A stretch of DNA of 64,000 nucleotides, taken from contig JAGPDF010000016.1 of assembly GCA_018057705.1 (NCBI GenBank), positions 5,016 through 69,015 on the forward strand. Direction: 5' to 3'. Made by a program: the position numbers and the translations under genes. Source of the stretch: Thermoanaerobaculia bacterium (lineage in GTDB: Bacteria; Acidobacteriota; Thermoanaerobaculia; Multivoradales; JAGPDF01). Below the pieces are notes generated by a model. It worked only from the letters and a program-made list of their open reading frames with translations. It was not told the origin of the DNA and ran no database searches. Shown here piece by piece: positions 1 to 64,000 of the stretch; position 1 is the first letter of the stretch, and each line of letters begins with the position of its first letter.

Positions 1-135
1 GGCTGGTTGCCTTCGAAGACCATCGGCTCGAGACCGGCGCGGGCGGCATAGAGCGCCGCTGTCAGACCGGCAGGACCGGATCCGAGGATGGCGACGCGAA
101 AGTGACTGTCTGGGGACGGCGCTGCGTTCGTCATG
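1..135 (-). CDS. trxB: thioredoxin-disulfide reductase-like FAD-dependent oxidoreductase, N-terminal fragment; the gene continues beyond the window start
   Basis: Reverse complement translates [44 protein letters not shown], which is the FAD-binding GxGxxG start typical of TrxB. An AAGGAG Shine-Dalgarno sequence lies about 12 nt upstream of the ATG, which is the complement of 133..135. Confidence 0.55.
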
Positions 136-345
136 CGACCGAAGAGCTCCTTTCAGTGGGATCTACGCGATTCGAGGCTGTCCGGACGCGAGGGGCGCAA
201 CACCAGCAGCGCTGCGGCAACGCCGTCGTGACGCTGCGACTATAACAACGGCGGGGCGGGGTTCATTTCCGGGCAGCCGGGAGGCTGACGCCAGCGGCGG
301 TGGCCCGCCCGTCCGGTCCGGCGCCCGAAAGCAGCACAGCCGGAA

Positions 346-1305
346 TCAGGAGGTCGAGCCCGGACGGAGGAGCTTCTCGGCGAGGCGGACGACGTTACCG
401 GCGCAGCCGACCGTCAGGTTGTCGATCGTCGCCCAGATAAAGAAGGAGTTCCCGCCGGCTTCCTGGATTTCGCCGATGAGCAGCTCTTCTTCGCCGGCAG
501 CCTGCACGGGACCGAGCGCCAGGGGTCGTTTGGCGAGCGCTCCGGCTCCGCTGCGGCCCAGAAGCTTGCGCAGCGCGGCGGCGTCGGTGGGTTGGTCGAG
601 CTCCACGTAGAGGCTCAGGGTCACGGCGTGGAAGACGCCGGCCTGCGCCGTCTGCACCGCGACCCTGTTCTCGAGGCCGAGGGCGACTTCGGTCTGGCGC
701 GCGATCTCCGCGCCCGGGATCGTCGAGGGGAGGAGATTGAAGGCCATCTGGGCCGGGAAATGGACCGGCTTCGCCGGTTTCGCCATCGCCAACAGGGCGC
801 GGCTCTCTTCGAAGAGTGCGTCGATGCCGGCGGTGCCGAGCTCCGAAGCCGGCAACATTGCCGTCGCGACGGCGCGGCGCAGCCCGAAAGCGCGCAGCGG
901 CGCGAGCAGCTGCGTCAGGCCGACGGCGGCGGCGGCCGGCGCGAGGAGGCGGTCCTGCCCCAGCCAGGAGAACTCCTCGACCCCGGCGACTGCGGGTAGG
1001 GCGTCGGCCGTGGTGGCGCCGTGCGAGGCGACGATGGCTCGACCGCCGGGGGGAAGCAGCGCCATCGCCCGGCGGTCGAGCTCGATCTCGCCGCAGAAGA
1101 TGGCGAGATCGACACCCTCGAAGCAGTCCTCTTCGACCCGGGCGACGAAGGCCGCGCCGTCGAGCCCTTCGGTCAGTGTGCCGACCATCGACTCGTCGAG
1201 CGCGAACAGGCGAAGGTCCGTGCAGAGGCCGGGTCGTTGGGCGAGGCGCTCGGCGATCTCCTTGCCTGCCAGCGAAACCGAATGCACCAGCGCGATGCGG
1301 CTCAA
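346..1305 (-). CDS. aspartate-semialdehyde dehydrogenase family protein (Asd/USG-1-like paralog, possibly non-catalytic)
   Basis: The 319 aa product matches short-type Asd along its length, for example QMAFNLLP against QIAFNAIP, and the C-terminal FFIWATIDNLTVGCAGNVVRLAEKLL against [24 protein letters not shown]. The NADP Gly-loop is degenerate (IALVHSVSLAGKE), and the NPNCST catalytic Cys position aligns with APAAAA. The start codon overlaps the pssA stop in an ATGA arrangement. Confidence 0.55.
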   Translation of the reverse strand: MSRIALVHSVSLAGKEIAERLAQRPGLCTDLRLFALDESMVGTLTEGLDGAAFVARVEEDCFEGVDLAIFCGEIELDRRAMALLPPGGRAIVASHGATTADALPAVAGVEEFSWLGQDRLLAPAAAAVGLTQLLAPLRAFGLRRAVATAMLPASELGTAGIDALFEESRALLAMAKPAKPVHFPAQMAFNLLPSTIPGAEIARQTEVALGLENRVAVQTAQAGVFHAVTLSLYVELDQPTDAAALRKLLGRSGAGALAKRPLALGPVQAAGEEELLIGEIQEAGGNSFFIWATIDNLTVGCAGNVVRLAEKLLRPGSTS

Positions 1306-2078
1306 GCGTGACCCTCCGAAACCGGCGGGGATGGCGGCAGGGTCGGTCGTCCGATGCCGAGGCGGCTCAGGAGCCAGAGCACGGGTCCCGAGAGGGCGTA
1401 GGCGAGCGCCATGACCGGCAGGAAGGCCTCCGGATAGAAGGCGAGCAGCAGGATCATCGCCGCGAGCGGGAGCGCCATGCGGTAGCTGTGCGGCTGCCGG
1501 AAGTCGAGCGACTTGAAGCTCCAGTAGCGGAACGTCGAGACCATGAGGCTGCCGAGGAGCCCGAGCGCCACCGCCATGGCGACGAGCAGCCAGCGCCGTC
1601 CGTCGACCTGCGGCATCACCAGGAGGATGCAGGCGATGCCGCCGGCCGCGGCCGGGCAGGGCAGGCCGACGAAGAAGCGCTTGTCGGCGCGCACCGTCTG
1701 CACGTTGAAGCGCGCCAGGCGCGTGGCGCAGCAGACGACGAAGTAGAGCGGCACGAGCCAGCCGAGGCGGCTCCAGATGGACAGCCCCCAGAGGTGGGCC
1801 ACCAGAGCCGGAGTGGCGCCGAAGGTGATGACATCGGCCAGCGAGTCGAACTCGCGGCCGAAGTCGGTCTCGGTGCCGGTCATGCGGGCGATACGGCCGT
1901 CGAGGTTGTCGACGACGCCCGCGATGAGGATGCAGCCCGCCGCCCAGACGAACTGGCCGCGCAGCGCGAGGATGACCGCGAAGAAGCCGAGGAAGATGTT
2001 GCCGATCGTGAAGACGCTGGGCAGGAGGAAGGCGGCCCGCCGCCGGTGGCGCAGCAGGCGAGATTCGCGGTCGCTCAT
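1302..2078 (-). CDS. pssA: CDP-diacylglycerol--serine O-phosphatidyltransferase (CDP-alcohol phosphatidyltransferase family)
   Basis: Carries the motif DNLDGRIARMTGTETDFGREFDSLADVITFG, which is the D(x)2DG(x)2AR...G(x)3D(x)3D signature. The product is a multi-TM protein and its gene sits immediately upstream of psd. Confidence 0.8.
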   Translation of the reverse strand: MSDRESRLLRHRRRAAFLLPSVFTIGNIFLGFFAVILALRGQFVWAAGCILIAGVVDNLDGRIARMTGTETDFGREFDSLADVITFGATPALVAHLWGLSIWSRLGWLVPLYFVVCCATRLARFNVQTVRADKRFFVGLPCPAAAGGIACILLVMPQVDGRRWLLVAMAVALGLLGSLMVSTFRYWSFKSLDFRQPHSYRMALPLAAMILLLAFYPEAFLPVMALAYALSGPVLWLLSRLGIGRPTLPPSPPVSEGHA

Positions 2079-2082
2079 CGTC

Positions 2083-2781
2083 TCATCGCGGGGCGGAGGC
2101 GACCGGCGGGGCTGCCGGAGATGCGGGGGGCGTCGCCGCGCGGGTTCCGGTGCCGCGATCGCTCGCCATCGGCGTCTCGCCGACCCTTACGCGATCGCCC
2201 TTCTTGACCAGGATCTCGTAGGAAGCCGGGACGTAGAGGTCGACCCGCGAGCCGAACTTGATGACGCCCATGAGCTCGCCGCGCTGCACGCGATCGCCCT
2301 TGTCGAGGTAGGAGACCACCCGCCGCGCGATCAGGCCGGCGAGCTGGCGCACGCCGACGCGATCGCCGTTGGGGCGCTCGAAGACGTTGGTGTAGCGCTC
2401 GTTCTTGTCGCCGACGTCGGCGCGGAAGGCGGCGAGCTTCTGGCCTCTGAGCAGGCCGGAAAAGACGACCTCGCCCGCCACCGGGCTGCGCTGCACGTGC
2501 ACGTCGAAGACCGAGAGAAAGGTGACGACACGGCGGTAGGGACCTGGACCGATCTCCGGATCGACGACCTCGTCCACCGCGGTGATGAGTCCGTCTGCTG
2601 GCGCGAGAACGAGACTCTCCGGGCCGTCGAACCGGCGGGTGGGATCGCGGAAGAACAGCAGCACGAGGAGGCTCACGAGCGCCACTGCGATCGCGGCCGT
2701 GCGGCGCTCGAAGTAGAGCAGCGCACCGGCGATCGCGACCAGCGGCAGGACGAATGCCCAGGCCTCCTTGGCGAAACTCAC
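2083..2781 (-). CDS. psd: phosphatidylserine decarboxylase proenzyme (short archaeal/bacterial type)
   Basis: The 232 aa product has an N-terminal TM segment and a C-terminal KFGSRVD self-cleavage (GS) motif, and the gene forms an operon with pssA. Confidence 0.8.
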   Translation of the reverse strand: MSFAKEAWAFVLPLVAIAGALLYFERRTAAIAVALVSLLVLLFFRDPTRRFDGPESLVLAPADGLITAVDEVVDPEIGPGPYRRVVTFLSVFDVHVQRSPVAGEVVFSGLLRGQKLAAFRADVGDKNERYTNVFERPNGDRVGVRQLAGLIARRVVSYLDKGDRVQRGELMGVIKFGSRVDLYVPASYEILVKKGDRVRVGETPMASDRGTGTRAATPPASPAAPPVASAPR

Positions 2782-2824
2782 GCGCGGCCCGCCGGCGGGC
2801 GCAGCGTGGATGGCGATCGCAGGT

Positions 2825-3058
2825 TCAGACCCGGACCTGATTTTCCTGGTGTTCGCGCAGCATGGCCTCCATGCGGTCCTTGAGCGCGAGCTTGTGGATC
2901 TTGAGACGCTTCTCCTCGGCCTCGTCCTCCTGCGACGGAAGGGTCCGCTGGGCGATCTGAACCAGGCGCTCCTCGCACTCGTGATGCTCGGCGTGGAGGA
3001 GCCGGAAGGCCTCGCTGGTGCGCAGGAACTCTTGTCTGAGGGCGTCGGCGTTCGGCAT
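2825..3058 (-). CDS. DUF465 (YdcH-like) small conserved protein
   Basis: The 77 aa product starting MPNADALRQEFLRTSEAFRLLHAEHHECEERLVQIA...LKDRMEAML fits the DUF465 pattern. The start was chosen at the internal ATG, which is preceded by GGAG; the longer ORF 2825..3109 adds 17 residues. Confidence 0.5.
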   Translation of the reverse strand: MPNADALRQEFLRTSEAFRLLHAEHHECEERLVQIAQRTLPSQEDEAEEKRLKIHKLALKDRMEAMLREHQENQVRV

Positions 3059-3123
3059 CGAGACGTACTCCTTTCTCCCGTTGGGAGCGGTCGAGTTCGA
3101 GGATAGCACCCGGCTTTTGCGCC

Positions 3124-3645
3124 CTACAACCGCCGCTCACCGCCGAGGCTGCCGGGCTCGCGGGCGAGGAGCCAGGCGTCGCAGTCGTCGCGGTAGTAGC
3201 GCCTGCGAAGGCCAGCGAGGGCGAAACCGAACCCCTGGTAGAGGGCCTGTGCGGCCAGGTTGTCCGCCCGTACCTCGAGGTGGCAGCGGACGCCGGACCG
3301 GTCCAGCCCGGCCAGGGCGGCGGCCAGGAGGCTCCTGCCGACCTGCCGGCGCCGCCACGCCGGAGCGGTTGCGACCCGCAGGAGCTCGGCCTCGCCTGCG
3401 ACCTCCCGGAAGAGGGCGAAACCGACCGCGTCGCCGGCCGTCGACTCGGCGAGCCAGCCGAGCGCCCCCGGGGCCTCCCAGAAGCGCGCGATCTGGTCGG
3501 GCGTCCAGGGTTCGGCGAAGGCGCCGGCCTCCAGGGCCGCCAGGGTGTCGAGGTCGCGGATCGAAGCGCCACGGATCCGGAGAGGGACCGGTGCCTGCGC
3601 CGCGCGCCCGCCGCGCGGGGCGGCCGATCCGCTCCGGTCGTTCAT
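3124..3645 (-). CDS. rimI: ribosomal-protein-alanine N-acetyltransferase (GNAT)
   Basis: The 173 aa product has a GNAT fold with the RRRQVGRSLL acetyl-CoA motif. It overlaps tsaB by 4 nt in the usual tsaB-rimI arrangement. The 5' part of the 670 aa ORF in the track is antisense to mutS and is an artifact. Confidence 0.75.
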   Translation of the reverse strand: MNDRSGSAAPRGGRAAQAPVPLRIRGASIRDLDTLAALEAGAFAEPWTPDQIARFWEAPGALGWLAESTAGDAVGFALFREVAGEAELLRVATAPAWRRRQVGRSLLAAALAGLDRSGVRCHLEVRADNLAAQALYQGFGFALAGLRRRYYRDDCDAWLLAREPGSLGGERRL

Positions 3646-4322
3646 CGACCCGGATTGCGGGGCGTGAACCCTCGCAGGTAGAGCGGCCGGAGCTCGGCGG
3701 ACACGAGGTCGTCGATCGTGCCGGCGGAAGCGGCCACTGCCACCGCGGCGCAGAGCGCGCTGGCACGGTGGAAGCGGTGGACAGGGGGCTCTGCGAATCG
3801 GGCTGGCAGCGGCTGGGTCGCGTGAGCGGCGAGCAGGGCCCCCGCAGGGGGAGCGATCTGCGCGACAGCCTGCCGCGCGGGTTCTGCGATCGTCACGAGG
3901 CCGCCTTCGCGGCGCTCGAACTCCTGCACGAACCACTCGTCGCGCAGCGCGTCGACGAGCGCCACGACACGCTCGCCGGGCGCCGAGGCGGTCTCTGCCG
4001 CGGAGCTCCCCGCAGCGGCGTCGATGGCCAGGGCGGCGAGATTCGACAGCGCGACGACCGGCACGGCGAGCCCGGCGCGGAATCCGAGCGCGGTAGCGAG
4101 GGCTACGCGGATCCCGGTGAAGCTCCCCGGTCCGCTGAGGACGACGATGCCGTCGAGGTCCGCCGTCGCGATGGCGGCGCGCCGGAGACTGGCGTCGATC
4201 TGGTGCAGGAGCGACGGGCCGGAGCGGCTCTCGCCGGAGCTCTCGGCGAGCCGGGCGCCGTCGCGGGCGACCGCCGCGCTGGTGACCGGAGAGCCGGCGT
4301 CGAAGGCGAGCCAAAGGGACAT
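3642..4322 (-). CDS. tsaB: tRNA threonylcarbamoyladenosine biosynthesis protein TsaB (YeaZ)
   Basis: The 226 aa product begins MSLWLAFDAGSPVTSAAVARDG with the N-terminal actin-like fold motif of TsaB, contains LSGPGSFTGIRV, and lies upstream of rimI. Confidence 0.8.
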   Translation of the reverse strand: MSLWLAFDAGSPVTSAAVARDGARLAESSGESRSGPSLLHQIDASLRRAAIATADLDGIVVLSGPGSFTGIRVALATALGFRAGLAVPVVALSNLAALAIDAAAGSSAAETASAPGERVVALVDALRDEWFVQEFERREGGLVTIAEPARQAVAQIAPPAGALLAAHATQPLPARFAEPPVHRFHRASALCAAVAVAASAGTIDDLVSAELRPLYLRGFTPRNPGR

Positions 4323-4386
4323 GACGACGCAGTCTAGCCCGACCGGTCGCGGCTATACTCATCCGTCCATGCGCCCAGGGGTCGAG

Positions 4387-7023
4387 ATGACGCCGATGCT
4401 CCGGCACTATCTGGAGCTCAAGGCCCAGTATCCGGACGCGATCCTGTTCTATCGCATGGGCGACTTCTACGAGCTCTTCTTCGAAGACGCGCTGAAGGTC
4501 GCGCCGCTGCTCGATCTGACCCTGACCGCGCGCCAGAAGGGCACGCCGAACGAGGCCCCGATGTGCGGCGTGCCGCACCACGCGGTGGCCGGGTACATCG
4601 GCAAGCTCATCCGGCTCGGGCTGAAGGTCGCCGTGTGCGATCAGGTGGAGGACCCGGCGCAGGCCAAGGGGCTGGTACGCCGGGAAGTGACACGCGTCGT
4701 CACTCCGGGGACGATCTCGGAGCTCGCTCTGCTCGAGAGCAAGGAGGAGAACCTCCTCGGCGGGATCGTCTGGCAGACCGGGGCCGGAGGTGCCGGCGCC
4801 TTCCTCGACGTCTCGACAGGGAGCTTCTTCCTGCGCCGCTGGCGCGATCCGCTCGAAGCCGTCGCCGACCTCGAGGTCCTGCGCCCGCGCGAGCTGCTTT
4901 GCGACCCCGAGGAGTTGCCGGCCGAGATCGGGGCCTGGGCGGAGCGCGATGTCGCCTGCCGGACGGCCCTCGAAGGCGTCCTCGAATCGCCGGCGAAGGC
5001 GTCGGAGCGGCTCGCCCGCCAGTTCGGGGTCGGTACGCTGCGCGGCTTCGGCCTCGAGGACGGCGAGCCCGGGGTGCGTGCGGCGGCGGCGGTCCTCGCC
5101 TATGCCCAGTCCACCCAGCGCAGCCGGCTCGATCACGTCACCGAGATCCGTCTACGGGCGGCGTCCGATCGGCTGGTCCTCGACGCCACGACGCTCGCCA
5201 ACCTCGAAGTCTTGCGCACGCAGCGCGACGCCGAGCGCGGCAGCTCGCTGCTCACCGTGCTCGATCGCACGGTCACGGCTCCGGGTGGCCGCCTGCTGCG
5301 AGACTGGCTGCGGCGCCCCCTGCGCGAGCTGCCGGAGATCGCCGACCGGCACGACGGCGTCGCCGCCTTCGGCTCCGATCCGTCCCTGCTGGCCCGCCTG
5401 CGGAGCTCGCTCTCGCGTATCGCCGATCTCGAGCGCCTGGCGACCCGCGCCGTCGTCGGTTCGCTCACGCCGCGCGAGGCCGCTCTGCTGCGCGACACGC
5501 TGATCGCGGTGCCAGCGCTCTTCGCGGAGCTCGAGGGGCTCCCCAGCCGCCTGCTCGCCGCTGCGGCCGCCGTCGATCCGATCGCCGATCTGTGCGCCGG
5601 CCTCAAGCAGGGACTCGAAGAGGAGCCGGCGGGGAGTCTCGACGACGGCAGGGTCATCGCCGCCGGCGTGGACGCCGAGCTCGATCAGTATCGCTCCCTC
5701 GCCGCGGACGCCAAGCGCCACATCCTGGAGCTCGAGGAGCGCGAGCGCAAGCGCACCGGAATCTCCTCCCTGAAGGTGCGCTACAACCGTGTCTTCGGTT
5801 ACTCGATCGAGATCACGCGAGCGAATCAGGCGGCGGTGCCCGCCGACTATGTGCGCCGGCAGACGCTCGCCAACGCCGAGCGCTATGTGACTCCGGAGGT
5901 GCAGGAGCTCGAGGAGCGGATTCTCCACGCCGAAGAGCGGCGGCTGGCGATCGAACGCCGGCTCTACGCCGGGTTGGTTGCCGGCATCGCCGGCAATGCG
6001 ACCCGGCTGCAGAAGCTGGGACAGGCGGTCGCGTCGGTGGACACCCTGGCGGCGCTCGCCGAGGTCGCGGCGCGGCGCGGTTACGTGCGGCCGCAGATGC
6101 TGGCGGCCGGGAGCGGTCTCGCGATCGCGGACGGCCGCCATCCGGTGCTCGAAGTGGCCCTGGGCGAGAGCTTCGTCCCCAACGACCTCGAGCTCGATCC
6201 CGGGAGCTCGCAGATCGTCCTGCTGACCGGACCGAACATGGGGGGCAAGTCGACCTACCTGCGGCAGTCGGCTCTCCTCGTGCTGATGGCCCAGGCGGGC
6301 AGCTTCGTGCCGGCCCGGCGCGCGGCGATCGGCGTGGTGGACCGGATCTTCTCGCGAGTCGGCGCATCGGACGATCTGGCGCGCGGCGAGTCGACCTTCA
6401 TGGTCGAGATGATCGAAACCTCGAACATCCTGCGCTTCGCCACGCCGCACAGTCTCGTGATCCTCGACGAAGTCGGGCGGGGGACCGCGACCTTCGACGG
6501 CCTCTCGCTCGCCTGGGCGATCGTCGAGCACCTGCACGAAAGCGTGCGCCCTCTCACCCTTTTCGCCACCCACTACCACGAGCTCACCGAGCTCGCCGAG
6601 CTTCTGCCCCGGGTGGTGAATCGCACCATGGCGGTGAAGGAGTGGGAAGACCGCATCGTCTTCCTGCGCCGCGTTGCTCCGGGGAGCGCCGACAAGTCCT
6701 ACGGCATTCACGTCGCGAAGCTCGCCGGCCTGCCGGAGGGGGTGGTGAAGCGCGCCCAGCAGGTGCTCGCCAATCTCGAGGCGAAGGAGTTCGATCCCGA
6801 GGGGCGACCGCGTCTGGCGCACGGCGAGATGCCGGCCGACCGCAAGGTCGCCCAGCTGCCGCTGTTCTCGCCGCCATCTCCGCCATCTCCCGCCGCTTCC
6901 GCGCCTGCGGTCGCCCCGGCGGCCGAACTCGTCGCCGGCATCCTGCGCGAGCTCGAGGTCGAGCGCCTCACGCCGCTCGCCGCCCTCAACCTTCTCGCCA
7001 GCCTGAAGGAGCGTCTCAAGTGA
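4387..7023 (+). CDS. mutS: DNA mismatch repair protein MutS
   Basis: The N-terminus is TPMLRHYLELKAQYPDAILFYRMGDFYELFFEDA. The protein has the Walker A motif GPNMGGKST and the C-terminal DELGRGT motif, and is 878 aa from the ATG preceded by AGGGGT. The track ORF starts earlier but would overlap the tsaB start. Confidence 0.9.
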   Translation: MTPMLRHYLELKAQYPDAILFYRMGDFYELFFEDALKVAPLLDLTLTARQKGTPNEAPMCGVPHHAVAGYIGKLIRLGLKVAVCDQVEDPAQAKGLVRREVTRVVTPGTISELALLESKEENLLGGIVWQTGAGGAGAFLDVSTGSFFLRRWRDPLEAVADLEVLRPRELLCDPEELPAEIGAWAERDVACRTALEGVLESPAKASERLARQFGVGTLRGFGLEDGEPGVRAAAAVLAYAQSTQRSRLDHVTEIRLRAASDRLVLDATTLANLEVLRTQRDAERGSSLLTVLDRTVTAPGGRLLRDWLRRPLRELPEIADRHDGVAAFGSDPSLLARLRSSLSRIADLERLATRAVVGSLTPREAALLRDTLIAVPALFAELEGLPSRLLAAAAAVDPIADLCAGLKQGLEEEPAGSLDDGRVIAAGVDAELDQYRSLAADAKRHILELEERERKRTGISSLKVRYNRVFGYSIEITRANQAAVPADYVRRQTLANAERYVTPEVQELEERILHAEERRLAIERRLYAGLVAGIAGNATRLQKLGQAVASVDTLAALAEVAARRGYVRPQMLAAGSGLAIADGRHPVLEVALGESFVPNDLELDPGSSQIVLLTGPNMGGKSTYLRQSALLVLMAQAGSFVPARRAAIGVVDRIFSRVGASDDLARGESTFMVEMIETSNILRFATPHSLVILDEVGRGTATFDGLSLAWAIVEHLHESVRPLTLFATHYHELTELAELLPRVVNRTMAVKEWEDRIVFLRRVAPGSADKSYGIHVAKLAGLPEGVVKRAQQVLANLEAKEFDPEGRPRLAHGEMPADRKVAQLPLFSPPSPPSPAASAPAVAPAAELVAGILRELEVERLTPLAALNLLASLKERLK

Positions 7024-8072
7024 ACGGCGGCAGCGTCCTCTTCCTGGGCGTCGAAGGGCTGGCACTCGCCGCCGCCGAACGCCGGATCCTGCGGCGCGTG
7101 CAACCGGCGGGAATCGTGCTCGTCACCCGCAACATCGGCCGCGCGGAAGAGCTGCGCGACCTGGTGGGGGAGTTGCGCGCCGCTGTGCCGCAGGCAATCC
7201 TCTGTCTCGACGCCGAAGGTGGACGGGTCGATCGCCTGCGCGGCGTCGTCGCTCCCGCTCCGGCGGCCTCGGCGCTCGCTCACTGCCGACCGGCGACCGC
7301 CAGACGCGCCGGCCGGCTGCTCGGCGAGGCTCTCCGCCAGTTCGACTTCGACCTCGACTTCGCTCCCGTGGCGGACCTCGATTACGGCATCGCCGGCAAC
7401 GCCCTCGACGAGCGCACCTTCGGGAGCACGCCGCGTCCGGTCATCGCGCGGGCGAAGGCAGTCCTCCAGGGCCTGCACGAAGCCGGCGTCGGCGGCTGCA
7501 TCAAGCACTTTCCGGGCCTCGGGCGAGCGACTGCCGACACCCATCTCTCGGGGGCCCACATCCGTGCGACGCGAGCCGACCTCGCGCGGGATCTGACCCC
7601 CTTTACCGAGCTTTTTTCAGGCGCCGAGTCGGCGATGGTCGGGCACGCCATCTACCCGGGATGGGATGTCGAGGTCCGGCCGGCAAGCCTCAGCCCGGCG
7701 ATCGCGACGACGCTGCTCCGAAACCGAGCGGGCTTCCGCGGCGCACTGTTCAGCGACGATCTGGAGATGGGGGCTCTCGCCGAGTTCGGCTCGCTGCCGG
7801 AGCTGGGCGAACGGGCTCTCAGGGCCGGGTGTGACGGGCTGCTCTTCTGTCGCCGGGTGGAGGAGGCGCCGGCGATCGCCGCGGCGCTGGGCCGGCGGGC
7901 GCTGCGTCCGCGGCTCGACGAGGCGCAGCGCCGGCTGGCGCGTCTGCGCTCGCGGCTCGCTGTATGGAAGAAGAAGGCGCCGGCGGCGCCGGGCCTCGCC
8001 CAGCTGCGCCGCCGGTTCGAGAGCCTGGCCGCCGACGTCGCGCGCCGGCAGCCGGGTCCCGGCCTGCGTTAG
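7020..8072 (+). CDS. nagZ: beta-N-acetylhexosaminidase (GH3, NagZ-like)
   Basis: The product contains the GH3 motifs KHFPGLG and AMVGHA, and the GTG start overlaps the mutS stop. The first 2.4 kb of track ORF 4563..8072 is an Arg-rich off-frame artifact. Confidence 0.7.
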   Translation: MNGGSVLFLGVEGLALAAAERRILRRVQPAGIVLVTRNIGRAEELRDLVGELRAAVPQAILCLDAEGGRVDRLRGVVAPAPAASALAHCRPATARRAGRLLGEALRQFDFDLDFAPVADLDYGIAGNALDERTFGSTPRPVIARAKAVLQGLHEAGVGGCIKHFPGLGRATADTHLSGAHIRATRADLARDLTPFTELFSGAESAMVGHAIYPGWDVEVRPASLSPAIATTLLRNRAGFRGALFSDDLEMGALAEFGSLPELGERALRAGCDGLLFCRRVEEAPAIAAALGRRALRPRLDEAQRRLARLRSRLAVWKKKAPAAPGLAQLRRRFESLAADVARRQPGPGLR

Positions 8073-8506
8073 AACGGGATGTCGTCGTCCTGGAAGTCGC
8101 CGGGACCGCCGTCATGCCCGCCGCCCGCAGGGGCGCTCCCGCCGGCGTCCCGGCCGCCGCCGCCGCCACTGTCACCCTTGGAGCCGAGCATCTGGAAATT
8201 CTCGCAGATGATCTCGGTCTTGTAGATCTTCTTGCCTTCGCGCTCCTTGTCGTCCCAGGACCGGGTCTGGATACGGCCTTCGACGAAGACCATCTTGCCC
8301 TTGGTCAGGTACTGGCCGGCGATCTCCGCCTGCTTGCCGTAGACGACGATGTTGTGCCACTCGGTCTCGTCCTTGCGGTTGCCGTCCCTGTCCTTGTAGC
8401 GGCGCGACGTGGCGAGCGAGAAACTGGCCACCTGCTGGCCGCCCGGCAGTGCACGCATCTCGGGGTCGCGCCCCAGATTTCCTACCAGCATCACTTTGTT
8501 GACCAT
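8069..8506 (-). CDS. ssb: single-stranded DNA-binding protein
   Basis: The 145 aa product begins MVNKVMLVGNLGRDPEMRALPGGQQVASFSLATSRRYKDRDGN, has a Gly-rich tail and ends in the acidic DDDIPF. It is the ATG-initiated part of the 303 aa ORF. Confidence 0.9.
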   Translation of the reverse strand: MVNKVMLVGNLGRDPEMRALPGGQQVASFSLATSRRYKDRDGNRKDETEWHNIVVYGKQAEIAGQYLTKGKMVFVEGRIQTRSWDDKEREGKKIYKTEIICENFQMLGSKGDSGGGGGRDAGGSAPAGGGHDGGPGDFQDDDIPF

Positions 8507-8596
8507 GGTTGTGCTCCCTCTCGGCGTGGCCGGGACGGTATCATACGCATCGCGGTCACTCACCGAATTCCTTTCTACCGAGATAGGACGTATTTC

Positions 8597-9034
8597 GTGC
8601 GTATCGTCTTGCAACGCGTCAGCCGGGCAGCCGTCGTCGTCGACGGCCGCGAGGTCGCGAGCATCGGCGCCGGCTGCCTGCTTCTCGTCTGCGTCGCGCG
8701 CGGCGATGATGCTGCCGTCGCCTCCCGGGCGGCACGCAAGATCGCCGGCCTGCGACTCTTCGAGGATGCGGCCGGCAGGATGAACCTCGACCTCGCCGGA
8801 GTCGGCGGTGCCCTCCTGGTGGTCTCGCAGTTCACCCTGCTCGCCGACGTCTCGCGGGGCCGCCGGCCGTCCTTCGAGGGCGCGGCACCGGGCGACGTGG
8901 CCGAGCCGCTGGTCGAGCTCTTCGTCGGTGCCCTGCGGGAGGCCGGTTTCGCCGTCGCGACCGGGCGCTTTGGCGCGCACATGCAGGTCGAGCTCGTGAA
9001 CGACGGTCCGGTGACGCTGGTGCTCGACTTCTGA
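8597..9034 (+). CDS. dtd: D-aminoacyl-tRNA deacylase
   Basis: The product begins VRIVLQRVSRAAVVVDGREVASIGAGCLLLVCVARGDD and contains the SQFTLLAD motif. It is 145 aa from a GTG start. Confidence 0.8.
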   Translation: MRIVLQRVSRAAVVVDGREVASIGAGCLLLVCVARGDDAAVASRAARKIAGLRLFEDAAGRMNLDLAGVGGALLVVSQFTLLADVSRGRRPSFEGAAPGDVAEPLVELFVGALREAGFAVATGRFGAHMQVELVNDGPVTLVLDF

Positions 9035-9046
9035 GCCCGGGCTAGA

Positions 9047-10060
9047 TCAGGGGAGCCCGATGGCGATCGTCGAGATCGGCACCGGCATGAAACAGAGCAG
9101 GAAGATCGCCAGCGCCGCGATCGCCAGCCACCGGCGACGTCGGCCCAATGGCTGCGCCTCGTCCACCACCGGCGGATGGCGCAGGCCCAGCCACAGGACG
9201 ATCGCCGCCCAGAGAAACCATCCCAGCCACAGGAAGCCGCCAGCGACGAGGATGGCGAAGAGGAACGGCGTCATGCGTTCCTGTCGACGTCCGGCGACGG
9301 CGTAGAGCAGGTGTCCACCGTCCAACTGCGCCAGCGGCAAGAGGTTCAGCATGGTCGCGAAACATCCGACCCAGGCGGCGAGGACGAAGGGATGGGGATT
9401 GAGGATCATGTCCCCCGGCAGGTCACCGTGGAACCACAGAACCAGGCCCCGGTACAGGAGGTTGTTGCCAGGCAACGTGAGTGCCATCGCCTCGGAGCTG
9501 GCAGAAAGCCGGATGATGCGTGTCGGGACGGAGTGCGCCACTCCGTAGACCAGGATCGGCACGAGGACGAGAAAGCCCGCGATCGGACCGGCCACGCCGA
9601 CATCGAACAGCTCGCGCTTGTTGCGGAGGGTGGTGCGGATCCGGATGAAGGCGCCGAAGGTGCCGATGAGGAAGGGCGATGGCAGGAAGTACGGCGGACT
9701 CACCGGCAGCCCGTATCTCCGGCAGGCGATGTAATGCCCGAGCTCGTGGGCGAGGAGGATGGCCATGACCGGCAGGGCGTAGGCCAGACCCCATCCGAGG
9801 AGCTTCGGATCGGTCCAGACACGCGCGATGGTGTCGGGCAGCAGGAAAGGCAGGAGATCCGTGATGATGTCGGTACGCGCGCCGAGGAGAAATACGCCGC
9901 CGGCGGTCACGCAGGTGAAGAAGGTGCAGACGAAGAGCAAGAGAGCCAGCTGAAACTGCCGTGCTTGTCCTCGAAGCGGTTTCCCTGCCGAGAGCTGCCG
10001 CCCCGGGGTCAGCGGTCCCGGGAGGAGAGACAGATCCGGCGGTGGAATGGAGTCCGGCAA
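9047..10060 (-). CDS. site-2 protease family (peptidase M50) membrane metalloprotease
   Basis: The HELGHY zinc motif sits inside a TM helix, with an LDGGH second motif and a polytopic membrane topology. Confidence 0.7.
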   Translation of the reverse strand: MPDSIPPPDLSLLPGPLTPGRQLSAGKPLRGQARQFQLALLLFVCTFFTCVTAGGVFLLGARTDIITDLLPFLLPDTIARVWTDPKLLGWGLAYALPVMAILLAHELGHYIACRRYGLPVSPPYFLPSPFLIGTFGAFIRIRTTLRNKRELFDVGVAGPIAGFLVLVPILVYGVAHSVPTRIIRLSASSEAMALTLPGNNLLYRGLVLWFHGDLPGDMILNPHPFVLAAWVGCFATMLNLLPLAQLDGGHLLYAVAGRRQERMTPFLFAILVAGGFLWLGWFLWAAIVLWLGLRHPPVVDEAQPLGRRRRWLAIAALAIFLLCFMPVPISTIAIGLP

Positions 10061-10072
10061 GGCCGGGCCGGA

Positions 10073-10339
10073 TCAGAGGTTCTTGAGGTCTTTGCCGGGC
10101 TTGAAGCGCACGGTACGGCCGGGGGTGATGGCCACCTCGACACCGGTCTTCGGATTGCGGCCGACGCCCTTCTTGCGGTCTCGCACCTGAAAGACGCCGA
10201 AACCGCGCAGCTCGATCCGCCGGCCGTCGCAAAGGGCTTCCTTCATCGCATCGATGATCGTGTCGACCGCCTGGACGGCCTTCATCCTCGGCACGTTGGA
10301 GACGTCCGAGACCTTCATCACAATGTCCGCCTTGATCAT
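10073..10339 (-). CDS. HU/IHF family DNA-binding protein (IHF-alpha-like)
   Basis: The 88 aa product has the bacterial histone-like signature RGFGVFQVRDRKKGVGRNPKTGVEVAITPGRTVRFKPG. Confidence 0.8.
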   Translation of the reverse strand: MIKADIVMKVSDVSNVPRMKAVQAVDTIIDAMKEALCDGRRIELRGFGVFQVRDRKKGVGRNPKTGVEVAITPGRTVRFKPGKDLKNL

Positions 10340-10427
10340 CGTCCGCTTTGCCTTTCGGGGAATCTAGCCGCAACCGCCGGGAGAGTCAACGCGAACGGCG
10401 GGCCGGTCGCGGAATCCTCTTCCGCTG

Positions 10428-11936
10428 TCATGCCTTGCGCAGCTTCGATTGCATGATGCAGAGCTCGAAGGCGATCTCGGCCTTCGCGACGACACGCTGC
10501 AGATCGGAGAGGTCGCCGGCGGAGAGCTCGACTCCGGTCGTCGATCGCGGCTCGACGAGAAGCGCCGCGACGAGACGCTCCTTGACCTTGACCGGCAACA
10601 CCAGAACGTCCTTGCTGAGCGCCGGTGCCGCGAAACAAGCGGCCAGCAGGGCGTGCGCCGGCAGGGGCGAGAGCGGTCCGCGGAAGTAGGCGCCGGCCTC
10701 GCGCAGTCCCGCGAAGAGCGACGGCTGGGCGAGATCGAGACGCAGCGCTGCGAGTTTCCCCGCATCGATCCCCTCTCCTGACCCGAGCCAGCCGGCGATC
10801 TCCTGTCTGCGCACCACGAAGAGCACCGCGCGTGGCGTGACGCCGGCCGCGAAATCGAGGATGGCGCGCGCGACGTCGTCGCGTTCGCGGGTTTGCAGGA
10901 GGCGCTTCTCGGTCTCTTCGACCGTGAAGCGACGATGAGCGGCGGGCCGTGGCGGAGCCACAGGCGCCGCGGGAGCGACGGCAGCCGGCGATGCCGCCGG
11001 CGGTGGAGACGCGGCGATCGCAGGCGGTGGAGGAGCGGCAGCCGCGGCGGCGTTCTTCGGAGCCCGGGCCGGTTTCGCTGTCGCCGGCCGGGGGGGCGCA
11101 GGGGGTGGCGCTGGCGGCGCGGCGGTTGGCGATGGCGCCGGCGCCGGAGGCAACGCAGCAGGCGGCGGCGGGGGCGGTACGGCGGAGGGCGCGGGCGCCA
11201 TGGGGGCGAGCAGCGGCAGGTCGAGGGACTGGTGCTGGAACTGCGGCAGCTCGGGCGAGATCGGACCCGCACCGTCGGACCTTCCGGCGGGCTTGGCGGC
11301 CGATTTCCCGATGGCCGGGGCGGCAGCCGGGCCCGGGGGGACCTCCGCGGCGGCGTCGCCCGCGATCCGCGAATCCCACTGCAACTGGTCCCCAGACCGG
11401 CCGGCGGCTTCCTCCGATGCGACAGCCGAGGTGTCCCGCGCCCAGAGGAAGCGCGACCGGTTCATCTTGTCGAGCAGCTTCGCCATGCGTGCCGGGCACT
11501 CCTCGCCATGGTGCTTCTCGAGCGCTTCCATCAACCGGAGCTCGAGAGCCACGTACCAGCGAATCCGCTTGCCCACGACGAAGGAGATCTCGTCCTGGGC
11601 GGCCAGATCGCGGGCATCGATGAGCGCCACCTTCACCTGGGTCGAGCTGGCCTGGAAGGCGATGGCGTGACAGCGGCGGGCGACTTTGGACGGCAACAGC
11701 GCCAGGACGTCGTCGGGGATCCCCCGAAGTTCCTCCGGTGTCGCACACGGGGCGCCCTGCTGCTGCGCGAGGGCGCTGCAGAGCTCCTCTTCGCTCACCG
11801 CTTCGATCTCGAGCAGACAGGTTCCGAGACGCCCCCCGACGACCTTCTGATTGCGCAGCGCGCGCAGGAGCTGGTCCCGCGTGATCTGGCCACGCTGCTC
11901 GAGAAGCTCACCCAGGCGGAGTGCGGCAGTGCGCAA
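10428..11936 (-). CDS. MshEN (T2SS-E N-terminal) domain protein with Pro/Ala-rich linker and uncharacterized C-terminal domain; putative c-di-GMP receptor
   Basis: Residues 7-30 (RLGELLEQRGQITRDQLLRALRNQ) and 36-59 (RLGTCLLEIEAVSEEELCSALAQQ) match the tandem 24-residue MshEN c-di-GMP-binding motif. No AAA+ ATPase follows. The product is 502 aa. Confidence 0.6.
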   Translation of the reverse strand: MRTAALRLGELLEQRGQITRDQLLRALRNQKVVGGRLGTCLLEIEAVSEEELCSALAQQQGAPCATPEELRGIPDDVLALLPSKVARRCHAIAFQASSTQVKVALIDARDLAAQDEISFVVGKRIRWYVALELRLMEALEKHHGEECPARMAKLLDKMNRSRFLWARDTSAVASEEAAGRSGDQLQWDSRIAGDAAAEVPPGPAAAPAIGKSAAKPAGRSDGAGPISPELPQFQHQSLDLPLLAPMAPAPSAVPPPPPPAALPPAPAPSPTAAPPAPPPAPPRPATAKPARAPKNAAAAAAPPPPAIAASPPPAASPAAVAPAAPVAPPRPAAHRRFTVEETEKRLLQTRERDDVARAILDFAAGVTPRAVLFVVRRQEIAGWLGSGEGIDAGKLAALRLDLAQPSLFAGLREAGAYFRGPLSPLPAHALLAACFAAPALSKDVLVLPVKVKERLVAALLVEPRSTTGVELSAGDLSDLQRVVAKAEIAFELCIMQSKLRKA

Positions 11937-12045
11937 CGAACCTCCTAATTGTAAGAATCAAAAGAGACTTCTATCGGCTGGCAAGATATCAGGTTGGGGC
12001 CGGCGGGAAAAGTGCCAGTCCAGCTATGATTCCGGTGTGTGCGGC

Positions 12046-13932
12046 ATGAGAGTTTCCGTCCTGCTGGCCAGTCTGGCGCTCGGCGTCGTCCCGGTGGGCG
12101 CGGGGCAGCTTCCGGACTCGGCCGCTGCGTATCCCTTTCTCCTCGGAGGCGCCCTGCTGGCGGATGGCGAGAGCGAAGCGGCGCTCGCCGCCTTCGCCGA
12201 GGCGGCCGCCCTCGCCCCCGAAGATCCCTGGGTCCACCTCGAGTACGCCAGCGTGCTGGCGCGGGGCGGGCGGTTCGAAGAGGCGGCGGTCGAGGCGCGG
12301 ATCGCGCGTCAGTTCGCGCCGTCCGATCCCGAGGTGCAGCGCATCCAGGCGCGCATCGCCATGAACCTCGCGGACCGCAATCCTGCCGCGCGCATCGAAG
12401 CCCGCCTGGCCTTCGAGGGGGTTCTGCTCGCCGAACCCGACGACCTCGAGAGTCTCGTTGCCCTGGGCCAGATCTACCTCGGGGAGAGCTCGCCGCAGCG
12501 CGCCGTCGAGGTGTTGACCCGGGCTTCCGGGCTGCGCCCCGGGCAGCCGATGATCGAGGCGCTGCGGGCGCGGGCGCTCGTCGAGGCCGGTGATTCCCAG
12601 GCGGCGGAGTCGATTCTGCGTTCGATGCTCGCAGCCCAACCCGATCGTCTCGACAGCCGGCTGGAGCTCGCGGAGCTGTTGTCGAACCGGGGACTCCACT
12701 TCGAAGCGGCGGCCCTGCTCGCCGAAGCGCCCGAATCCCAGCAGCCGTCACCTGAGCTGCGCCGGCGGCGGGCGGTGGAGCTCTATCTCGACGGCGATCT
12801 GCCGAGCGCCGGCCTCGTCGCCCGTGGCCTGGTCGCCGAGTTTCCGGACAACAGCGCTGCCCGGGCACTACTGGCGACGATCGAGCAGGCGGACGGACGC
12901 TGGACGAGCGTGCTCGAGCTCATCGGCGACGTGGCGGAACGCACGCCGCTGAACGATCAGCTGAACCTCCTCGCGGTGCGGGCGCTCGAGCGCCTGGGCC
13001 GCATCGAAGAGGCGCTGGCCGCAATGGCCCGCAGACAGGTGGCACTGCAGGCCGCCGGACGACTGGGAGAGGCCCAGCTGGTGCAGGCGAGCGCGGTGCT
13101 GCTCGCGTCGCGCAACGACCGCACGGATCTCGCCGTGGAGATGGCCGCAAAGCTGTTCGAAGCCGAGCCGCCGGTCGATCCCGAGATCCTCATGCAGGTC
13201 CGTCTGCTGGTGGCCGATCTCGAGTACGAGCGCCGCGGTCTCGGTCCTGCGCTGGCGGTGCTCGGCGCCGCGGACTCCTCGCCCGCCGTCGCCAAGCGCT
13301 ACGAGCTTGCCGTGCGGGCCGGGGACGCGCCCTCGGCGGCGCGATGGCGGCAGCAGCTGGAGAGCGGATCCCTCGAGGCTGGGCTCGAGCTCGCGGCGGC
13401 CGAAGAGCGGCTGGAACGATTCGCGCAGGCGCTGCCCCTGATCGAGAGAGCACTGGCGGCCTCGCCGGAGTCGAGCGACCTGCGCTTCCGCAAGGCGACC
13501 GCCCTCGAGCGCAGCGGGCGGTTCGACGAGTCGGCAGGGCTCTTCGAGACGCTGATCGCCAGCGATCCGGAGCATGCGCCGGCCCTCAACTACCTGGGCT
13601 ACATGTGGATCGATCGCGGTGCCGAAATCGAGCAGGGCCTCGCGCTGGTGCGTCGGGCGTTGCAGATCGACGCCAACAACGGCGCCTACGTCGATTCCCT
13701 CGGCTGGGGGCTCTACCGGCTCGGGAGGTTCGCCGAGGCCTGCGAGGCGCTGGAACGCGCCGTCCGGCTGCTGCCGAACGACTCGACGGTGCTCGAGCAC
13801 CTGGGGGATGCCCTGCTCGCCCTGGGCGCCCGCGAGCGTGCCCGCGATGCCTACCGGCGGGCGCTGGCCCTGGCGCCGGAAGATACCGCCGGCCTCGCAG
13901 CCAAGCTGGCAGGTCTGGTCGGGAACTCCTAG
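12046..13932 (+). CDS. secreted tetratricopeptide-repeat (TPR) protein
   Basis: The N-terminus carries the signal peptide MRVSVLLASLALGVVPVGAG, and the body consists of many TPR-like helical repeats. The start was chosen at ATG 12046, downstream of the divergent gene's start. Confidence 0.65.
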   Translation: MRVSVLLASLALGVVPVGAGQLPDSAAAYPFLLGGALLADGESEAALAAFAEAAALAPEDPWVHLEYASVLARGGRFEEAAVEARIARQFAPSDPEVQRIQARIAMNLADRNPAARIEARLAFEGVLLAEPDDLESLVALGQIYLGESSPQRAVEVLTRASGLRPGQPMIEALRARALVEAGDSQAAESILRSMLAAQPDRLDSRLELAELLSNRGLHFEAAALLAEAPESQQPSPELRRRRAVELYLDGDLPSAGLVARGLVAEFPDNSAARALLATIEQADGRWTSVLELIGDVAERTPLNDQLNLLAVRALERLGRIEEALAAMARRQVALQAAGRLGEAQLVQASAVLLASRNDRTDLAVEMAAKLFEAEPPVDPEILMQVRLLVADLEYERRGLGPALAVLGAADSSPAVAKRYELAVRAGDAPSAARWRQQLESGSLEAGLELAAAEERLERFAQALPLIERALAASPESSDLRFRKATALERSGRFDESAGLFETLIASDPEHAPALNYLGYMWIDRGAEIEQGLALVRRALQIDANNGAYVDSLGWGLYRLGRFAEACEALERAVRLLPNDSTVLEHLGDALLALGARERARDAYRRALALAPEDTAGLAAKLAGLVGNS

Positions 13933-14713
13933 CCTGCGAAACGGCATCTCTCGCGCTCTCGTCCTGCTTGCCCTCGCGGCTGCGGGCTGCGCCTCCGGCG
14001 GGCCCGGCGGCCGCGCCTCCGGCTCCCAGGCTGCCGCTGCGCCGGCGGCCGTCCCGCCCGCCGCGCAGGTGGACGGCGGGACTTCAGCCGCCGGGCAGTG
14101 GCTGTTTCGCGCCGAGGTCTCGGGCGAAGAGGGCTCGGGGAGCCTGAAGCTCCTGTTGCGCCGCTTCGCCGGGGGGAGCTTCACCCTGGTGGCCTCGGAC
14201 GCGCTCGGGCAGCCACGTTGGGAGATCCGCCGCGACCACGACGAAGCCGTCTGGCTCGATCCGCAAGGAGGCCGGTTCTGCCGGCTCGACGCCCGGCTCC
14301 CGCTGCGCGCCACGCAGTGGGTTCCGAAGATTCAGCTCGCGGACTTCCCTGGACTCCTGATCGGCGAGTGGCCGACGGCGTCCGAGGTGGCGGCATCTGG
14401 CGCAGAGTCGGTGGAGGCGTCCGCGGCGCCGATGGTCCCGGCCGGTCAGCGGATCACCGGGGAACGCGGAGCGCTCGGATGGGCCAGCTGGACGCTGTGG
14501 GAAGAGGGAATCCCCGCGGTCTGGTACAAGCGGCTCGCCTCCGAGTCGCTGCTCTCCGTGCGACGTCCTTCGGTTCAGGTGCGCTGGCGAATGACCGCCC
14601 AGGGACCCCTTCCTCTGTCGCCGGAACAGGAGAGGAGCCCCTTCGCACTGCTGCCCGCAGAGCTCGCCGCGAGCTCCCGGGAGATCGAGTGCCCCGGAAA
14701 TGCGATTCCTTAG
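13847..14713 (+). CDS. outer-membrane lipoprotein, LolB-like by position (upstream of ispE)
   Basis: Carries the lipobox LAAAGC followed by a ~230 aa soluble domain. The conserved TPR-lolB-ispE-prs synteny supports the call. The only in-frame canonical start is ATG 13847, which overlaps the 3' end of the TPR gene by 86 nt. Confidence 0.4.
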   Translation: MPTGGRWPWRRKIPPASQPSWQVWSGTPSLRNGISRALVLLALAAAGCASGGPGGRASGSQAAAAPAAVPPAAQVDGGTSAAGQWLFRAEVSGEEGSGSLKLLLRRFAGGSFTLVASDALGQPRWEIRRDHDEAVWLDPQGGRFCRLDARLPLRATQWVPKIQLADFPGLLIGEWPTASEVAASGAESVEASAAPMVPAGQRITGERGALGWASWTLWEEGIPAVWYKRLASESLLSVRRPSVQVRWRMTAQGPLPLSPEQERSPFALLPAELAASSREIECPGNAIP

Positions 14714-15611
14714 CTTCGCGAAACTGAATCTTCACCTCGAGGTGCTGCAGCGCCGCGAGGACGGCTTCCACGAGTTGCGCACGATCTTTCAGACCATCGA
14801 TCTGGCCGACGAGATCGACCTCTTTCCGGGCCGGGCCGGCGGTCCCAGAATCGAGCTCGAGGTCGCCGGCACCGGTTCCGCCGGCCTCCCGGCCGACGAG
14901 TCGAACCTCGCCTGGCGGGCGGCGGATCGTTTTCTGGCCCACTGGGGGGAGCGGGGCGAGAGCGTGCGGATCCGGCTCGGGAAGCGCATCCCGATCGGCG
15001 GCGGGCTCGGTGGCGGGAGCTCGAACGCCGCCACGGTCCTGCTGGGACTCTGCGCGCTCCTGGGCCGGAACCCTGGCCTGGCGGCCCTCGAGGAGGTCGC
15101 CGCCGGCCTGGGCTCCGACGTGCCGTTCTTCCTGCATGGCGGCACGGGGCTCGGGACCGGGCGCGGCGAACGAATCGAGCGCCTGCCCGATCCGGCCCCT
15201 CCTCTCGAGCTCTGGCTGGCGGTGCCACCGGTGCAGGTCTCCACGCGGGAGGTCTTCTCGGCCCACCGCATCGATCCGTCGCCGGCTGAGCGGCGACCGA
15301 CCGAGGCGGAATCCGCCCGTCTTCCGGCGCCCTGGCGGCCGCTCGTGGGGTGGAACGATCTCGAGCCGACCTGTCTCGCGCTCTACCCGGCGGTCGGCGC
15401 CGTGTATAATCGGCTCTCCGAATCGGGGGCGCAGGCGGTTCGCCTGTCCGGAAGCGGCTCGACGATCTTCGCGCAGTTCGCTGATCGGGCATCGGGAGAA
15501 GCTGCCGGGCATCGGCTCGAAAGCGATTCGATCTGGTTGGCCGTCAAGACATTGAGTCGGGAAGAATGGCGACGCCGGAGTGGGCTGGACGCTCTGTCGG
15601 GAGGGAGTTGA
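14700..15611 (+). CDS. ispE: 4-(cytidine 5'-diphospho)-2-C-methyl-D-erythritol kinase
   Basis: Has the GHMP kinase motif IPIGGGLGGGSSNAA and begins MRFLSFAKLNLHLEV. Confidence 0.85.
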   Translation: MRFLSFAKLNLHLEVLQRREDGFHELRTIFQTIDLADEIDLFPGRAGGPRIELEVAGTGSAGLPADESNLAWRAADRFLAHWGERGESVRIRLGKRIPIGGGLGGGSSNAATVLLGLCALLGRNPGLAALEEVAAGLGSDVPFFLHGGTGLGTGRGERIERLPDPAPPLELWLAVPPVQVSTREVFSAHRIDPSPAERRPTEAESARLPAPWRPLVGWNDLEPTCLALYPAVGAVYNRLSESGAQAVRLSGSGSTIFAQFADRASGEAAGHRLESDSIWLAVKTLSREEWRRRSGLDALSGGS

Positions 15612-15612
15612 C

Positions 15613-16032
15613 GTGGAGATCACCGACGTCCGGGTCTATCCCGCGCGTGACGAAAAGGTCCGCGCCTTCGTCTCGATCGTTTTCGACCGGTGCTTCATGG
15701 TCAACGACATCAAGGTCATCCAGGGAAAGGATGGCCTGTTCGTCAGCATGCCGAGCCGCAAGCGCAAGAGCGGTGAGTTCAAGGACGTCGCGCATCCCCT
15801 GAATTCCGAGACCCGCAAGTGGGTGGAGGAGAGGATCCTCGGTGTCTACCAGGCCAATCTGGACGGAACGGTCTGCGAGGGGGCGTCGATCTCGTCGCCG
15901 CTCTCGCCCGAGGCCGGCACTCGACCCGGGGAGGCGGCGGGACAGCCTCAACTGGGGAAGGGAATCGGCGAGAGGTCGCTCGAAGAGGTCGAGCGGCTGC
16001 AGTTCGGAGACTCTTTCTGGGAAGTGTCCTGA
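15613..16032 (+). CDS. spoVG: septation protein SpoVG family
   Basis: The product begins VEITDVRVYPARDEKVRAFVSIVFDRCFMVNDIKVIQGKDGLFVSMPSRKRKSGEFKDVAHPLNSETR. A GTG start is preceded by GGGAGGGA, and there is a ~45 aa low-complexity C-terminal tail. Confidence 0.8.
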   Translation: MEITDVRVYPARDEKVRAFVSIVFDRCFMVNDIKVIQGKDGLFVSMPSRKRKSGEFKDVAHPLNSETRKWVEERILGVYQANLDGTVCEGASISSPLSPEAGTRPGEAAGQPQLGKGIGERSLEEVERLQFGDSFWEVS

Positions 16033-16077
16033 GCAGGGAGATAGAGTTGCCGGCAAGCGTGGCCGGCATGCAGATCG

Positions 16078-16152
16078 TGGGGCGTCGCCAAGCGGTAAGG
16101 CACGAGACTTTGGATCTCGCATTCGGAGGTTCGAATCCTCCCGCCCCAACCA
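16078..16152 (+). tRNA. tRNA-Gln (anticodon UUG)
   Basis: The sequence is TGGGGCGTCGCCAAGCGGTAAGGCACGAGACTTTGGATCTCGCATTCGGAGGTTCGAATCCTCCCGCCCCAACCA. It has a 7 bp acceptor stem, a GGTTCGAATCC T-arm, the anticodon loop CTTTGGA and an encoded CCA, and is near-identical in layout to E. coli tRNA-Gln. Confidence 0.85.
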
Positions 16153-16257
16153 GATATGGCCGTGCAGGACTCGCGGACGAGCGTGGCAGTCGGCAGTGCC
16201 AGAGATAGCGGCGACGATTCAGGACCTTGAGACATTGACTCCGAGACCCCATCCTCA

Positions 16258-17226
16258 ATGAGAACACCGAAGAGAGACGGCGACCACTACGGCGGCCTCA
16301 AGATTTTCAGCGGACGCGCCCACCCTGCGCTGACGCAGGAGATCTGTGACTACCTCGGAGTCTCGCCGGGCAACTCGTCCGCCTACAACTTCTCGGACGG
16401 CGAGACCTTCTGCCAGATCGACGAGAACGTGCGCGGCTCGGACGTCTTCATCATCCAGCCCACCTGCTCGCCGGTGAACGAGAACCTGATGGAGCTGCTG
16501 ATCCTGCTCGACGCCTTCAAGCGCTCATCGGCGTCGCGCGTCACCGCCGTGCTGCCGTACTACGGTTATGCCCGGCAGGACAAGAAGGACCAGCCGCGGG
16601 TGCCGATCACGGCCAAGCTCGTGGCCGATCTCATCTCCCGCGCGGGGGCCGACCGCGTACTCTGCATGGATCTCCACGCGCCGCAGATCCAGGGCTTCTT
16701 CGACGTCCCCGTGGACCATCTGTTCGCCGCGCCGGTGCTGCTCGAAGCGATTCGCGCGCTGGAGATTCCGGAGCTCGTCATCGTCTCGCCCGACGCCGGA
16801 GGCGTGGAACGCGCGCGCGCCATCGCCAAGCGGCTCTCGGCAGGCCTCGCGATCATCGACAAGCGGCGAACGGCGCCGAATGTCGCCGAAGTCATGCACA
16901 TCATCGGTGACGTCGAGGGCCGCCATGTACTCATTCTCGACGACATCATCGATACGGCGGGGACGCTCTCCAAGACGGTCGAAGCGCTCGCCGCCCAGGG
17001 CGCGCAGCGCATCCTGGCCGCCGGTGTCCACGGCGTTCTCTCCGGGCCCGCCCTGCAGCGCATCGAACAGTCGCCTCTCGAGCAGGTGCTGATCACCAAC
17101 ACGACTCCGGTCGGGGAGAAGCTCCAGAAGAGCTCGAAGCTCCGTTCACTATCGGTCGCGCCGCTGCTGGGCGAAGCCATTCGCAGAATCCACGAGAACA
17201 GCTCGGTCAGCTCGCTGTTCGTCTAG
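16258..17226 (+). CDS. prs: ribose-phosphate pyrophosphokinase
   Basis: Contains the PRPP-binding motif VLILDDIIDTAGTL and the sequence GGLKIFSGRAHPALTQEI, and is 322 aa. Confidence 0.85.
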   Translation: MRTPKRDGDHYGGLKIFSGRAHPALTQEICDYLGVSPGNSSAYNFSDGETFCQIDENVRGSDVFIIQPTCSPVNENLMELLILLDAFKRSSASRVTAVLPYYGYARQDKKDQPRVPITAKLVADLISRAGADRVLCMDLHAPQIQGFFDVPVDHLFAAPVLLEAIRALEIPELVIVSPDAGGVERARAIAKRLSAGLAIIDKRRTAPNVAEVMHIIGDVEGRHVLILDDIIDTAGTLSKTVEALAAQGAQRILAAGVHGVLSGPALQRIEQSPLEQVLITNTTPVGEKLQKSSKLRSLSVAPLLGEAIRRIHENSSVSSLFV

Positions 17227-17245
17227 ACGAGAAGGGAACAAGACA

Positions 17246-17917
17246 ATGACCCAGGACCTCACCATCGAAGTGCTCCGCCGGGAAGAGACCGGCAAGTCTG
17301 CCAACCGCCGCCTGCGTCGTGAGGCGATGATTCCGGCTGTCGTTTACGGCGGAGGCAAGGAACCGATCGCCATCCGGGTGCCGCGCAAGACCCTGATCGA
17401 CCTGTTCAAGTCCGGCGGCAGCGAGAACCGGATCTTCCAGCTGAAGCTCGCCGATACCGGGCAGAGCCGGCACGCGATGATCAAGGACATGCAGGTGCAT
17501 CCGATCACCCGCCAGGTCGAGCACGTCGATTTCATGCGCATCGACATGGCGAAGCGGATTCGTGTGCGCGTGCACGTCACGCTCGAGGGCATCGCCTACG
17601 GTGTTCGCACCGAGGGCGGCCTGCTCGACTTCGTGACCCGCGAAGTCGAAGTCGAATGCCTCCCGACAGCGATCCCGCAGGAGATCAAGGTCGACGTCTC
17701 CGAAGTGCGGGTCGGCCAGCATCTCGAAGTCAAGGACCTCGCCCTGCCGGAAGGGGTGAAGGTCATCGAGGATGCCGACCGCGTGATCCTCTCCGTCGCC
17801 CATGCCAAGGTGGAAGCCGCCGCCGTCGCCGGCGCCGAGGGCGCCGTCGAGCCCGAGGTCATCGCGAAGGGCAAGAAGGACGAAGAGAAGGAGAAGGAGA
17901 AGGAGAAGGGGTCGTAA
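17246..17917 (+). CDS. rplY: 50S ribosomal protein L25 / general stress protein Ctc
   Basis: The product covers the full-length L25/Ctc fold plus a beta-barrel domain, and ends in an acidic KDEEKEKEKEKGS tail. Confidence 0.85.
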   Translation: MTQDLTIEVLRREETGKSANRRLRREAMIPAVVYGGGKEPIAIRVPRKTLIDLFKSGGSENRIFQLKLADTGQSRHAMIKDMQVHPITRQVEHVDFMRIDMAKRIRVRVHVTLEGIAYGVRTEGGLLDFVTREVEVECLPTAIPQEIKVDVSEVRVGQHLEVKDLALPEGVKVIEDADRVILSVAHAKVEAAAVAGAEGAVEPEVIAKGKKDEEKEKEKEKGS

Positions 17918-18534
17918 CTCCCGTCGAATCGCGCCGCCTCGTCGTCGGCCTCGGAAACCCGGGGGAATCCTATGTCCGGACCCGGCACAACGTCGGCTTC
18001 CAGGTCGTCGAGCGGCTGGCGTTTCTGCACGCGGTCGCCGGTTTCCGCGAAGAGTGCGGCTCCGTGGTCGGTTCGCTTGGGGATTGGCTGTTCTGCCAGC
18101 CGCGCACCTACATGAACCGCAGCGGCAGCGCCGTTCGCTGTCTCTGCGAGAGTCTCGATCTCGCGCCCGGCGCCGTTCTCGTGGTGTACGACGACGTGCA
18201 TCTTCCGCTCGGCAAGCTTCGGTTGCGCGCCGGTGGCAGCGCCGCCGGCCACCGCGGTCTCGAATCGATCATCGAATCGCTGCAGACCGAGGCGGTGCCG
18301 CGGCTGCGGCTCGGCGTCGGCGCGCCGCCTCAAGGCCTGGGAGAAAGAGGTCTGGCGGATTTCGTCCTGGCCGAGTTTCTCGCCGACGAGGAGCCGGCGG
18401 TGACAGCGATGGTCGAGCGTGCTTCGCGAGCGGCGACAGCCTGGCTGGCGGAGGGCATCGAGGCCGCGATGAACCTGGCGAACGCGCCCGAGCCGCCGGC
18501 CCCCGACTTGCCGGAAGGCGCCCGAAGCGAATAG
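17917..18534 (+). CDS. pth: peptidyl-tRNA hydrolase
   Basis: Contains the conserved motifs LVVGLGNPGESYVRTRHNVGF and YMNRSG. The start coordinate is approximate because no ATG, GTG or TTG lies in frame between the rplY stop and the conserved N-terminus. Confidence 0.7.
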   Translation, partial: TPVESRRLVVGLGNPGESYVRTRHNVGFQVVERLAFLHAVAGFREECGSVVGSLGDWLFCQPRTYMNRSGSAVRCLCESLDLAPGAVLVVYDDVHLPLGKLRLRAGGSAAGHRGLESIIESLQTEAVPRLRLGVGAPPQGLGERGLADFVLAEFLADEEPAVTAMVERASRAATAWLAEGIEAAMNLANAPEPPAPDLPEGARSE

Positions 18535-18649
18535 AATCTCAGATCCCCGCGGGTGGACACCAACCCGCCGGTGACGAGGGTGTACCGAGTCGCTGTTCCT
18601 TCCTGTTCCGCACATTGCGCGGGACCTCACGGCCATAGGGAGGGCTAGA

Positions 18650-19183
18650 GTGAGAACGTATGAACTGGCGCTGGTCGCCGATCCGAGACTCTCGGACGAC
18701 GATGTGACGGCGCTCTCCACGGAGTTGAAGCAGCTCATCACCAGCCGAGGCGGAGAAGTTCTCCGCGAAGAGAGCTGGGGCCGGCGGAAGCTCGCCTATC
18801 CGATCCGCAAGCTCACCGAAGGTCGCTACCTCTTCCTTTTCGTCCAGATCGAGCCGGCGAAGGCCGGTCTCCTCAAGGAAGTGGAGATGCGACTCAACCA
18901 GAACGACAAGATCCTGCGCTACCTCACGGTGCGAACCGACGAGGATTTGAAGCGCGCAGCCGGACGGGCGAAGCCCGGCGAGGCTCCGCCGCGCACGGGT
19001 GGGTACTACGACGTCGATCCGGCAGTCGCTGCAGCGGCAGCAGCCGCCGCCGCGACCGCGGAGGCGGCTGCCGCTCCCGAGGTCCCCGAGGCCGCAGCGG
19101 CTGGTGTCGCTGAGGGAGCCGTTGTCGTCGCCCCCGAAGTGGTCGCAGCCGCTGAACCTGTTCCCGGCACCGAGGAGGCCTGA
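18650..19183 (+). CDS. rpsF: 30S ribosomal protein S6
   Basis: The product begins [19 protein letters not shown] and has an Ala/Glu-rich tail. A GTG start is preceded by GGGAGGG. Confidence 0.9.
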
Positions 19184-19185
19184 GC

Positions 19186-19476
19186 ATGCAACCGTTCAAG
19201 TCAGGTCCGCGTGGTGGCAAGAAGGGCCCGGGCAAGGGCAAGCCGGCGGCGAAGAAGAAGACGTTCTTCCGCCGCAAGAAGGTCTGCCGCTTCACTGTCG
19301 AGCACATCGAGTACATCGACTACAAGGACGTGAAGCTCCTCCAGCAGTACATTCTCGAGCGCGCCAAGATCCTGCCGCGTCGGATCTCCGGCAACAGCGC
19401 CCGGCACCAGCGAATGGTGCAGGCGGCCATCAAGCGCGCACGCCATCTGGCGCTGATTCCCTACACGACCGACTAG
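19186..19476 (+). CDS. rpsR: 30S ribosomal protein S18
   Basis: Contains [30 protein letters not shown], the canonical S18 sequence. Confidence 0.9.
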
Positions 19477-19485
19477 GAGCCGGAG

Positions 19486-19932
19486 ATGAAAGTCATCCTG
19501 ATGAGCGATTTGCGTCACCGCGGCCGGCGCGGGCAGGTGGTCGAAGTCAAGCCCGGATTCGCACGCAACTTCCTGTTGCCGCAGGGGCTGGCCCTTCTGG
19601 CTTCGCCGGGCAACATCAAGCGCTTCGAGCACGAGAAGAAGAAGATCGACGCGCGCCACGATGCCGCCCTCGAGATCGCCAACGCAGCAGCCGCAGAGAT
19701 CACGGCCGTCAAGCTCGAGCTGAAGAAGAGGGCCATGGAGACCGGCACGCTGTACGGCTCGGTCTCGGTCGCCGACATCGTCACGGCCCTGCACGAGAAG
19801 GGCATCGAGGTCGATCGCCGGCAGGTCGACCTGGTCGGTGGCATCAAGTCGGTCGGCGACCATGTCGTCCGCATCGAGTTGCATGCCGACGTCGTGGCGG
19901 AGCTGGCCGTAGCCGTCGCCGCCGCAGACTAG
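19486..19932 (+). CDS. rplI: 50S ribosomal protein L9
   Basis: The product begins MKVILMSDLRHRGRRGQVVEVKPGFARNFLLPQGLA. Confidence 0.9.
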   Translation: MKVILMSDLRHRGRRGQVVEVKPGFARNFLLPQGLALLASPGNIKRFEHEKKKIDARHDAALEIANAAAAEITAVKLELKKRAMETGTLYGSVSVADIVTALHEKGIEVDRRQVDLVGGIKSVGDHVVRIELHADVVAELAVAVAAAD

Positions 19933-19936
19933 TTGC

Positions 19937-21142
19937 GTGAAGGGAAGCGAGCCGCATCGCGAGGCCCAACCTGGTGCGGGCGCTTCCCGGCCGTCGATCG
20001 AGAGATTTCTCGGCGACCCCACGAGAAGCATCGAAGACTGGCGATGGCTGTGGGCCGGAGACGAGTCGTTTCCGATTCGCAGCCATCGCGGTTTTCTGGG
20101 CCGGTTCGTCGTCTTCCTCAAGCGGGTGGCGCGCCCTCTGGTGCAGGCCCCGCAGCGCGACCTCTGGGACCGCCAGCGGGTCTTCAATCTCGTCCTGCTC
20201 GAGTACCTGCAACGCGGCGAAGACATCCGCAAGCAGGTCACCGAGGTCCACGAGCACCGTATCAACCACCTGGATGCGGTCTACCGTGAAGGCCTGAACG
20301 AGATCATGCAGCACAACGACGCGCTCTTCGCGCGCGTCGACCAGAAGCTCGATTTCCTCCGCAGCGAGACGCGCACGATCTGGGGCCGCCTGGGTGCAGC
20401 CCTGGCGATCGCCGAGAAGGGCGGCCTGCCGGCCGTCGTCAAGGCGCAGGAGGAGCACGTCTACGTCGAGCTGGAGCGGCGTTACCGCGGCACCGAGGAG
20501 GAGATCGGCGAGCGCATCTCGCGCTTCCTGCCGAACCTCGCGGGTCGCGACGAAGTGCTCGATCTCGGGTGCGGGCGGGGCGAGGCCCTCGCGGTGCTGC
20601 GCGGCAGCGGGATCGCCGCCCGCGGCGTCGATCTGTCGGCCTCGATGGTCGCCGAGTGCCGCCGCAAGGGTCTCGACGCCGAGGAGGGCGACCTGCTGGA
20701 GTATCTGGCCGGGGTCCCCGCGGGACGGTTCGGCGGCATCGTCTCGTTCCACGTCATCGAACACCTGCCACCCGAAGTGCTCGACCGCCTCGTGCGGCTC
20801 GCCTGGAGGGCGCTGCGGCCCGGGGGCGTGCTGATCCTCGAGACGCCCAATCCGCTCTCCCTGGTGGTGGCGGCGCGCAACTTCTGGCTCGATCCCACCC
20901 ACAAGCGGCCGGTGCACCCGGAGAGTCTCAAGCTGAGTCTCGAGTTGGCCGGTTTCGATCCGGTCGAGCGCATCGACCTGCGTCCGTTCCCGGAGGTCGA
21001 GCGCCTGCCCGAGATCCGCGTCGACACCGTCGCCGCCGAGCAGCGTGCCCTCGCCTTCGAGATCAACCTGCTGCGCGACAAGGTCGACGATCTGCTCTTC
21101 GGCTGCCAGGACTACGCGATCATCGCCAGCAAGCCGGTCTGA
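19937..21142 (+). CDS. class I SAM-dependent methyltransferase with N-terminal helical domain
   Basis: Carries the SAM motif VLDLGCGRGE, after which the Methyltransf_11-like region runs to PGGVLILETPN. The N-terminal half is a ~180 aa coiled-coil-like region. A GTG start lies 5 nt after the rplI stop. Confidence 0.6.
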   Translation: MKGSEPHREAQPGAGASRPSIERFLGDPTRSIEDWRWLWAGDESFPIRSHRGFLGRFVVFLKRVARPLVQAPQRDLWDRQRVFNLVLLEYLQRGEDIRKQVTEVHEHRINHLDAVYREGLNEIMQHNDALFARVDQKLDFLRSETRTIWGRLGAALAIAEKGGLPAVVKAQEEHVYVELERRYRGTEEEIGERISRFLPNLAGRDEVLDLGCGRGEALAVLRGSGIAARGVDLSASMVAECRRKGLDAEEGDLLEYLAGVPAGRFGGIVSFHVIEHLPPEVLDRLVRLAWRALRPGGVLILETPNPLSLVVAARNFWLDPTHKRPVHPESLKLSLELAGFDPVERIDLRPFPEVERLPEIRVDTVAAEQRALAFEINLLRDKVDDLLFGCQDYAIIASKPV

Positions 21143-21149
21143 ACCTCGA

Positions 21150-23618
21150 CTAGTTCTCCGCGGTGTCGTCCTCGGCGGTCTCGGTGGGGAAGTTCTCCGC
21201 CGTCAGCCCATCGGGCATGCGCTCGCGCTCCTTGGCGGAGTAGAACGGACGCTGCTGCGCCCAGGGCAGATCCAGAATCCGTCCCCAGCGCGCCTCGTAG
21301 AGTCGATCGGGGCCGGTGCCGGCGATGAAGGCTTCCTGGATCGTCCGCTCGGCGGCCGGCGTCGCGGCGAGCCCGGTGCGGTATTCGACGCTGCGGAACT
21401 CGACGCCGGGCGGCGCGACGAACTGCTCGCCCTCCATCAGCCAGCCGTCGCGCAGACCGCTTTCCGCGATCTCACGCCAGATCGGCAGCGCGGCTTCGGC
21501 GCCGGTCATCTTCTTGCCGAGGGAACGCTTCTGGTCGTACCCGACCCAGACCAGGATGGTGAAACGCGGCGTGTAGCCGACGAACCACGCGTCGGTGTAG
21601 TCGTTGGTGGTCCCCGTCTTGCCGGCGATGTCGAGCGGCAGGTCGGCGAGCCGGGCGCCGGTGCCGCGATCGATCACCCCCTGGAGCATCGAAGTCAGGA
21701 CGAACGCCGTCGCCGGCTCGACCGCCTTGACCGCTTCGGCTTCGTGCCGTTCGAGGGTGCCGCCGCTGCCGGAGAGCACCCGCTCCACCAGATAGGGCTT
21801 CACCAGGACTCCCTGGTTGGCGAAGGTGGCGTAGGCGGCGGCGACCTCCATCGGCACCAGATCGGCCGAGCCGAGGGCGAGGCTGGGATAGGGGGGGAGT
21901 GGCGTCGTGATGCCGCAGCGGCGCGCGAAGTCGATGGCCCTCTGCGCGCCGACGAGGTCCATGAGCTTGACGGAAGTCACGTTGACGGAAAGCTCGAGTG
22001 CGCGGCGCAGGGTCAGCAGGCCGTAGTAACGGCGATAGTAGTTCCGCGGGCTGTAGGTCGGCAGGCCGTCGGCGCCGGGGAAGAGCGCGGGGGCGTCGAA
22101 CAGGGTATCCGCGGCAGTGAATCCGTTTTCGAGCGCGGCGCCGAAGACGAACGGCTTGAACGACGAACCGACCTGGCGCAGGGCCTGGGTAGCGCGGTTG
22201 AAGCGGCTGCGGCGGAAGTCCCAGCCGCCGACCATGGCGCGCACGGCGCCCGTGGCCGACTCGAGGACCAGGACGGCGCCCTCCACCTCGGGCTCCTGTT
22301 CCAGCCGCCAGTAGGGTTCGCCGGGCTTCTTCGGCTCCTCGGCCTCCCGGAACCAGGCGAGATCGCCGACTTTCAGGATCTCGGACGGCGCCCGGCGCCC
22401 CGTCCAGGCGATCCCGGGTGTTCTCACCGCGATCGCTCCCTCCGGGGTCCGGACCCGGGCCTCGAGCGGGCCGGTCTCGAGGACCAGCCCCGGAACCCAG
22501 GAGTCGGGCATCGGGTTCCTCCCGGCGGCGCTCTCGATGGCGTCGCCCTCGAGGTCGAGCCGCTGGGCGCGCAGGATCGGACCGCGATAGCCGCGCCGGT
22601 GGTCCAGGCGCAGCAGACCCGTGCGGAGCGCCTGCTCGGCTGCCGCCTGGATGGCCAGGTCGAGCGTCGTCTGGACCTGCAGACCTTCGTGGTAGAGCCG
22701 GTCGACGCCGTAGGTCTTCTCGAGGTGCTTGCGGACCTCCTCGGCGAAGAACGGTCCGACGTCGGCCGGGCGGGGCGACCGCACGACGGCGAGCGGGCTC
22801 GCGACGGCCTGGCGATGGTCGGCCTCTGAGATGAACCTCTCGGCGAGCATCCGGTTGAGCACGTAGTTGCGGCGCGCCACCACTCGGTCCGGGTGCCGGA
22901 ACGGGCTGAACTGGCTCGGCCGCTGCACGATGCCGGCGAGCGTGGCGGCCTGCGGCAAGGTCAGCTCTCCGACACCGTGGCCGAAATAGGCGCGGGCGGC
23001 GCTCTCCATGCCGTAGTTGGCGTGGCCCAGGAAGACCACGTTGCAGTACATCGTGAGGATCTGTTGTTTGGAGAGCTGCTTCTCGAGCTCGACAGCGAGA
23101 AAGGCCTCGGAGACCTTGCGCCGCCAGCTCTTCTCGTCGGTGAGGAAGAGCTTCCGGGCGAGCTGCATGGTGATCGTGGAGGCCCCCTGGGCGTGGCGGC
23201 CACGGCGCAGGTTCACCGCGATCGAGCGCAGGATGCCGAGCGCGTCGATGCCGCCGTGGCGGAAGAAGTTGCCGTCCTCGGCCGCGAGAATGGCGTCGCG
23301 CAGCAGGGGTGGGATCTCCCCCTGGTCGAGCATCAGTCGCCGTTCGCGGGCGTAGGAGGCGAAGGCGACGGTGCCGGCGCGGTCGTGGATCTGGGTGACC
23401 AGCTTCGGACTGAAGCTGGCGATCGAGTCCACCTGGGGAACATGGATCGCCGCGGCGAAGCCCACGCCGGCGGCGACGCCGCAGGCAGCGGTGGCGAGGA
23501 ACTGCAGGAGATAGCGGCGCTTGCGGCGGGGCTTGCGGGTCGCAACAGGCGACGGGGCCACCGCCCGCACGAGGGACGGCTCGTCAGGCGGTACCGACGA
23601 AGAACTCACGTCGGTCAT
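21150..23618 (-). CDS. mrcA: penicillin-binding protein 1A (bifunctional glycosyltransferase/transpeptidase)
   Basis: The GT51 domain shows the motifs EDGNFFRHGGID and QGASTITMQLAR, and the transpeptidase domain shows the SSFKP and KTGTT motifs. The product is 822 aa. Confidence 0.9.
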   Translation of the reverse strand: MTDVSSSSVPPDEPSLVRAVAPSPVATRKPRRKRRYLLQFLATAACGVAAGVGFAAAIHVPQVDSIASFSPKLVTQIHDRAGTVAFASYARERRLMLDQGEIPPLLRDAILAAEDGNFFRHGGIDALGILRSIAVNLRRGRHAQGASTITMQLARKLFLTDEKSWRRKVSEAFLAVELEKQLSKQQILTMYCNVVFLGHANYGMESAARAYFGHGVGELTLPQAATLAGIVQRPSQFSPFRHPDRVVARRNYVLNRMLAERFISEADHRQAVASPLAVVRSPRPADVGPFFAEEVRKHLEKTYGVDRLYHEGLQVQTTLDLAIQAAAEQALRTGLLRLDHRRGYRGPILRAQRLDLEGDAIESAAGRNPMPDSWVPGLVLETGPLEARVRTPEGAIAVRTPGIAWTGRRAPSEILKVGDLAWFREAEEPKKPGEPYWRLEQEPEVEGAVLVLESATGAVRAMVGGWDFRRSRFNRATQALRQVGSSFKPFVFGAALENGFTAADTLFDAPALFPGADGLPTYSPRNYYRRYYGLLTLRRALELSVNVTSVKLMDLVGAQRAIDFARRCGITTPLPPYPSLALGSADLVPMEVAAAYATFANQGVLVKPYLVERVLSGSGGTLERHEAEAVKAVEPATAFVLTSMLQGVIDRGTGARLADLPLDIAGKTGTTNDYTDAWFVGYTPRFTILVWVGYDQKRSLGKKMTGAEAALPIWREIAESGLRDGWLMEGEQFVAPPGVEFRSVEYRTGLAATPAAERTIQEAFIAGTGPDRLYEARWGRILDLPWAQQRPFYSAKERERMPDGLTAENFPTETAEDDTAEN

Positions 23619-23634
23619 TATAGTCTTCGCTGCG

Positions 23635-24195
23635 ATGGAGGACCGAGCGATGAACGATTCCCTGCCACCCCTGCCGGAGCCTCACGCGAAACCGTTCGCC
23701 CCCGAGAAGATCGCCGGCGGCGGCGGTTGCCAGAGGCCCCTGCTGGTCGGATGCGGTGTCCTGGCGCTGCTCCTCGGGATCGCCGCGGTGGTCTTCGTCG
23801 TCAAGGCCAAGGACGTCCTCGCCTACGCCATCAACCAGCTGCGGACGGAAGTGATGACGCATCTTCCCGAGGACGCTCCGGAGACCGAGCGCCAGCGCCT
23901 CGAGACCGCCTTCGACGCCGCCCTCACCCGCATGCGCAGCGGTGAGCTCGAGCCGGCGTCGCTGCAGGAGCTGCAGAAGAAGCTCACCGCTGCGGCCTCG
24001 GCCGCTTCGACCCGAAACCTGACTCGCGAGGAGCTCGCCGGTCTGATCGGGGCGCTGGACAAGTTCAATCGGGTGGGCACCCCCGCCCCGGCAGGCGTTC
24101 CCGCAGGGGAGCCGGTGGCCCCGGCGGCCGCGCCTTCCGACCCGCCGGGCGGCGCGACGGCGCCCGGCGAGGCGACGAAGCCTCCGGCTCCTTGA
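23635..24195 (+). CDS. hypothetical single-pass membrane protein
   Basis: The ORF contains the TM helix [21 protein letters not shown] and ends adjacent to the uvrB start. The start was chosen at the ATG just outside the mrcA start codon. I found no recognizable domain. Confidence 0.35.
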
Positions 24196-26183
24196 ATCGC
24201 TTCGAGCTCGTCTCCCCGTTCTCTCCCCAGGGCGATCAGCCGGCGGCGATCGAACAGCTCGCCCTCGGCCTCGAGCGCGGCGAGAAGGAGCAGGTCCTGC
24301 TCGGGGTCACCGGCTCCGGCAAGACGTTCTCGATCGCCAAGGTCGTCGAGCGCGTGAACCGGCCGACGCTCGTGCTGTCGCACAACAAGACCCTCGCCGC
24401 CCAGCTCTTCCAGGAGTTCCGGAGTTTCTTCCCGCACAACGCCGTCGAGTACTTCGTCTCCTACTACGACTACTACCAGCCAGAGGCCTACGTTCCGCAG
24501 TCGGACACCTATATCGAGAAGGAAACCAACATCAACGAGGAGATCGACCGCCTGCGTCTGCGCGCCACCAAGGCGCTGTTCGAGCGCCGGGACGTGCTGC
24601 TCGTCGCGTCGGTGTCCTGCATCTACGGCCTGGGCTCGCCGGAGTCGTTCTTCGGGATGCTGGAGTTCTTCGAAAAGGGGAGCGCGACCGGCATGGACCG
24701 GGCGCTCGCCCGCCTGGTCGCCATGCAGTACCAGCGCACCTCGCTCGACCTCTTTCACGGCAGTTTCCGGGTCCGCGGCGACATTCTCGAAGTGCTGCCG
24801 GCGTACGAGGACAACGCCCTGCGCATCGAGTACTTCGGCGACGAGATCGAGCGCATCACGCGCTTCGACCCGCTGCGCGGCGAGGCGATCGAGCTGCTCG
24901 ACCGGGTCGCCGTCTTCCCGCGCACCCACTACGTGACGCCGAAGGAGAACCTCGAGCGCGCCATCGGCTCGATCCAGCGCGAGCTCCGGGCGCGCCTCGA
25001 CGAGCTCGAAGCGGAAGGCAAGCTCCTCGAGCGCCAGCGTCTCGAGCAGCGCACGCGGTTCGATCTCGAGATGCTCAAGGAGACGGGCTACTGCCACGGC
25101 ATCGAGAACTACTCCCGGCATCTCTCGGGGCGCCAGGCCGGAGAGGCGCCACCGACGCTCCTCGACTACTTCCCGCAGGATTTCCTGCTGATCGCCGACG
25201 AGAGCCACCAGACCCTGCCGCAGGTGCGCGGCATGTTCCACGGCGACCGCTCGCGCAAGCAAACGCTGGTGGATTTCGGTTTCCGTCTGCCCTCGGCGCT
25301 CGACAACCGGCCGTTGACCTTCGAGGAGTTCGACGCCCGGATCGGGCAGCGGATCTACGTTTCGGCCACGCCAGCGCCGTGGGAGCTGGCGCGGGTCGGC
25401 GGCGTGGTGGCGGAACAGCTCATCCGGCCGACCGGCCTCCTCGACCCCGAGATCGAGATCCGGCCGGCGAAGGGGCAGGTGGACGACCTGCTCGAGCGCA
25501 TCCGCGAGGTCAGCGCGCGCGGCGAGCGGACTCTGGTGACGACCCTCACCAAGAAGATGGCGGAGGAGCTCACGCAGTACCTCATGGAGTGCGGCGTCCG
25601 GGTGCGTTACCTGCACAGCGACGTCGAGACGCTCGAACGCTCGGCCATCATCACCTCGCTGCGCCGCGGCGAGTTCGACGTTCTGATCGGGATCAACCTG
25701 CTGCGTGAGGGGCTCGACCTGCCGGAGGTGTCGCTGGTCGCGATCCTCGACGCCGACAAGGAGGGGTTCCTGCGCAGCGAGACGGCGCTCATTCAGACCT
25801 CCGGGCGCGCGGCGCGCAACCTCAACGGCAAGGTCGTTCTCTACGCGGACGTCGAAACGAACTCCATCCGCCGCACGGTCGCGGAGACCGGCCGCCGCCG
25901 GGTTCGACAGGAGACCTACAACCGCGAGCACGGCATCGAGCCGCGGACGATCCTCAAGGACATCCACAGCCCGCTGGTGGCGATGAGCAACCTCGACTAC
26001 TCGGCCGGCCTGAGCTCCCGGCTGCTCGAGGTGGCCGACGGTCCCGAAGTGCCGCTCGCGCAGCGCATCGCCAGAGTGGAGAAGGAGATGAAGGCGGCGG
26101 CCAAGCGCCTCGAGTTCGAGGAAGCGGCGCAGTTGCGCGACCGCCTGAAGGAGCTTCGCGAGCAGCAGATCTATGTCGGATGA
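24192..26183 (+). CDS. uvrB: excinuclease ABC subunit B
   Basis: Has the Walker A motif GVTGSGKTF, two helicase domains and a C-terminal UVR domain, starts at a TTG codon, and is 663 aa. Confidence 0.95.
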
Positions 26184-26219
26184 GACGCTGACGAGGCCGC
26201 TCCCGGTGCCGACGGTCTG

Positions 26220-28100
26220 ATGCACGACGATCTTCGCCGGCAGATCGAGGCGCTTCCGGACACCCCCGGTATCTACGTCTTCCGCAACCTCGCCGGCGAG
26301 GCGCTCTACGTCGGCAAGGCGAAGTCTCTGCGCAAGCGGGTGCCCGCCTACCTCGGGCGGGATCTCGAGCCCCGGCTGGCGGCGATGATCGAGCTCGCGG
26401 TTTCGGTCGAGTGCGTGGCAACGGCGACCGAGGCCGCCGCGCTGATGCTCGAGAACAACTGGATCAAGCGCCACCGGCCGCGCTACAACGTCCTCCTCCG
26501 GGACGACAAGACCTACCCCTACCTCAAGCTGACCCGGGAACCCTGGCCCCGGCTGGTCTTCACCCGCCGGATCCGCCAGGACGGCGCCGAGTACTTCGGT
26601 CCCTACCTGCCCGGCGGCCTGGCCCGACGGGCCCTGAAGCTGGTTCAGAAACTCTTCGGCGTGCGCGTCTGCTCGATCGAGATCGACGGCGGCCTGCCGC
26701 GCCCGTGTCTCTATCACGACATGAAGCGCTGCCTGGGCCCCTGTGTCGCCGGCCTGACCTCGAGCGCCGAGTACGCCGAGGCCGTCGAGGGCGCGCGGCT
26801 CTTTCTCGGCGGCAAGACGGCGCCGCTCTGCAAGAGCCTGCGGACGCAGATGGAAGCCGCCGCCGAGAACCTCGAGTTCGAGCGTGCCGCGCGGCTGCGC
26901 GACCTCCTGGCGGAGATCGAGCGCCAGTCGAGCCGTTCGCCGCTCTCGTCGGTGCACGAGGAGGACATCGACCTGTTCGGCGTCGCGGTACACGGCAACC
27001 AGGCGGCGGTTTCGATCCTCGTCATGCGCTCCGGACAGGTGCTCGACCGGCGGGAGGTCTTCTGGGAGGGCGAGAGCGCCGCCAGCCCGCCGCAGTTGCT
27101 GTCGGAGCTCCTGCCCCAGATCTACGACCTCACGACCTTTCTGCCCAAGGAGCTCCATCTGCCTTTCGAAGTGGACGGCGAAGAGGCGCTCGCCGACTGG
27201 ATGTCGGAGCGCAAGGGCGAGCGCGTCTACCTGCGCCATCCCGAGCGCGGCCCGAAGGCGGAACGGCTGCGGATCGCGGCCAAGGACGCCGAGTTCGCCT
27301 TCCGCCGGCGCTATCGCCTCGATCCGTCGCGCGACGCCGCGCCGCGCGCTCTGGCCCGGCACCTCGGCCTCGCCAAGCCGCCTCGGTGGATCGAAGGCTT
27401 CGACATCTCGAACCTCCAGGGCACGGCCGTGATCGCCTCGATGGTGGTCTGGCGGGACGGCCGCATCCGCAAGGGGGAGTACCGCAGCTTCAACATCCGC
27501 AGCTTCGTCGGCCAGGACGACTTCCGCTCGATCGGCGAGGCGGTCGAGCGCCGCTACCGCCGGCTGCGCGAGGAGTCCGGCGTCTTTCCCGACCTGGTGC
27601 TGATCGACGGCGGCCGCGGACAGCTCGGGGCCGCCGCCGCCGCGCTCGCCGGCCTCCAGCTCGAGGACCTGCCGCTGGTCTCGATCGCCAAACGCGAGGA
27701 GGAGCTCTACCTGCCCGGGGCGCCGGAACCGCTCCGGTTGCCTCGCCGCGACGAAGGCCTGCGTCTGCTGCAGATGCTGCGCGACGAGGCTCACCGTTTC
27801 GCCATCTCGAAGCACCGGCGCCAACGCACGACCGGCTCCCTGCGCAGCCGCCTGGAGGAGATTCCTGGCGTCGGTCCGGTGCGACGAAGGCTCCTCGCGC
27901 ATCGCTATGGCACCTGGGAGAGACTGAGCGCGGCGCCTCTCCCGGAGCTCGAGGCGGTGCTCGGCCGCGCTCTCGGCGGTGCCGTCCACCGGCACCTGAC
28001 CGAGGTCGCCGCGCTCGCAGCCGGCGCCCCCGCCGCAGCTCCGGCGCTGCCAGCCGCCGACGCGGCCGATGCCGATGCCGACTCGCGCAGGATCGACTAG
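26220..28100 (+). CDS. uvrC: excinuclease ABC subunit C
   Basis: The N-terminus carries the GIY-YIG motif (PGIYVFRN...LYVGKA), followed by a UvrC homology region and a C-terminal HhH domain. Confidence 0.9.
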   Translation: MHDDLRRQIEALPDTPGIYVFRNLAGEALYVGKAKSLRKRVPAYLGRDLEPRLAAMIELAVSVECVATATEAAALMLENNWIKRHRPRYNVLLRDDKTYPYLKLTREPWPRLVFTRRIRQDGAEYFGPYLPGGLARRALKLVQKLFGVRVCSIEIDGGLPRPCLYHDMKRCLGPCVAGLTSSAEYAEAVEGARLFLGGKTAPLCKSLRTQMEAAAENLEFERAARLRDLLAEIERQSSRSPLSSVHEEDIDLFGVAVHGNQAAVSILVMRSGQVLDRREVFWEGESAASPPQLLSELLPQIYDLTTFLPKELHLPFEVDGEEALADWMSERKGERVYLRHPERGPKAERLRIAAKDAEFAFRRRYRLDPSRDAAPRALARHLGLAKPPRWIEGFDISNLQGTAVIASMVVWRDGRIRKGEYRSFNIRSFVGQDDFRSIGEAVERRYRRLREESGVFPDLVLIDGGRGQLGAAAAALAGLQLEDLPLVSIAKREEELYLPGAPEPLRLPRRDEGLRLLQMLRDEAHRFAISKHRRQRTTGSLRSRLEEIPGVGPVRRRLLAHRYGTWERLSAAPLPELEAVLGRALGGAVHRHLTEVAALAAGAPAAAPALPAADAADADADSRRID

Positions 28101-28111
28101 ACTCTCCAGCC

Positions 28112-29614
28112 ATGCAAGGGCCGACGGGCGGAAGGATGGGGGATCTGAAGGACAAGCCGATCCTCGATGTGCTCCGGGAGTTCCACTTCCGCCACGCCAC
28201 CGGCATTCTCGAGGTCGACGGCGGCGAGCACAAGCGCCGGCTCTTCCTGCGTGACGGCAGCCTCTATCTCGCCGGCACGCATCCTCTCGCACGGCGGTTG
28301 GGCGAGCTGGTGAGCGCGCTCTCCGACCCGACCCAGGCCGCCGCAGCCGCCGAGTCCAGGCGGCGATTCCTGGAGTTGGTCGAGCGCATGGCGCGGGTGA
28401 TAGGCGAATGGCGCACCGGCCACTATCGCTTCGTCGACGACCCTGGACTGCTCACGGTGGAGCTGGTCGGGCCGCTGCCGACCCGCCGGCTGCTGATGGT
28501 CGGCTCGACGATCGGGGCGACGCCGGCGCAGCTGCTTTCGATGCTGGGTGGAGATCGCGCGGCGTTGGCCGCCGTTTCCGAGCGCGATCTGCCTCCCGAG
28601 CCGAAGGATCAGCTCGGTCTCGGCCCCGAAGAGCAGTTCCTGCTCGAGCGCCTGCGTCAGCCGATGACCCTGGGCGAGATCGTCGGGGAGAGTCCCCTCG
28701 ACCGCGAGGGCACGCATCGCCTCCTGGCCCAGCTGCTCGCGGTCCGCAAGATCCGTGTCCTCGGGCGAGCCGATCCCGCCAGCGCGGCTCCGGTGCAGGA
28801 CGCGGCGCTGCTGCAGAGCTTCTCGACCCGGTTCGAGCGCAACCTCAGGGAGGAGCCGCTCCAGCTCACCCAGGTGGAGTTCCGGACGCGCGTGGCGGAG
28901 CTCTTCGCGCGCATCGGCGCGATGAACTTCTACGAGCTGCTGGAAGTCGATCCGGCAGCCTCGGCCGATCAGGTACAGACGCGCTACGAAGCGCTGGCTC
29001 GTCTGGTTCACCCGTCCAACGAGGCGGCGTTCGGCCTGACCGGCTTGAAGCCGATGCTCGCGATGCTCTTCGACCGCGCCACGCAGGCCTACCTCGCGCT
29101 CTCCGATCCCGAGCGCCGCCGGCTCTACAACCAGAGTCAGGCGATCGATCTGTCGACGGCGCGGGTCACCGGCGCCGAGCGCGAGGTCGAGTCGAAGGAT
29201 CTGGCCCGCAACTACTTCGAGCAGGCGCAGGCCCAGGTGGCGCGCGGCGATTTCCACTACGCCGTCGAGCTCCTGCAGCTCGCGGTCTCGCTCGACCGGC
29301 GGCCCGACTACCTTCTCGCGCTGGCGCGGGTGGAGCTGCGGAACCCGAAGTGGCTGCAGCGCGCCGCCGACTCCTGCCGGGCGGCGCTGGAGATCGAGCC
29401 GCAGAACGCCGAGGTGCGCTTCGTGTTGGGCGAGGTCTACGAGCTGCTGGGCGACACGGAGCGGGCGCGCGGGCAGTTCACGGCCGCGACGCGATCGAAC
29501 CCGGGGCACGTCATGGCGCAGGCCAAGCTCAGGAACCTGAGCCAACCCAAACCCGCGCCGTCGGACGCGGAAGGCGGCCTCTTCAGCCGCATCTTCCGTC
29601 GTCGCGACGAGTAG
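28112..29614 (+). CDS. DUF4388 (PATAN-like) domain / J-domain / TPR protein
   Basis: The N-terminus contains LDVLREFHFRHATGILEVDGGEHKRRLFLRDGSLYLA, which is DUF4388-like. The central J-domain (MNFYELLEVDPAASADQVQTRYEALARLVHPS) has the HPD motif replaced by HPS, and the C-terminus has TPR-like helices. The product is the real 3' third of track ORF 26411..29614. Confidence 0.6.
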   Translation: MQGPTGGRMGDLKDKPILDVLREFHFRHATGILEVDGGEHKRRLFLRDGSLYLAGTHPLARRLGELVSALSDPTQAAAAAESRRRFLELVERMARVIGEWRTGHYRFVDDPGLLTVELVGPLPTRRLLMVGSTIGATPAQLLSMLGGDRAALAAVSERDLPPEPKDQLGLGPEEQFLLERLRQPMTLGEIVGESPLDREGTHRLLAQLLAVRKIRVLGRADPASAAPVQDAALLQSFSTRFERNLREEPLQLTQVEFRTRVAELFARIGAMNFYELLEVDPAASADQVQTRYEALARLVHPSNEAAFGLTGLKPMLAMLFDRATQAYLALSDPERRRLYNQSQAIDLSTARVTGAEREVESKDLARNYFEQAQAQVARGDFHYAVELLQLAVSLDRRPDYLLALARVELRNPKWLQRAADSCRAALEIEPQNAEVRFVLGEVYELLGDTERARGQFTAATRSNPGHVMAQAKLRNLSQPKPAPSDAEGGLFSRIFRRRDE

Positions 29615-29659
29615 CGCCGTCGCTGGCAGAGGAGCGAGTCCGGGTGGTATCTTGAATCC

Positions 29660-30054
29660 GGTCGAAGAGCCCGGCGCGGTCGCTCCACGTTCGCGTGGAG
29701 AGGAAAGTCCGGACTCCAACGGGTGGCATGCTCGCCAACGGCGAGGCGCAGTGATGCGACGGAAAGTGCAACAGAAAACAGACCGCCCCGCCTTCGGGCG
29801 AGGTAAGGGTGAAACGGCGCGGTAAGAGCGCACCGCCCGGCCGGCGACGGTCCGGGGCAAGGCAAACCCCATGCGGAGCAAGACCAAATAGGGGGATGGC
29901 AGTGCGGGCCGCCCGTCCCGCCCGTTCCGGTTCGCCGGGACGACTTCCCCGGGTAGGTTGCTCGAGGCCGGCGGCAACGCCGGTCCCAGAGGAATGACCG
30001 TGACCGGCATCGCGAGATGACGGCACAGAACTCGGCTTATCGGGCTCTTCGACC
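29660..30054 (+). ncRNA. rnpB: RNase P RNA, bacterial type A
   Basis: P1 is formed by GGTCGAAGAGCCCG at 29660..29673 pairing with CGGGCTCTTCGACC at 30041..30054. The universal elements present are GGAAAGTCCGGACTCC, GGTAAGGGTGAAACGGCGCGGTAAGAGCGCACC and ACAGAACTCGGCTTATCGG, and the gene is about 395 nt. Confidence 0.8.
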
Positions 30055-30085
30055 CCTTTTCCGCCCACTCCCGCCCATCTCCGCC

Positions 30086-30982
30086 ATGGCCCCGGTTCTC
30101 CCCCCAGCCGTCCGTCCCGGCGATCGCGTCGGCATCGCGGCGCTCTCCGGTCCGGTCGACCCCGTCCGGCTGACGAACGGCATCGCCGAGCTCGCGCGGC
30201 TCGGTTTCGAGCCGGTGCCGGCGCGCAACCTCGACCGCCGTGCGGGACTCTTCGCCGGCGACGACGCCCTGCGCGCTGCGGCGTTCCACGAGCTCGCCGA
30301 CGATCCCTCGCTCTCCGCGATTTTCTTCGCCCGCGGCGGCCACGGCCTGATGCGCGTCCTGCCGCTCCTCGACTGGGATCGGCTCGCGGCGACGCCGCGC
30401 GCCTACGTCGGCTACTCGGATCTGACGCCCTTCCTGCTGAACGTCGTCGAGCGTCTCGGCTGGGTCGCCTTCCACGGCCCGATGGTTGCGGCGGAGATGG
30501 CCCGCGGCCTCGCCGACGAAGAGAGCGCCAGCCTGCTGACGGCGCTCGCCGGCGATCCCCGGCAGGAGCTCGCGCTCGGACGGGTGATCGCCGGGTCGGA
30601 TCCGGCCGAGGGTCCTCTCCTCGGCGGTTGCCTCAGCCTTCTCGCCGGTGTCGCCGGCACCCCGTTCGCCACGCCCTTTGGCGACGCCGTGCTGTTCGTC
30701 GAGGACGTCGGCGAACCGCTCTACCGGGTCGATCGGATGTTGACCCAGTTGGACCTGTCCGGTAGTCTGGCCGCGGTTCGCGCCATGGTTTTCGGAACCT
30801 CCACTTTTTCCCCTCTCGACGAGGCCACGGCCGACCTGATCCGCGATCGCGCGGGCGATCGGACGGTCGCTTTCGGCCTGTCCGCCGGGCATACCGCACC
30901 AAACTTCACGCTGCCGCTCGGGTGCTCCGCCCGGATCGACGCGGACAGCTCGCTGCTCGTCATCGACCACCCTCAGGGCTAG
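30086..30982 (+). CDS. ldcA: LD-carboxypeptidase (peptidase S66, muramoyltetrapeptide carboxypeptidase-like)
   Basis: Contains the S66 core motifs GYSDLTPF and GHGLMR. The start was set at ATG 30086 because the upstream part of the track ORF overlaps rnpB. Confidence 0.7.
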   Translation: MAPVLPPAVRPGDRVGIAALSGPVDPVRLTNGIAELARLGFEPVPARNLDRRAGLFAGDDALRAAAFHELADDPSLSAIFFARGGHGLMRVLPLLDWDRLAATPRAYVGYSDLTPFLLNVVERLGWVAFHGPMVAAEMARGLADEESASLLTALAGDPRQELALGRVIAGSDPAEGPLLGGCLSLLAGVAGTPFATPFGDAVLFVEDVGEPLYRVDRMLTQLDLSGSLAAVRAMVFGTSTFSPLDEATADLIRDRAGDRTVAFGLSAGHTAPNFTLPLGCSARIDADSSLLVIDHPQG

Positions 30983-30997
30983 AGAGCGAGATCCGCC

Positions 30998-31813
30998 ATG
31001 GCGACCAGCAAGCCGGTCTTCAAGACCACGAGCAAGAAGCCGAACCTGCCGAACTACACCGTGGAGTTCGAGGCCGCCGAGTTCATCTTCAGCGAAGGCG
31101 ATCTCGGGATGGAGATGTACATCATTCACGAGGGCAAGATCGAGATCCTGAAGAGCATCCAGGGCGAGCAGCGCCAGCTCGCGGTGCTCGAGAAGGGCGA
31201 CTTCTTCGGCGAGATGGCGATTCTCGAAGATCTCCCGCGGACCGCTGCGGCGCGGGCCCTCACCGCCGTGAAGCTGCTGCTCATCAACGGCGCCACGTTC
31301 GACCAGATGCTGCGCACGAATCCGGAGATCGCGGTGCGGATGATGCGCAAGCTGTCGCGCCGCCTGCGCGACACCGACCATCTGCTGCGCGACTCGCCGG
31401 CGGCCGTCGCCGCGCTGGAACAGCCGACGCCGACCGTGGGCTCGGGCGCATTGCGCCTTCCGGGCAGCACCGAAACCGCGCCCGGCGTCGGTCCGCAGCG
31501 CCTCGTGCACGACAAGTCGGGGATGGAGTTCGCGCTCGCCAAGGGGGCCGAGACGATGATCGGCCGCCGCGACCCGGTGACCGGCATCGACCCCGACATC
31601 GACCTCACCCCCGCCGACACCCAGCGCTCGATCAGCCGCCGCCACGCCAAGATCTACCGCCGCGAAGGCAAGTTCTTCATCGCCGAAGAGATCGGCACCA
31701 TGAACGGCACCTTCGTCAACGGCACCCGCCTCGAAACCGGCGTCCCCACCGAAATCAAATTCGACGACGAAGTCCGCTGCGGCCTCGTCAACCTCAAGTT
31801 CAAAGCCGAGTAG
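30998..31813 (+). CDS. cyclic-nucleotide-binding domain + FHA domain protein
   Basis: The N-terminal cNMP-binding domain has FGEMAIL and a PRTAAARA phosphate-binding cassette. The C-terminal FHA domain contains GRRDPVTGIDPDIDLTP...SRRHAKIYRREGKFFIAEEIGTMNGTFVNGTRL. Confidence 0.7.
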   Translation: MATSKPVFKTTSKKPNLPNYTVEFEAAEFIFSEGDLGMEMYIIHEGKIEILKSIQGEQRQLAVLEKGDFFGEMAILEDLPRTAAARALTAVKLLLINGATFDQMLRTNPEIAVRMMRKLSRRLRDTDHLLRDSPAAVAALEQPTPTVGSGALRLPGSTETAPGVGPQRLVHDKSGMEFALAKGAETMIGRRDPVTGIDPDIDLTPADTQRSISRRHAKIYRREGKFFIAEEIGTMNGTFVNGTRLETGVPTEIKFDDEVRCGLVNLKFKAE

Positions 31814-31825
31814 CACAGCACCCCG

Positions 31826-32049
31826 CAGCTGGGGACATGTAGCTGCCTCAAGCGAAGGCTGCCCCGACCTGCGATCGCTACAGGGCGGATGCGTGTCCCC
31901 GGCGTACCTCTTCCGCCAGCTGGGGACATGTAGCTGCTCCAGCGAAGGTGCTCCCCGCAGCTGGGGACATGTAGCTGCCCCAAGCGAAGGCTGTCCCGAC
32001 CTGCGATCGCCGCAGGGCGGATACGTGTCCCCGGCGTACCTCTTCCGCC
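31826..32049. repeat. tandem direct repeat, 92 bp unit, about 2.4 copies
   Basis: Copy 1 spans 31826..31917, and copy 3 spans 31958..32049 with about 5 mismatches. A 40 bp partial copy lies between them at 31918..31957. Each unit starts CAGCTGGGGACATGTAGCTGC and ends GGCGTACCTCTTCCGCC. Confidence 0.75.
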
Positions 32050-32069
32050 TCGCCCGTGGTCGCGCTGCT

Positions 32070-32278
32070 CCGGCACTCGGGATCCAAGGCGGGCTCCTAT
32101 TTGAAGCGTGGTCGCCCACCTTGGATCCCGAGCGCCCTCGCGTCGCGGTGAGACGGGGTAGATGGGGACAATCCTCTTTTGTCCTTGCTGCTGTTCCGCC
32201 TGGGGCGCTCTGGCGCTCGGGATCTAGAGTGGGCGACCACGCCTCAAATAGGAGCCCGCTCTAGATCCCGAGTGCCGG
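32070..32278. repeat. long imperfect inverted repeat (two ~50 bp arms) flanking a ~110 bp core with a nested inner inverted repeat; MITE-like or structured-RNA element
   Basis: The left arm CCGGCACTCGGGATCCAAGGCGGGCTCCTATTTGAAGCGTGGTCGCCCAC (32070..32119) is the reverse complement of the right arm 32229..32278, with about 4 mismatches. The inner pair is TGGATCCCGAGCGCC (32121..) against GGCGCTCGGGATCTA (32211..). The motif TCGGGATC/GATCCCGA occurs four times. Confidence 0.65.
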
Positions 32279-32368
32279 AGTGCCCTACCACCGAAGCAAA
32301 ACTTGAGTCGCAGTGAGACGGACCGGACAGGACCCCGAGCGCACCGGAAGAAGAGAGCACGCAGAGGA

Positions 32369-34618
32369 ATGAAGCGCGATCGCGTTAAGCTCGCGTGCAG
32401 CGTGACGGCCGAAAACTCAACCCCGCGAGCCTCCGCTTCCGCTGTACCCATCCGCCTGGACACGCCGCTGCGGTTTCTCAAGGGGGTGGGGCCGGGGCGG
32501 GCGGAGAAGCTGGCGGGGGCGGGGCTCTCGACGGTGGAGGATCTGCTGCTGACGGTGCCGTTGCGGTATGAGGACCGGCGGCGGGTGGCGCGGGTGAAGG
32601 AGATCCAGGGGCCGGGGGCTTGGACGGTGGCGGGTCGGCTCGAGGATCTGCGGGCGATCCGGACGCGGCGGCGGGGGATGGTCATCGTGCGCGGGCGGCT
32701 GGTGGACGACTCGGGGGCGATTCCGGTCTCGTGGTTCAACCAGCCGTACCTTCTCACGCGCCTCCAGCAAGTTCCCGGCGCCACGTGGCTCCTCCACGGG
32801 GCGGTGAAGGGGGCCGACTGGGGGCTCTGGGAGATGACCAACCCGACCTGCGAGGCGGTCGATCCGGAGCAGACCGATCGTGCCGGGCGGATCGTCCCGA
32901 TCTACTCGAAGGTCGCGGGTCTCCCTTCCGGGCTCTTCGCGCGTCTTCTCGCGCAGGCGCTGCCGGCGCTCGACGCCGTCGTGGTCGCTTCCAAGCCCGA
33001 CGCCGCCCACGCTTCAAACAATGCCGGCGCCGCGGCCGGCGCTTCCCATGTCGCCGCCGCCCACCCTGCCAGCGCCGCGCTCGATCTGCTGCCGCCGGAA
33101 CTGCTGAAGCGCTACGCGCTGCCTTCGCTGCCGGTGGCGCTGCGGCAGTTGCATCGGCCGCCGGCGAACACCGATGTCGAGGCGCTGAACCGCGGAGAGA
33201 GTGGGGCGCACTCGCGGCTCGCTTATGGCGAGCTGCTCGAGTTTCAGCTCCAGCTGGCGCGGCGGCGGGCGGGCGAGGCCGCGATCGAGAAGCGGCATCG
33301 CTACCGCGTCGACGACGCGGTACGCGGCGCGGCGCGGGCCATGCTGCCGTTCGCGCTCACCGGGGCGCAGAAGCGGGTGGTGAAGGAGATCGTCGACGAT
33401 CTCAAGCGTCCGCAGGCGATGCTGCGGCTGTTGCAGGGCGACGTCGGCAGCGGGAAGACCATCGTCGCGGCGATCTGCCTGCTGCTCGCCTCCGAGAGCG
33501 GTCTGCAGGCGGCCTTCATGGCGCCGACCGAGCTCCTCGCCGAGCAGCATTTCGGCAACCTGCGGCGTTTGCTGGGCGGGCGCTGCCGAATCGAGCTGGT
33601 GAGCGCCTCCGGTTCGACGGCGGCGGTGAAGCGCGCCCTCGCCGATGGCTCGGTCCAGATCGCCGTCGGCACCCACGCGCTCATCCAGCGCGGTATCTCT
33701 TTTCACCGTCTCGGCCTCGCGATCATCGACGAGCAGCATCGCTTCGGCGTCGAGCAGCGGAAGGTCCTGCAGTCGAAGGGCGACCAGCCCGACATTCTCG
33801 TGATGACGGCGACGCCCATTCCGCGCACCCTCACGCTGACCCTGTACGGCGACCTCGACGTCTCGCAGATCGACGAGATGCCGCCCGGCCGCGGAACGCT
33901 CCTCACCGAGGTCCTTCCCGGTGGCGAGCGCAAGGAGGTCTACCGCCGCCTGCGCGCCGAGCTCGCCGCGGGGGCTCAAGGGTACGTCGTCTTCCCGCTG
34001 ATCGAAGAGAGTGAGGAGATCCCTGCGGCCTCTCTCGCGGCGCTCGGCGCGAAGGTGAGGGAGTACCTGGCCGACTTTCCGAGCGCCGTCCTGCATGGAA
34101 AGATCCCGGCGGTGGAGCGCGAGAGGATCATGCAGGAGTTCGCCGCCGGGAAGATCAAGGTGCTGGTCGCGACGACCGTCATCGAGGTCGGCGTCGACGT
34201 GCCCAACGCCACCTGGATGATCGTCGAGAGCGCCGAGCGCTTCGGCCTCGCCCAGCTCCACCAGCTGCGCGGCCGGGTCGGGCGGGGGAGCGGGGCGTCG
34301 CATTGCCTGGCGCTCCACGGCCGGCTCTCCGAAGAGGGGACGAAGCGGCTCGACGTCTTCGCCTCGACCCGTGACGGCTTCGCCATCGCCGAGGCCGACC
34401 TCCAGATCCGCGGCCCCGGCGACCTCCTCGGGACGCGCCAGGCCGGGCTGCCGCGCTTCCGCGTCGCCGACCTCGCGACCCACCTCGCCTGGATCGAGCG
34501 CGCCCGCCAGGACGCCCGCGAAATCGTGGCGCGCTTCGATGCCCCCGAGTATGGGCGACTGCGCGCCCGGGTGGAGGCGCGCGCGGCCCGGCTGGGCGAC
34601 CAGCTGGCGGGAGGCTGA
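32369..34618 (+). CDS. recG: ATP-dependent DNA helicase RecG
   Basis: The N-terminal wedge domain contains LRFLKGVGPGRAEKL, and the helicase core has the DEQHRFGV and MTATPIPRT motifs followed by the C-terminal TRG motif. The start was chosen at an internal ATG, 749 aa from the end. Confidence 0.9.
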   Translation: MKRDRVKLACSVTAENSTPRASASAVPIRLDTPLRFLKGVGPGRAEKLAGAGLSTVEDLLLTVPLRYEDRRRVARVKEIQGPGAWTVAGRLEDLRAIRTRRRGMVIVRGRLVDDSGAIPVSWFNQPYLLTRLQQVPGATWLLHGAVKGADWGLWEMTNPTCEAVDPEQTDRAGRIVPIYSKVAGLPSGLFARLLAQALPALDAVVVASKPDAAHASNNAGAAAGASHVAAAHPASAALDLLPPELLKRYALPSLPVALRQLHRPPANTDVEALNRGESGAHSRLAYGELLEFQLQLARRRAGEAAIEKRHRYRVDDAVRGAARAMLPFALTGAQKRVVKEIVDDLKRPQAMLRLLQGDVGSGKTIVAAICLLLASESGLQAAFMAPTELLAEQHFGNLRRLLGGRCRIELVSASGSTAAVKRALADGSVQIAVGTHALIQRGISFHRLGLAIIDEQHRFGVEQRKVLQSKGDQPDILVMTATPIPRTLTLTLYGDLDVSQIDEMPPGRGTLLTEVLPGGERKEVYRRLRAELAAGAQGYVVFPLIEESEEIPAASLAALGAKVREYLADFPSAVLHGKIPAVERERIMQEFAAGKIKVLVATTVIEVGVDVPNATWMIVESAERFGLAQLHQLRGRVGRGSGASHCLALHGRLSEEGTKRLDVFASTRDGFAIAEADLQIRGPGDLLGTRQAGLPRFRVADLATHLAWIERARQDAREIVARFDAPEYGRLRARVEARAARLGDQLAGG

Positions 34619-35797
34619 ATGGCACCCTCACCCGGGTCACCGCGACCCCTGCGCGTCCTGCTGGTCGCCAACACGCTGCCGCCACACGACCTCTCCGGTG
34701 TGGGCGAGCAGGTGCTGCAGCTCGCTGCAGGCCTCCGGGCGCGCGGCCACGAGGTCGAGGTGCTGGGGCGCGGCGGCGACGGCGCCCGCGGACCGAAGGT
34801 CCTCTTCCCGTTGACGATCGTCCTCCCGGCCCTGCGCCGGATCCGCGACTTCCGGCCCGATGTCGTGCAGCTTCACGAGTCCGACGGCGGCCTGCTCGGT
34901 TTCTGGCTCGGTCTGCGGAAGGTCCGCCCCCTGCTCGTCGCCCTGCTGCAGGTGAGTTACGTCGAGGAACGGCGCGCCGTGCGTCCGTTGCGCGACGGCG
35001 CCGAAGTCCTCGGCGTGCCGGAGGCGACGGAGCTGCGCTTCCGGCGTTTCAAGGCGCCGCTCCACATTTTTTTCGGGCGCCGCACGGCGCGCGCCGCGGA
35101 CCTCATCCTCGCGCCGAGCGCGACCACCGCCGCGGAGCTCGCGCGCGACTACGGCGCCCACGACACGGCGGTTCTCCCCAACGCCTCGGGCGGCATTCCG
35201 GCCGCGCCGCAGGCGATTCCGGAGATCGCCCAGGACCGCGAGCCCGGCCTGCTCTTCGTGGGGCGCCTGCGCATCCGCAAAGGGGTCGAGGTGCTGTTGC
35301 GCGCCCTCGCGCTCCTCAAGGGCGACGGGCGGATGCCGCGTCTCCGCATCGTCGGCGAGGGGGAGCACCGGCAGGCGATCGAGCGCGCCGCGGTGCGTTT
35401 CGCGGTCCGCGACCAGGTCGACTTTCTCGGCCGCCGGGGCCCGGGCGAGATCCGCTGGCTGCTCGAGCGCTCCGCGGCGCTGGTCGTGCCCTCGATCTAC
35501 GAGGGGATGCCCCTGGTCGTCCTCGAGTCGATGGTCGCCGGGGTGCCGGTCGTCGCGAGCCGCGTGAGCGGCATCCCGGAGGTCGTCCTCGACCCGGAGA
35601 CCGGCTGGCTGGTGCCGCCCGAGGACCCGGCGGCGCTCGCCCGGGCGCTCGGCGAGCTGCTCGCCGACCCGGAGGGGGCCCGTCGTCGCGGCGCGAGTGG
35701 ACGCCGCAGACTCGAGGAGCGGTATCGTCCAGAGGTGATCGCCGAAAGCTGGGAGTCGATCGTCGGTGCCGCCGTCGCGGAACGGAGAGGGCAATGA
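34619..35797 (+). CDS. glycosyltransferase family 4 (GT-B, group 1)
   Basis: Contains the EGMPLVVLESMVAGVPVVASRVSGIPEVV motif (EX7E-like). The ATG start abuts the recG stop. Confidence 0.75.
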   Translation: MAPSPGSPRPLRVLLVANTLPPHDLSGVGEQVLQLAAGLRARGHEVEVLGRGGDGARGPKVLFPLTIVLPALRRIRDFRPDVVQLHESDGGLLGFWLGLRKVRPLLVALLQVSYVEERRAVRPLRDGAEVLGVPEATELRFRRFKAPLHIFFGRRTARAADLILAPSATTAAELARDYGAHDTAVLPNASGGIPAAPQAIPEIAQDREPGLLFVGRLRIRKGVEVLLRALALLKGDGRMPRLRIVGEGEHRQAIERAAVRFAVRDQVDFLGRRGPGEIRWLLERSAALVVPSIYEGMPLVVLESMVAGVPVVASRVSGIPEVVLDPETGWLVPPEDPAALARALGELLADPEGARRRGASGRRRLEERYRPEVIAESWESIVGAAVAERRGQ

Positions 35798-36315
35798 ACC
35801 GCTTCGCGAGAATCATGCAGGGGCTCGGATGGGTGGGCGTCGCGCTCCTGACGGTCGTCTGGGCGCAGGGCTTCGTCGTCCGCGACGAAGCCCCGGCGCT
35901 GGCGCAGCACAGCACGCTCGCCCTGGCGGCCGCCTGCTTCTGCATCCTGCCGCGCTTCTGGACGGTCGCCTACCTGACCCTCGCCGCTCGCGCGAGGCGC
36001 ACCCGTGGTTGCGTACCGGGGGAGCGTGCCGCCCGCCTGCGTCGCCTCGCAGTGGTGACGGCGGTCGTCGCGGTCGCCGGGCTGGCCGGGTCGTTCGCTC
36101 TCGCCGGGGCGATCCTGGCGCGCCGCGCCAGCCCGCTGCCGCACGCCCTCGCCGGCTGCCTGGGGATCGCGCTCCAGATCGCCGCCCTCGTGCTCGAGCG
36201 CCGCGCCCTGCTCGCCGACGCCGAAGAGATGGCGGCGATGACGGCGGTGCCGGTACCCGACACCTCCGCCAGGAGCGGCGGCAGGGGCGGGAGTGCCGTC
36301 GGCGAAGCCTCCTGA
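35794..36315 (+). CDS. hypothetical polytopic membrane protein
   Basis: The 173 aa product has four predicted TM helices, and the gene overlaps the GT4 stop in an ATGA arrangement. I found no recognizable family. Confidence 0.4.
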   Translation: MNRFARIMQGLGWVGVALLTVVWAQGFVVRDEAPALAQHSTLALAAACFCILPRFWTVAYLTLAARARRTRGCVPGERAARLRRLAVVTAVVAVAGLAGSFALAGAILARRASPLPHALAGCLGIALQIAALVLERRALLADAEEMAAMTAVPVPDTSARSGGRGGSAVGEAS

Positions 36316-36436
36316 GCGCCTCGGCGTCTGGACCAGCTGCTATACTGCCGGCCGTTCGTCCTGATCCGTGTCCCCCGGTGGTACAGCTTGAGGAAGCGGC
36401 GCCGGCGAAGTGACGCCGGAACCTGAAGGAGCCTCT

Positions 36437-37456
36437 GTGTCGGACTCTCAAATCGTACTTTCAGGAATGCGCTCCACCGGGAAGCTCCATCTCGGCCATC
36501 TCTTCGGCACCCTGCACAACTGGGTCGAGCTGCAGGAGAAGCATCGCTGCTACTTCTTCGCCGCCGACTGGCACGCCCTGACCAGCGACTACGCCGACCC
36601 GTCGAAGGTCACCGAGAACACCGTCGAGGCGTTCGCCGACTGGATCGCCGCGGGTGTGGATCCCGAGCGGTCCGTCGTCTTCGTCCAGTCGATGGTGCCG
36701 GAGCACGCCGAGCTGCATCTCATCCTGTCGATGATCACGCCGCTCGGCTGGCTGGAGCGCGTCCCGACCTACAAGGACCAGATCCGCGAGATCGAGAATC
36801 GGGACCTGAACACCTACGGCTTCCTCGGCTACCCGGTCCTCCAGACCTCGGACATCATCCTCTACCGCGCCCACTTCGTTCCCGTCGGCGAGGACCAGGC
36901 GAGCCATCTCGAGCTGTCGCGCGAGATCACGCGCCGCTTCAACAGCCTCTACGGCAACGTCTTTCCGGAGCCGAAGGCGCTGTTCACGAAGACCCCGAAG
37001 GTGCCCGGCCTCGACGGCCGCAAGATGTCGAAGTCGTACGACAACGCCATCAACCTCTCGGATCCGCCGGCGGTCGTGCGGCAGAAGTGCATGACCATGT
37101 TCACCGACCCGACGCGGGTGAGGAAGAGCGATCCCGGGCATCCCGAGAGCTGCAACCTGTTCGAGTTCCACAAGCTGCTTTCGCCCTTGGATCTCCAGGA
37201 GCGCGTGGCGCGCGACTGCCGCGCGGCGGTGATCGGGTGCGTCGAGGACAAGAAGCTCCTGGCGGAGCAGATCATCGCCCTCCTCGAGCCGATCCAGCAG
37301 CGGCGCCACGAGCTGCTGCGCGAGCGCGGTGCGCTGCTCTCGCTGCTGCGCGATGGTTCGGTGCGCGCCCGCGAGCGCGCCCAGGAGACCATGGCGCAGG
37401 TGCGCGGCGCCCTCGGTCTCGACTACGACCGCCTCTTGCAGCGGGAACTCCAGTGA
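36437..37456 (+). CDS. trpS: tryptophan--tRNA ligase
   Basis: Has the class I motifs GKLHLGH (HIGH) and KMSKS. A GTG start is preceded by AAGGAG, and an alternative GTG lies at 36410. Confidence 0.85.
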   Translation: MSDSQIVLSGMRSTGKLHLGHLFGTLHNWVELQEKHRCYFFAADWHALTSDYADPSKVTENTVEAFADWIAAGVDPERSVVFVQSMVPEHAELHLILSMITPLGWLERVPTYKDQIREIENRDLNTYGFLGYPVLQTSDIILYRAHFVPVGEDQASHLELSREITRRFNSLYGNVFPEPKALFTKTPKVPGLDGRKMSKSYDNAINLSDPPAVVRQKCMTMFTDPTRVRKSDPGHPESCNLFEFHKLLSPLDLQERVARDCRAAVIGCVEDKKLLAEQIIALLEPIQQRRHELLRERGALLSLLRDGSVRARERAQETMAQVRGALGLDYDRLLQRELQ

Positions 37457-38244
37457 GCGCGGCACCGGCCGTCACCCGCCTGCTGCCGGAGGCGTGGCGG
37501 GTCCACCTGCCGGTGTTCGACGGGCCGCTCGACCTCCTGCTGCACCTCATCAAGCTCAACGAGGTCGAGATCACCGACATCCCGGTGGCGACGATCTGCG
37601 ATCAGTTCCACGAGTACCTGCGGCTGATGGAAGAGATGGACCTGGACATCGCCGGCGAGTACATCTACGAAGCGGCGCTGCTGATCCAGCTGAAGTCGCG
37701 GCTCCTCCTGCCGCGCCCGAAAAAGACCGACGGCGAACCCTCCGACGAGGATCCGCGCGGCGAGCTCGTGCAGCGGCTGCTGGAGTACCGCCGGATCAAG
37801 GAGGCGGCGCAGGCCCTGGCCGAGGTGGACCGCATGCGGCTCGGTCTCTGGGCCCGCCGCAAGCCCGCCTGGGAGGAGGAGCAGGGCGAAGAGGTCGACA
37901 TGGACGAGGTCTCGCTCTTCGACCTCCTCTCCGCCTTTCGCGGCGTGCTCGACCGCTACGACCGGGAGAATCCCGATCCGATCCTGTTGCCGGCGGAGAG
38001 TTACCCGGTGCGCGGCCAGTTCGAGCGCCTGCTCGACATCCTGAACGCCGGCGCGCCCTTCGACTTCATTCACGACCTGCGGACCCGGAGCTGCCGCGCC
38101 GAGGCGATCGCCGCGTTCCTCGCGGTCCTCGAGCTCGCGCGCTTGCGGCTGGTGCGGATTCACCAGACGGAGTCCGGCGAGATCGTCCTCTACCGGACGA
38201 CCCTCGATCCGACCGCGGAAGACCTGGAGAGTGTGGACGCATGA
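37453..38244 (+). CDS. scpA: segregation and condensation protein A
   Basis: The GTG start overlaps the trpS stop. The product contains the ScpA kleisin motifs FDGPLDLLLHLIKLNEVEI. Confidence 0.85.
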   Translation: MSAAPAVTRLLPEAWRVHLPVFDGPLDLLLHLIKLNEVEITDIPVATICDQFHEYLRLMEEMDLDIAGEYIYEAALLIQLKSRLLLPRPKKTDGEPSDEDPRGELVQRLLEYRRIKEAAQALAEVDRMRLGLWARRKPAWEEEQGEEVDMDEVSLFDLLSAFRGVLDRYDRENPDPILLPAESYPVRGQFERLLDILNAGAPFDFIHDLRTRSCRAEAIAAFLAVLELARLRLVRIHQTESGEIVLYRTTLDPTAEDLESVDA

Positions 38245-38906
38245 TCAGTCGAGCCGATCTCGAGGCCGCCCTGGAGGCGGTGCTGTTCGCAGCCGCCCAG
38301 CCGGTGCCCGTCGACCGCCTGGCCGGCCTCTTCGAAGGTGTCTCGGCGGAGGATCTCGACGCCGCTCTGACCGCGCTGCGGGCGCGCTATCAACCGGAGC
38401 CGGGACGGGGCCTGTTCATCGAAGAGGTCGCCGGCGGACTTCGCATCGTGACGGCGGCGGAGTACCATCCCTATCTCAAGAAGTTCTTCGACGCCGCCGG
38501 CGGCAACAAGCTCTCGATGGCGGCGATCGAGACCCTGGCGATCGTCGCCTACCGCCAGCCGGTGACGGCGCCGGAGGTGCAGGAGATGCGCGGCAAGCAG
38601 TCCCAGGCCGTGATCCGCAACCTGCTGGAGAAGCGCCTGCTCCGGATCTCGGGGAGGAAGGAAGTGGTCGGCCGGCCCTTCCTGTATTCGACCACGCGGG
38701 AATTCCTCATGCATTTCGGCCTGAAGGGCCTGGGTGAGCTGCCGCCTCTCGAGGAGTTCGAGGAGACGTTCGGCAGCGAGCCGGTCGAAGCGATCGAAGT
38801 TCCCGATTCGACCGCTGCGACGGAGACGATGGAAGCGCATGAGCCCGCCGAATCCGATTCGGCGGCAGCGTTCGAAGTGGAGTCTTTAAGTCCGGAGGAA
38901 TCGTGA
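38241..38906 (+). CDS. scpB: segregation and condensation protein B
   Basis: The ATG start overlaps the scpA stop. The product has the ScpB winged-helix repeats (LETLAIVAYRQPVT). Confidence 0.85.
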   Translation: MISRADLEAALEAVLFAAAQPVPVDRLAGLFEGVSAEDLDAALTALRARYQPEPGRGLFIEEVAGGLRIVTAAEYHPYLKKFFDAAGGNKLSMAAIETLAIVAYRQPVTAPEVQEMRGKQSQAVIRNLLEKRLLRISGRKEVVGRPFLYSTTREFLMHFGLKGLGELPPLEEFEETFGSEPVEAIEVPDSTAATETMEAHEPAESDSAAAFEVESLSPEES

Positions 38907-40069
38907 CCGCAGAGAGGTTGCAGAAGATCCTGGCGAGAGCCGGTGTCGCCGCCCGCAGGAAAGCCGAGAACCTGATCACCGAAGGCCGGGTGACCGTCAA
39001 CGGCAAGGTCGCCGTGCTCGGTGAGAAGGCCGATCCGGCCGTCGACTCGATCAAGGTGGACGACAAGCGCATCCAGGCCGCCACGTCGCAGCGGTATCTC
39101 CTCCTCAACAAGCCGCGCGGTTACCTGACCGCGGTCGAGGACGAGGCCGGCCGGCCGACGGTCATGCAGCTCGTGCCGCAGCACTGGCGCAAGGCCCTGA
39201 TTCCCGTCGGTCGCCTCGACTACCAGACCGAGGGGCTCCTGCTGCTCACCGACGACGGTGAGTTCGCCCAGCGCATCTCCCATCCGCGCTACGGTTGCCA
39301 CAAGACCTACGAGGTGAAGGTCAAGGGAACGCCCGAAGAGGCCGACCTCGACCGCCTGCGCAAGGGGATCGTCATCGAAGGCAAGCGGACCTCCCCCTGC
39401 CGGATCACCTGGATGAAGAGCACCGGCAGCCGCGACGAGGAGGGGGGCAACACCTGGTTCGCCGTCGAGCTCTCCGAAGGCCGCACCCGCCAGGTGCGCG
39501 AGATGTTCTTCCGCATCGCGCATCCGGTGCAGAAGCTGCGCCGGGTCGCGATCGGCCCGCTGCGCGACACCGAGCTGCCGGTGGGAGCGCTGCGCGAGCT
39601 CTCCGATCGCGAGCTCGCCTTGCTGCGCAAGGCGACCGAAAAGGTGGTGGCGAAGGCGACCAAACCGCGCGCCGCCAAGCGTCTGCCGGCCGGACTCTCC
39701 GAGCGGTCCACCGGCACCGAGCGGCCGGCGCGAGCCGAGCGCCCGGTGCGCGCGGAGCGCGCCGAGCGGCCGGTGCGTCCGTTCCGGCCCCAGCGCACGG
39801 CGCGCGTCGAGAGCCCCGAAGCGGACTCCCGTCCGGCGCGCCCGTTCCGCGCCGACGGTGCGGCGCGGCCCGCGCGGCCTGAACGTCCGGCACGCGCCGA
39901 GAGACCCGAACGAGCGGCGCGCGCGACCCGGGCGGAGCGCCCGGCTGCGGCCGACCGCCCGTCGCGCAAGCCACGGCCGGCCGGCTCGTCCCGTCCCGAT
40001 GGCGCACGTCCCCCCGGTCGTGGGCGACCGGCCCCCGGCGGAAAACCGCGGACCTCGCGCCCGCGGTGA
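38903..40069 (+). CDS. rluB: 23S rRNA pseudouridine synthase, RluB family (S4 domain + RsuA/RluB catalytic domain) with basic repetitive tail
   Basis: The N-terminus has an S4 domain and the catalytic motif is GRLDYQTEGLLLLTDDG. The C-terminal ~150 aa consists of ERPxRAER repeats. Confidence 0.8.
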   Translation: MTAERLQKILARAGVAARRKAENLITEGRVTVNGKVAVLGEKADPAVDSIKVDDKRIQAATSQRYLLLNKPRGYLTAVEDEAGRPTVMQLVPQHWRKALIPVGRLDYQTEGLLLLTDDGEFAQRISHPRYGCHKTYEVKVKGTPEEADLDRLRKGIVIEGKRTSPCRITWMKSTGSRDEEGGNTWFAVELSEGRTRQVREMFFRIAHPVQKLRRVAIGPLRDTELPVGALRELSDRELALLRKATEKVVAKATKPRAAKRLPAGLSERSTGTERPARAERPVRAERAERPVRPFRPQRTARVESPEADSRPARPFRADGAARPARPERPARAERPERAARATRAERPAAADRPSRKPRPAGSSRPDGARPPGRGRPAPGGKPRTSRPR

Positions 40070-40788
40070 GCGAAACGCCTCCCCCCCAGAGTCCTCCGAT
40101 GCCGCTCGTCGTGGTCGCGATCGACGGCCCGGCCGGGGTGGGAAAGAGCACCGTGGCCCGCCGCCTCGCGGCGCGCCTCGCGGTGCCGTACGTCGACACC
40201 GGCGCGATGTACCGGGCGACGGCGCTGCACCTTGCCGACCATGGGATCGATCCGGAAGACCGCGCGGCGGTTGCGACGGCGGTCGAGTCGATGCCGCTCC
40301 GGCTGGTGCTGCTCGCCGGCGGGGCCCAGGTCGAGCTCGGCGGCGAGCGGCCGGGCGAGCGCCTGCGCCGGCCGGATGTCGCGGCGCTGACCTCGCGCAT
40401 TGCCGTCCATCCCGAGGTCCGTCAGCGCCTGGTCGCACTGCAGCAGGAGTTCGTCCGCCGCCATGGCGGCGTGATGGAGGGTCGCGACATCGGCACGGTG
40501 GTCGCGCCGGAGACACCGTTCAAGTTCTACCTCGATGCCGACCCGGGGGTGCGTGCCGAGCGCCGGCACGCCGAGCTGGTGGGGAAGAGGGGCGGGCCAG
40601 AGCCCGGCCCGGAGCCGGGCGAGGTCGCCCGCGAGCTCGCCGAGCGCGACGCCCGCGACAGCTCGCGCAGTACCTCGCCCCTCCAGGCGGCTCCGGACGC
40701 CTGCCGGATCGACACCGGCAGCCTCGATCCCGAAGCGGTCGTCGAGGTGATGCTGGGCGAAATCCAGCGGCGCGCGGCGCGCGGCTGA
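40066..40788 (+). CDS. cmk: (d)CMP kinase
   Basis: Has the P-loop IDGPAGVGKSTVAR. The GTG start overlaps the rluB stop, and an alternative ATG lies at 40099. Confidence 0.85.
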   Translation: MSETPPPQSPPMPLVVVAIDGPAGVGKSTVARRLAARLAVPYVDTGAMYRATALHLADHGIDPEDRAAVATAVESMPLRLVLLAGGAQVELGGERPGERLRRPDVAALTSRIAVHPEVRQRLVALQQEFVRRHGGVMEGRDIGTVVAPETPFKFYLDADPGVRAERRHAELVGKRGGPEPGPEPGEVARELAERDARDSSRSTSPLQAAPDACRIDTGSLDPEAVVEVMLGEIQRRAARG

Positions 40789-40822
40789 TCGCGCCCGCCG
40801 CGGCCGGCCGCCGGTTGCCGGT

Positions 40823-41923
40823 TCAGCCCTGCTGGGCGAGCCGCTCGAGCACGGCACGCTCCCAGTGCCGCGGTCCGAGCAGCTTCACGTCGGCGATCCT
40901 TGCCTCGGCCATGCGGTCGGCAGCGACGGAGGTCGGGATGCCGTCGCGCTTTGCGATCGCGAAGACCCGCAGGACGTTGTCGAAGATGCCGCGCGCCCGG
41001 CGCAGGGCGCGGTCCTGGTCGTAGCCGATGAACTCCTGGAAGACGTTGATCAGGCCGCCGGCGTTGATCACGAAGTCGGGCGCATAGAGGATCCCGCGGG
41101 AGTCGATCTCGGCGCCATGCCGGGCGGCGTCGGCCAGCTGATTGTTGGCGCCGCCCGCGACCGCCTTCGCCTTGAGGCGGGGGAGGGTGTCGTCGTTGAG
41201 GATCGCGCCCAGCGCGCAGGGGGCGAAGATGTCGCAGTCGACGTCGTAGATCGCCTCCGGCTCGACGATCTCGACCCCCAGTTCCCGGGCCTCGGCGATG
41301 GCGTCGCGGTCGATGTCGCAGCCCACGATCCGCGCGCCCTCGTCCTTGAGGTAGCCCGCGAGGTAGCCGCCGACGTTGCCGAGCCCCTGGATCGCGACGG
41401 TGCGCGCGCCGAGCTCCGTCGATCCCCAGAGGGTCTCGGCCGCAGCCTTGATCCCCTGCAGGACGCCCAGCGCGGTCACCGGCGAGGGGTCTCCACCGCC
41501 GCCGAGCTCGGGCGCGACGCCGGTCACCCACGCGGTCTCCTGCGCGATGAGCTCCATGTCGGAGGTGTTGGTGCCGACGTCCTCGGCGGTGATGTAGTGG
41601 CCGCCGAGCGAGCCGACGAAACGCCCGAAGGCGCGGAAGAGGGCCTCCGACTTGTCCTTCTTTGGGTCGCCGATGATGACCGCCTTGGCCCCGCCGAGGT
41701 TGATCCCGGCCGCCGCGGCCTTGTAGGTCATGCCGCGCGACAGCCGGAGCGCGTCGGTCATGGCGGCGTCGAAGCTCTCGTAGGGCCACATCCGCGTGCC
41801 GCCCAGGCCCGGGCCGAGCACGGTCGAGTGGATGGCGATGATCGCCTCGAGGCCGACTTCCCGGTTCGAGCACAGCAGCACGCGCTCGTGCCCCATCTCC
41901 TTCATCTCGGCGAAAGCGTCCAT
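40823..41923 (-). CDS. ldh: leucine (branched-chain amino acid) dehydrogenase, Glu/Leu/Phe/Val dehydrogenase family
   Basis: The 366 aa product aligns end to end with Bacillus LeuDH, sharing GGTRMW, GINLGGAK, DIFAPCALGA and DFVINAGG. GAGGAAG lies 8 nt upstream of the ATG. Confidence 0.85.
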   Translation of the reverse strand: MDAFAEMKEMGHERVLLCSNREVGLEAIIAIHSTVLGPGLGGTRMWPYESFDAAMTDALRLSRGMTYKAAAAGINLGGAKAVIIGDPKKDKSEALFRAFGRFVGSLGGHYITAEDVGTNTSDMELIAQETAWVTGVAPELGGGGDPSPVTALGVLQGIKAAAETLWGSTELGARTVAIQGLGNVGGYLAGYLKDEGARIVGCDIDRDAIAEARELGVEIVEPEAIYDVDCDIFAPCALGAILNDDTLPRLKAKAVAGGANNQLADAARHGAEIDSRGILYAPDFVINAGGLINVFQEFIGYDQDRALRRARGIFDNVLRVFAIAKRDGIPTSVAADRMAEARIADVKLLGPRHWERAVLERLAQQG

Positions 41924-42017
41924 GCGATCTTCCTCTCGTGCCCGAAGGGCCCCATGTCCAAATGGATTGCCGCGAAAACCCGCGGATTCTACTGCACGGT
42001 CCCCGTACAATCGCCGC

Positions 42018-43139
42018 ATGAACCGCCGCGCCGATGCCGCCTGGGTCAAGGAGCTCGCGCTCGCCGCGGGCTTCGCGCGCGCCGGCATCGCCACCGTCGC
42101 TCCCTCCGCGACGGGCGCTGCCAACGACCGCTGGATCGGTGAAGGCGGGCATGCCGACATGGCCTATCTCGAGAGGCATGCCGCGCTGCGCCGGGATCCT
42201 CGCGACCTCCTTCCCGCCGCGCGGAGCGTTCTTTGCGTCGCGCTCGATTACGCTCCGCCCGCCGACTCCCCCGAACCCGCAGGAGACTTCTGGCCGGGTG
42301 TCGCGCGCTACGCGCGCGGGCAGGATTACCACGATTCCCTGCGCGAAAAGCTCGGTAAAGTAAAAGTGGCGATCGAAGCGGAGGTGCCGGAAATCGAGGC
42401 GCGGATCTGTGTCGATACGGCCCCGCTCCTCGAGCGGGAGTGGGCGGCGCGTGCCGGTCTCGGTGCGTTTGGCAAGAACACCAACCTCCTGCACCCCGAA
42501 AGCGGGTCCTTTTTTCTATTGGCCGAGCTTTTGCTTTCTCTGGATCTGGCACCGGACCTGCCGGTCTCCGACCTCTGCGGGGCTTGCACGAGGTGTGTGG
42601 AGGCCTGTCCGACCGGCGCGCTGAGCGCCTACCGGCTCGAGAGCTCGCGCTGCATCAGCTACTGGACGATCGAGCAGCGCGGCGACATTCCGCCCGCGAT
42701 CCGGGCGGGGATGGGGGAGTGGGTCTTCGGCTGCGACATCTGCCAGGAGGTCTGCCCCTGGAACGGCGATCCGGTGGGGGAGCTCGCCGCGGAGTTCGCG
42801 ACCCCTCCGGCGCGGCAGCAGCTCTCGTTGGCCGGCGTCCTGGGCGGCGAGGAGGGCGACCTCCGGGCGCTCCTGCGCGGCAGTCCGCTTCTACGTCCCA
42901 AAGTGGACGGCCTGAAACGAAATGTCGCGGTGGCGATGGGAAATCGGCGCGATCCGGGATATATTGCGTCTCTGGCCGAGGCGCTCGAGAGCGGCTCACC
43001 CGTAGTCCGCAGGCACAGCGCCTGGGCTCTGGGGGAGATCGGCACAGTGGAGGCGAAGGAAATCCTGCAGCGAGCCCTCGAAGGCGAGGCGGATCCGGTC
43101 CAGCGTTTCGAGCTGGAAACGGCCCTCGGCCCCCTTTGA
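42018..43139 (+). CDS. queG: epoxyqueuosine reductase QueG
   Basis: Carries 4Fe-4S cluster motifs CGACTRCVEACP and CDICQEVCP, with C-terminal HEAT-like repeats. Confidence 0.85.
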   Translation: MNRRADAAWVKELALAAGFARAGIATVAPSATGAANDRWIGEGGHADMAYLERHAALRRDPRDLLPAARSVLCVALDYAPPADSPEPAGDFWPGVARYARGQDYHDSLREKLGKVKVAIEAEVPEIEARICVDTAPLLEREWAARAGLGAFGKNTNLLHPESGSFFLLAELLLSLDLAPDLPVSDLCGACTRCVEACPTGALSAYRLESSRCISYWTIEQRGDIPPAIRAGMGEWVFGCDICQEVCPWNGDPVGELAAEFATPPARQQLSLAGVLGGEEGDLRALLRGSPLLRPKVDGLKRNVAVAMGNRRDPGYIASLAEALESGSPVVRRHSAWALGEIGTVEAKEILQRALEGEADPVQRFELETALGPL

Positions 43140-43265
43140 CAGCGGGCGCGAGCGACCCATATACTTTCAAGGCTCGAATTCTCAACGGCTTAGAATGTCG
43201 AGTCCCCTTTCCAGGGGCACGAGGCCAGGCCTCGAAAAAAATCCAAACCAGGAGGTAGTACCGGA

Positions 43266-44990
43266 ATGAGCTTGGGCAAGCAGCGCGCGGAAATCGATGA
43301 GGAGATGAGCGCCGAGGACCAGCGCGCTTACGAGCAGTTCATCGGACTGTACGACCAGAGCATGAAGAACCTCGCCGAAGGCGAGATCGTCAAGGGCCGG
43401 GTCGTCACGATCACCAACAACTCCGTGGTGATCGACGTCGGCTACAAGTCGGAAGGCCTGATCCCCGTCGCCGAGTTCCACAACGAAGAGGGCAAGCTGA
43501 CCGTCGCGGTCGGCGATGACGTCGAGGTGCTCCTCGAGAAGACCGAGGACCTCGAAGGCCACATCCTGCTGTCCTACGCCAAGGCGGCGCGCATGCGCGT
43601 CTGGACCGACGTGGAGAACAGCTTCAAGGAGGGCCGGATCATCAAGGGCCGGGTCATCGATCGCATCAAGGGCGGCCTGACGGTCGACGTCGGCGTCCGC
43701 GCCTTCCTGCCGGGATCGCTCGCCGACATCAAGCCGGTGAAGAACCTGGAGAGCCTCAAGGGCCGCGATCTCGAGTTCAAGGTCATCAGCCTCGACCGTC
43801 GCCGCAACAACATCGTCCTGTCGCGCAAGGCCGTCCTGGAAAAGGAGTACGAGCGCAAGAAGGGCGAGACGCTCGAGCGCCTGCAGGAGGGCGAGCGCTT
43901 GAAGGGCGTCGTCAAGAACATCACCGACTACGGCGTGTTCGTCGACCTCGGCGGCATCGACGGTCTGCTGCACATCACCGACATCTCCTGGGGCCGGGTG
44001 AACCATCCCTCGGAGCATTTCAACGTCGGTGACGAAGTGGACGTCATCGTGCTCAAGTTCGACCGCGAGTCCGAGCGCGTCTCGCTCGGCTACAAGCAGC
44101 GCCAGGAGGATCCCTGGATCCATGTCGACCAGAAGTTCCCGGTCGGTGCTCGGGTCGAGGGCAAGGTCGTGAGCCTCGTCGACTACGGCGCGTTCGTCGA
44201 GCTCGAAGAGGGTGTCGAGGGTCTCGTGCACGTCAGCGAGATGTCGTGGACGAAGAAGGTGGTCAGCCCGGCGAAGCTCCTCGTTCCCGGTCAGCAGCTC
44301 GCCGCCATCGTCACCGAGCTCGACCTCGGCCAGCGCCGCATCAGCCTCTCGCTGCGCCAGATCGAACGCAATCCCTGGGAAGGACTTTCCAACCTCTTCC
44401 CGGTGGGCTCGATCATCGACGGCCGGGTGCGCAACCTCACCGAGTTCGGCGCCTTCGTCGAGATCACCGAGGAGATCGACGGCCTGGTTCACGTCTCCGA
44501 CATGAGCTGGACCAAGCGCATCAAGCACCCCAGCGAGGTCCTGAAGAAGGGCGACACCGTCCGCGCGCGCATCACCAACATCGACGTCGACAACCAGCGC
44601 GTTTCGCTGTCGATCAAGGAGTTCCTGCCGAACGAGTGGCAGGAGTTCGTCGAGAACAACCGGGTCGGCGACATCGTCACCGGCCGCGTGGTCAACGTCA
44701 CGGACTTCGGTCTGTTCATCGACATCTTCGACGGCCTCGAAGGCCTCGCGCACATCAGCGAGATCGACTTCGCCGGCGGCAAGCTCGAGAGCACGTTCCC
44801 GGTCGGCAAGTGGGTCCGGGCGCGCATTCTCCGGATCGAGCAGGACGAGAAGAAGGTCGGTCTCACGATCCGCGGCGTCTCGCAGCCCTCCGACGAAGAG
44901 GTCGCCGAGCTCGAAGCGTCGGTTGCCGCCAAGACGGTCGAACCCACCGAGCCCACCGAGCCGGCGGAGTCGGATGGCGAAGCTTCCTGA
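43266..44990 (+). CDS. rpsA: 30S ribosomal protein S1
   Basis: The product has six S1 domains and is 574 aa. CAGGAGG lies 8 nt upstream of the ATG. Confidence 0.95.
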   Translation: MSLGKQRAEIDEEMSAEDQRAYEQFIGLYDQSMKNLAEGEIVKGRVVTITNNSVVIDVGYKSEGLIPVAEFHNEEGKLTVAVGDDVEVLLEKTEDLEGHILLSYAKAARMRVWTDVENSFKEGRIIKGRVIDRIKGGLTVDVGVRAFLPGSLADIKPVKNLESLKGRDLEFKVISLDRRRNNIVLSRKAVLEKEYERKKGETLERLQEGERLKGVVKNITDYGVFVDLGGIDGLLHITDISWGRVNHPSEHFNVGDEVDVIVLKFDRESERVSLGYKQRQEDPWIHVDQKFPVGARVEGKVVSLVDYGAFVELEEGVEGLVHVSEMSWTKKVVSPAKLLVPGQQLAAIVTELDLGQRRISLSLRQIERNPWEGLSNLFPVGSIIDGRVRNLTEFGAFVEITEEIDGLVHVSDMSWTKRIKHPSEVLKKGDTVRARITNIDVDNQRVSLSIKEFLPNEWQEFVENNRVGDIVTGRVVNVTDFGLFIDIFDGLEGLAHISEIDFAGGKLESTFPVGKWVRARILRIEQDEKKVGLTIRGVSQPSDEEVAELEASVAAKTVEPTEPTEPAESDGEAS

Positions 44991-45009
44991 GCCGGTAAAG
45001 GGGCAGCCC

Positions 45010-45315
45010 GTGGAGCCGGCGAACGATGGACTCACCAAGGCGGATCTCGTCGAAGAAGTGGCGAGGACCGCGCAGTTGACCAAGAAGCAGGCCGAGGGGA
45101 TCGTCAATCTCGTTTTTCAGACGATCATCGACTCGCTTCGGGAGGGGTCCAAGATCGAGCTCCGCGGGTTCGGCAGCTTCCGGATCCGCAACCGCGGCGC
45201 GCGGCTCGGGAGGAATCCAAAGACGGGGGAGCGGGTGGAAGTCCCGCCGAAGCGGATTCCCTACTTCAAACCGGGCAAGGAGCTCAAAGAGCAGCTCAAT
45301 CAGTCGGCTTCCTGA
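45010..45315 (+). CDS. ihfB: integration host factor subunit beta
   Basis: Contains ELRGFGSFRIRNRGARLGRNPKTGERVEVPPKRIPYFKPGKELKEQLN, which aligns tightly with E. coli IHF-beta. The gene sits in the conserved rpsA-ihfB position. A GTG start preceded by AAGGGG gives 101 aa. An alternative ATG at 44974 would overlap rpsA by 17 nt. Confidence 0.75.
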   Translation: MEPANDGLTKADLVEEVARTAQLTKKQAEGIVNLVFQTIIDSLREGSKIELRGFGSFRIRNRGARLGRNPKTGERVEVPPKRIPYFKPGKELKEQLNQSAS

Positions 45316-45327
45316 CGCGGAGATTCG

Positions 45328-45726
45328 GTGACCGAAGCTGCGAAGTCGAGTTTTCCCCTGCGGGCCGTCCTCCTTGCAGTGCTGGCCTGGCTGTTGCCGG
45401 CGTCCGGACACCTCCTCCTCGGGAAGAGGTTCCGGGCGCTCGGTTTCGCCATCGTTCTGCTGATCGCTTTCGGACTTGGAATGCGGCTCGAAGGCAACCT
45501 CTACCGGCCGGTGGCGGGGCAGCCCCTGTCCTATCTCGCGACGCTCGGAGCAATGGGGGTCGGTGCCCCCTATTTCGTCGCGCGCTACGGCGCCGGCTAT
45601 CAGGGCAAGCCCGAGGCCCAGGGCTTCGAGTACGGCACCATCTTCCTGCTCTCCGCGGGCCTCATGAACCTCCTTCTGGTGCTCGATGTCTGGGACATCG
45701 CCCGCGGCAGAAAGGAGGACGAGTGA
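45328..45726 (+). CDS. hypothetical membrane protein
   Basis: The 132 aa product from a GTG start has three predicted TM helices and no family assignment. Confidence 0.4.
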   Translation: MTEAAKSSFPLRAVLLAVLAWLLPASGHLLLGKRFRALGFAIVLLIAFGLGMRLEGNLYRPVAGQPLSYLATLGAMGVGAPYFVARYGAGYQGKPEAQGFEYGTIFLLSAGLMNLLLVLDVWDIARGRKEDE

Positions 45727-45914
45727 GTCATCTCGTCCTGATGACGACCTATGCCGCCCTGGTGTCGGTCTTCTTCGCCCTCCTCTGGCGGCGCGGACGG
45801 CAGCAGCAGGCGAAGCTCTTCCTGCAGATCTTTCTCGGCATGATGATCGGCGCCATCCTTCTCGGGTGGCTGATGTATCCGTTCCCCACCGGGCCAGCCG
45901 CTCCGATCCCATGA
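45723..45914 (+). CDS. hypothetical small membrane protein
   Basis: The 63 aa product has two TM helices, and the gene is 4-nt coupled to both the upstream ORF and lpxB. Confidence 0.3.
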   Translation: MSHLVLMTTYAALVSVFFALLWRRGRQQQAKLFLQIFLGMMIGAILLGWLMYPFPTGPAAPIP

Positions 45915-47194
45915 GCGCCGGCGACCTCTTGGTGGTCGCCGGGGAGGCCTCAGGGGATCAACACGGCGCGAGGATGCTGCGCGAGCTCAAGCGCCTGCGT
46001 CCCGGCCTGCGGGCGTTCGGCCTCGGCTCCGACCAGTTGCGGGCGGAGGGTGTCGAGCTCGTCGCCGACAGCCGTGAGATCTCGGTCGTGGGCATCTCGG
46101 AGGCGCTCGGCATCCTGCCGCGCGCCAGGGAGATCCAGGATCTGCTGGTCGCGGCCTGTGAAAGGCGCCGGCCGACCGTCGCCGTCCTGATCGACTTCCC
46201 GGAGTTCAATCTGCGGCTCGCCCGCAAGCTCAAGTGGCTCGGGATCCCGGTCGTCTACTACATCAGTCCGCAGGTCTGGGCCTGGCGAAAGGGCCGCGTC
46301 CGCGCCATTTCTGAGCTCGTGGACCGCATGCTCGTCCTCTTCGCGTTCGAGGCAGACTTCTACCGTCACCATCGGGTTCCCGTGACCCATGTCGGGCATC
46401 CGCTCGTGGACGAGATCCCGGCGCTCGCCGGAGCCTGGGACAGCCCTCCGGGGGCGCGGCCCTCCGGCCCGCCCGCCCGGTTCCAGTTGGCCCTCATGCC
46501 GGGTTCGCGCCGCAGCGAGATCCGGGCGCTGCTGCCGCGTATGCTCGCCGCCAGCCGCGCGCTGCAGCGCCAGGCCGAGGTCGAGGCGGTGCTGATCCAG
46601 GCGCCTTCCGTCACGGCGGAGTTCCTCGCTCCATTCCTGGCCGCCCACGAGGCCGAGACCGGGAAGCCGCTCACCGTGGTCCGCGCGGACCGATTCGAGG
46701 CGATCGCCGCTTCGCATCTGGCGCTCTGCGCTTCGGGTACGGCGACGCTGGAGGTGGGCCTCCTGGGAACCCCGATGCTGGTGCTCTACCGGCTCGGAGC
46801 CTGGAGCTACCTGCTGGCGCGCGCCCTCGTGCGCCTGCCGCATTTCAGTCTCGTCAACCTGGTGCTCGGGCGCGGCGCCGTTCCCGAGCTGATGCAGGGC
46901 GCGACCGCGCCCGAGAACATCGCGGCGCGTGCCCTCGAGCTCCTGCAGTCGCCCGCCCGCATCGCGACGATGCGCCGCGACCTCGCCGCGCTCCGGCCGG
47001 CCCTGGGGCGCTCCGGCGCCAGCCAGCGCGCCGCCCGCGAGGTGGCGGCCTTCCTGCCCGAGAAGCGCACAGCCGCCAGCGAGACCACGGATCCCGTGCT
47101 TCCTGCCGGATTCGTCGGGGCGAACGGCGCGCTCGCCGGGACGGGAGCCCGCCGAGCGAGTCGCACGGCCGCCTCCCGCCGGGGCAGCGCTTGA
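45911..47194 (+). CDS. lpxB: lipid-A-disaccharide synthase
   Basis: Carries the GT19 motifs LLVVAGEASGDQHGA and PEFNLRLA, and the C-terminus has a ~40 aa basic extension. Confidence 0.85.
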   Translation: MSAGDLLVVAGEASGDQHGARMLRELKRLRPGLRAFGLGSDQLRAEGVELVADSREISVVGISEALGILPRAREIQDLLVAACERRRPTVAVLIDFPEFNLRLARKLKWLGIPVVYYISPQVWAWRKGRVRAISELVDRMLVLFAFEADFYRHHRVPVTHVGHPLVDEIPALAGAWDSPPGARPSGPPARFQLALMPGSRRSEIRALLPRMLAASRALQRQAEVEAVLIQAPSVTAEFLAPFLAAHEAETGKPLTVVRADRFEAIAASHLALCASGTATLEVGLLGTPMLVLYRLGAWSYLLARALVRLPHFSLVNLVLGRGAVPELMQGATAPENIAARALELLQSPARIATMRRDLAALRPALGRSGASQRAAREVAAFLPEKRTAASETTDPVLPAGFVGANGALAGTGARRASRTAASRRGSA

Positions 47195-49140
47195 AGCTCC
47201 TCGGTTTCCTGCTGCCCTATGTCCGCAAGTACTGGCGATGGGCGATTCTCGCGCTCGGCGCGACGGTGCTCTATGCCGCATCGACCGTCGTCCTGATCCA
47301 GCTGCTCGAACCGATCTTCAGCGAGGTGCTGCAGATCGGTTCGGCCGAGATGCCGGCCGGGCTCGGAGCGCTGCTGCCCGCTGACGCCAAGGGCGAGGCG
47401 GCGGCGGCCGTCCCCACCGCTCCCGACAGCCCTGCCGGCCGCGCCAGCGCCCCCGGCACGACCGCGGCCGCCCCGGCGGACGTCCTCCAGGAGGCCAGGA
47501 AGGCGCGTGTCTTTCTCGATCGGCTGCTGCACGACGGGCTCGCGTGGCTCAAGGCGGCTTTCGGCGTCGCGCCGGCGCAGGTGATCTATTTCATCCCCCT
47601 GCTGTTCGTCGTCGTCTTCATCCTGCGCAGCTTCAGTGACTTCCTGAACGGCTACGCCTTTCAGCATCTGGGCCTCGGCGCGACCAACGATCTGCGCAAC
47701 GATCTCTACGCCAGGACGCTGGCGCAGACCAGCCGGTTTCACGCCGAGCACCCTTCGGGAGAGCTGGTGAGCCGCGTCGTCCACGACGTCGGCGTCCTTC
47801 AGGCGGCGGTCTCGACCCGGCTCGTCGACCTCGTGCAGCAGTCCGTGACGCTCATCGGTCTGCTCGCCCTGCTGTTTTCGATCCAGTACAAGCTGGCGCT
47901 CTTCTGCGTCGTGGTGGCGCCGGCGGTGCTCTATCCGATCGTGCGCTTCAGCAAGAGCATGCGCAAGACCAGCCACCGGACACAGGAGCGCACCGCCGAC
48001 CTCGCCAACCTGGTGTCGGAGGCCTGTCGCGGGCATCGGGTCGTGAAGGCCTTCGGGATGGAGGCGTTCGAAGAGGCGCGATTCCGGGATGCGACCCGTC
48101 GCCACCTGCGCGCGAATCTGCGCGGTCAGATGCTGTCGAATCTCTCCGGGCCGGTGATCGAATCGCTGGGCGTCGTCGGCGCCGGCGTCTTCCTGGTCTT
48201 CGCCGGCCGGGCGATCCACTCCCAGACCATGGAGCCGGGCGTGCTGGTGAAGTTCCTCATCGGGCTGTATGCGATGTACGACCCGATCCGAAAGCTCAAC
48301 AAGGTCAATCTGGTGGTGCAGCAGTCGATGGCCGCGGCGCAGCGCATCCGGAGTCTCATGACCCTGCCGGTCGAGATCCAGGACCGGCCGGGCGCAGTCG
48401 CTGTGCCCGATCTCGCGCGCGAGATCCACTTCGAGAACGTGTCGTTCCGCTACGAGGAGAAGGAGGTCCTCTCCGGCGTCGAGCTCACGGTCCGGCGCGG
48501 TGAAGCGGTGGCGCTGGTGGGTCCGTCCGGCGGCGGCAAGACCACGCTCTGCAACCTCGTGCCGCGGTTTTTCGACGTGACGAGCGGCCGGATCCTGATC
48601 GATGGCGTGGACGTGCGCGACATCCAGCTCGCGAGCCTGCGCGGCATGATCGGTCTGGTGACCCAGGAGACCGTGCTGTTCAACGAGACGGTGCGCGCCA
48701 ATATCGCCTATGGGCGGCAGGATCTGCCGCTCGAGAAGGTGCGCGAGGCGGCTCTCGCCGCCTACGCCGACGAGTTCATCCTCGAGCTGCCCGAGGGCTA
48801 CGACACGATCGTCGGCGAGGGCGGCGTTCGCCTCTCGGGCGGCCAGCGCCAGCGGCTCGCGATCGCCCGCGCCTTGCTCAAGAACGCGCCGATCCTCATC
48901 CTCGACGAGGCGACTTCGATGCTCGACACCGAGTCCGAGTCGCTGGTGCAGAAGGCGCTCGGGAACCTCATGCGCGACCGGACGACCTTCGTCATCGCCC
49001 ACCGGCTGACGACCATCACCATGGTGGACCGGATCTTCGTGCTCGAGGCCGGGCGAATCGTCGAGCAGGGGAGCCATGCGGAGCTGCTGGCCGCCGACGG
49101 CCTCTATCGGCGCCTCTACGATCTGCAGTTCAGGGAGTGA
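47191..49140 (+). CDS. msbA: lipid A export ABC transporter permease/ATP-binding protein (MsbA-like)
   Basis: The product has six TM helices and an NBD with Walker A (GPSGGGKTT), the signature LSGGQRQR and Walker B (ILILDEATS). A TTG start overlaps the lpxB stop. A ~55 aa Ala/Pro-rich insertion follows TM1. Confidence 0.85.
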   Translation: MKLLGFLLPYVRKYWRWAILALGATVLYAASTVVLIQLLEPIFSEVLQIGSAEMPAGLGALLPADAKGEAAAAVPTAPDSPAGRASAPGTTAAAPADVLQEARKARVFLDRLLHDGLAWLKAAFGVAPAQVIYFIPLLFVVVFILRSFSDFLNGYAFQHLGLGATNDLRNDLYARTLAQTSRFHAEHPSGELVSRVVHDVGVLQAAVSTRLVDLVQQSVTLIGLLALLFSIQYKLALFCVVVAPAVLYPIVRFSKSMRKTSHRTQERTADLANLVSEACRGHRVVKAFGMEAFEEARFRDATRRHLRANLRGQMLSNLSGPVIESLGVVGAGVFLVFAGRAIHSQTMEPGVLVKFLIGLYAMYDPIRKLNKVNLVVQQSMAAAQRIRSLMTLPVEIQDRPGAVAVPDLAREIHFENVSFRYEEKEVLSGVELTVRRGEAVALVGPSGGGKTTLCNLVPRFFDVTSGRILIDGVDVRDIQLASLRGMIGLVTQETVLFNETVRANIAYGRQDLPLEKVREAALAAYADEFILELPEGYDTIVGEGGVRLSGGQRQRLAIARALLKNAPILILDEATSMLDTESESLVQKALGNLMRDRTTFVIAHRLTTITMVDRIFVLEAGRIVEQGSHAELLAADGLYRRLYDLQFRE

Positions 49141-49141
49141 C

Positions 49142-49882
49142 GTGGGAGGCGCGCGGTCCAGGCGGGAAGGTACCCCGGCGGACGACTGGAGGATCGGTCC
49201 GGCGAGTCTCGCACTCTCCGGCCTCATACGCGGCCTCGCTGCAACGATCGACTTCCGCTTCCACGACGACGCCGCCGTGCGCGCCTGGGAGCGCGAAGGA
49301 CGACCTTTCATCCTCGCCTTCTGGCATCGTCACCTGATCCTGATGCGCTACGCCTATCGCGGCGCGCGGATGAGCGTCCTGGTGAGCCAGAGTTGGGATG
49401 GCGAGCTGACCTCGCAGACCCTCGCCCATCTGGGTATAGACACCTGCCGCGGTTCTTCGAGCCAGGGCGGAGCAGCGGCACTGCGCGACCTCCTGCGGCG
49501 GGCGCGCTCGGGTTCGGACCTCGCCTTCACTCCCGACGGGCCGCGCGGACCGGTGCGCGAGGTCCAGCCCGGCGTCATCGTCGCGGCCGCGCTGACCGGA
49601 TTTCCGATCCAGCCGGTCGCCATCGCGGCCAACCGGCGCAAGCTCCTGCGCAGTTGGGACAGAATGCTCGTGCCGTTGCCCGGCGCGCGGGTCGACGTGG
49701 TCTACGGTATGCCGCTCCACGTGCCACCGCGGAGCCCGGTCGCCGAGGGGGCCCTGCGGCTGGAGCAGTCGCTGCTCGCCCTCGAAAAGCGGGCGGAGGA
49801 GCTCTCGGGGCATCCGCAGGGGCCGCAGGGGCCGCCGGCGGCGGAGAGCACGAACGCTGTCGGCGGTGGAGGGGATCGATGA
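49142..49882 (+). CDS. DUF374 / lysophospholipid acyltransferase-like protein (lipid A-associated)
   Basis: The product contains FWHRHLILMRY and DGPRGP. A gene of this kind is common next to msbA and kdtA genes. It starts at GTG, 1 nt after the msbA stop. Confidence 0.5.
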   Translation: MGGARSRREGTPADDWRIGPASLALSGLIRGLAATIDFRFHDDAAVRAWEREGRPFILAFWHRHLILMRYAYRGARMSVLVSQSWDGELTSQTLAHLGIDTCRGSSSQGGAAALRDLLRRARSGSDLAFTPDGPRGPVREVQPGVIVAAALTGFPIQPVAIAANRRKLLRSWDRMLVPLPGARVDVVYGMPLHVPPRSPVAEGALRLEQSLLALEKRAEELSGHPQGPQGPPAAESTNAVGGGGDR

Positions 49883-50757
49883 AGAGCATGACCGGGTTCG
49901 GGCAATCGATCGTCGAGCTCGAGGGGATGCAGGTCGCGGTGACTCTCCAGGGCGTGAACCATCGCTATCTCGACCTGGTCCTGCGGCTGCCCGAGGAGCT
50001 GCGGTTTCTCGAGGCGGCGATCCGCGACCGCCTCAACGGGGTCATCCGCCGCGGCCGCTGCGAGACCTCGGTCGCCCTGCGCCGGCTGCACGACAGCGAG
50101 GTCGAGGTCGAGCTGCGCATGGGGGCGGTCCGGAAGCTCCTGGCAGCCTGCCAGCCGCTGATCGACTCCGGCGACCTCACCCGGCAGTGGACGGTCGGCG
50201 ACCTGGCGCGCAGCCCCACCTTCCTGCGTGTCGAGAAGGCGGTCTCCTCCTGGAGCAGCGAAGACGACGCGACCGTCTGGCGGAGCCTCGACGCCGCTCT
50301 GGAGCAGTTCGAATCCACCCGGGTGGGGGAGGGCGCGCGCATCGCCCAGGCCCTCGACTCGATTCTCGCGCGGCTCCTCGAGGTCGCGGCAGCGCTGCGC
50401 GAGCGCCTCCCCGAGGCGCGCGCCGCCATCGCCGAGAGCGTGCGGCTGCGGCTGCGCGAGTGGACGAAAGAGTCCGGAATCGACGAAGAGCGGCTGCTCT
50501 CCGAGATCGCCGTCCTGGCGGAGAAGAGCGATGTCCAGGAGGAGATGGACCGGCTCGCCGCGCACCTCGCGCAGATGCAGGAGGTCGTCCTGCGGGCGGG
50601 ACCGATCGGCCGGCACCTCGACTTCCTCGCCCAGGAGCTGCTGCGCGAGCTCAACACCCTGTGCGCCAAATGCCGCGATACACGCGTCGTGCAGCTCGGC
50701 CTGGATGCCCGGCTGCTCTGTGAACAGATCCGGGAGCAGGTGCAGAATGTCGAATGA
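49879..50757 (+). CDS. yicC: YicC family stress-induced protein
   Basis: The product begins MKSMTGFGQ and has the YicC N- and C-terminal regions. It sits in the conserved yicC-gmk-rpoZ arrangement, and its ATG overlaps the upstream stop. Confidence 0.8.
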   Translation: MKSMTGFGQSIVELEGMQVAVTLQGVNHRYLDLVLRLPEELRFLEAAIRDRLNGVIRRGRCETSVALRRLHDSEVEVELRMGAVRKLLAACQPLIDSGDLTRQWTVGDLARSPTFLRVEKAVSSWSSEDDATVWRSLDAALEQFESTRVGEGARIAQALDSILARLLEVAAALRERLPEARAAIAESVRLRLREWTKESGIDEERLLSEIAVLAEKSDVQEEMDRLAAHLAQMQEVVLRAGPIGRHLDFLAQELLRELNTLCAKCRDTRVVQLGLDARLLCEQIREQVQNVE

Positions 50758-51475
50758 ACACGCCGGGTCGCCCCCGGCTCCCACGCCGCCCGTACCGCCA
50801 TCTCCGCCGGCGCCGCCGGCCCCCCTGGCGGCGGAGAGGCGCGGGCAGGGCGAGCTCTTCCTGCTGTCGGCGCCGTCGGGCGCCGGCAAGACGACCCTTA
50901 TCCGCAACCTGATCGATTCGCTGACCGACTCCGGCAGCATGGAGTTCTCGGTCAGCCACACCACCCGGCGTCCCCGGCTGGGAGAGATCGACGGCAAGGA
51001 CTATCACTTCGTCGAGCAGCAGCTCTTCCGGGGCATGATCGCGGACGATCTCTTCCTCGAATGGGCCGAAGTGCACGGCAACTACTACGGCACCTCCGTT
51101 GCGGCGGTCATGCCGTTTCTCGATCAGGGGATCGACGTCGTGGTGGACCTCGACGTCCAGGGCGCCGAACGCCTGATGCACCGGTTCCCGGCCGCCTACA
51201 GCATCTTCATCCTGCCCCCGTCCTACGCCGATCTGGTCCAGCGGCTGGAGGGCCGGCGCCTCGACGGAGCCGACGAAATCGCCCGGCGACTCGCCGTATC
51301 TCTTTGGGAAATCAAGCGTTTCGACCGTTACCAGTATGTTATTATCAACGACGATGCTGCGCGTGCCAGCCAGGCGCTCGCGGCGATCGTGTTGGAGAAG
51401 CGGTGTCGTCTCGCCCGGATGCAGCCCCGGGTCGAGGCGATCCTGGCCGACTTCTCCAGCGTCCCAAAGACCTGA
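50754..51475 (+). CDS. gmk: guanylate kinase
   Basis: The P-loop is SAPSGAGKTTL, and the N-terminus carries a Pro-rich 30 aa extension. Confidence 0.9.
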
Positions 51476-51531
51476 CGACGCCACGTAGACCGCGGTCCAC
51501 CTCCCGGAGGTGGAATCGCCGAGGAGCTTTC

Positions 51532-51759
51532 ATGGAACAGATTCCCGACCGCATCGACAGCACCTTCCGCTACATCCTGATCGCCGCCAAGCGCGCCGAG
51601 CAGCTCGTTCGTGGCGCCAAGCCGCGGGTCGAGATGCCGAACCGCAAGCCCTCGCGGGTGGCGATGCGCGAAGTGGTCGAGAACCTCGTCGATTGGGACT
51701 ACGGTCCGGCGCCGGTTCCTGAGCCGGTGGAGGTCGTCGCGGGAGAACCGACCGAGTGA
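51532..51759 (+). CDS. rpoZ: DNA-directed RNA polymerase subunit omega
   Basis: The 75 aa product begins MEQIPDRIDSTFRYILIAAKRAEQLVRGAKPRV. Confidence 0.85.
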   Translation: MEQIPDRIDSTFRYILIAAKRAEQLVRGAKPRVEMPNRKPSRVAMREVVENLVDWDYGPAPVPEPVEVVAGEPTE

Positions 51760-53051
51760 GTCCGGCGGGCAGCGGGGCGCCTGCCGCGGCCGGCGCTCCC
51801 GGAGGCGCTCCTCGCGGTCTCCGGATCCTGCTCGGTGTGTGCGGCGGAGTCGCCGCCTACAAGGCCGCCGATCTGGTGCGCCGGCTGCGCGAGCGTGGTC
51901 ACGAAGTCCGCTGCGCCGTCACGCCGTCGGCGGCCCGTTTCGTCAGTCCCCTCACGCTCGAAGTGCTGTCCGGGAACCCGGTCCACGGCGAGGAGTATCT
52001 CGAGCCGGGGCGCCAGGGCCAGGAGGAGCACATCACCGCCGCTGCCTGGGCGGAAGTCCTCTGCATCGCTCCGGCGACCGCGAACATGCTGTCCACTCTG
52101 GCGCTCGGCCTGGCCCCCAACTTCCTCTCGACTGTGGCGCTCGCTTTCCGCGGACCGCTCGTGCTGGCTCCGGCGATGCACAGCGCGATGTGGGAGAAGC
52201 CGGCCCTGGCCGAGAACGTGGAGCGCCTGCGACGGGCCGGCGCGCACTTCGTCGGGCCGGACTCCGGCGCGCTGGCCTCGGGCGAGATCGGTATCGGTCG
52301 CCTCGCCGAGACGCTCGCGATCGTCGCCGCGTGCGAAGCGACCCGCGTGCCGCAGACCCTCGCGGGCCGGACCGTACTGATCACCGCCGGGCCGACCCAG
52401 GAACCGATCGACCCGGTGCGCTATCTCGGCAACCGTTCGAGCGGCCGGATGGGCTTCGCTCTCGCCGCCGAGGCGGTCCGCCGGGGCGCCCGGACGATCC
52501 TCGTCGCCGGTCCGGTGGCTCTCGCGACGCCAGCCGGAGTCGAACGCCACGACGTCCGGACGGCGCTCGAGATGGAGAGCGCCGTCGGCCTGCATGCGGG
52601 CGCGGCCGATCTGATCGTGATGGCGGCGGCCGTCGCCGACTTCCGTCCGGCCCTTTACGAGAACGAGAAGATCAAGCGCCATCAGGGGACGCCGGAGATC
52701 GTCCTGGTGGAGAATCCCGACATTCTGGCCTCCCTGCCGCGACTCGCTCCGCAGTCTCTGCGTGTCGGTTTCGCCGCCGAGAGCACGCTCGCGCCGGCGG
52801 AGGCGATGCGCAAGCTCGCCGCCAAGGGGGTGCACTTCCTGATCGCCAACGACATCTCGCGCGCCGACATCGGCTTCGGCGCCGAGCACAACGAGGTCAC
52901 GATCCACCGCCGCGACGCCCCGCCGGAGGTCCTCGCCCGGAGGCCGAAAGCTGCGATCGCCAGCGCACTCTTCGATCGTTTCGAAGCGGCGCTCGCCGAG
53001 GTCCCCGTCCTGCCGGAGGCGAAGCGTGAAGCCGGGTCCGGACGAAGCTGA
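51756..53051 (+). CDS. coaBC: bifunctional phosphopantothenoylcysteine decarboxylase / phosphopantothenate--cysteine ligase
   Basis: The N-terminal flavoprotein domain has GVCGGVAAYKA and the C-terminal domain is DFP (CoaB). The GTG start overlaps the rpoZ stop. Confidence 0.9.
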   Translation: MSPAGSGAPAAAGAPGGAPRGLRILLGVCGGVAAYKAADLVRRLRERGHEVRCAVTPSAARFVSPLTLEVLSGNPVHGEEYLEPGRQGQEEHITAAAWAEVLCIAPATANMLSTLALGLAPNFLSTVALAFRGPLVLAPAMHSAMWEKPALAENVERLRRAGAHFVGPDSGALASGEIGIGRLAETLAIVAACEATRVPQTLAGRTVLITAGPTQEPIDPVRYLGNRSSGRMGFALAAEAVRRGARTILVAGPVALATPAGVERHDVRTALEMESAVGLHAGAADLIVMAAAVADFRPALYENEKIKRHQGTPEIVLVENPDILASLPRLAPQSLRVGFAAESTLAPAEAMRKLAAKGVHFLIANDISRADIGFGAEHNEVTIHRRDAPPEVLARRPKAAIASALFDRFEAALAEVPVLPEAKREAGSGRS

Positions 53052-54018
53052 GCTGCTGCAGTATCTGGCCGACATCGGCTGGAGCGATCTCTATTTGCCA
53101 GCCGGCTCCGACGCGCTGTCGGGCGCGCAATCGCCACGAGCAGCCGCTCCCGAAAGAGAAGCAAAGGATCTCAGTAAAGGGGCTGTGACCGTCACCTCTG
53201 CGAGTCCTTCGCGGGCGGTGCCGGGCGCGACGCCCGCCAAGGCGAGCGCTGGCGGTGGCGCGCCAGCCGCGAACCCTCCGAACCCTCCGAACGCGCCGCG
53301 CGGCGTCGGCGATGCCGGGAGTATCAGCGGTGTCGGAGGCATCGGCGGCATGGGCGGCGGAGCGGCTCCTGCCCGCCGCCCGGCGGCCGAGGTCGAGGCG
53401 GAGTTGGCGGCGCTCGCTGGGCAGGTCTCCGGTTGCCGGCAGTGCAAGCTCTGCACGACGCGGACGCAGACGGTTTTCGCGAGCGGCGATCCGCACGCCC
53501 GGCTGATGCTCATCGGCGAGGGTCCGGGCGCCGAAGAGGACCGGCAGGGAGTGCCGTTCGTCGGCGCCGCCGGGGAGCTCCTCAACAAGATTCTGGCGGC
53601 GATCGGCCTGGCACGCGACGCCGTCTACGTCGCCAATATCGTCAAGTGCCGGCCGCCGGGCAATCGCGATCCGGAGCCGGACGAGGTGCGGGCCTGCCGT
53701 GGCTATCTCGAGCGCCAGATCGACCTCGTGCGCCCGGCGGTGATCGTCGCGCTCGGCCGCATCGCCGCGCACGAGCTGCTCGGCAACGACTTCTCGCTCA
53801 CCCGGTTGCGCGGCGAGTGGCACGCGGTGGGCGGCATCCCGGTGCGGGTCACCTACCACCCGGCGGCGCTGCTGCGCAACGCCGCTTACAAGCGGCCGAC
53901 GTGGGAGGATATGCAACTCGTGCGCGACCACCTGGCGGCGCTCGCCAGTGGCTCGGGGAGCGTCGCGGTCGGCGGCGGCCCCTCGCAGGTGCCGGCAGCG
54001 CCAGAGGAGGGTGGATAA
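53026..54018 (+). CDS. uracil-DNA glycosylase, family 4 (4Fe-4S), with low-complexity N-terminal extension
   Basis: Carries the family-4 motifs GEGPGAEED and GCRQCKLC, followed by HPAALLRN. The GTG start overlaps the coaBC 3' end. Confidence 0.75.
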   Translation: MKPGPDEAELLQYLADIGWSDLYLPAGSDALSGAQSPRAAAPEREAKDLSKGAVTVTSASPSRAVPGATPAKASAGGGAPAANPPNPPNAPRGVGDAGSISGVGGIGGMGGGAAPARRPAAEVEAELAALAGQVSGCRQCKLCTTRTQTVFASGDPHARLMLIGEGPGAEEDRQGVPFVGAAGELLNKILAAIGLARDAVYVANIVKCRPPGNRDPEPDEVRACRGYLERQIDLVRPAVIVALGRIAAHELLGNDFSLTRLRGEWHAVGGIPVRVTYHPAALLRNAAYKRPTWEDMQLVRDHLAALASGSGSVAVGGGPSQVPAAPEEGG

Positions 54019-55563
54019 GTGACCAGAAAACTGGTGCAGGTCGAGCTTGCCCGTGGCCGCGGAATCGCCGGCGAGAAGGTGGTGCACGGTCTCTTCACCG
54101 ACCGGGAGGCGGACCTTGCGCGTCTCGGAGCCGACGGGGCGCGCGCCGCGAAGGGCCTTTCGCAGGCGCTGCGCTTCACCGGCGAGGCGGAGCGCACCGC
54201 CGAGATTCCACTCGGGGCGAAAGGCCGGACGCTCACCCTCGTCGGCCTGGGCAATAGCGCGGATTTCACCGTGGAGCGCGCGAACGCCTTCGTCGAGCAG
54301 GCGATCGCGGCGGCGCGGAGCTCGAAGGCGACGAGCCTCGGCCTCGTCCTGCCCGAGCACGATCAGTTCTTCGGCGAAGCTGCGGCCGAGCGTGTCGCAC
54401 GTCGGCTGGCGCTCGCCGACTACCGTTTCGATCTGTTCCTGGCGTCCCCGCCCCGAGGTTCCCGCGTTTCGCGGATTTCTGATACCCGGTTGAAAGCGGC
54501 GACGCTCGCCGTCCCTGCCGCCTGGCGCCGGGCCTGGGAGTCCGGGGTCGCCCTGGGCAGCGCGATCGCCGAGGGCGTCGCGCTGGCGCGTGACCTCGGC
54601 AACACGCCGCCCAACCAGGCGACGCCCGAGTGGATCGCACGGCAGGCGCGTGGCCACGCCCGGCGTTGGGGAGCGGCCATCCGCGTGCTCGCCGAACCGG
54701 AGCTCAAGCGGCGCAAGATGGGCGGCATCCTCGCCGTCGGTGGCGGCTCCGCGAATCCTCCCCGGCTGGTCCGCATCGATCTCGGCCGGCGGGGTCCTGT
54801 GGTCGCGCTGGTCGGCAAGGGCGTGACCTTCGACACCGGCGGGATCTCGATCAAGCCGGCGGCGCAGATGGACGAGATGAAGTGGGACAAGATGGGTGCC
54901 TGCGCGGTGCTCGGGATCCTCGAAGCCGCCAGCAGGCTCGACCTGCCGGTCCGCCTGCGCGCTTACCTGCCGCTCGCGGAGAACATGCCGGACGGCGCCG
55001 CTTACCGGCCCGGAGACATCGTTCGCTGCGCCAACGGCAAGACGGTCGAGATCCTCAACACCGACGCCGAAGGCCGGATGGTTCTGGCCGACGCGCTCAC
55101 CTGGGCGGCCAGCGAGAACCCGGATGCGATGGTCGAGTACTCGACCCTCACCGGCGCCTGCGTCGTCGCCCTCGGTCCGACCGGAGCCGGGCTCTTCTCG
55201 CCCTCGGACGGCCTGGCGTCGGGCCTCCTCGACGCCGCGGGAGCGGCCGGCGAACGGCTCTGGCGCCTGCCGCTCTGGCCCGAGTTCCTCGCGGAGATGA
55301 AGGGGAGCCACGCCGACCTCAAGAACTCCGGCGGCCGCTGGGGCGGAGCCTGCACCGCGGCGGCCTTTCTGTCGCAGTTCGTCGGCCAGGTCGGCGAGTG
55401 GGCGCATCTGGACATCGCCGGCCCGGCCTACGTCGGCGGCGACGGCAGAAGAACGCGCGGCGCCACCGGTTTCGCCGTCGCCCTGACGGTGAACTGGCTG
55501 CGCGCGCGCGCCGCGGCCGCGCGGACAGCGCCGGCAAAGGCCCGCCGGCGAAAGCCCCGCTGA
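54019..55563 (+). CDS. pepA: leucyl aminopeptidase (peptidase M17)
   Basis: Has the M17 signature NTDAEGRMVLADAL and the metal ligands in VGKGVTFDTGG. Confidence 0.85.
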   Translation: MTRKLVQVELARGRGIAGEKVVHGLFTDREADLARLGADGARAAKGLSQALRFTGEAERTAEIPLGAKGRTLTLVGLGNSADFTVERANAFVEQAIAAARSSKATSLGLVLPEHDQFFGEAAAERVARRLALADYRFDLFLASPPRGSRVSRISDTRLKAATLAVPAAWRRAWESGVALGSAIAEGVALARDLGNTPPNQATPEWIARQARGHARRWGAAIRVLAEPELKRRKMGGILAVGGGSANPPRLVRIDLGRRGPVVALVGKGVTFDTGGISIKPAAQMDEMKWDKMGACAVLGILEAASRLDLPVRLRAYLPLAENMPDGAAYRPGDIVRCANGKTVEILNTDAEGRMVLADALTWAASENPDAMVEYSTLTGACVVALGPTGAGLFSPSDGLASGLLDAAGAAGERLWRLPLWPEFLAEMKGSHADLKNSGGRWGGACTAAAFLSQFVGQVGEWAHLDIAGPAYVGGDGRRTRGATGFAVALTVNWLRARAAAARTAPAKARRRKPR

Positions 55564-55574
55564 CGGCCCCAGGC

Positions 55575-56612
55575 ATGCCGCCCCCCGCCGCGCCGCTGCT
55601 CGAGGTCGCCGGACTGGAGATCCGCTTTCCCGGCGATCCCCGACCGTACGAAGTCGTGCGCGGTGCGAGCTTCGCGGTGCAGCGCGGAGAGATCGTCGGC
55701 CTGGTCGGCGAGTCGGGCTCCGGCAAGAGCCTCACGGCGCTCGCAATCCTCGGGCTGGTACCCCCTCCCGGCAGGGTGACGGGCGGCCGGATCCTGCTCG
55801 ACGGCAGGAATCTCCTCGAGCTCGATGAACGGGCGATGCGCGCCGTGCGCGGTGGCCGCATCGGGCTGGTCTTCCAGGAGCCGATGGCGGCGCTGAATCC
55901 GGTCCTGACCCTGGAGACCCAGATCTGCGAGGCGATCCGGGCCCACCGGAAGAACGGCGAAGACGGTTCCCCCGGAGCCCGGATCTCCGCGCGCGCCGCC
56001 CGGGCCCGCGCCCTCGAGCTCCTCGAGCTGCTGGCCATTCCCGACCCGGCGCGCCGCCTGAGCGACTACCCTCATCAGCTCTCGGGCGGCCAGCGCCAGC
56101 GCGCGATGCTGGCGATCGCGCTCGCCGCCGGCCCCGAGCTGCTGATCGCCGACGAGCCGACGACCGCCCTCGACGTGACGCTGCAGGCGCAGGTCCTCGA
56201 GCTTCTCGAGCGCCTGCGGCGCGAGCTCGGACTCGCGATCCTCCTGATCACCCACGATCTCGCGGTGGTGGCCGAGAGCTGTGACCGGGTGCTGGTGATG
56301 TACGCCGGCGAGATCGTCGAGGCCGCAACCGCGGAGCAGCTCTTCGCGCAGCCGGCGCATCCTTATACACGGGCTCTCCTGGCCTCGATTCCGGTGCTCG
56401 GCCACCCGGCGCCGAGGGGCGAGCTGCCGGCGATCCCCGGGCAGGTGCCGGCAGCCGACCGGCTTCCGGAAGGCTGCGTCTTCGCGCCGCGCTGCGGCGC
56501 CCGCATCGAGCGCTGCGCAACCGTTCGCCCGGCGTGGGTCGATCTCGGCGCCGGGCACGGCGCGCGCTGCCTGCGATTGCCCGGGCTCCTGCACGGTGAG
56601 GCCGGCGGATGA
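55575..56612 (+). CDS. oligopeptide/dipeptide ABC transporter ATP-binding protein (DppD/OppD-like)
   Basis: Has Walker A (GESGSGKS), the ABC signature LSGGQRQR, and the C-terminal oligopeptide-transporter extension with a Cys cluster. Confidence 0.8.
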
Positions 56613-57685
56613 GCTCCCTGCTGGAGGTCCGCGGGCTCGCCAAGGAGTTTCCGATCCGTTCGGCATTCCTGCGGCGCCGGCTGGGCGCGGTGGCCGCGGT
56701 CGCGGAGGTCGACCTGGACATCGCAGCCGGCGAGACCGTCGCCCTGGTGGGGGAGTCGGGGTCGGGCAAGAGCACGCTCGGACGGATGATCGTGCGCCTG
56801 ATCGAACCGACCCGCGGCGAGATCCGCTTCCGCGGCGAGGACCTCCTCGCGCTTCCGCCCCGCGAGCTGCGACGCGCGCGCCGCCATTTCCAGGTCGTCT
56901 TCCAGGACCCGTACGGCTCGCTCAATCCGCGCATGCGGATCGGCGACGCGCTCCTCGAGCCGTTGCTCGTGCACGGCCTGGCCGCGGGCAGCGGCGCGAG
57001 CGGCGGCGAGCGGCGCGAAAAGCGCGCCCTGCAGGTGGCCGGGATGCTCGCCGAGGTCGGCATGCCGGCCGAGGCCGCGCGACGCTACCCGCACGAATTC
57101 TCCGGCGGCCAGCGCCAGCGCATCGGTATCGCCCGCGCTCTCGCCTCGCAGCCGGCGCTCCTGGTCGCGGACGAACCGGTCTCGGCGCTCGACCTGTCGG
57201 TCCGCGCCCAGATCGTCAATCTGCTCGCCAACCTGCAGCGCGATCGCGGCATCGCCATGCTGTTCATCGCCCACGATCTGGCGCTGGTCGAGCAGATCGC
57301 CGACCGGATCGCCGTGCTCTACCTCGGCCGCATCGTCGAGGAGGGCCCGGCGGCGGCGCTCCTCGCCGCGCCGCTCCACCCCTACACGGCGAGCCTCATC
57401 GCCGCCGTGCCGCGGGTGCGCGCGGCCGGCGGTCTGAGGCTCCGGCGGGTCCCCGCGGGCGAGCCCCCGAGCGCCTCGGATCCGCCCCCCGGTTGCCCCT
57501 TTCACCCGCGCTGTGCCGCCGCCACCGAGCGCTGCCGGAGCGAACGGCCCCTTCTCCTCGGGAGCGCGGGGGAGCGCAAGGTCGCCTGCCACTACCCGGG
57601 CGAGGCCGCCCTCGTTCAGCGAACGGCGCCGGAATCTCGCCCCGGCGATGGAACTTTTCTGGCCAACGGACGTAGAGAACTGTGA
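56609..57685 (+). CDS. oligopeptide/dipeptide ABC transporter ATP-binding protein (DppF/OppF-like)
   Basis: Has Walker A (GESGSGKST), the signature FSGGQRQR, and a C-terminal Opp/Dpp-type domain with Cys residues. The ATG overlaps the upstream stop. Confidence 0.8.
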   Translation: MSSLLEVRGLAKEFPIRSAFLRRRLGAVAAVAEVDLDIAAGETVALVGESGSGKSTLGRMIVRLIEPTRGEIRFRGEDLLALPPRELRRARRHFQVVFQDPYGSLNPRMRIGDALLEPLLVHGLAAGSGASGGERREKRALQVAGMLAEVGMPAEAARRYPHEFSGGQRQRIGIARALASQPALLVADEPVSALDLSVRAQIVNLLANLQRDRGIAMLFIAHDLALVEQIADRIAVLYLGRIVEEGPAAALLAAPLHPYTASLIAAVPRVRAAGGLRLRRVPAGEPPSASDPPPGCPFHPRCAAATERCRSERPLLLGSAGERKVACHYPGEAALVQRTAPESRPGDGTFLANGRREL

Positions 57686-57714
57686 CGCAAACTTCGCGAA
57701 TGGAGAGGATACGC

Positions 57715-59376
57715 ATGACGATTCGAGTGCGAGAGAAGAATAGATTGCGCCGGCAGACCGGCGCTCCGCTGGGAATGGCGCTGTTCGTCACCGCCGCAAT
57801 GATCGCCGCGGCCGTTCCGGGTACCCCGGCCGCCGCCCAGGATGCGGGCATGCCGATCACGATCGAAACCGCTATCGGACCGGAGGTCGGGATGGCCGAG
57901 CTTCGGGTCCAGGGCGAGGAGATCCACCTGACGCTCGAAGAGGCGGTGGGGCTCGCGCTCTCCCGCAACCTCAACCTGCGCACCCAGCGCTATTACCGTG
58001 AGCAGGCGACTCTCGGCATCCAGCAGGCGACCGGCATCTACGACTTCAATCTTCTCGCCGACCTCTTCACCCAGAAGATCGAGAACCCGGCGGCCTCGAA
58101 CCTCGACGGCGCCGACGTCCAGATCCAGGAGCGCTCCAGCCTCACGGTGGGCGGGTCGCAGCTCTTTCCGACCGGCGGCGTCTTCGGCGTGAGCGTCCCG
58201 AACGGGCGCTTCGAGACCAACTCGAGCTTCTCGCTGCTCAACCCGTCGTTCGACAGCGGTCTCGACTTCTCGTTCACGCAACCCCTGCTGCGCGGCTTCG
58301 GACGCTCGGCGACCGAGTACGGGATCGAAGTGGCGCGGGTCAATAGCGACCTCTCGTACCAGCAGTTCGTCTTCGAGGTCATTTCGACCATCCAGAACGT
58401 CGAGAACGCCTACTGGAATCTGGTCGCGGCGCGCTATGCGCTGACCGTCTCCGAGGAGAGCCTGAAGCTCGCCGAAGAGCTGCATTCGAACAACAAGGTG
58501 CGCGTCGACGTCGGCACGCTCGCCCCGCTCGAGCTCGTGCAGAGCGAGGCCCAGATCGCCACCCGCCAGGAGGCGATCATCCGCGCCCGGGGCGTCGTCG
58601 GCGACGCCGAGGACCTGCTCTTCTTCTACCTCAACGTCGATCAGGGCGAGGCCTGGTCGAAGACGATCGTCCCCGACACCGAGGCGATCATCGAGCATCC
58701 GCGAGTCGACCTGCAGGAGGCGATCCGCGTGGCTTTGGGCTCGCGGCCCGAGATCGTCAGCCAGCAGCTGCGCATCCAGTCGGCAACCCTCGACCAGACC
58801 TTCCTGGCGCAGGATGCCAAGCCGCGCCTCGATCTGCGCGCCACCTACGGCCTCTCGGGCCTGGGCGGCGACGTGGTGATCCGCAATCCCGACGGGTCGA
58901 TCGATACCACCATCCCCGGCGGATGGGACGACGCCTTCGAGCAGGTCACCGGTGGCGACTTCCCGGGCTGGTCGGTCGGCCTCGAGCTCGGCATCCCGAT
59001 CCAGAACCGCACCGCCCGGGCCCGCAAGGCGATCGCTGACCTCGCGGTCGAGGCCAGCAAGGACACCGCAAAGCAGCTCGAGCTGCGGGTCACGACGGAG
59101 GTCCGCGCGGCGGTGCGCGGCCTCGAGACCTCCCGTGAGCAGCTCGAGTCAGCCAAGGTCTCGACCCGGCTGGCGGAGAAGAACCTCGACGCCGAGAGGA
59201 AGAAGTACGACAACGGCCTGTCGACCGCCTACCAGATCCTGCAGGTGCAGGACGATCTGACGGCGGCGCGCTATCGCCAGGTCGCGGCGGTGACCGGGTA
59301 CCGCAAGTCGCTCGTCGAGTACAACCGGGCGACCGGGGCACTGCTCGCGAGCTCGAACGTCTCCATCGCGGACTGA
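57715..59376 (+). CDS. TolC family outer-membrane efflux protein
   Basis: The product has a signal peptide and two OEP repeats. GGAGAGGA lies 7 nt upstream of the ATG. Confidence 0.8.
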
Positions 59377-59392
59377 CGCCGCCGCAGGTCAG

Positions 59393-59440
59393 GGTGCCGG
59401 CCGGGCCACTCCGAGTGGCCTTGCCGGCACCAGCGGTTTT
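59393..59440 (+). terminator. putative rho-independent terminator after the tolC-like gene
   Basis: The stem is GGTGCCGGC...GCCGGCACC with a nested GGCCACTC/GAGTGGCC, and a GTTTT run follows. Confidence 0.4.
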
Positions 59441-59472
59441 GGGGCACGATTCCCGGGAAAGGAATCTCATCC

Positions 59473-60201
59473 ATGAACAGTCCGGAACAGGTGGAGTCGG
59501 CGACGCCGGAGGTGAGCGCCGTGCAGTCGATCTGGGGCGTGCTGCTCGCGCCGGAGAAGACCTTTCGCGCCCTCGCCCTCCGGCCGCACTGGCTGCCGGC
59601 GCTGCTGCTGCTCGTGGCCGCGGCGCTGGCGCTCTCGGTCATCGTCACGCCGCGGCTGGACATGAAGCAGGTGATGCGCGATGCCATCGAGGACAGCGGC
59701 CAGGAGATCTCGGCGGCGCAGCTCGAGCAGCAGGTGGAGATCGCGGAGAAGTTCAAGTGGGTGGGGACGGCCTCGCAGCTCGTGCTTCAGCCGGCGGTCT
59801 ACATGCTCATGGCGGCGATCTTCCTGGTGGTCTTTCGCCTGATGGGGAGCGATATCGACTTCCGCCACAGTCTCTCGGTCGCCGTGCACGGCATGATGCC
59901 GTTCCTGCTGGCGACGCTGCTCTCGATTCCGGTGGTGATGTCGCGCGCCGAGCTCTCGATGGAGGAGGTCCAGAGCGGCGGCTTCCTGCACTCGAACCTC
60001 GCCTCGTTCGCTCCAGAGTCGGCCGGCAAGGTCCTGGTCGCCCTGCTGGGGAGCATCGATCTCTTCTCGATCTGGACGATCGCGCTGCTCGCGATCGGCT
60101 ATCGGGTGGTCGGCAAGGTGTCGAAGGCGGCCGCGCTCGGCGTCGTGATCGCCCTCTGGGCGGTGGTCGTCGCCGGGAAGGTCGGCCTTGCCGCACTCTG
60201 A
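59473..60201 (+). CDS. Yip1-family integral membrane protein
   Basis: The 242 aa product has five TM helices in a pattern typical of bacterial YIP1-domain proteins. Confidence 0.45.
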
Positions 60202-60228
60202 GGCCATGGGCCGGAACGGAGCAAAGGC

Positions 60229-61500
60229 ATGAAGCGCGGGCTTCTGATCGCCGGCGGCGTCGTCGTCCTCGCGGGGATCCTGCTCGCGAGCCTCCTCTCC
60301 GGCCGCAAACAGGCGGGGGAGAAGGTCTACGTCGAGACCGCGAGCCGCCGCGAGCTCACCCAGAGCGTCAAGTCGAGCGGCCAGATCCAGCCGCGGATCA
60401 AGGTGAACATCTCGGCGCACGTGATCGGCAAGATCGAGAAGCTCTACGCCGTGGAAGGCGCCGCGATCGCCGCCGGAGCGCCGTTCCTCGAGCTCGAGCG
60501 CGAGGCGTTCCTCGCGGCGCGCGACAACGCGCGCGCTCAGCTCGCGATGTCGAAGACCGCCGAGCAGCAGGCGATCGTCTCGGCCGCCGACGAGGTCGTA
60601 CGCCTGGCGCGCGCCGAGCAACTCTCGACGCAGGGGATCGCCTCGGTCGAGGCGCTGGAGGCTGCCCGGCTGCGACGGACCTCCGCCGACCTCTCGGTGG
60701 AGCAGGCGCGCGAGGCGGTCACGCAGGCCCGGGCGATGCTCGTCAAGGCGGAGGACGATCTGCGCAAGACCACGATCTACGCGCCGCTCTCCGGCCGGGT
60801 GATCGCCCTGAACGCCGAAGTCGGCGAGGTGGTGGTCTCGGGCACGATGAACAACCCGGCCTCGGTGATCGGCACGATCGCCGACCTGTCGGAGATCCTC
60901 GCCGAGATCGACGTCGACGAGACGGAGGTCGTGCACCTCGCCACCGGACAGCGGGTGATCCTGAAGGTGGACGCGATTCCCGACCGCGAGTACACCGGCC
61001 GGGTGGTGGAGATCGGGAGCTCCGGCTACGCGAAGCCGACGCAGCCCGACGTGACCTTCTTCCAGGCGAAGGTGCTGTTCGACGCCCCGGACGACTCGTT
61101 GCGCCCGGGAATGTCGGCGCGCGCCGAGATCGAGGTCAGCACCCACGCCGACGCCCTGGCGGTTCCGATCCAGTCGGTGGTCGAGAGAAAGCCCGGCGAC
61201 GGCGATACCAAGGGCCCGGCGCGCAAGGCTCCGCCGGTATCGGTGGTCTTCGTCGTGGAGGACGGCAAAGCGAAGAGCGTGCCGGTGAAGTCGGGCATCT
61301 CCGACTCGACCGATGTCGAGATCGTCTCCGGCCTCGCCGGCGGCGAGCAGGTGATCACCGGACCGTACCGCGCGCTGCGCAAGCTCGAGGACGGCGACGC
61401 GGTGCGGGTCACGACTCCCGAGCTCGAGAAGAACGAAAGCAAGAAGGACTCCAGCGATTCCGACGATTCGGGAACCGACGACAAGGAAGAGAGCGACTGA
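60229..61500 (+). CDS. macA: efflux periplasmic adaptor (membrane fusion protein, MacA/HlyD family)
   Basis: The N-terminus has a TM anchor. The body has coiled-coil hairpin, lipoyl and beta-barrel regions ([10 protein letters not shown]), and the tail is acidic. Confidence 0.8.
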
Positions 61501-62201
61501 TGTCGATCATCGAGCTGCAGAACGTGCACAAGGTCTACGACATGGGCGCCGAGAAGGTCCATGCCCTGAACGGCGTCGATCTCACGATCGGCAAGGCCGA
61601 GTACGTGGCGATCATGGGCCCGTCGGGCAGCGGCAAGTCGACGATGATGAACCTCCTCGGCTGCCTCGACACCCCGTCGACCGGCAGCTACATTCTGAAC
61701 GGCACGGCGGTCGAGAAGCTGAACGACCAGGAGCTCGCCGCGATCCGCAACAAGGAGATCGGCTTCGTCTTCCAGACGTTCAACCTGCTCGCCCGCACGG
61801 ACGCGCTGCAGAACGTCGAGCTGCCGCTCATCTACGCCGGCGTGTCGCGCAAGGAGCGCCGCGAGCGCGCCCAGCGCGCCCTCGCGCGGGTGGGACTCAC
61901 CGACCGCTCGCACCATCTGCCGAACGAGCTCTCGGGCGGCCAGCGTCAGCGCGTAGCGATCGCCAGGGCGCTGGTGAACGACCCGTCGATCCTGCTCGCC
62001 GACGAGCCGACCGGGAACCTCGACACGGCGACGTCGACCGACATCATGAATCTCTTCGACGAGCTCCACCGCCAGGGGAACACGGTGATCCTGGTGACGC
62101 ACGAGCCGGACATCGCCGCCCACGCCGACCGCAAGATCGTCCTGCGCGACGGCAAGGTGCAGTCGGACGTTCGCGAGCCCGCGCGGGCCGCGGCGGTCTG
62201 A
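61500..62201 (+). CDS. macB: MacB/LolD-type ABC transporter ATP-binding protein (stand-alone NBD)
   Basis: Has Walker A (GPSGSGKST), the signature LSGGQRQR and Walker B ([12 protein letters not shown]). Its start overlaps the macA stop (ATGA-like). Confidence 0.85.
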
Positions 62202-62231
62202 GGCTCCGTAAGGGAGAGGGCGCGGACTTTC

Positions 62232-62489
62232 GAGGCCATCGAGCTACCCTGAACCCATCGAGCTATCCGAGCCAGCCGAGGTAACTGAGCTATCCGAGCC
62301 AGCCGAGGTAACTGAGCCATCCGAGCCATCCGAGCCATAGGAGCCATCCGCCCTATCCGAGCCACCAGAGCTATCTGAGCTACCTGAGCGATCCGAGCCA
62401 TCAGAGCCAGCCGAGGTAACTGAGCCATCCGAGCCACTAGAGCCACCCAAGCCCTTCGAGCTACCCGAGCCAGCCGAGTCATCTGAGCC
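62232..62489. repeat. tandem array of a 9 bp repeat (consensus GAGCCATCC / GAGCTATCC / GAGCCAGCC / GAGGTAACT), about 28 copies
   Basis: The 9 bp periodicity holds from 62232 to the permease ATG at 62490. Higher-order 27 bp units (GAGCTATCCGAGCCAGCCGAGGTAACT) recur three times. The array contains in-frame stop codons on the plus strand. Confidence 0.8.
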
Positions 62490-63716
62490 ATGGTCGTCTC
62501 CGAGAACATCCGCATCGCCTTTCGCGCCCTGCGCGCCAACAAGATGCGCTCGATGCTGACGACGCTCGGCATCATCATCGGCGTGGCGGCGGTGATCGCG
62601 GTGGTCTCGATCGTCCAGGGCCTGCAGTTCATGATCACGAAGGAGCTCCAGGGGGTCGGAGCGACGTACGTGATGGTGCTGCCGAAGGTGGAACAGAATC
62701 AGGGTCCCGGGGTCCTCGCCCGTCAGGTGAAGCTCACCTGGGATGACGGGCAGGCGATCCGCGACCGCATCTCCGGTATCCGCCTCATCACCCCGCTCAT
62801 CGCCGCGCCGGCGCAGCTCGTGAAGTACGGCGAGCGCCAGCACACGGTGCAGTATCTCTTCGGCGTCTCGCAGGACTGGCCGGAGGTGAACAACCACGAG
62901 GTGGACCAGGGGCGGTTCTTCTCGCGGGTGGACATGGTGCACCGGCGGAAGGTCGCGGTGATCGGCCAGAAGGTGGCGGAGGAGCTGGGCCTCACGGATC
63001 CGGTCGGCAAGGAGGTCTACGTCGGCTCGCTGCCGGTCTCGATCATCGGCGTGATGGAGAAGCGCGGCCAGGCGCTCGGCCAGAACATGGACGACCTGGT
63101 CTTCATCCCGTTCGACACGGCGGTGAATCTGCTCGGCCGCTCGGCCGGCGACCAGATCCAGTTGCGGCTCCAGGCCGTCGACGCCGCCTCGGTGGATCAG
63201 GTGAAGGACGGCATCACGCAGCTCCTGCGCCAGCGCCACAAGATCGCCGAAGGCCAGCCGAACGACTTCGACGTCATGCTGCAGGACGAGATCCTGAAAT
63301 CCGTCGGCTCGATCCTCGGCATGATCACCACGGTAATCGGCGCCGTCGTCGGCGTCGCCCTCCTCGTCGGCGGCATCGGCATCATGAACATCATGCTGGT
63401 CTCCGTGACGGAGCGCACCCGAGAGATCGGCGTCCGCAAAGCCGTTGGCGCCAGACGCCAGGACATCCTCGTCCAGTTCATGATCGAAGCCGTCACCCTG
63501 AGCCTGGTAGGAGGCGGCATAGGTCTCGCGGCAGGCTGGGGCCTCGGCGCCCTAGTCTCCTCCCTCCTCCCCGGCGACTGGCCCCCCGCCCACGTCCCCT
63601 TCTGGGCCATCCTCATCGCCGTCGGCTTCAGCGCCGTGGTCGGGATCTTCTTCGGGATCTATCCGGCGGGGAAGGCCAGTCGTCTCGATCCGATCGACGC
63701 GTTGCGGTACGAGTAG
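62490..63716 (+). CDS. MacB-type ABC transporter permease (FtsX-like, with periplasmic MacB_PCD)
   Basis: The N-terminus MRSMLTTLGIIIGVAAVIAVVSI forms TM1. A ~230 aa periplasmic domain follows, and a C-terminal FtsX 3-TM bundle contains GIGIMNIMLVSVTERTREIG. Confidence 0.85.
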   Translation: MVVSENIRIAFRALRANKMRSMLTTLGIIIGVAAVIAVVSIVQGLQFMITKELQGVGATYVMVLPKVEQNQGPGVLARQVKLTWDDGQAIRDRISGIRLITPLIAAPAQLVKYGERQHTVQYLFGVSQDWPEVNNHEVDQGRFFSRVDMVHRRKVAVIGQKVAEELGLTDPVGKEVYVGSLPVSIIGVMEKRGQALGQNMDDLVFIPFDTAVNLLGRSAGDQIQLRLQAVDAASVDQVKDGITQLLRQRHKIAEGQPNDFDVMLQDEILKSVGSILGMITTVIGAVVGVALLVGGIGIMNIMLVSVTERTREIGVRKAVGARRQDILVQFMIEAVTLSLVGGGIGLAAGWGLGALVSSLLPGDWPPAHVPFWAILIAVGFSAVVGIFFGIYPAGKASRLDPIDALRYE

Positions 63717-63729
63717 GGAACTCGCCAAG

Positions 63730-64000
63730 GTGCCGACGCTCCGCAAAGCGATCTCGGACCGCCTCCGCGCCAGAGGCTTCCGACGTATCGACGGCGGCAA
63801 GCACCTGCTGACGCTCGACCCGGAGTGGTCGCTCTACGTCGACACCGGCACGCTCGGCACGGCGACAGGGATCGCCCCCTGGGTAGGACTGCGCAGCGAA
63901 GCGATCGAGTCCGCCCGCGCCGAGCTGATGAAGGTTCCGAGTTTCCCCGGAAGCGCGACGGTCTCCTCGAACGTCGGCTATGTCCTCGACGGCACCTACC
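63730..64000 (+). CDS. hypothetical protein, 5' fragment (continues past window end)
   Basis: The reading frame stays open from a GTG 11 nt after the permease stop to the window end, and I found no recognizable motif. Confidence 0.3.
   Translation, partial: MPTLRKAISDRLRARGFRRIDGGKHLLTLDPEWSLYVDTGTLGTATGIAPWVGLRSEAIESARAELMKVPSFPGSATVSSNVGYVLDGTY

Follow-up and report, generated by a model that had tools for sequence, protein, structure and literature searches.

MshEN domains are widespread receptors that occur fused to ATPase, glycosyltransferase, REC, HD-GYP, CheA/CheX, cyclase and kinase domains (PMC5013675). In the V. cholerae ATPase MshE (5HTL) and in the PilB/PilF ATPases, the module consists of a 53-residue tandem motif, whose two repeats are separated by a 5-residue spacer, and of a T2SSE_N1 subdomain. 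It also serves as a receptor on non-enzymatic or uncharacterised domains, as in M. xanthus FrgA (MshEN-UNK-HEAT), P. aeruginosa PA3740 (MshEN-xT2SSE_N1) and Glov_2262 (MshEN-REC), and MshEN and GAF domains are found in one protein in architectures of the type GAF-MshEN-T2SSE, e.g. Geobacter lovleyi Glov_1971 (PMC5013675). NfrB, a c-di-GMP-activated glycosyltransferase with an MshEN domain, shows that MshEN can regulate partners other than ATPases (PMC8669469).

The gene analysed here lies at 10428..11936 (minus strand) of a 64-kb stretch of DNA, hereafter called the window, and is a complete CDS of 502 codons plus a stop codon. It starts with a TTG codon, 4 nt downstream from an AGGAGG Shine–Dalgarno motif read from the sequence (11941..11946, minus strand) that is found at the same position in orthologous loci, and its GC content by codon position is like that of the genes around it (GC3 ~0.8–0.9, GC2 ~0.4–0.55 outside the Pro/Ala stretch). 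Its product is a soluble cytoplasmic signalling protein made of three parts, namely an N-terminal MshEN module, a Pro/Ala-rich linker and a C-terminal domain modelled as a divergent GAF domain; no enzymatic, DNA-binding or membrane domain was detected in it with Pfam or NCBIfam. An earlier note on this DNA had already described the ORF as an N-terminal MshEN module followed by a linker and a C-terminal region, and the ORF is indeed present, with its TTG codon and AGGAGG motif.

The protein shares with MshE, PilB and PilF the tandem motif, its spacer and the T2SSE_N1 subdomain, but it lacks the T2SSE ATPase, ends with the linker and the GAF domain, and is not encoded in a pilus or secretion operon. 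Likewise, Glov_1971 combines GAF and MshEN in one polypeptide; here, however, the order is reversed, the GAF domain being C-terminal, a disordered linker of ~170 aa is present and there is no ATPase. Unlike NfrB, which has a catalytic GT2 output domain, the MshEN-GAF protein has none, and its N-domain matches the MshEN region of NfrB with an E-value of 5.8e-12, far under the cutoff of the full-length NfrB model. With respect to the ATPase-less MshEN proteins, the C-terminal partner here is a GAF domain, neither HEAT nor REC was detected, and no homology was seen outside MshEN. FrgA was considered as a homologue and rejected, since its published architecture is MshEN-UNK-HEAT while the present protein has no HEAT or other repeat and its C-domain is modelled as a GAF domain.

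The N-terminal module was delineated with the consensus RLGxxL(L/V/I)xxG(L/V/I/F)(L/V/I)xxxxLxxxLxxQ, two copies of which, joined by 5 residues, form the 53-residue unit. Two tandem 24-residue repeats (R7-Q30 and R36-Q59) flank the spacer KVVGG, and residues 7-59 (11760..11918, minus strand) match the whole of the NCBIfam model NF053729, 'c-di-GMP_motif' (positions 1-53 of 53; E 8.3e-14; 51.1 bits for a cutoff of 38). Pfam MshEN (PF05157), the sole Pfam match of the protein, covers residues 73-145 (11502..11720, minus strand; E 8.6e-12; 45.3 bits for a cutoff of 23.1), that is, a T2SSE_N1-like subdomain (MshEN_C) alignable to the N-domains of PilB, PilF and MshE in the PDB. The PDB sequence matches are limited to residues 5-157 and all correspond to N-domains of PilF, PilB, MshE and XpsE, the best match of the motif being the high-affinity GSPII-B domain of PilF. 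No T2SSE ATPase domain, the part that carries Walker A/B and the Asp and His boxes in secretion ATPases, was matched in Pfam or NCBIfam, the PDB matches ending at residue 157, and the PilB and GspE models of NCBIfam matched only the N-terminal 150-160 residues, far under their cutoffs. The tandem MshEN motif and the missing ATPase, both pointed out in the earlier note, are thereby borne out.

Residues 6-60 align without any gap with residues 8-62 of V. cholerae MshE (5HTL), which allowed a residue-by-residue comparison with the binding determinants highlighted in VcMshE, most of which were mutated: R9, L10, G11, D12, L25, L29, Q32, G40, L54 and L58 (PMC5013675). R9/L10/G11 correspond to R7/L8/G9, L25/L29/Q32 to L23/L27/Q30, R38/L39/G40 to R36/L37/G38 and L54/L58/Q61 to L52/L56/Q59, while D12 is replaced by E10, a conservative change. 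All of the highlighted positions are retained, with D12 as Glu, and they are strongly conserved in the family (97 members): the Gly at position 3 of the repeats is found in 88/97 and 85/97 members, and the Leu residues at positions 17 and 21 of repeat II in 93/97 each. The sole departure from the published relaxed motif, which has G/A/S at position 10 of repeat II, is a Glu (E45), a position occupied in the family by G (49/97), D (27/97) or E (12/97); E45 could reduce the affinity for c-di-GMP. Since the determinants are kept and conserved family-wide, c-di-GMP binding is well predicted from the sequence, and we regard it as likely that the gene encodes an MshEN-linker-GAF protein that binds c-di-GMP.

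The C-terminal domain (residues 337-502; 10431..10928, minus strand) is a globular domain of ~166 aa conserved in the family. The earlier note, which put it at ~165 aa, could not assign it to any family and saw in it a possible new output domain. Modelling with AlphaFold2 from a shallow alignment of 7 sequences gave a pLDDT of 45; the 133-sequence alignment derived from the exhaustive profile search (see below) was therefore used instead, yielding a model with a pLDDT of 94.6 and a pTM of 0.90. When this model was compared to the PDB with Foldseek, the best 50 matches were all GAF domains (E-values down to 1.8e-7, probability 1.00, TM 0.65-0.74), including the GAF domain of Lcd1 (5W10), a Geobacter GAF domain (3EEA), the PtsP GAF domain, DosS GAF-A and the GAF domains of PDE5 and PDE2. 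As modelled, the domain displays the GAF fold, with an antiparallel β-sheet, one face of which is flanked by the N- and C-terminal helices and the other by the pocket helices and loops. The region is thus assignable, and the idea of a new output domain has to be given up: the AlphaFold/Foldseek check suggested in the earlier note returned GAF, the very kind of well-known domain that the note had named as counting against its proposal.

This relationship is hardly visible at the sequence level. The window protein gave no Pfam GAF match even at E<=1; among its relatives, GAF_2 was matched in 17/97 and GAF in 7/97 at E<=1e-3, and the two GAF_2 matches that we inspected spanned the whole model on the C-domain, with 20-22 bits for a cutoff of 28.6. 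The family profile retrieved two PDB entries at E<=10, both GAF domains, with non-significant E-values (0.13 and 0.58). Identity to the GAF domains of 3OOV (a Geobacter MCP), 5W10 (the cAMP-binding Leptospira Lcd1) and 3TRC/3CI6 (PtsP) is 9-15%, and in contrast to these the family has conserved motifs of its own and no NKFDE. Its signature positions are R369, G382-W383 (the Trp being invariant), G387, P405-S406-x-F408-x-x-L411, G420-x-L422 (G420 being invariant), P448, V456 and A489-x-E491-x-x-I494-x-x-x-K498, the most conserved features being the PSxF / GPLPPxPAH segment and the last helix (AFELCIMxxKLR). From the model combined with general knowledge of GAF domains, we would place the conserved positions on strands 1 and 2, in a helix/loop segment and along the distal half of the terminal helix, which has 29 residues. 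Such a helix and loop segment generally forms the lid of the pocket in GAF domains, and we take the PSxF / GPLPPxPAH segment to be on this side by virtue of the general GAF architecture. The C-domain does not contain any asparagine, hence the NKFDE signature of the cNMP-binding GAF subclass (PDE2/5/6, CyaB) is absent from its sequence; nor does it carry any known GAF ligand signature. On the strength of the model, the C-domain is a very divergent GAF domain and not a new fold.

The two domains are separated by a low-complexity linker recognised by its composition (residues ~166-336; 10929..11441, minus strand), which is predicted to be a flexible tether. It comprises 170 aa, 58% of which are Pro or Ala, with a P/A-rich core of ~135 aa, in good agreement with the ~140-residue PAPA-type linker of the earlier note. 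Across the family, the linker is poorly conserved and varies from 28 to 340 aa (median 114).

The 502-aa ORF could in principle be an artefact, in which the separate genes of an MshEN protein and of a small C-terminal protein are linked by GC-rich non-coding DNA that happens to stay open. When the C-terminal 172 aa were first used as the query of a word-indexed search for homologues, nine proteins were returned, fragments of 132-194 aa that mostly measure 132 aa, and in three loci (L001, L003 and L004) the N- and C-domains are in different frames. The frameshifts affect related MAG contigs (L001 4857-6399, L003 4968-6585 and L004 about 4839-6399). However, the mutS, dtd and M50 genes of such contigs are also broken by frameshifts, and the contig names are long-read-like, which points to indel errors. 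As a consequence, public gene calls of the family often consist of a C-terminal fragment of 132-194 aa along with a spurious ORF on the opposite strand over MshEN. By contrast, when the C-domain was used in an exhaustive profile search, representatives of 514 clusters (50% identity) were retrieved at E<=1e-3, of which 178 reached E<=1e-10, so that the family comprises at least 178 clusters at the latter threshold. Most of the representatives are 380-600 aa long with the C-domain at their extreme C-terminus, and all the full-length representatives scanned (97/97) have Pfam MshEN at the N-terminus and the C-domain at the extreme C-terminus, which answers affirmatively the question, raised in the earlier note, whether the C-domain recurs with MshEN. 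A genome scan with a close alignment of 8 sequences gave 20 loci from species-representative genomes, all of them Thermoanaerobaculia/Acidobacteriota MAGs. Every complete locus (18/18) has one continuous ORF of 387-490 aa, with the RLGE motif at its start and the C-domain at its end, and the reading frame through the linker is preserved in each of them despite the variation in length. We estimate at ~2% per genome the chance that a stretch of ~150 codons stays open in the right frame at ~70% GC; given the recurrence in many genomes, the fusion cannot be due to chance. We therefore rejected the artefact, which we hold to be extremely improbable: the frameshifts lie in contigs with other broken genes, and intact ORFs are found elsewhere. 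The MshEN-linker-C-domain fusion is real and conserved.

The 5' region of the gene (11947-12011, minus strand) and its counterparts in L001-L015 show a degree of conservation that is unusual in a genome of 70% GC. It includes an AT-rich leader element, TCTCTTTTGATTCTTACAATT, delineated by cross-species alignment (11947..11967, minus strand), which abuts the Shine–Dalgarno motif and could be its anti-SD partner; the element is nearly identical in L001-L012 even though coding identity drops to ~65%. RNAalifold predicted a weak hairpin in which CCTTT is paired with the Shine–Dalgarno motif (-2.35 kcal/mol, one pair being CG:7/UA:3). We considered a structured RNA in the leader, for which this prediction provides weak support; the conserved leader may be a translational control element. 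Further upstream, the cross-species alignment suggests a promoter-like site (11983..12011, minus strand) made of a -35 element TTTTCC (12006-12011), a 17-nt spacer and an extended -10 element TG-n-TATCTT (11983-11991). The homologous position reads TTTACA-N18-TATAAT in L019 and TTGCCA-N17-TAGGAT in L020-L022; a consensus promoter scan made no call at 11983..12011.

The window corresponds to a housekeeping region of the chromosome. Its genes include psd/pssA, mutS, ssb, dtd, an M50 protease, HU, a TPR protein, a lipoprotein, ispE, spoVG, a tRNA, prs, L25, L9, PBP1A, RNase P RNA, recG, a trpS/tyrS-type synthetase, cmk, S1, lpxB, an msbA-like gene, coaBC, pepA and a MacAB-TolC-like system. No GGDEF, EAL, HD-GYP, pilus or secretion gene was found in these 64 kb, and a search of the whole window for c-di-GMP riboswitches and other RNA families returned only RNase P RNA and one tRNA. 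A few ORFs escape annotation: those at 37423-38163, 38190-38840, 49702-50997 and 55428-56666 (all minus strand) are coding-like but have no Pfam match at E<=1e-5, as is the case for an ORF of 1489 aa whose coding-frame signal is moderate (23823-28292, minus strand) and which may be a large uncharacterised protein or partly spurious. A mechanical ORF of 1340 aa (28097-32119, minus strand) overlaps the RNase P RNA (29663-30055, plus strand; Rfam RF00010, 275.8 bits) and is probably not a gene.

The gene next to the MshEN-GAF gene, 88 nt downstream on the same strand, encodes an HU/IHF-family protein, as the earlier note had it. The note also placed the gene divergently from a TPR/lolB operon; a gene encoding a TPR protein with a signal peptide is indeed divergent upstream, but the 'lolB' gene (13934-14713) has no Pfam or NCBIfam match. 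The latter gene (plus strand) occupies the 'lolB' position before ispE, and its product, of 259 aa, resembles a lipobox protein at its N-terminus (LALAAAGC). The order spoVG-ispE-lipoprotein-TPR followed, divergently, by MshEN-GAF, HU, M50, dtd and ssb is found at nearly all the Acidobacteriota loci and at L030, and persists even at 40-50% protein identity. In the window as well as at the 20 Acidobacteriota loci, L029 and L030, the HU gene shares the orientation of the MshEN-GAF gene and lies 50-100 nt downstream of it. At L029, TPR and HU are present and the genes beyond HU are different; one of them, just beyond HU (5612-6118, minus strand), belongs to the YajQ family, a single occurrence that may be a coincidence. 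YajQ proteins have been reported to bind c-di-GMP in Xanthomonas. The distant, low-GC orthologue L025 has kept TPR/ispE/spoVG and dtd/ssb, without HU and M50, and the members of a second subfamily, characterised by the C-terminus FEVYILKNKIR, are found in unrelated contexts. In this subfamily, a 273-aa gene of no named family overlaps the stop codon at L027 (5001-7360), and a gene for a stand-alone GAF protein with a DNA_binding_1 (MGMT-like) gene lies just upstream at L031 (4118-6386).

Taken as a whole, the explanation that we favour, and deem somewhat better than an even bet, is that of an MshEN module, a tether and a GAF domain forming a c-di-GMP-gated adaptor; the adaptor mechanism specifically is more tentative, and we would put it slightly short of even. 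What we infer for this protein, namely c-di-GMP binding, dimerisation and adaptor function, would operate as follows. The MshEN module, a four-helix MshEN_N bundle plus the T2SSE_N1-like subdomain, would most likely bind one c-di-GMP via its tandem RLGxxL..G..L..L..Q repeats, by analogy with V. cholerae MshE and T. thermophilus PilF. The long and fast-evolving Pro/Ala linker would act as a flexible tether, and the GAF domain would supply dimerisation as well as partner or ligand binding; dimerisation and an occupied pocket are both assumptions based on what is generally known of GAF domains. As the protein has no enzymatic, DNA-binding or membrane domain, its output must be a protein–protein interaction: c-di-GMP bound to MshEN would alter the dimerisation, or the engagement of a partner, by the GAF domain and/or the T2SSE_N1 subdomain, and a second input, in the form of a small molecule, may enter through the GAF pocket. 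Gene context suggests no partner, the neighbours in the window being housekeeping genes. The TPR protein has a signal peptide while the MshEN-GAF protein has none, so that a direct interaction between them is unlikely.

Other readings of the locus bear either on the input or on the output. It could be that the MshEN module is degenerate and plays a structural or interaction role only, like that of XpsE and some PilB proteins, given that MshEN domains which fail to bind c-di-GMP are known (PMC5013675) and that E45 replaces a small residue in repeat II. We consider this improbable, for every highlighted determinant is retained and conserved family-wide, the score of 51.1 bits exceeds the cutoff of a model made for the binding motif, and the best PDB match of the motif is a high-affinity domain. 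Turning to the output, the protein could be a dual-input sensor on a pilus or secretion platform, its GAF domain binding a small ligand of its own and its T2SSE_N1 subdomain docking onto the base of a T4P or T2SS, where it would modulate the ATPase or compete with it. In GspE and PilB, T2SSE_N1 contacts platform proteins (GspE-GspL). The subdomain is intact here, and the PSxF/GPLPPxPAH segment falls where the lid of a GAF ligand pocket would be expected, its placement coming from general architecture; moreover, motility phenotypes have been described for the ATPase-less MshEN proteins PA3740 and FrgA, which affect swarming and aggregation (PMC5013675). On the other hand, neither the 64-kb window nor the surroundings of any orthologue contain pilus or T2SS genes, and the GAF domain has no known ligand signature, which makes this reading rather unlikely. 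It overlaps the adaptor explanation, from which it differs mainly in the domain that gives the output.

The neighbouring gene offers yet another output, in which the protein would be functionally coupled to the HU/IHF nucleoid protein, either because c-di-GMP controls HU or because the two genes are co-expressed. M. xanthus CdbA, a c-di-GMP-binding nucleoid protein, would be a parallel in theme. The adjacency is widespread and is kept at L029 despite the different genes beyond HU, and no terminator-like site was found between the MshEN-GAF gene and HU. However, a sigma-70-like promoter, TTGACT-17-TAGATT (10361-10389, minus strand), lies within the 88-nt spacer, which makes it probable that HU is transcribed independently; L025 retains both flanks of the block without HU beside the gene, and the second subfamily resides in unrelated contexts. 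Since the block as a whole consists of housekeeping genes in conserved synteny, the adjacency may be inherited rather than functional; it appears to be mostly inherited and argues only weakly for a function. We accordingly give coupling to HU little credence, slightly less than we give to a degenerate MshEN module. A broader proposal, in which the protein would be the founding member of a lineage-wide, near-core Acidobacteriota c-di-GMP effector, with the GAF domain as the output surface and not as a sensor, coupling of c-di-GMP to a housekeeping process encoded nearby (by the adjacent HU/IHF gene or the TPR-lipoprotein-IspE envelope cluster), and expression gated by a leader that sequesters the Shine–Dalgarno motif, seems to us as improbable as the degenerate module.

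The c-di-GMP-gated adaptor thus remains our preferred explanation for a family whose every recovered public name is 'hypothetical protein', from Acidobacteriota/Thermoanaerobaculia MAGs. The MshEN-linker-GAF architecture without an ATPase does not appear in the table of PMC5013675, and targeted full-text searches on MshEN with GAF or with Acidobacteria did not retrieve it. The family is conserved and unstudied, and departs only modestly from a receptor type already known, so that it will not surprise a specialist; it provides neither a new fold nor a new signalling principle, and is one more example in which MshEN occurs with no ATPase. In practical terms, the C-terminal domain can now be annotated as GAF, and the 132-aa fragments from frameshifted MAGs can be flagged as meaningless. 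Acidobacteriota are a dominant phylum in soils and sediments, and no experimental study of its c-di-GMP signalling is known to us. The family is a concrete, conserved candidate c-di-GMP receptor and, as such, an entry point to c-di-GMP signalling in Acidobacteriota.

Follow-up and report, generated by a model that had tools for sequence, protein, structure and literature searches.

A conserved acidobacterial protein joining a CRP-type cyclic nucleotide-binding domain to an FHA domain, a candidate link between cNMP and Ser/Thr-kinase signaling

Bacterial cNMP signaling and Hanks-type Ser/Thr-kinase signaling are usually studied as separate networks. On the cNMP side stand CRP and its relatives, in which a cyclic nucleotide-binding (CNB) barrel is followed by a winged helix-turn-helix (HTH) at the C terminus. 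The barrel carries a phosphate-binding cassette in which Gly-Glu serves the ribose 2'-OH and Arg-[Thr/Ser]-Ala serves the phosphate. The PKA regulatory subunit and PKG likewise tie cNMP sensing to Ser/Thr phosphorylation, through CNB domains that regulate a kinase domain directly. On the kinase side, FHA domains are phosphothreonine (pThr) specific, and in Actinobacteria the FHA proteins GarA and OdhI regulate the TCA cycle. Once the ETTS motif in its unstructured N-terminal extension carries pThr, GarA captures that motif with its own FHA domain and is thereby switched off; the same FHA domain also binds unphosphorylated targets (PMC5448819).

In this study, we describe a gene in a window of acidobacterial DNA (the window being the whole 64-kb stretch that was analyzed) whose product, referred to here as the CNB-FHA protein, unites these two kinds of domain in one chain. 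Profile matches and alignments show that both domains are present and that the residues expected to hold the cNMP phosphate and ribose (E72, R81) and pThr (R190, S213, H216, N236) are conserved. With moderate confidence, we propose that the protein is a soluble cytoplasmic, CRP-like, and probably dimeric receptor for a cNMP (likely cAMP), with FHA-mediated protein binding as its output. A conserved single-copy protein in which a cNMP sensor and a pThr reader, both competent, are joined would mark a defined point where the networks meet, and it would add a module for protein interaction alone to the DNA-binding and enzymatic outputs of CRP-type sensors. The fusion is not surprising in kind, given that signaling domains shuffle freely and pipelines already annotate both domains. 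The conservation of the protein, as read from its sequence relatives, is striking, and the protein is experimentally tractable because it is small and soluble.

Domain architecture and conserved residues

The start codon assigned to the gene (ATG at 30998) is the earliest one past the upstream in-frame stop, and its third-position GC content of 0.92 matches that of the other genes in this 70% GC window. A preliminary description of the locus had read the product as a Crp-type effector domain fused to a C-terminal FHA domain and lacking a DNA-binding HTH, and had proposed a domain search as a check. That search recovered both domains above their cutoffs: Pfam PF00027 (cNMP_binding) at aa 22-108, with 80.6 bits against a cutoff of 27.5, an E value of 8.6e-23, and the profile covered end to end, and PF00498 (FHA) at aa 187-261, with 47 bits against 20.7 and an E value of 3.5e-12. 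Pfam found no other domain in the protein. The absence of an HTH was also borne out, with none found by Pfam (E<=0.01) and no DNA-binding domain among the NCBIfam matches, which were all domain level and below their cutoffs; the C terminus is an FHA sandwich, which rules out a hidden HTH and a transcription factor of that kind. By these profile matches, the protein genuinely belongs to both the CNB-domain and the FHA-domain superfamily. We modeled its structure with AlphaFold2 (AF2) from an alignment of 118 relatives, obtaining a mean pLDDT of 79 and a pTM of 0.51. A Foldseek search of the PDB returned no solved chain with both a CNB and an FHA domain. The features of the locus are collected in Table 1.

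Table 1. Positions in the window of the CNB-FHA gene, the parts of its product, and the flanking features
Feature	Position	Strand	Details	Basis
ldcA-type LD-carboxypeptidase gene (Peptidase_S66)	30086..30982	+	stop 15 nt before CNB-FHA start	Pfam
CNB-FHA gene	30998..31813	+	271 aa, stop codon included	
N-terminal tail	30998..31054	+	aa 1-19; motif K5-P-V-F-K-T-T-S12 (nt 31010-31033)	pLDDT, conservation
CNB eight-stranded beta-barrel	31058..31285	+	aa 21-96	Pfam PF00027, AF2 strands 21-96, Foldseek
Phosphate-binding cassette	31202..31249	+	F69-FGEMAILEDLPRTA-A84, with E72 and R81	invariance, PKG/PKA/CRP alignment
Helices alphaB and alphaC	31289..31390	+	aa 98-131 (PEIAVRMMRKLSRRLRDTD), including T126-D127 at nt 31373-31378	AF2, conservation, BLASTP
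Variable Pro/Ala-rich linker	31391..31486	+	aa 132-163	pLDDT, relatives compared
FHA domain	31487..31807	+	aa 164-270; G189-R190, S213-R-R-H216, N236-G-T238	Pfam PF00498, AF2
Species-specific repeat insert widening the CNB-FHA/recG spacer	31818..32285	.		repeat and hairpin analysis
recG	32369..34618	+	start per public assemblies; mechanical ORF starts at 32303	

Conservation was scored over the 118 relatives, which are 63-93% identical, and over a wider set of 33 sequences reaching down to 33% identity. The CNB motifs quoted in the preliminary description lie at F70-G71-E72-M73-A74 and P80-R81-T82-A83, so that the cassette Gly-Glu and Arg-[Thr/Ser]-Ala are present as G71-E72 and R81-T82-A83, and the cassette aligns with the phosphate-binding cassettes of PKG, PKA, and CRP. 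G67, D68, F69, F70, G71, E72, M73, L76, E77, P80, R81, and A83 were invariant in the 118 relatives, and both E72 and the cassette arginine, R81, were retained in at least 90% of the 33-sequence set. The nearest barrels in the PDB by Foldseek were those of cAMP-bound GlxR, Mtb CRP, Thermus CAP, and E. coli CRP, at 27-34% identity. The best matches by sequence were the CNB domains of apicomplexan PKG (Plasmodium PKG CNB-D, E 5e-26), which are cGMP specific and have the same R-T-A cassette as the CNB-FHA protein. AF2 predicted no N-terminal alphaA helix for the CNB domain.

The barrel is followed by two predicted helices (aa 98-107 and 109-131) in a segment that is nearly invariant among the relatives, with E110, R114, R117, L119, S120, R122, T126, D127, and L130 identical in all 118. 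A BLASTP comparison with E. coli CRP aligned aa 23-127 and placed R121-R122-L123-R124-D125-T126-D127 over R-R-L-Q-V-T-S, which is R122-R123-L124-Q125-V126-T127-S128 of CRP in mature numbering. The last two of these residues are the C-helix pair that touches the adenine N6 of cAMP; the title of one PDB entry matched by Foldseek, 'CAP/CRP variant T127L/S128A', names the same pair. The ligand is most likely cAMP, given that T126-D127 sit at this adenine-contact pair. A role for cGMP is also conceivable because the best PDB sequence matches, with their R-T-A, are the cGMP-specific PKG domains. Beyond the C-helix, the linker is about 30 aa long, is predicted to be disordered (pLDDT below 50 for aa 141-160), and differs in length and sequence between relatives. 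A rigid hinge coupling in the style of CRP is disfavored by a linker of this length, disorder, and variability. The pTM of the model makes AF2 uninformative on domain packing, with no confident interdomain contact. The length and variability of the linker, and the absence of a confident interface from the model, point to tethering or occlusion instead of a rigid hinge.

The FHA beta-sandwich was modeled with a pLDDT of about 90 or higher. The FHA motifs named in the preliminary description were also found, at G189-R190, S213-R214-R215-H216-A217, and N236-G237-T238-F-V-N-G (236-242), and the conserved pThr-binding set is complete, with Gly-Arg in the beta3-beta4 loop, Ser-x-x-His in beta4-beta5, and Asn-Gly in beta6-beta7. 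Seven core positions (G189, R190, S213, R214, H216, N236, and T238) were invariant in the 118 relatives. Down to 33% identity, G189, R190, P199, D202, L203, R214, H216, N236, and G237 remained invariant, and S213 was kept in at least 90% of the 33 sequences; the invariance of G189-R190 over this range therefore identifies the pair as the canonical FHA Gly-Arg. Neither of the outcomes that the preliminary description had named as refuting its reading, a missing cassette Arg or an FHA core out of alignment, was observed. The loop region beta3-beta4/beta4-beta5 is extended and family specific (RDPVTGIDPDIDLTPADTQRS), and it adds D192, P193, V194, T195, I197, P199, D202, L203, D207, R210, and S211 to the positions invariant in the 118 relatives. 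An insertion after the Gly-Arg, GRxDxxTGxxP[DE][VI]DL, is the hallmark of the family. The nearest solved FHA domains were GarA and OdhI by sequence (E of about 1e-5) and GarA by structure (6i2p_E, TM 0.78 normalized to GarA; Foldseek against the PDB).

A proposed adaptor role and the N-terminal tail

We propose that the CNB-FHA protein is built on the plan of CRP's sensor half, with a long C-helix behind a beta-barrel whose cassette is intact, and that an FHA domain on a flexible linker takes the place of CRP's HTH. The ligand would be a 3',5'-cNMP, most likely cAMP, and dimerization would occur through the C-helix, as in CRP. Ligand binding would then alter what the FHA domain can reach, and the partner of the FHA domain could be phosphorylated or unphosphorylated. 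A partner would then be bound only when the second messenger is present and a Hanks-type kinase has also placed its mark, either on the partner or on the protein's own K-P-V-F-K-T-T-S tail. Given that both domains are intact, a coupling of cNMP sensing to phospho-signaling is the most economical inference, and the CNB-FHA protein probably couples the two forms of signaling. On the best reading, its role would be that of a signal-integrating adaptor, neither an enzyme nor a transcription factor.

The N-terminal tail bears on the first alternative that we considered, an intramolecular phospho-switch of the GarA/OdhI type. Here, T10/T11 would be phosphorylated by a Hanks-type kinase and the protein's own FHA domain would capture the pThr, in cis or across the dimer, releasing targets that are otherwise bound without phosphorylation, while the cNMP would bias the open/closed equilibrium. 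A cis phospho-switch is attractive given that the tail recalls the ETTS phospho-acceptor motif of GarA, for which capture by the protein's own FHA domain is the precedent, and GarA and OdhI have the nearest solved FHA domains. The tail is predicted to be disordered (pLDDT of about 45-53). Among the 118 relatives, F8 and K9 were invariant and K5, P6, V7, and T11 were found in at least 90%, and the motif, with its F-K followed by T/S-T and a consensus of [KN]-[PA]-V-F-K-[TS]-[TG], occurred in each of the 34 syntenic-clade loci and in 0 of 23 other relatives. Several members of the clade, however, have no Thr in the motif, reading F-K-S-G or V-K-S-G (L024, L025, L026, L029, L031, and L032), and FHA domains read pThr. 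The residues at the pT+3 position would presumably be Lys/Pro, an atypical FHA preference that also counts against the switch. Furthermore, relatives outside the syntenic clade lack the tail but retain the same FHA domain, which argues that the tail is not the primary ligand of that domain. The Vicinamibacteria-type relatives read NPFA(K/R)FL at the tail position, which looks like the alphaA helix typical of CNB domains; on this basis, the tail may instead be a derived CNB alphaA element. Finally, the NCBIfam OdhI model (NF041660) scored 30.9 bits against a cutoff of 200. We therefore hold a GarA-type switch to be unlikely. The tail also resembles the ClpX N-motif, Met-basic-hydrophobic(3), and by this analogy it may have a degron-like role.

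Gene neighborhood, conservation, and distribution

The preliminary description had placed the gene between ldcA and a repeat-rich intergenic region upstream of recG, and this position was upheld: a Peptidase_S66 LD-carboxypeptidase gene lies upstream, and a repeat-filled region and then recG lie downstream. The repeat insert holds two hairpin elements and two direct-repeat copies of 100 nt whose starts lie 132 nt apart. The locus is part of a longer array that reads PBP1a (on the minus strand), a small ORF, uvrB, uvrC, PatA_N-DnaJ-TPR, RNase P RNA, ldcA, CNB-FHA, and recG, and continues with GT4, a small ORF, trpS, scpA, scpB, rluB, and cmk. Public gene calls gave this same array at the loci of the identical protein and of 64-69% identical orthologs in assemblies of 5.2 Mb and 3.9 Mb; its RNase P RNA was located in the window only. 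Among 36 loci from species-level genomes encoding a CNB-FHA protein at least 47% identical, ldcA was directly upstream in 34 and recG was downstream in 30, and this order persisted even where LdcA identity fell to 31%. The ldcA-CNB-FHA-recG order was found in Thermoanaerobaculia and in MAGs labeled Holophagales, with genes that abut or overlap. The spacer between ldcA and the CNB-FHA gene was typically 6-60 nt, and that between the CNB-FHA gene and recG typically ran from -27 to about 100 nt; spacers of no more than -27 to about 50 nt were frequent. On the 5.2-Mb and 3.9-Mb contigs (L005 and L007), ldcA and the CNB-FHA gene overlap by 4 nt. Such tight or overlapping spacing implies cotranscription or translational coupling. 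A promoter/terminator scan of 29500-32500 returned no promoter-like site and one weak terminator-like site (32164-32176), which was not above shuffle expectation.

Over 34 species-level genomes, the median identity to the window proteins was 56% for CNB-FHA, 56% for UvrC, 53% for LdcA, 47% for RecG, and 38% for the DnaJ-TPR protein. Given that its median identity equals that of UvrC and exceeds those of LdcA and RecG, the CNB-FHA protein is under housekeeping-level constraint. Judged by these comparisons, the family shows strong purifying selection together with a fixed gene position. Throughout a major uncultured acidobacterial lineage, the CNB-FHA gene thus holds its place in a housekeeping operon, and its product matches UvrC in conservation.

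The gene order raises a second alternative, that the protein is an operon-specific regulator whose FHA domain binds LdcA, RecG, the GT4 glycosyltransferase, or the PatA_N-DnaJ-TPR protein, making peptidoglycan recycling, envelope glycosylation, or DNA-branch processing dependent on a cNMP. FHA proteins such as FhaA and FipA regulate cell-wall synthesis in Actinobacteria, and the persistence of the ldcA and recG linkage, at such short spacing and at low LdcA identity, points the same way. The block, however, sits in a long housekeeping array (uvrB to cmk) without functional coherence, so the gene order may reflect inheritance rather than partnership. Insertions of 0.5-2.5 kb part the gene from recG in the window and in three other loci (L013, L024, and L033). 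In addition, relatives of other classes, below about 46% identity, occur in unrelated and heterogeneous contexts; the 78 neighbor proteins of 20 nonsyntenic loci were of mixed families (GAF, STAS, FHA, GGDEF, and TPR), and Pkinase, PP2C, and Guanylate_cyc were absent from the 25 commonest families (each with at least 2 of the 78 neighbors) beside these distant relatives. We consider regulation of a neighboring gene product improbable. An equally speculative proposal, to which we give a similarly low probability, is a two-input AND/OR gate unique to this uncultured acidobacterial lineage: a kinase would mark the FK-T-T tail, the protein's own FHA domain would capture it, cAMP on the CNB domain would decide if the closed state can form, and the free FHA surface would control a housekeeping target from the same ancient operon, either LdcA in peptidoglycan recycling or RecG in DNA-branch processing. 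If true, this gate would be the first case described in which cAMP and Ser/Thr-kinase signaling converge directly on one bacterial reader protein.

We also considered that the CNB domain might not be a cNMP sensor, binding another small molecule instead or acting as a mere dimerization scaffold, in which case the protein would be a bivalent FHA adaptor. CRP/FNR-type barrels bind many non-cNMP ligands, including heme, 2-oxoglutarate, and Fe-S clusters, and the cassette Glu or Arg is lost in a few distant family members (P0262 and P0176). Within the 64-kb window (about 45 ORFs, examined with Pfam and public gene calls), we found no Ser/Thr kinase, no PP2C phosphatase, and no nucleotide cyclase, class III included, and the absence of a nearby cyclase is compatible with a non-cNMP ligand. 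The lack of such partner genes in the window, and among the commonest neighbor families of the distant relatives, also counts against the coupling that we favor. The gene content of the window is entirely of the housekeeping kind, and includes mutS, ssb, prs, rplY, rplI, rpsA, hup, lpxB, coaBC, pepA, and efflux genes. Against this reading, the cassette pattern GDFFGEM..LE..PR.A does not vary among the 118 close relatives and matches that of proven cNMP binders, and T126 aligns with T127 of CRP. A CNB domain that does not sense a cNMP is, in our view, quite improbable. An anti-phage cyclic-nucleotide receptor or effector, Pycsar- or CBASS-like, has next to no probability and was effectively ruled out by context: PADLOC PycTIR and Pycsar models do match aa 22-133 (E 1e-11 to 1e-8), but these are domain-level matches that span only the shared CNB domain, there is no cyclase and no toxic effector domain, and a housekeeping position fixed across class-level divergence, with evolution as slow as that of UvrC, is the opposite of a defense island.

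The adaptor reading that we favor applies to a large family. A word-indexed protein search gave 3,367 matches, the best 120 of which all had the same two Pfam domains and 259-296 aa, and a second search seeded with a 64%-identical protein gave 3,738 matches at E<=1e-20, so that the family amounts to thousands of 90%-identity clusters with a common architecture and length. When 50%-identity representatives were searched exhaustively, 293 clusters passed E<=1e-30; of the best 150, most were two-domain proteins, 240-300 aa long, that aligned over their full length. Among the matches listed in the protein searches, the genome scan, and the cluster look-up, every source was a MAG or a metagenome; most of the listed sources were Thermoanaerobaculia, Holophagales, or Acidobacteriota, with distant relatives from Vicinamibacteria, Aminicenantes, and a few bins of other phyla. 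The identical protein is present on several public Acidobacteriota MAG contigs (e.g., GCA_020054605.1). Automated pipelines already annotate both domains, and the protein is named as cyclic nucleotide binding or CRP-like cAMP binding; the relatives bear generic names of the same kind ('cyclic nucleotide-binding domain-containing protein', 'CRP-like cAMP-binding protein', and 'Cyclic nucleotide-binding domain/FHA domain'). A full-text literature search found no description of a CNB and FHA fusion, the candidate papers treating the two domains separately, and the architecture appears to be undescribed and uncharacterized in the accessible literature.

Comparison with known systems

The sensor half of the CNB-FHA protein has the same eight-stranded barrel, and G-E...R-[ST]-A cassette as CRP, GlxR, and Mtb CRP, and a predicted long C-helix whose R-R-L..T aligns with R122-R123-L124..T127 of CRP; GlxR and Mtb CRP were its best Foldseek matches, at about 30-34% identity. 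The proteins part at the C terminus, where CRP has its winged HTH and the CNB-FHA protein has an FHA domain, and in the connection between the halves, which is a short hinge in CRP and a disordered linker here; the CRP-type N-terminal alphaA helix is likewise not predicted in the CNB-FHA protein. All NCBIfam models of the CRP family (CRP, FNR, NtcA, FixK, and others) fell below their cutoffs, the best being CRP with 47.7 against 266, with matches confined to aa 8-133. Given that it has no HTH, the protein is not a CRP/FNR transcription factor. The CNB domains of the PKA regulatory subunit and PKG gave the best sequence matches to the barrel and cassette, R-T-A included. In contrast to these proteins, the CNB-FHA protein has no kinase domain and would read pThr rather than write it. 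Bd1971, a cNMP-EAL protein of Bdellovibrio, and other CNB-output fusions likewise combine a CRP-like CNB domain (about 34% identity) with an output that does not bind DNA; they differ in that the output of the CNB-FHA protein is a protein-interaction domain without enzymatic activity.

Other candidate families were tried and rejected. The type VI secretion protein TagH (TIGR03354) scored 38.5 against 120.25 and the type III secretion protein YscD (Yop-YscD_cpl) scored 29.1 against 33.2, with no secretion genes nearby in either case. For the Pycsar effectors PycTIR and PycTM, the CNB region alone matches, with no TIR or TM domain and no adjacent PycC cyclase. With models below cutoffs and the defining contexts absent, the protein is not a member of the GarA/OdhI, TagH, or Pycsar families.

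In summary, the nearest counterpart of the reader half is GarA, a small, soluble protein whose disordered N-terminal tail carries T-T-S within ETTS (PMC5448819), compared with FKTTS in the CNB-FHA protein. Unlike GarA and OdhI, which belong to another phylum, the CNB-FHA protein has a complete CNB domain between the tail and the FHA domain, an extended loop after the G-R, and a tail Thr that is not universal in its clade. By analogy with these described systems, the CNB-FHA protein would operate as a GarA-type reader to which the sensor half of CRP is attached.

Junction of the CNB-FHA gene with recG

Local repeats fill the spacer that separates the CNB-FHA gene from recG in the window (31818-32285). 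The spacer holds two long direct-repeat copies, a partial third copy and two hairpin elements, which are also inverted with respect to each other. These repeats are restricted to the window's species, apart from a single copy in L009, the locus of an 83%-identical relative, and no further occurrence was found elsewhere within the 64-kb window. In other genomes, insertions recur at the same junction, where the gaps measure 0.36-2.5 kb; outside the gapped loci, the CNB-FHA gene and recG abut or overlap. We found one Thermoanaerobaculia MAG (L016, 2738-3950) in which the CNB-FHA gene is followed directly by the GT4 glycosyltransferase gene, with no recG match between the two, and the triad is therefore breakable.

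Coordinates of features in the window and of junction gaps in other loci
Feature	Location	Coordinates	Strand	Remarks
tRNA-Gln(TTG)	window	16078-16152	+	between spoVG and prs
PatA_N(DUF4388)-DnaJ-TPR protein	window	28136-29614	+	492 aa; between uvrC and RNase P RNA
Bacterial class A RNase P RNA	window	29663-30055	+	275.8 bits
100-nt direct-repeat copies (2)	window	31818-31917 and 31950-32049		94% identical; start-to-start spacing 132 nt
Partial third repeat copy, 32 nt	window	at 31910		CNB-FHA/recG spacer
Hairpin elements (2)	window	32061-32147 and 32203-32285		arms 32-34 nt
CNB-FHA/recG junction gap	L013	3840-6354
CNB-FHA/recG junction gap	L033	3058-4288
CNB-FHA/recG junction gap	L024	6789-7585
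CNB-FHA/recG junction gap	L036	6765-7121

Genes and RNAs upstream

The RNase P RNA is flanked in the window by the DnaJ-TPR gene and ldcA. Given that the mechanical ldcA ORF, which starts at 30017, runs into this RNA, the true ldcA start is 30086, giving a protein of 298 aa that matches public gene calls. An antisense ORF of 1340 aa across the same region (28097-32119) was rejected as spurious. Distant relatives have the PatA_N(DUF4388)-DnaJ-TPR gene at this same position, with 26-46% identity, and its product may serve as an adaptor for signalling or for chaperones. The tRNA-Gln(TTG) gene is the sole tRNA of the window.

Variation among CNB-FHA relatives

The relatives at L045 and L047-L054, which are labelled Vicinamibacteria or Acidobacteriota, lie in other gene contexts. 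In their match regions, a conserved N-terminus, M..K(N/E/D)(P/S)FA(K/R/Q)FL, replaces the KPVFKTTS tail motif and may be the alphaA helix of the CNB domain. In a few distant two-domain relatives in the wider alignment (A2), namely P0262 and P0176, the phosphate-binding cassette has lost its Glu, its Arg or both, with the FHA core kept; these proteins are probably ligand-blind derivatives. Among the matches listed from the representative library, three giant proteins of 2,600-3,800 aa (P0121, P0124 and P0126), with 12-14 CNB-like stretches in tandem, scored equal to true CNB-FHA orthologues; their architecture is unrelated. MAG DASVLC01 (SMAG_U3063) carries two CNB-FHA genes, a syntenic orthologue (L034, 49% identity) and a paralogue in a different context (L043, 46% identity), and the CNB-FHA architecture has thus been duplicated within genomes.

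Follow-up and report, generated by a model that had tools for sequence, protein, structure and literature searches.

The 555-nt spacer (positions 31814-32368) between a gene for a protein with cNMP-binding and FHA domains (the FHA gene) and recG consists almost entirely of repeats, and most probably represents a place where members of two dispersed families of non-coding hairpin repeats, both specific to this lineage, have accumulated, in a mosaic resembling those of REP/BIME, ERIC and BOX elements. The two families are designated HP and U, and all positions given without a contig name refer to the whole 64,000-nt stretch of Thermoanaerobaculia DNA that was analyzed (the window). Because both families are scattered through the intergenic regions of this lineage, we regard the spacer as repeat DNA and not as a regulator specific to recG. 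The features of the locus are listed below, where R1 and R2 are the covariance models of HP and U, respectively.

30998..31813, + strand: gene with cNMP-binding and FHA domains, 5' of the spacer (Pfam cNMP_binding 8.6e-23, FHA 3.5e-12)
31822..31909, + strand: U copy 1 (R2 94.2 bits, E 4e-18; repeat family D1)
31918..31953, + strand: partial U of ~40 nt, head-only, i.e. left arm only (CAGCTGGGGACATGTAGCTGCTCCAGCGAAGG...; repeat family D2)
31954..32041, + strand: U copy 2 (R2 97.9 bits, E 6e-19), 94% identical to copy 1
32057..32150, + strand: HP copy A (R1 114.2 bits, E 1.7e-26; inverted repeat I3)
32151..32197, no strand assigned: inter-HP spacer of 47 nt, with a small hairpin GGACAATCCTCTTTTGTCC and a T-rich run
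32198..32290, - strand: HP copy B, opposite in orientation to copy A (R1 103.7 bits on the - strand)
32316..32342, + strand: M4-like module GACGGACCGGACAGGACCCCGAGCGCAC, standing alone; elsewhere the 3' outer-stem flank of C-type U
32369..34618, + strand: recG, 3' of the spacer and outside the repeats (Pfam RecG_wedge, DEAD, Helicase_C, RecG_dom3_C)

Gene calls and Pfam matches bore out the preliminary description of this DNA in placing a cNMP-FHA gene upstream and recG downstream of the spacer; the start of recG is that of the gene call in the identical contig L001. The FHA gene lies outside the repeats and was called in L001-L010, and we used it as the synteny anchor. Its protein is unchanged on contigs from wastewater metagenomes and MAGs, and its homologues are labelled Thermoanaerobaculia (Acidobacteriota) by their sources. 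An ORF running across the repeats (31893-32264) was considered as a small protein gene and rejected, with no match in Pfam. Elsewhere in the window, a bacterial RNase P RNA of class A (29663-30055, + strand; 276 bits, Rfam gathering threshold) occupies an apparent gap between a PatA_N/DnaJ/TPR gene and an LD-carboxypeptidase gene. Together with a tRNA at 16078-16149, it is the only match in the window that reaches the gathering threshold of Rfam.

The sequence observations made in the preliminary description are correct, and the architecture needs a different parse. Two near-identical direct repeats with a partial copy between them had been described, and we recovered them as 31818-31917 and 31950-32049 (94% identity over 100 nt, with a period of 132 nt), with a third copy of the 32-nt head between the two full copies at 31910-31941. 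The imperfect palindrome reported within each unit is also present. The inverted repeat described farther downstream is real, but its arms do not measure ~50 nt around a 110-nt core: the true arms (I1; 32068-32136 and 32212-32280) are 69 nt long, 90% complementary and 75 nt apart. Each I1 arm forms a hairpin in its own right, in which arms of 32-34 nt enclose a loop of 19 nt (I3, 32061-32094 and 32114-32147; I2, 32203-32234 and 32254-32285). The correct parse is therefore two opposed copies of a 94-nt palindrome, and the proposed single MITE of 209 bp, with terminal arms and a core, was a misparse of these two inverted copies. Contig L005, whose FHA gene and upstream flank are identical to those of the window, carries one HP copy only. 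The four CTCGGGATC / GATCCCGAG sites reported earlier were found again, one in each hairpin arm, and the same four are present in the identical region of L001.

HP copy A is a 94-nt near-perfect palindrome with a stem of ~30 bp and a conserved 19-nt loop, TCCTATTTGAAGCGTGGTC. The arms of copy B are 90% complementary to those of copy A (I1), and at three stem pairs both partners are changed relative to copy A. The complementarity of the HP hairpin is kept through compensatory changes: among 12 distinct copies, 98.3% of the stem cells were paired, and five pairs had two-sided changes (18 cells). The covariation score was reached by none of 500 shuffles, and the signal was abolished on sliding the 3' partner. 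The 19-nt loop TCCTAYTTGARGCGTGGTC is conserved across copies, and the arms (GCTCCGGCACTCGGGATCCAAGGCGGGC) contain no internal hairpin, as judged from both sequence and alignment. Beside the stem, copy B carries the tag GGTAG and other HP copies carry GTGG or GTCG, with a 5' GTAG or GTGG in some copies only. Modules made up of a small hairpin and a pyrimidine tract, comparable to the inter-HP spacer, come after HP at other loci.

U copy 1 is a hairpin of ~88 nt with the basal stem GGGGACATGTAGC...GATGCGTGTCCCC, and as RNA it reaches a minimum free energy of -47.0 (+ strand) or -37.0 (- strand). The basal stem of the family comprises 20 pairs and is almost invariant, with G-U pairs at fixed positions, a G-A mismatch that is likewise fixed, and a single covarying pair. 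The ends of U, GGGGACA...TGTCCCC, are invariant across copies, and the interior of ~37 nt is unrelated between copies; the distance spanned by this bracket is nevertheless fixed, at 70-72 nt in U1 and at 66 nt in all three distinct copies of the U2 family. In the window, the U1 brackets lie at 31831-31900 and 31963-32032, and the same pattern was observed in L013, L103-L110 and L137. U also contains an invariant GTAG, located 9 nt inside the stem and immediately before the inner stem CYGCCCC. Modules M2 and M4 lie on either side of the C-type U, and the consensus fold predicts that they form an outer stem. The window keeps only an isolated copy of M4, the module that pairs with an upstream module in that fold. 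The sequence GGGCCGGTCAGGACCCCGAGC is found 3' of U in L013, L103, L104, L107, L108 and L137.

The orthologous spacer in L013, another Thermoanaerobaculia MAG, contains a U, a single HP and a diverged U, in this order. The FHA genes of the window and L013 are 87% identical and diverge by 25% at fourfold sites, whereas HP and its flanks show few differences in ~110 positions. When the U elements of this site were compared, the ends were identical and the central 23 nt were 35% identical. Given this pattern, the ends have been constrained or homogenised and the center has been replaced. One possibility is that the center was replaced by conversion between dispersed copies via their identical ends.

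We also searched for further copies of both elements, as the preliminary description had proposed. Exact searches, searches with mismatches and the covariance models R1 and R2 found no second copies of HP or U in the 64-kb window. In contigs of related Thermoanaerobaculia, on the other hand, HP and U were found at no fewer than 10 unrelated intergenic sites, usually side by side, as members of dispersed repeat families. A scan of metagenomes for U identified copies among unrelated genes in L103, L104, L106, L107, L108 and L110. Three of these contigs (L104, L106 and L108) share a source metagenome, from which L105, a variant of the FHA/recG locus, was also recovered. HP adjoins U in L104, L106, L108 and L110, and a further HP lies elsewhere in L104 and in L110. 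Contig L137 (21 kb of a 339-kb contig) was reached through a concatenated six-frame peptide query of HP and U, for which P0121 was the sole protein returned. It contains five HP copies, each in its own intergenic region; four of them are accompanied by U or by a weaker hairpin resembling U, and the fifth site has a U remnant only. Where HP and U stand side by side, they are co-oriented everywhere except at copy B of the window. The orientation of the elements relative to the flanking genes was uninformative at ~11 loci, with the sense strand used in three of four co-directional gene pairs.

A scan of genome contigs with the 16-mer GGGGACATGTAGCTGC returned 88 stretches, all of which, apart from L013, were chance or coding-sequence matches; those in Planctomycetota lay inside a conserved gene and were discarded. 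Contig L109, which carries a short U-like hairpin and three head-only repeats, was left out of the family. No match to the repeats was found in phages, plasmids (BLAST) or viral contigs, and viral scans with the U head and the HP arm showed nothing of wider similarity.

Several other observations were made on these contigs. P0121 is a 407-aa gene call (L137 10001-11224) whose 3' end enters U and HP repeats, and because of this at least its 3' part is probably spurious. Left-arm-only partial copies stand in tandem just before a full hairpin in the window (31918-31953, U), in L141 (10826-10930, HP), in L104, in L137 (17150-17185) and, with an unrelated short hairpin of another organism, in L109 (532-608). 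This stacking suggests a common mechanism of slippage or template switching at the hairpin bases. Further repeat families were also seen, namely three tandem copies of TCTGCAAGTCGACNGCTGTCGACTTGCTCGG in L110 (about 1500-1620), two copies of GCTGCTTGCCCCTTCTGAGGGGCTCG after the FHA gene in L100/L101, a palindrome with arms GAAATCGGTGACAGTTTCCTGATTTC in L106 (about 1790-1890) and L099 (4455-4482, there inside a U head), and a 52-nt nested hairpin GGGGACACACAAATGGGACACACAA...TTGTGTGTCCCC in L110 (2655-2706) and L138 (4973-5024).

A mobile miniature repeat had been one of four candidates in the preliminary description. The dispersal of both units agrees with it; its MITE form was not supported, and no target-site duplication was found at the HP or U copies. 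Classical MITEs, i.e. deletion derivatives of an insertion sequence with a DDE transposase, terminal inverted repeats and target-site duplications, would be in keeping with the size of 70-94 nt, the inverted ends, the intergenic dispersal and the presence or absence of elements between strains. However, the flanks of eight HP and 10 U copies contain no direct duplication, and the conserved sequence beyond their stems is asymmetric. Moreover, the entire HP is a hairpin and does not consist of terminal repeats around a core, a parent insertion sequence with the same ends was not seen in ~240 kb of related sequence, and the only nearby transposase is of the Y1/HUH type, which uses neither terminal inverted repeats nor target-site duplications. 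We consider an origin as classical MITEs very improbable.

Another candidate was a multi-hairpin attenuator or terminator specific to this locus, that is, a regulatory region of recG. This reading is in line with the position of the spacer between co-directional genes and with one weak terminator-like hairpin at about 32164-32186. That hairpin is the sole terminator-like match, and one match against 0.5 expected is at chance level. Our scan of the spacer found no T-run 3' of HP or U and no promoter-like site, so that neither element has the form of an intrinsic terminator or attenuator, in which a G+C-rich hairpin is followed by a T-run. A search of the spacer against Rfam 15 returned no known structured RNA family, and solely microRNA-precursor models well under their gathering scores, which is the generic noise of long hairpins. 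In addition, the same elements are present at many other loci, and in L142 recG abuts the FHA gene without any spacer. A neutral or chance origin was also considered. The whole spacer folded far more stably than its shuffles on both strands (z = -13.4 for the + strand, -10.2 for the - strand), in agreement with the earlier claim of strong structure, and diagnostic 19-25-mers of the spacer were counted two to three times in the window, where shuffles give an expectation of 0.00-0.01 (the 19-mer GCTGGGGACATGTAGCTGC, three times against 0.01). These shuffle controls exclude the chance reading. The dispersal data largely refute both the recG regulator and the chance sequence, and together we regard them as scarcely credible.

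The main rival to repeat DNA is a host function at the RNA level. HP and U would then be functional structured RNAs or cis-acting RNA modules, spread or retained because of their use to the host, that would here control how strongly the FHA gene and recG are expressed. They could act as stabilisers in 3' UTRs, as RNase III sites, as terminators or insulators, or as a composite non-coding RNA of ~130-400 nt. Such a role is suggested by the fold of the spacer (z = -13.4), the covarying stems and conserved 19-nt loop of HP, and the outer stem formed by M2 and M4 around U. The strand asymmetry is also consistent: folded as RNA, eight of 10 U copies are more stable on the + strand, and all eight HP copies are more stable on the strand opposing the orientation that HP usually has next to U. 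Furthermore, at the orthologous site HP has changed far less than fourfold sites have, and a hairpin of the HP family lies directly 5' of recG in three species (window, L013 and L141). However, the flanking genes of the elements are unrelated, and the elements lie upstream, downstream and antisense to their neighbors (e.g. L137 19955). Both orientations of HP occur at the window locus, whole copies have been removed by indels between strains, and HP and U prefer opposite strands despite their co-orientation. The lack of an Rfam match, a promoter-like site or a T-run after the hairpins also speaks against this role, and compensatory changes are equally expected for single-stranded DNA hairpins or for templated repair in palindromes. 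We therefore judge an RNA-level function of this kind to be unlikely.

The FHA-recG junction differs among relatives. In the more distant L142 (FHA protein 73% identical) the spacer is absent, and in L141 (78%) it is 209 nt long and contains a diverged HP, in which the basal stem is the same and the apex and loop differ; two partial copies made up of the left arm alone come before it. Three other genes are inserted at the junction in L143, a giant gene is located there in L102, and L100 and L101 carry a different hairpin repeat. The junction has thus been a permissive site that has accepted insertions repeatedly. Among strain contigs, the flank shows at most one difference in 1316 nt, yet the structure of the spacer differs. 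Exactly 140 bp is missing from L005, between equivalent points of HP copies A and B, which leaves a single chimeric HP. The partial U at 31918..31953 (41 nt) is missing from L008, whose FHA gene and upstream flank are identical to those of the window, and 3 bp is missing from L003. L007, which was seen in two assemblies, lacks HP, and the tail that follows U is a different one. Metagenome contigs of relatives often end inside or just after the repeats (L099, L100, L101, L010 and L008), because repeats break short-read assemblies in this way. Given that copy number and arrangement vary between species and strains, the window arrangement is a derived one that arose by insertion; U was then duplicated locally in tandem, with a period of 132 nt, and HP was duplicated in inverted orientation. 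No clean pair of empty and filled sites, and no transposition event, was seen among the compared contigs.

Contigs L137 and L138 encode P0122, a 224-aa Y1_Tnp (Pfam) protein whose best NCBIfam match is 'REP-associated tyrosine transposase' (NF047646; 69 bits against a curated cut-off of 80), compared with 35 bits for the IS200 model. In L138, this gene has perfect 23-bp palindromes, AAATTGGGGACWGTCCCCAATTT, on both sides (9816-9890 and 10747-10770). In L140, a homologue with 96% identity likewise lies between two such palindromes; in L139, one was seen downstream. These short palindromes (GGGGACWGTCCCC) have the form AAATTGGGGAC(A/T)GTCCCCAATTT, and one of this kind is located 13 nt upstream of U in L013. 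The two halves of their core, GGGGACA and TGTCCCC, are the exact outer ends of U1, of U2 and of two more hairpin families, so that the hairpin families U1-U4 have a common GGGGACA...TGTCCCC bracket. Only the core is common to the flanking palindromes and U; the palindromes have no sequence relation to HP and no GTAG/CGTC tag. The heptamer GGGGACA/TGTCCCC is over-represented three to four times in L137 and L138, with no such excess in the window, and neither a RAYT gene nor the short GGGGACWGTCCCC palindrome was found in the 64-kb window. In a REP-RAYT system, the RAYT gene is bordered by its cognate repeats. The RAYT-like gene and its flanking palindromes probably constitute such a system in Thermoanaerobaculia.

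In L141, L142 and L143 (about 20.8 kb each), the heptamer was observed 0-1 times against ~5 expected from mononucleotide shuffles, which are a crude control. This scarcity may reflect avoidance in relatives without U families. An IS200/IS605 end pair was rejected, as the two hairpins are unrelated to each other. CRISPR, retron, integron attC and uptake sequences were also considered and rejected; nothing was found in favor of the uptake site that the preliminary description had listed.

With regard to mechanism, we infer that the elements persist because their single-stranded hairpins would be recognized by a trans-acting factor. For U, this factor would most likely be a RAYT-type Y1 (HUH) transposase, because in a relative such a gene is flanked by palindromes that have the U-end core. 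HP may hitch-hike or use another factor. Effects on neighboring genes would be a by-product, for example a partial insulation of the transcription of recG from that of the FHA gene, or protection of the 3' end of the upstream mRNA. The interspecies conservation of HP, its invariant loop and its co-orientation with U could instead mean a host function. A joint reading would combine these elements: U1-U4 and the RAYT-flanking palindromes would form a long-lived, vertically inherited REPIN-like population in Acidobacteriota, in which only the GGGGACA/TGTCCCC stem base would be recognized and the length-constrained interior would be actively swapped or diversified. HP would be the co-oriented partner with a 19-nt loop recognized by a protein, and the two would make up a composite device of single-stranded DNA or RNA with a host function. 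We offer this as a speculation with rather long odds against it. To our knowledge, no REPIN-like replicator population has been described in Acidobacteriota.

These results have several implications. The long, structured spacer beside a DNA-repair gene is accounted for as repeat DNA and not as a dedicated regulator, and recognizing it as such prevents mis-annotation. Gene callers yield spurious ORFs over these repeats (e.g. P0121), which contaminate protein databases, and metagenome assemblies break at them. For an uncultured Acidobacteriota lineage of wastewater, the analysis adds two previously undescribed families of palindromic repeats and, probably, a REP-RAYT system. The unusual features of the two families, i.e. 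invariant ends around unrelated interiors of fixed length in U and a conserved loop on a covarying stem in HP, could be used in studies of recognition and maintenance. The fixed-length, unrelated interiors of U and the conserved loop of HP are most worth following up.

Comparison with known systems shows partial likeness to several of them. Integron attC sites are recognized as folded single strands and have the core sites R''/R' (RYYYAAC / GTTRRRY). U resembles them in architecture only, through its conserved inverted ends, a center of variable sequence and fixed length, and fixed mismatch and wobble positions; its ends are GGGGACA and TGTCCCC, no integrase or cassette organization is present, the elements lie dispersed among ordinary genes, and the neighbors in the window are housekeeping genes. 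The ERIC/IRU elements of Enterobacteriaceae are imperfect palindromes of about 127 bp with no target-site duplication and no known dedicated transposase. HP and U are similarly intergenic imperfect palindromes of ~100 nt that occur in either orientation and show high interspecies conservation. They differ from ERIC in that sequence and phylum are unrelated, the HP stem is much more perfect, and HP is regularly paired with U. BOX elements of Streptococcus pneumoniae and the Correia (NEMIS) elements of Neisseria can influence how stable the transcripts of adjoining genes are or where they terminate, and they resemble the present repeats as modular mosaics with a variable number of modules, strong structure and a location adjacent to genes. 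Terminal inverted repeats and a duplicated TA target characterise the Correia elements, and none was seen here; the BOX modules are unrelated in sequence.

REP elements are defined as palindromic units of 20-40 bp with a stem of 5-13 bp and a loop of 2-20 nt (PMC3733652, Table 1), and a REPIN consists of two inverted REP hairpins that together make one long hairpin. The present units are larger, at 70-94 nt with stems of ~20-30 bp: HP measures 94 nt with 30 pairs, and U measures 88 nt with a 20-pair basal stem and an interior of ~37 nt. They also differ from REPs in that the U interiors are unrelated between copies and the density in the window is low. Instead of a GTAG/CGTC tag at one end, there is no consistent terminal tag, as the GTAG of U is internal and the HP copies are mixed. 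The arms of HP are not REP hairpins, so that HP is not a REPIN. REPs are typically present as many scattered, largely intergenic copies in one genome, frequently in inverted dimers and clusters. As regards copy number, we found at least 10 distinct loci in relatives, five HP sites in the 21 kb of L137 and one cluster in the 64-kb window. REP-RAYT systems include dimers, clusters, mosaic associations and REPs nested in other palindromes (Di Nocera et al. 2013, PMC3733652). Because HP and U depart from the strict definitions of REP, REPIN and MITE in size, tag and target-site duplication, we file them as small dispersed intergenic palindromic repeats. Like the REP/BIME sequences of Enterobacteria, Pseudomonas and others, they are intergenic hairpins that occur as singletons, as inverted dimers (HP-A/HP-B with a 47-nt spacer), as head-to-tail arrays (U-U) and as mosaic clusters with linker modules, in an arrangement that varies between strains. 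Elements nested inside other palindromes are found here as in some REP families (PMC3733652), and the single RAYT-like Y1 gene of a relative, with a flanking palindrome core equal to the U ends, recalls the REPIN-RAYT systems.

Follow-up and report, generated by a model that had tools for sequence, protein, structure and literature searches.

Separate genes for the nucleotide-binding domain (NBD) and the permease are found in ABC systems of the LolCDE, FtsEX and YknYZ style, and E. coli MacB is a fused protein. In the split MacB-type (type VII) exporter family the two genes normally overlap or lie less than 30 nt apart; at the locus described here they are 288 nt apart, and a tandem repeat occupies most of the spacer between them. 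MIRU repeats, which have units of about 40–100 bp, are one point of comparison for such an arrangement. They are dispersed at many loci, and a small ORF in each of them is coupled at -4 nt to the gene that follows, with the result that expression is preserved (PMC12548453). Between +50 and +350 nt, coupling efficiency itself declines gradually (PMC12548453). The high-GC Burkholderia pseudomallei typically has intergenic VNTRs of 6–9 bp (PMC1853098), and TAACTGA heptamer arrays lie upstream of start codons in Beggiatoaceae, Cyanobacteria and Bacteroidetes, at >100 loci per genome (PMC4679880). SSR contingency loci consist of perfect 1–7 nt repeats, with high-frequency switching of reading frame, promoter spacing or a defined UTR element.

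We have analyzed the spacer in a 64,000-nt stretch of DNA, referred to here as the window, for which a sequence-only reading had proposed either an expression switch or the scar of a split macB gene. We interpret the array, with moderate confidence, as a near-neutral, degenerate 9-nt minisatellite (VNTR) generated by slippage or recombination in an intercistronic spacer. The main value of the analysis is a correction: the picture of a split MacB with its halves 96 codons apart in the same frame is a coincidence of one allele.

The efflux operon and its repeat array

The locus is a tolC-yip1-macA-NBD-permease efflux operon from an uncultured wastewater member of the Thermoanaerobaculia (Acidobacteriota). 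Its features, in window coordinates, are the following.

57682–59376, + strand: outer-membrane efflux protein gene (TolC-like), first in the operon (Pfam OEP, E 1.6e-38; ORF list; start codon predicted)
59473–60201, + strand: Yip1-domain membrane protein gene, between the OMP and MFP genes (Pfam Yip1, E 5e-18)
60229–61500, + strand: membrane-fusion adaptor gene, HlyD/MacA-like (Pfam HlyD_D23/HlyD_3; sequence)
61500–62201, + strand: ABC ATPase (NBD) gene, 233 aa, stop TGA at 62199–62201 (Pfam ABC_tran, E 3.3e-33)
62202–62231, + strand: non-repeat head of the spacer, 30 nt, strongly divergent between alleles (allele comparison)
62232–62259, + strand: three degenerate units, GAGGCCATC, GAGCTACCCT (10 nt) and GAACCCATC, of 9, 10 and 9 nt (unit reading)
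62260–62493, + strand: 26 units in perfect 9-nt register with no indel, consensus GAGCCATCC (TRF, unit reading)
62260–62313, + strand: perfect tandem duplication of a 27-nt three-unit block, GAGCTATCCGAGCCAGCCGAGGTAACT x2 (unit list)
62490–63716, + strand: MacB-type permease gene, 408 aa (Pfam MacB_PCD, E 9e-41; FtsX, E 3.2e-24)

The gene ends given by the sequence-only reading are correct: the NBD gene stops at 62201, the permease gene starts at 62490, and the gap (62202–62489) is 288 nt. The TGA of the adaptor (MFP) gene overlaps the ATG of the NBD gene by 1 nt. When upstream sequences were compared, we observed that GGAG/AGGA-like motifs precede the other operon genes, unlike the permease gene, whose ATG has no Shine-Dalgarno-like motif (no GGAG or AGGA) upstream of it. 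The permease start, ATGGTCGTC(A/T)CCGAGAA, is kept in nearly all close relatives; at loci L225–L227 (P0011) the permease begins GTGGAC, unlike in the other close relatives.

As had been described, the repeats extend to the permease start, and the last unit, GAGCCATGG, holds the ATG (62490–62492). The earlier figure of ~28 copies was a near estimate, the actual total being 29 (26 in register plus the 3 degenerate units). TRF placed the array at 62255–62491, with a period of 9, 26.4 copies, 68% matches, 0% indels and a score of 166, every other array that it reported in the 64 kb having 7.3 copies or fewer. The longest perfect stretches within the array are 2.8 units, plus the one twofold 27-nt duplication. 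No inverted repeats were found in it, nor stem-loop palindromes of the REP/BIME type. The sequence TAACTGA is present in three units (GAGGTAACTGAGC), probably by chance.

The array greatly exceeds what chance would give. In a 14-mer search that allowed ≤2 mismatches there were 17 matches, 12 of which are in the array, against 2.5 expected; 17 matches were reached in no shuffle, and a three-unit pattern had zero matches in all shuffles. An assembly artefact is ruled out by identical sequence in independent assemblies, the same 288-nt spacer being present in GCA_020054605.1 and GCA_020049675.1; three further assemblies contain it in part. The 10-nt unit is also real, because the same bases occur in two independent short-read assemblies (L005 and L006). 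Among the assembled contigs 7/11 end within the array, which is compatible with length heterogeneity within a sample; by way of such heterogeneity, the contig ends could reflect faster dynamics than we have assumed. Short-read assemblies of this locus break at the array, which makes it a possible strain marker for this wastewater population.

Array length and origin among close strains

Twelve contigs encode an NBD protein identical to that of the window. Among loci with this protein, L002 and L007 have the 288-nt spacer of 29 units, L008 has a 206-nt spacer of 20 units, L004 has a third spacer arrangement, and L003 is without the array, its 37-nt spacer reading TGA-TCTCCGACCGGGCGGCAGGCTGACCCCTTCGAGGCCC-ATGG. 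Arrays of 0, 20 and 29 units are carried by strains that are 98.3–100% identical over the adjacent NBD gene. Unit-by-unit alignment of the window and L008 alleles gave 9 unit indels and 11/180 substitutions, and their flanks differ at 0/702 positions in the NBD gene, 3/797 in the MFP part and 10/558 in the permease part (9 synonymous). L003 differs from the window at 12/702 positions in the NBD gene and 18/1271 in the MFP gene. By this cross-strain comparison of copy number, which the sequence-only reading had suggested, spacer lengths do differ (288, 206 and 37 nt, and the third variant), and the idea of an expandable tract was borne out by 0, 20 or 29 units and a further variant in near-identical strains. 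The locus shows both properties of a VNTR or minisatellite, namely short tandem units beyond chance and a unit number that varies between strains at one locus.

As judged from the alleles, the array evidently grew in situ from the sequence adjoining the start codon (…TTCGAGGCC(C)ATGG). The first unit, GAGGCCATC, is matched in the array-less allele by the sequence leading into its start codon, TTCGAGGCC(C)ATGG, and the first and last units bracket what is one copy in L003. Single GAGCC motifs are seen in the spacers of relatives: L228 (…GAGCCCGAGCC-ATG), L092 (GAGCCAACC), L223 (GAGCCCATC) and L098 (GAGCCAGCG). Probably, the array was born by repeated slipped-strand or unequal-recombination duplication of the ~9 nt before and including the permease start codon (GAG(G)CC-ATG-G). 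The 27-nt block duplication shows growth by multi-unit duplication, and later growth took place partly by such blocks of three units; two thirds of the block is seen again at 62404–62421, and the extra units of the duplication are missing from the L008 allele. Recombination between strains probably shuffles the array as well. The units are ~30% diverged from one another, whereas the array-less strain is only ~1.5% diverged in flanking genes, and the array, instead of being young, may have a long history with repeated collapses; that it has persisted could point to some advantage. Change in the array would occur on a between-strain timescale, not as rapid on/off phase switching. The 0/20/29 series with identical neighbouring genes presents the birth of a minisatellite from start-codon sequence, inside an operon of a family coupled at -4 nt.

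Alternative explanations and consequences for permease expression

The proposal that an insertion into an ancestrally fused macB (NBD-TMD) left the array as its scar drew on the window allele, in which the stop and the permease ATG share one phase (both positions 0 mod 3) and are exactly 96 codons apart, and on the fused MacB of E. coli. We give it next to no credence. The array-less L003 allele still has the TGA stop codon, a 37-nt spacer and a separate ATG of its own, and the 206-nt array allele is out of frame; the shared frame is true of the window allele but meaningless, a coincidence, because the 206 and 37 nt of other alleles are not multiples of 3. Comparison with orthologous loci, as the sequence-only reading had advised, found the genes split in all alleles, close relatives and distant loci compared, and no fusion. 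Eleven relatives at 85–95% permease identity have separate genes with spacers of 27–59 nt, the best 120 permease homologues are stand-alone proteins of 301–409 aa without an ABC domain, and of the distant loci listed that have an NBD gene immediately before the permease gene, 67/67 are split, most commonly with a -4 ATGA overlap. The distant loci, which served as a background for gap length, are permease relatives at ≤50% identity on metagenome contigs; the gap is ≤29 nt in 57/67 of those listed, and 30 of those 57 have the -4 overlap. The metagenome-contig permease matches listed comprised only such relatives (≤50% identity), with no alleles of the locus among them. The split of a fused macB is refuted by the array-less allele together with the relatives, and the premise of a usually fused MacB fails in this lineage, where the split architecture is the norm.

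It is also extremely unlikely that the repeat is coding, either as an acidic (E-P-S)n tail or linker reached through readthrough of the NBD stop, or as (G-S-D)n or (M-A-R)n from the minus strand. The GAG frame of L008 has the same phase as the NBD stop and stays open across the whole array; two minus-strand frames are open in the window, in agreement with the open minus strand reported earlier; and at L207, from another Thermoanaerobaculia MAG, GAGCCATCG x5 encodes (MAP)5 after a signal peptide. Against these observations, all three plus-strand frames of the window contain stops, and the GAG frame is broken there by the 10-nt unit, TGA and TAG, just as the sequence-only reading had stated in calling this strand untranslatable. 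GC3 of the array is 0.53–0.76 in its three phases, versus 0.90–0.96 in the operon genes, and the least variable unit positions are the third-codon positions of the GAG frame. Minus-strand ORFs would be antisense to the NBD or permease genes, and gene callers reported none there. We conclude that the array is non-coding and translated in no frame, because of the plus-strand stops, a frame relation that is unconserved between alleles, and the low GC3; coding in each of the six phases was rejected on these grounds. Binding of a regulator to the repeats, which we consider very unlikely, would be in keeping with an array of direct repeats reaching a start codon without a canonical RBS, with a core (G1A2G3..A6) that looks conserved within the array, with short arrays of 4–6 units of GAGC[CG]A[CT]C[GC] at eight Thermoanaerobaculia MAG loci among the matches listed, and, by analogy, with the TAACTGA arrays (PMC4679880). 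Within the array, variable bases do cluster at unit positions 5, 7 and 9 (chi-square p 0.007). Of the substitutions between alleles, however, 5/11 fall at positions 1, 2, 3 and 6, where 4.9 are expected if uniform, and these core substitutions exceed the prediction of the within-array profile (p 0.008). The GAG..A core was rejected as a binding motif, since recent substitutions do not spare it; the comparison showed an array sequence that appears to change at about the neutral rate, ignoring the apparent core. Moreover, the 64 kb contain a single such array, the closest strains and relatives are without it, and the short arrays listed elsewhere lie for the most part within coding regions or at their edges, none of them at a macB locus. 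A genome-contig scan for GAGCNANCN x3 followed by GAGC gave at least 120 loci, mostly coding low-complexity sequence (collagen-like, EP and MAP linkers), with no macB-associated or comparable non-coding array among the matches listed; 8 of the 120 loci listed are from Thermoanaerobaculia, which is not to be read as enrichment.

As for the RNA, no promoter or terminator was predicted in a scan of the spacer, and an Rfam scan of 61000–64000 (E ≤1) gave nothing relevant. None of the composition-matched shuffles folds as poorly as the spacer RNA (z +2.66 for the window, +2.79 for L008), low structure being an automatic by-product of a direct repeat with a non-self-complementary unit. The plus strand of the spacer has no ATG, GTG or TTG in 288 nt (0/2000 shuffles, in a test confounded by the repeat nature of the array); we claim no selection for this property, because by our own count only 2/27 single substitutions of the consensus unit create a start codon. 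A rut region would be an untranslated stretch of at least 80 nt with C > G and little structure; the spacer is untranslated, unstructured and richer in C (0.37) than in G (0.25). Yet the mean C/G of the array (1.43) is exceeded by ~8% of the 78-nt windows in the 64 kb (92nd percentile), and the array is not a conspicuous rut-like region; with C/G only modestly high, we keep Rho as a conjecture. Partition-function unpaired probabilities at the ATG of eight alleles did not differ consistently between array and array-less alleles, and the notion that the array opens the start codon is unsupported, accessibility being alike with or without it.

The phase-variable switch put forward by the sequence-only reading did not hold up, the units having 68% matches and a period that is a multiple of 3, with no ORF or predicted promoter and with neutral-like change. 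There is neither a near-perfect tract nor an ORF or predicted promoter in which a 9-nt step would shift the frame or the -35/-10 spacing, and at the sequence level we see no evidence of a fast phase switch. An adaptive, copy-number-tunable rheostat, in which a selected array length would set the permease:ATPase ratio or silence the pump through a changed termination-reinitiation distance and/or Rho-dependent polarity over a long, unstructured, C-rich untranslated RNA, is a doubtful reading with several observations in its favor. Copy number varies between near-identical strains, many contigs break inside the array, and the array adjoins an ATG without the Shine-Dalgarno-like motif of the other operon genes. 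The 288-nt spacer is free of start codons, its RNA is less folded than every shuffle and has C > G, and tight -4 nt coupling is the family norm, so that a 288-nt gap should matter (PMC12548453). On the other hand, the degeneracy of the units should slow slippage, changes between alleles look neutral, the C/G bias is unexceptional, start-site accessibility is unchanged, and the array is confined to one shallow sublineage, at least 11 relatives doing without it. Stated in full, a naturally evolved "length rheostat" would have arisen from the duplicated ribosome-binding/start region of the permease, its copy number setting the passage of ribosomes and RNA polymerase from ATPase to permease by loss of termination-reinitiation plus Rho polarity; we regard this version as rather improbable. 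If it were true, activated-sludge strains would show heritable, reversible differences in the stoichiometry or activity of the efflux pump.

We favor the passive minisatellite, which is probably near-neutral with respect to selection. The array would be carried on the operon mRNA, and its main effect would be a passive one, the stop-to-start distance being lengthened from ~30–60 nt, or from -4 nt in most of the wider family, to 206–288 nt of RNA expected to be untranslated, poorly folded, start-codon-free and richer in C than G. A longer spacer would make termination-reinitiation coupling weaker and perhaps expose the transcript to Rho, and more copies would then mean somewhat lower permease output relative to the ATPase. 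Judged from these features, the array probably weakens translational coupling of the permease, and permease translation or polarity may respond to length in a graded way. If permease expression does scale with array length, the natural series offers a ready test of intercistronic distance, coupling and polarity in an Acidobacterium.

Comparison with known repeat systems and exporters

The genes that flank the array resemble those of other split MacB-type exporters, being an ordinary split NBD and MacB_PCD/FtsX permease with MFP and OMP partners. With SSR contingency loci (Haemophilus, Neisseria; a 5'-UTR case is described in PMC12721329) the array shares an untranslated tract just upstream of a gene, the length of which could alter expression; it differs from them in being degenerate, with a period of 9 and no ORF or promoter, and in that variation is seen only between strains. 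MIRUs are also different, since the present array is at a single locus in the 64 kb and its 9-nt units contain no ATG, GTG or TTG and no ORF, all plus-strand frames having stops.

The TAACTGA arrays (PMC4679880) are likewise direct repeats of up to tens of copies that lie a few nt from start codons without a canonical RBS, with a suspected translational role, and in the array described here the last unit contains the ATG with no GGAG or AGGA upstream. The unit and period are different, and the array is at a single locus in the 64-kb window, with only short arrays among the genome-contig matches listed, rather than forming a network at many start codons. In the aggregate, the array is an ordinary kind of bacterial repeat. 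As in VNTRs of the B. pseudomallei type (PMC1853098), short head-to-tail units are located in an intergenic region near an ORF start, vary in number between strains and have no demonstrated phenotype. Compared with these VNTRs, the present array is longer (29 versus typically 4–10 units) and more degenerate (68% matches), and it is situated within an operon, between two subunit genes of one transporter, where its last unit supplies the start codon.

The repeat array and its surroundings

The efflux operon at the 3' end of the window, whose permease is attributed in sources to Thermoanaerobaculia bacterium (Acidobacteriota), consists of the following features.

57682-59376, plus strand: outer-membrane efflux (OEP)/TolC-like gene
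59473-60201, plus strand: Yip1-domain membrane protein gene, between the OEP and membrane-fusion (MFP) genes
60229-61500, plus strand: HlyD-type membrane-fusion gene
61500-62201, plus strand: ABC ATPase (NBD) gene, overlapping the MFP stop by 1 nt
62202-62489, plus strand: NBD-permease spacer, exactly 288 nt
62490-63716, plus strand: MacB_PCD+FtsX permease gene

The Yip1-domain gene is also conserved in the close relatives; most related contigs originate from wastewater metagenomes.

The sole large tandem array that TRF detected within the 64-kb window lies at 62255-62491 (period 9, 26.4 copies, 68% matches, 0 indels). Read in register, it comprises 26 units (62260-62493) with the consensus GAGCCATCC, the final one of which, GAGCCATGG, provides the permease ATG; three further degenerate units, one of them 10 nt long, lie upstream at 62232-62259. 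A three-unit block of 27 nt is perfectly duplicated at 62260-62313, which shows that the array also grows by multi-unit steps. No inverted repeats were found in the array, and a 14-mer of the unit gave 17 matches with up to 2 mismatches (2.5 expected), 12 of them inside the array. The sequence TAACTGA occurs inside three units (GAGGTAACTGAGC; 62281-62287, 62308-62314 and 62416-62422). In Beggiatoaceae and cyanobacteria, pre-start arrays are built from the same heptamer (PMC4679880); its occurrence here, where there is no 7-nt-period repetition, is probably due to chance.

Judged from its sequence, the array is non-coding. Stops are present in all 3 plus-strand frames. The phase that reads GAG as a codon (E-P-S...) is open, in phase with the NBD stop, in the 206-nt allele of contig L008; in the window the 10-nt unit, one TGA and one TAG interrupt it. 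GC3 by phase was 0.56, 0.76 and 0.53 in the array versus 0.90-0.96 in the five operon genes, and unit positions 3 and 6, which vary least, would be third-codon positions in the GAG frame. The open minus-strand frames are parts of long ORFs that run opposite to the NBD and permease genes, such antisense ORFs being typical of 69% GC DNA, and no gene caller reported a minus-strand gene at the array. The sequence-only reading had described the coordinates, the 288-nt length, the shared frame of the flanking genes, the plus-strand stops, one 10-nt unit and two open minus frames; all of these were confirmed. That observation is real and accurately described, and its interpretation was partly right.

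Alleles of the spacer and the split gene arrangement

Identical NBD proteins are encoded by 12 contigs. The complete 288-nt spacer recurs unchanged in a second assembly (L007), and three more (L005, L006 and L097) contain partial copies of it; because these assemblies are independent, an artefact of assembly is ruled out as the source of the array or its 10-nt unit. The L008 NBD gene shows 0/702 differences from that of the window, and its spacer of 206 nt contains 20 units, while in a third variant, L004, 1 unit is absent and 2 are exchanged. Contig L003, which differs from the window at 12 of 702 NBD positions (all silent, the protein being identical) and at 18 of 1271 positions in the MFP gene, is without any array, and its 37-nt spacer reads TGA-TCTCCGACCGGGCGGCAGGCTGACCCCTTCGAGGCCC-ATGGTCGTC. 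Copy number is accordingly heterogeneous among near-identical strains (0, 20 and 29 units, plus the L004 variant), as expected from the earlier proposal of an expandable array. Termination within the array of 7 of 11 contigs is compatible with, although not proof of, co-existing length variants in the samples. The main value of the finding is this natural 0/20/29-unit allele series at a junction that is normally tightly coupled.

The left edge of the array, GAGGCCATC, and its right edge, GAGCCATGG, both have their counterpart in the single GAGGCC(C)ATGG of L003, which argues that the array expanded in place from sequence adjoining the start codon. Spacers of relatives at 85-95% permease identity are 27-59 nt long, very variable in sequence and devoid of a Shine-Dalgarno motif; many relatives' spacers contain a single GAGCC(A/C)NC motif (L228, ...GAGCCCGAGCC-ATG; L092, GAGCCAACC; L223, GAGCCCATC; L098, GAGCCAGCG). 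At the same site, directly 5' of the ATG, L095:1442-1500 (GCA_043737505.1) has a different mini-repeat, CCCCTAGA x3, and L023:865-943 has GCTTGAAG-type repeats, unrelated to the window array, at this junction. These unrelated mini-repeats suggest that the spacer is generally slippage-prone. A distant homologous operon, L012:1997-2491 (Ga0070682_100000001), has a 495-nt spacer with an inserted 23S_rRNA_IVP ORF (PF05635, E 9e-32; four-helix-bundle) flanked by inverted short GTGCTGAGT-type repeats, and similar inverted GTGAGTT/AACTCAC repeats are present without an ORF at L075:2374-2482; the junction thus appears to be a landing site or hot spot for repeat elements of other kinds as well.

The array had also been considered a possible scar from the splitting of a fused macB, on the premise that MacB is normally one protein. 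This is true of E. coli MacB, but here the split is the norm: the best 120 permease homologues are proteins of 301-409 aa with MacB_PCD/FtsX domains only, and among the matches listed an NBD gene lies directly upstream in 67 of 80 distant loci, with an in-frame fusion in none of those 67. The gaps in these 67 listed loci include a -4 ATGA overlap in 30 and are at most 29 nt in 57; only 3 exceed 288 nt, and the one inspected holds an inserted ORF. It is the gap length, and not the split, that is unusual at the window locus. NBD and permease are two independent cistrons whether the array is present or, as in L003, missing, and the idea that it broke up a fused macB is thus wrong. Neither 206 nor 37 is divisible by 3, so that the 96 codons in the same frame, to which meaning had been attached, are a coincidence of one allele.

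Divergence of the array and its possible effect on expression

Aligned unit by unit, the window and L008 arrays differ by 9 unit indels and, over the 180 nt that align, by 11 substitutions (6.1%). The two permease genes show 10 differences (9 synonymous), all within gene nt 95-287 (62584-62776), and none in nt 288-558. With the NBD side identical and the permease differences so confined, the array looks as if it lies within a recombination patch, and its divergence is about that of the adjoining silent sites. Units of the array vary chiefly at positions 5, 7 and 9 (p 0.007 on the 16 distinct types), so that a GAG..A core seems to be conserved. In the comparison between alleles, 5 of the 11 substitutions fell at positions 1, 2, 3 and 6, against 4.9 under uniformity; the within-array profile predicts fewer (p 0.008). 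The GAG..A pattern, which these substitutions do not avoid, is therefore a trace of the particular founder variants that underwent amplification rather than of ongoing constraint.

Searches of the spacer for promoters, terminators and Rfam families found none, and the 288 nt contain no ATG, GTG or TTG. The permease ATG is without an SD-like motif, which the other operon genes have. The spacer is richer in C (0.37) than in G (0.25) or A (0.25), but the array C/G ratio is attained by 8% of all 78-nt segments of the 64 kb. The spacer RNA folds less than every composition-matched shuffle (z +2.66 for the window, +2.79 for L008); such weak folding is expected of any direct repeat with a non-self-complementary unit. 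Predicted start-site accessibility showed no difference between alleles. Nothing points to a fast on/off switch, and the functional switch suggested earlier is unsupported, there being no perfect tract and no frame or promoter effect. Most defensible, as a mechanistic inference, is a passive effect of length, because translational coupling works best over short distances and, in one study, fell off gradually between +50 and +350 nt (PMC12548453, review). The array would lengthen the untranslated gap; this would weaken termination-reinitiation and perhaps allow more Rho access, and permease output per ATPase would become somewhat lower as unit number rises.

Relation to known repeat systems

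A scan for three consecutive GAGCNANCN units, with one genome per species, gave at least 8 Thermoanaerobaculia loci with short arrays (4-6 units) among the matches listed, mostly inside or adjoining coding low-complexity sequence; none of the listed matches was at a macB locus or of comparable size. In L207 (CAVRCL010000012.1, a Thermoanaerobaculia MAG), GAGCCATCG x5 on the minus strand, ~135 nt from the end, reads on the opposite strand as (MAP)5 immediately following an N-terminus that resembles a signal peptide, so that nearly the same 9-mer serves elsewhere in the class as a coding low-complexity linker. Short intergenic arrays with a 9-nt unit, placed directly after a stop codon, were observed in a Gemmatimonadota MAG (L175 ~5275, JBDTUA010000049.1; GAGCGACCC x4 then GAGGTCCGC x3) and a Thermoanaerobaculia MAG (L152 ~1563; GAGCGATCG x3 then an inverted copy). 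Slippage arrays of 9 nt at gene ends seem to be recurrent in these high-GC soil/sludge phyla.

The window array differs from phase-variable SSRs in having no perfect tract and no frame or promoter effect, from MIRUs in having no ORF and not being dispersed within the 64 kb, and from REP elements in having no palindromes; with the TAACTGA pre-start arrays it has only position in common. It has both defining features of a VNTR/minisatellite, and is a modest-interest example of this already known kind of repeat. Intergenic VNTRs of 6-9 bp dominate in high-GC Burkholderia pseudomallei (PMC1853098), and these are similar to the window array, but the latter is longer and more degenerate.
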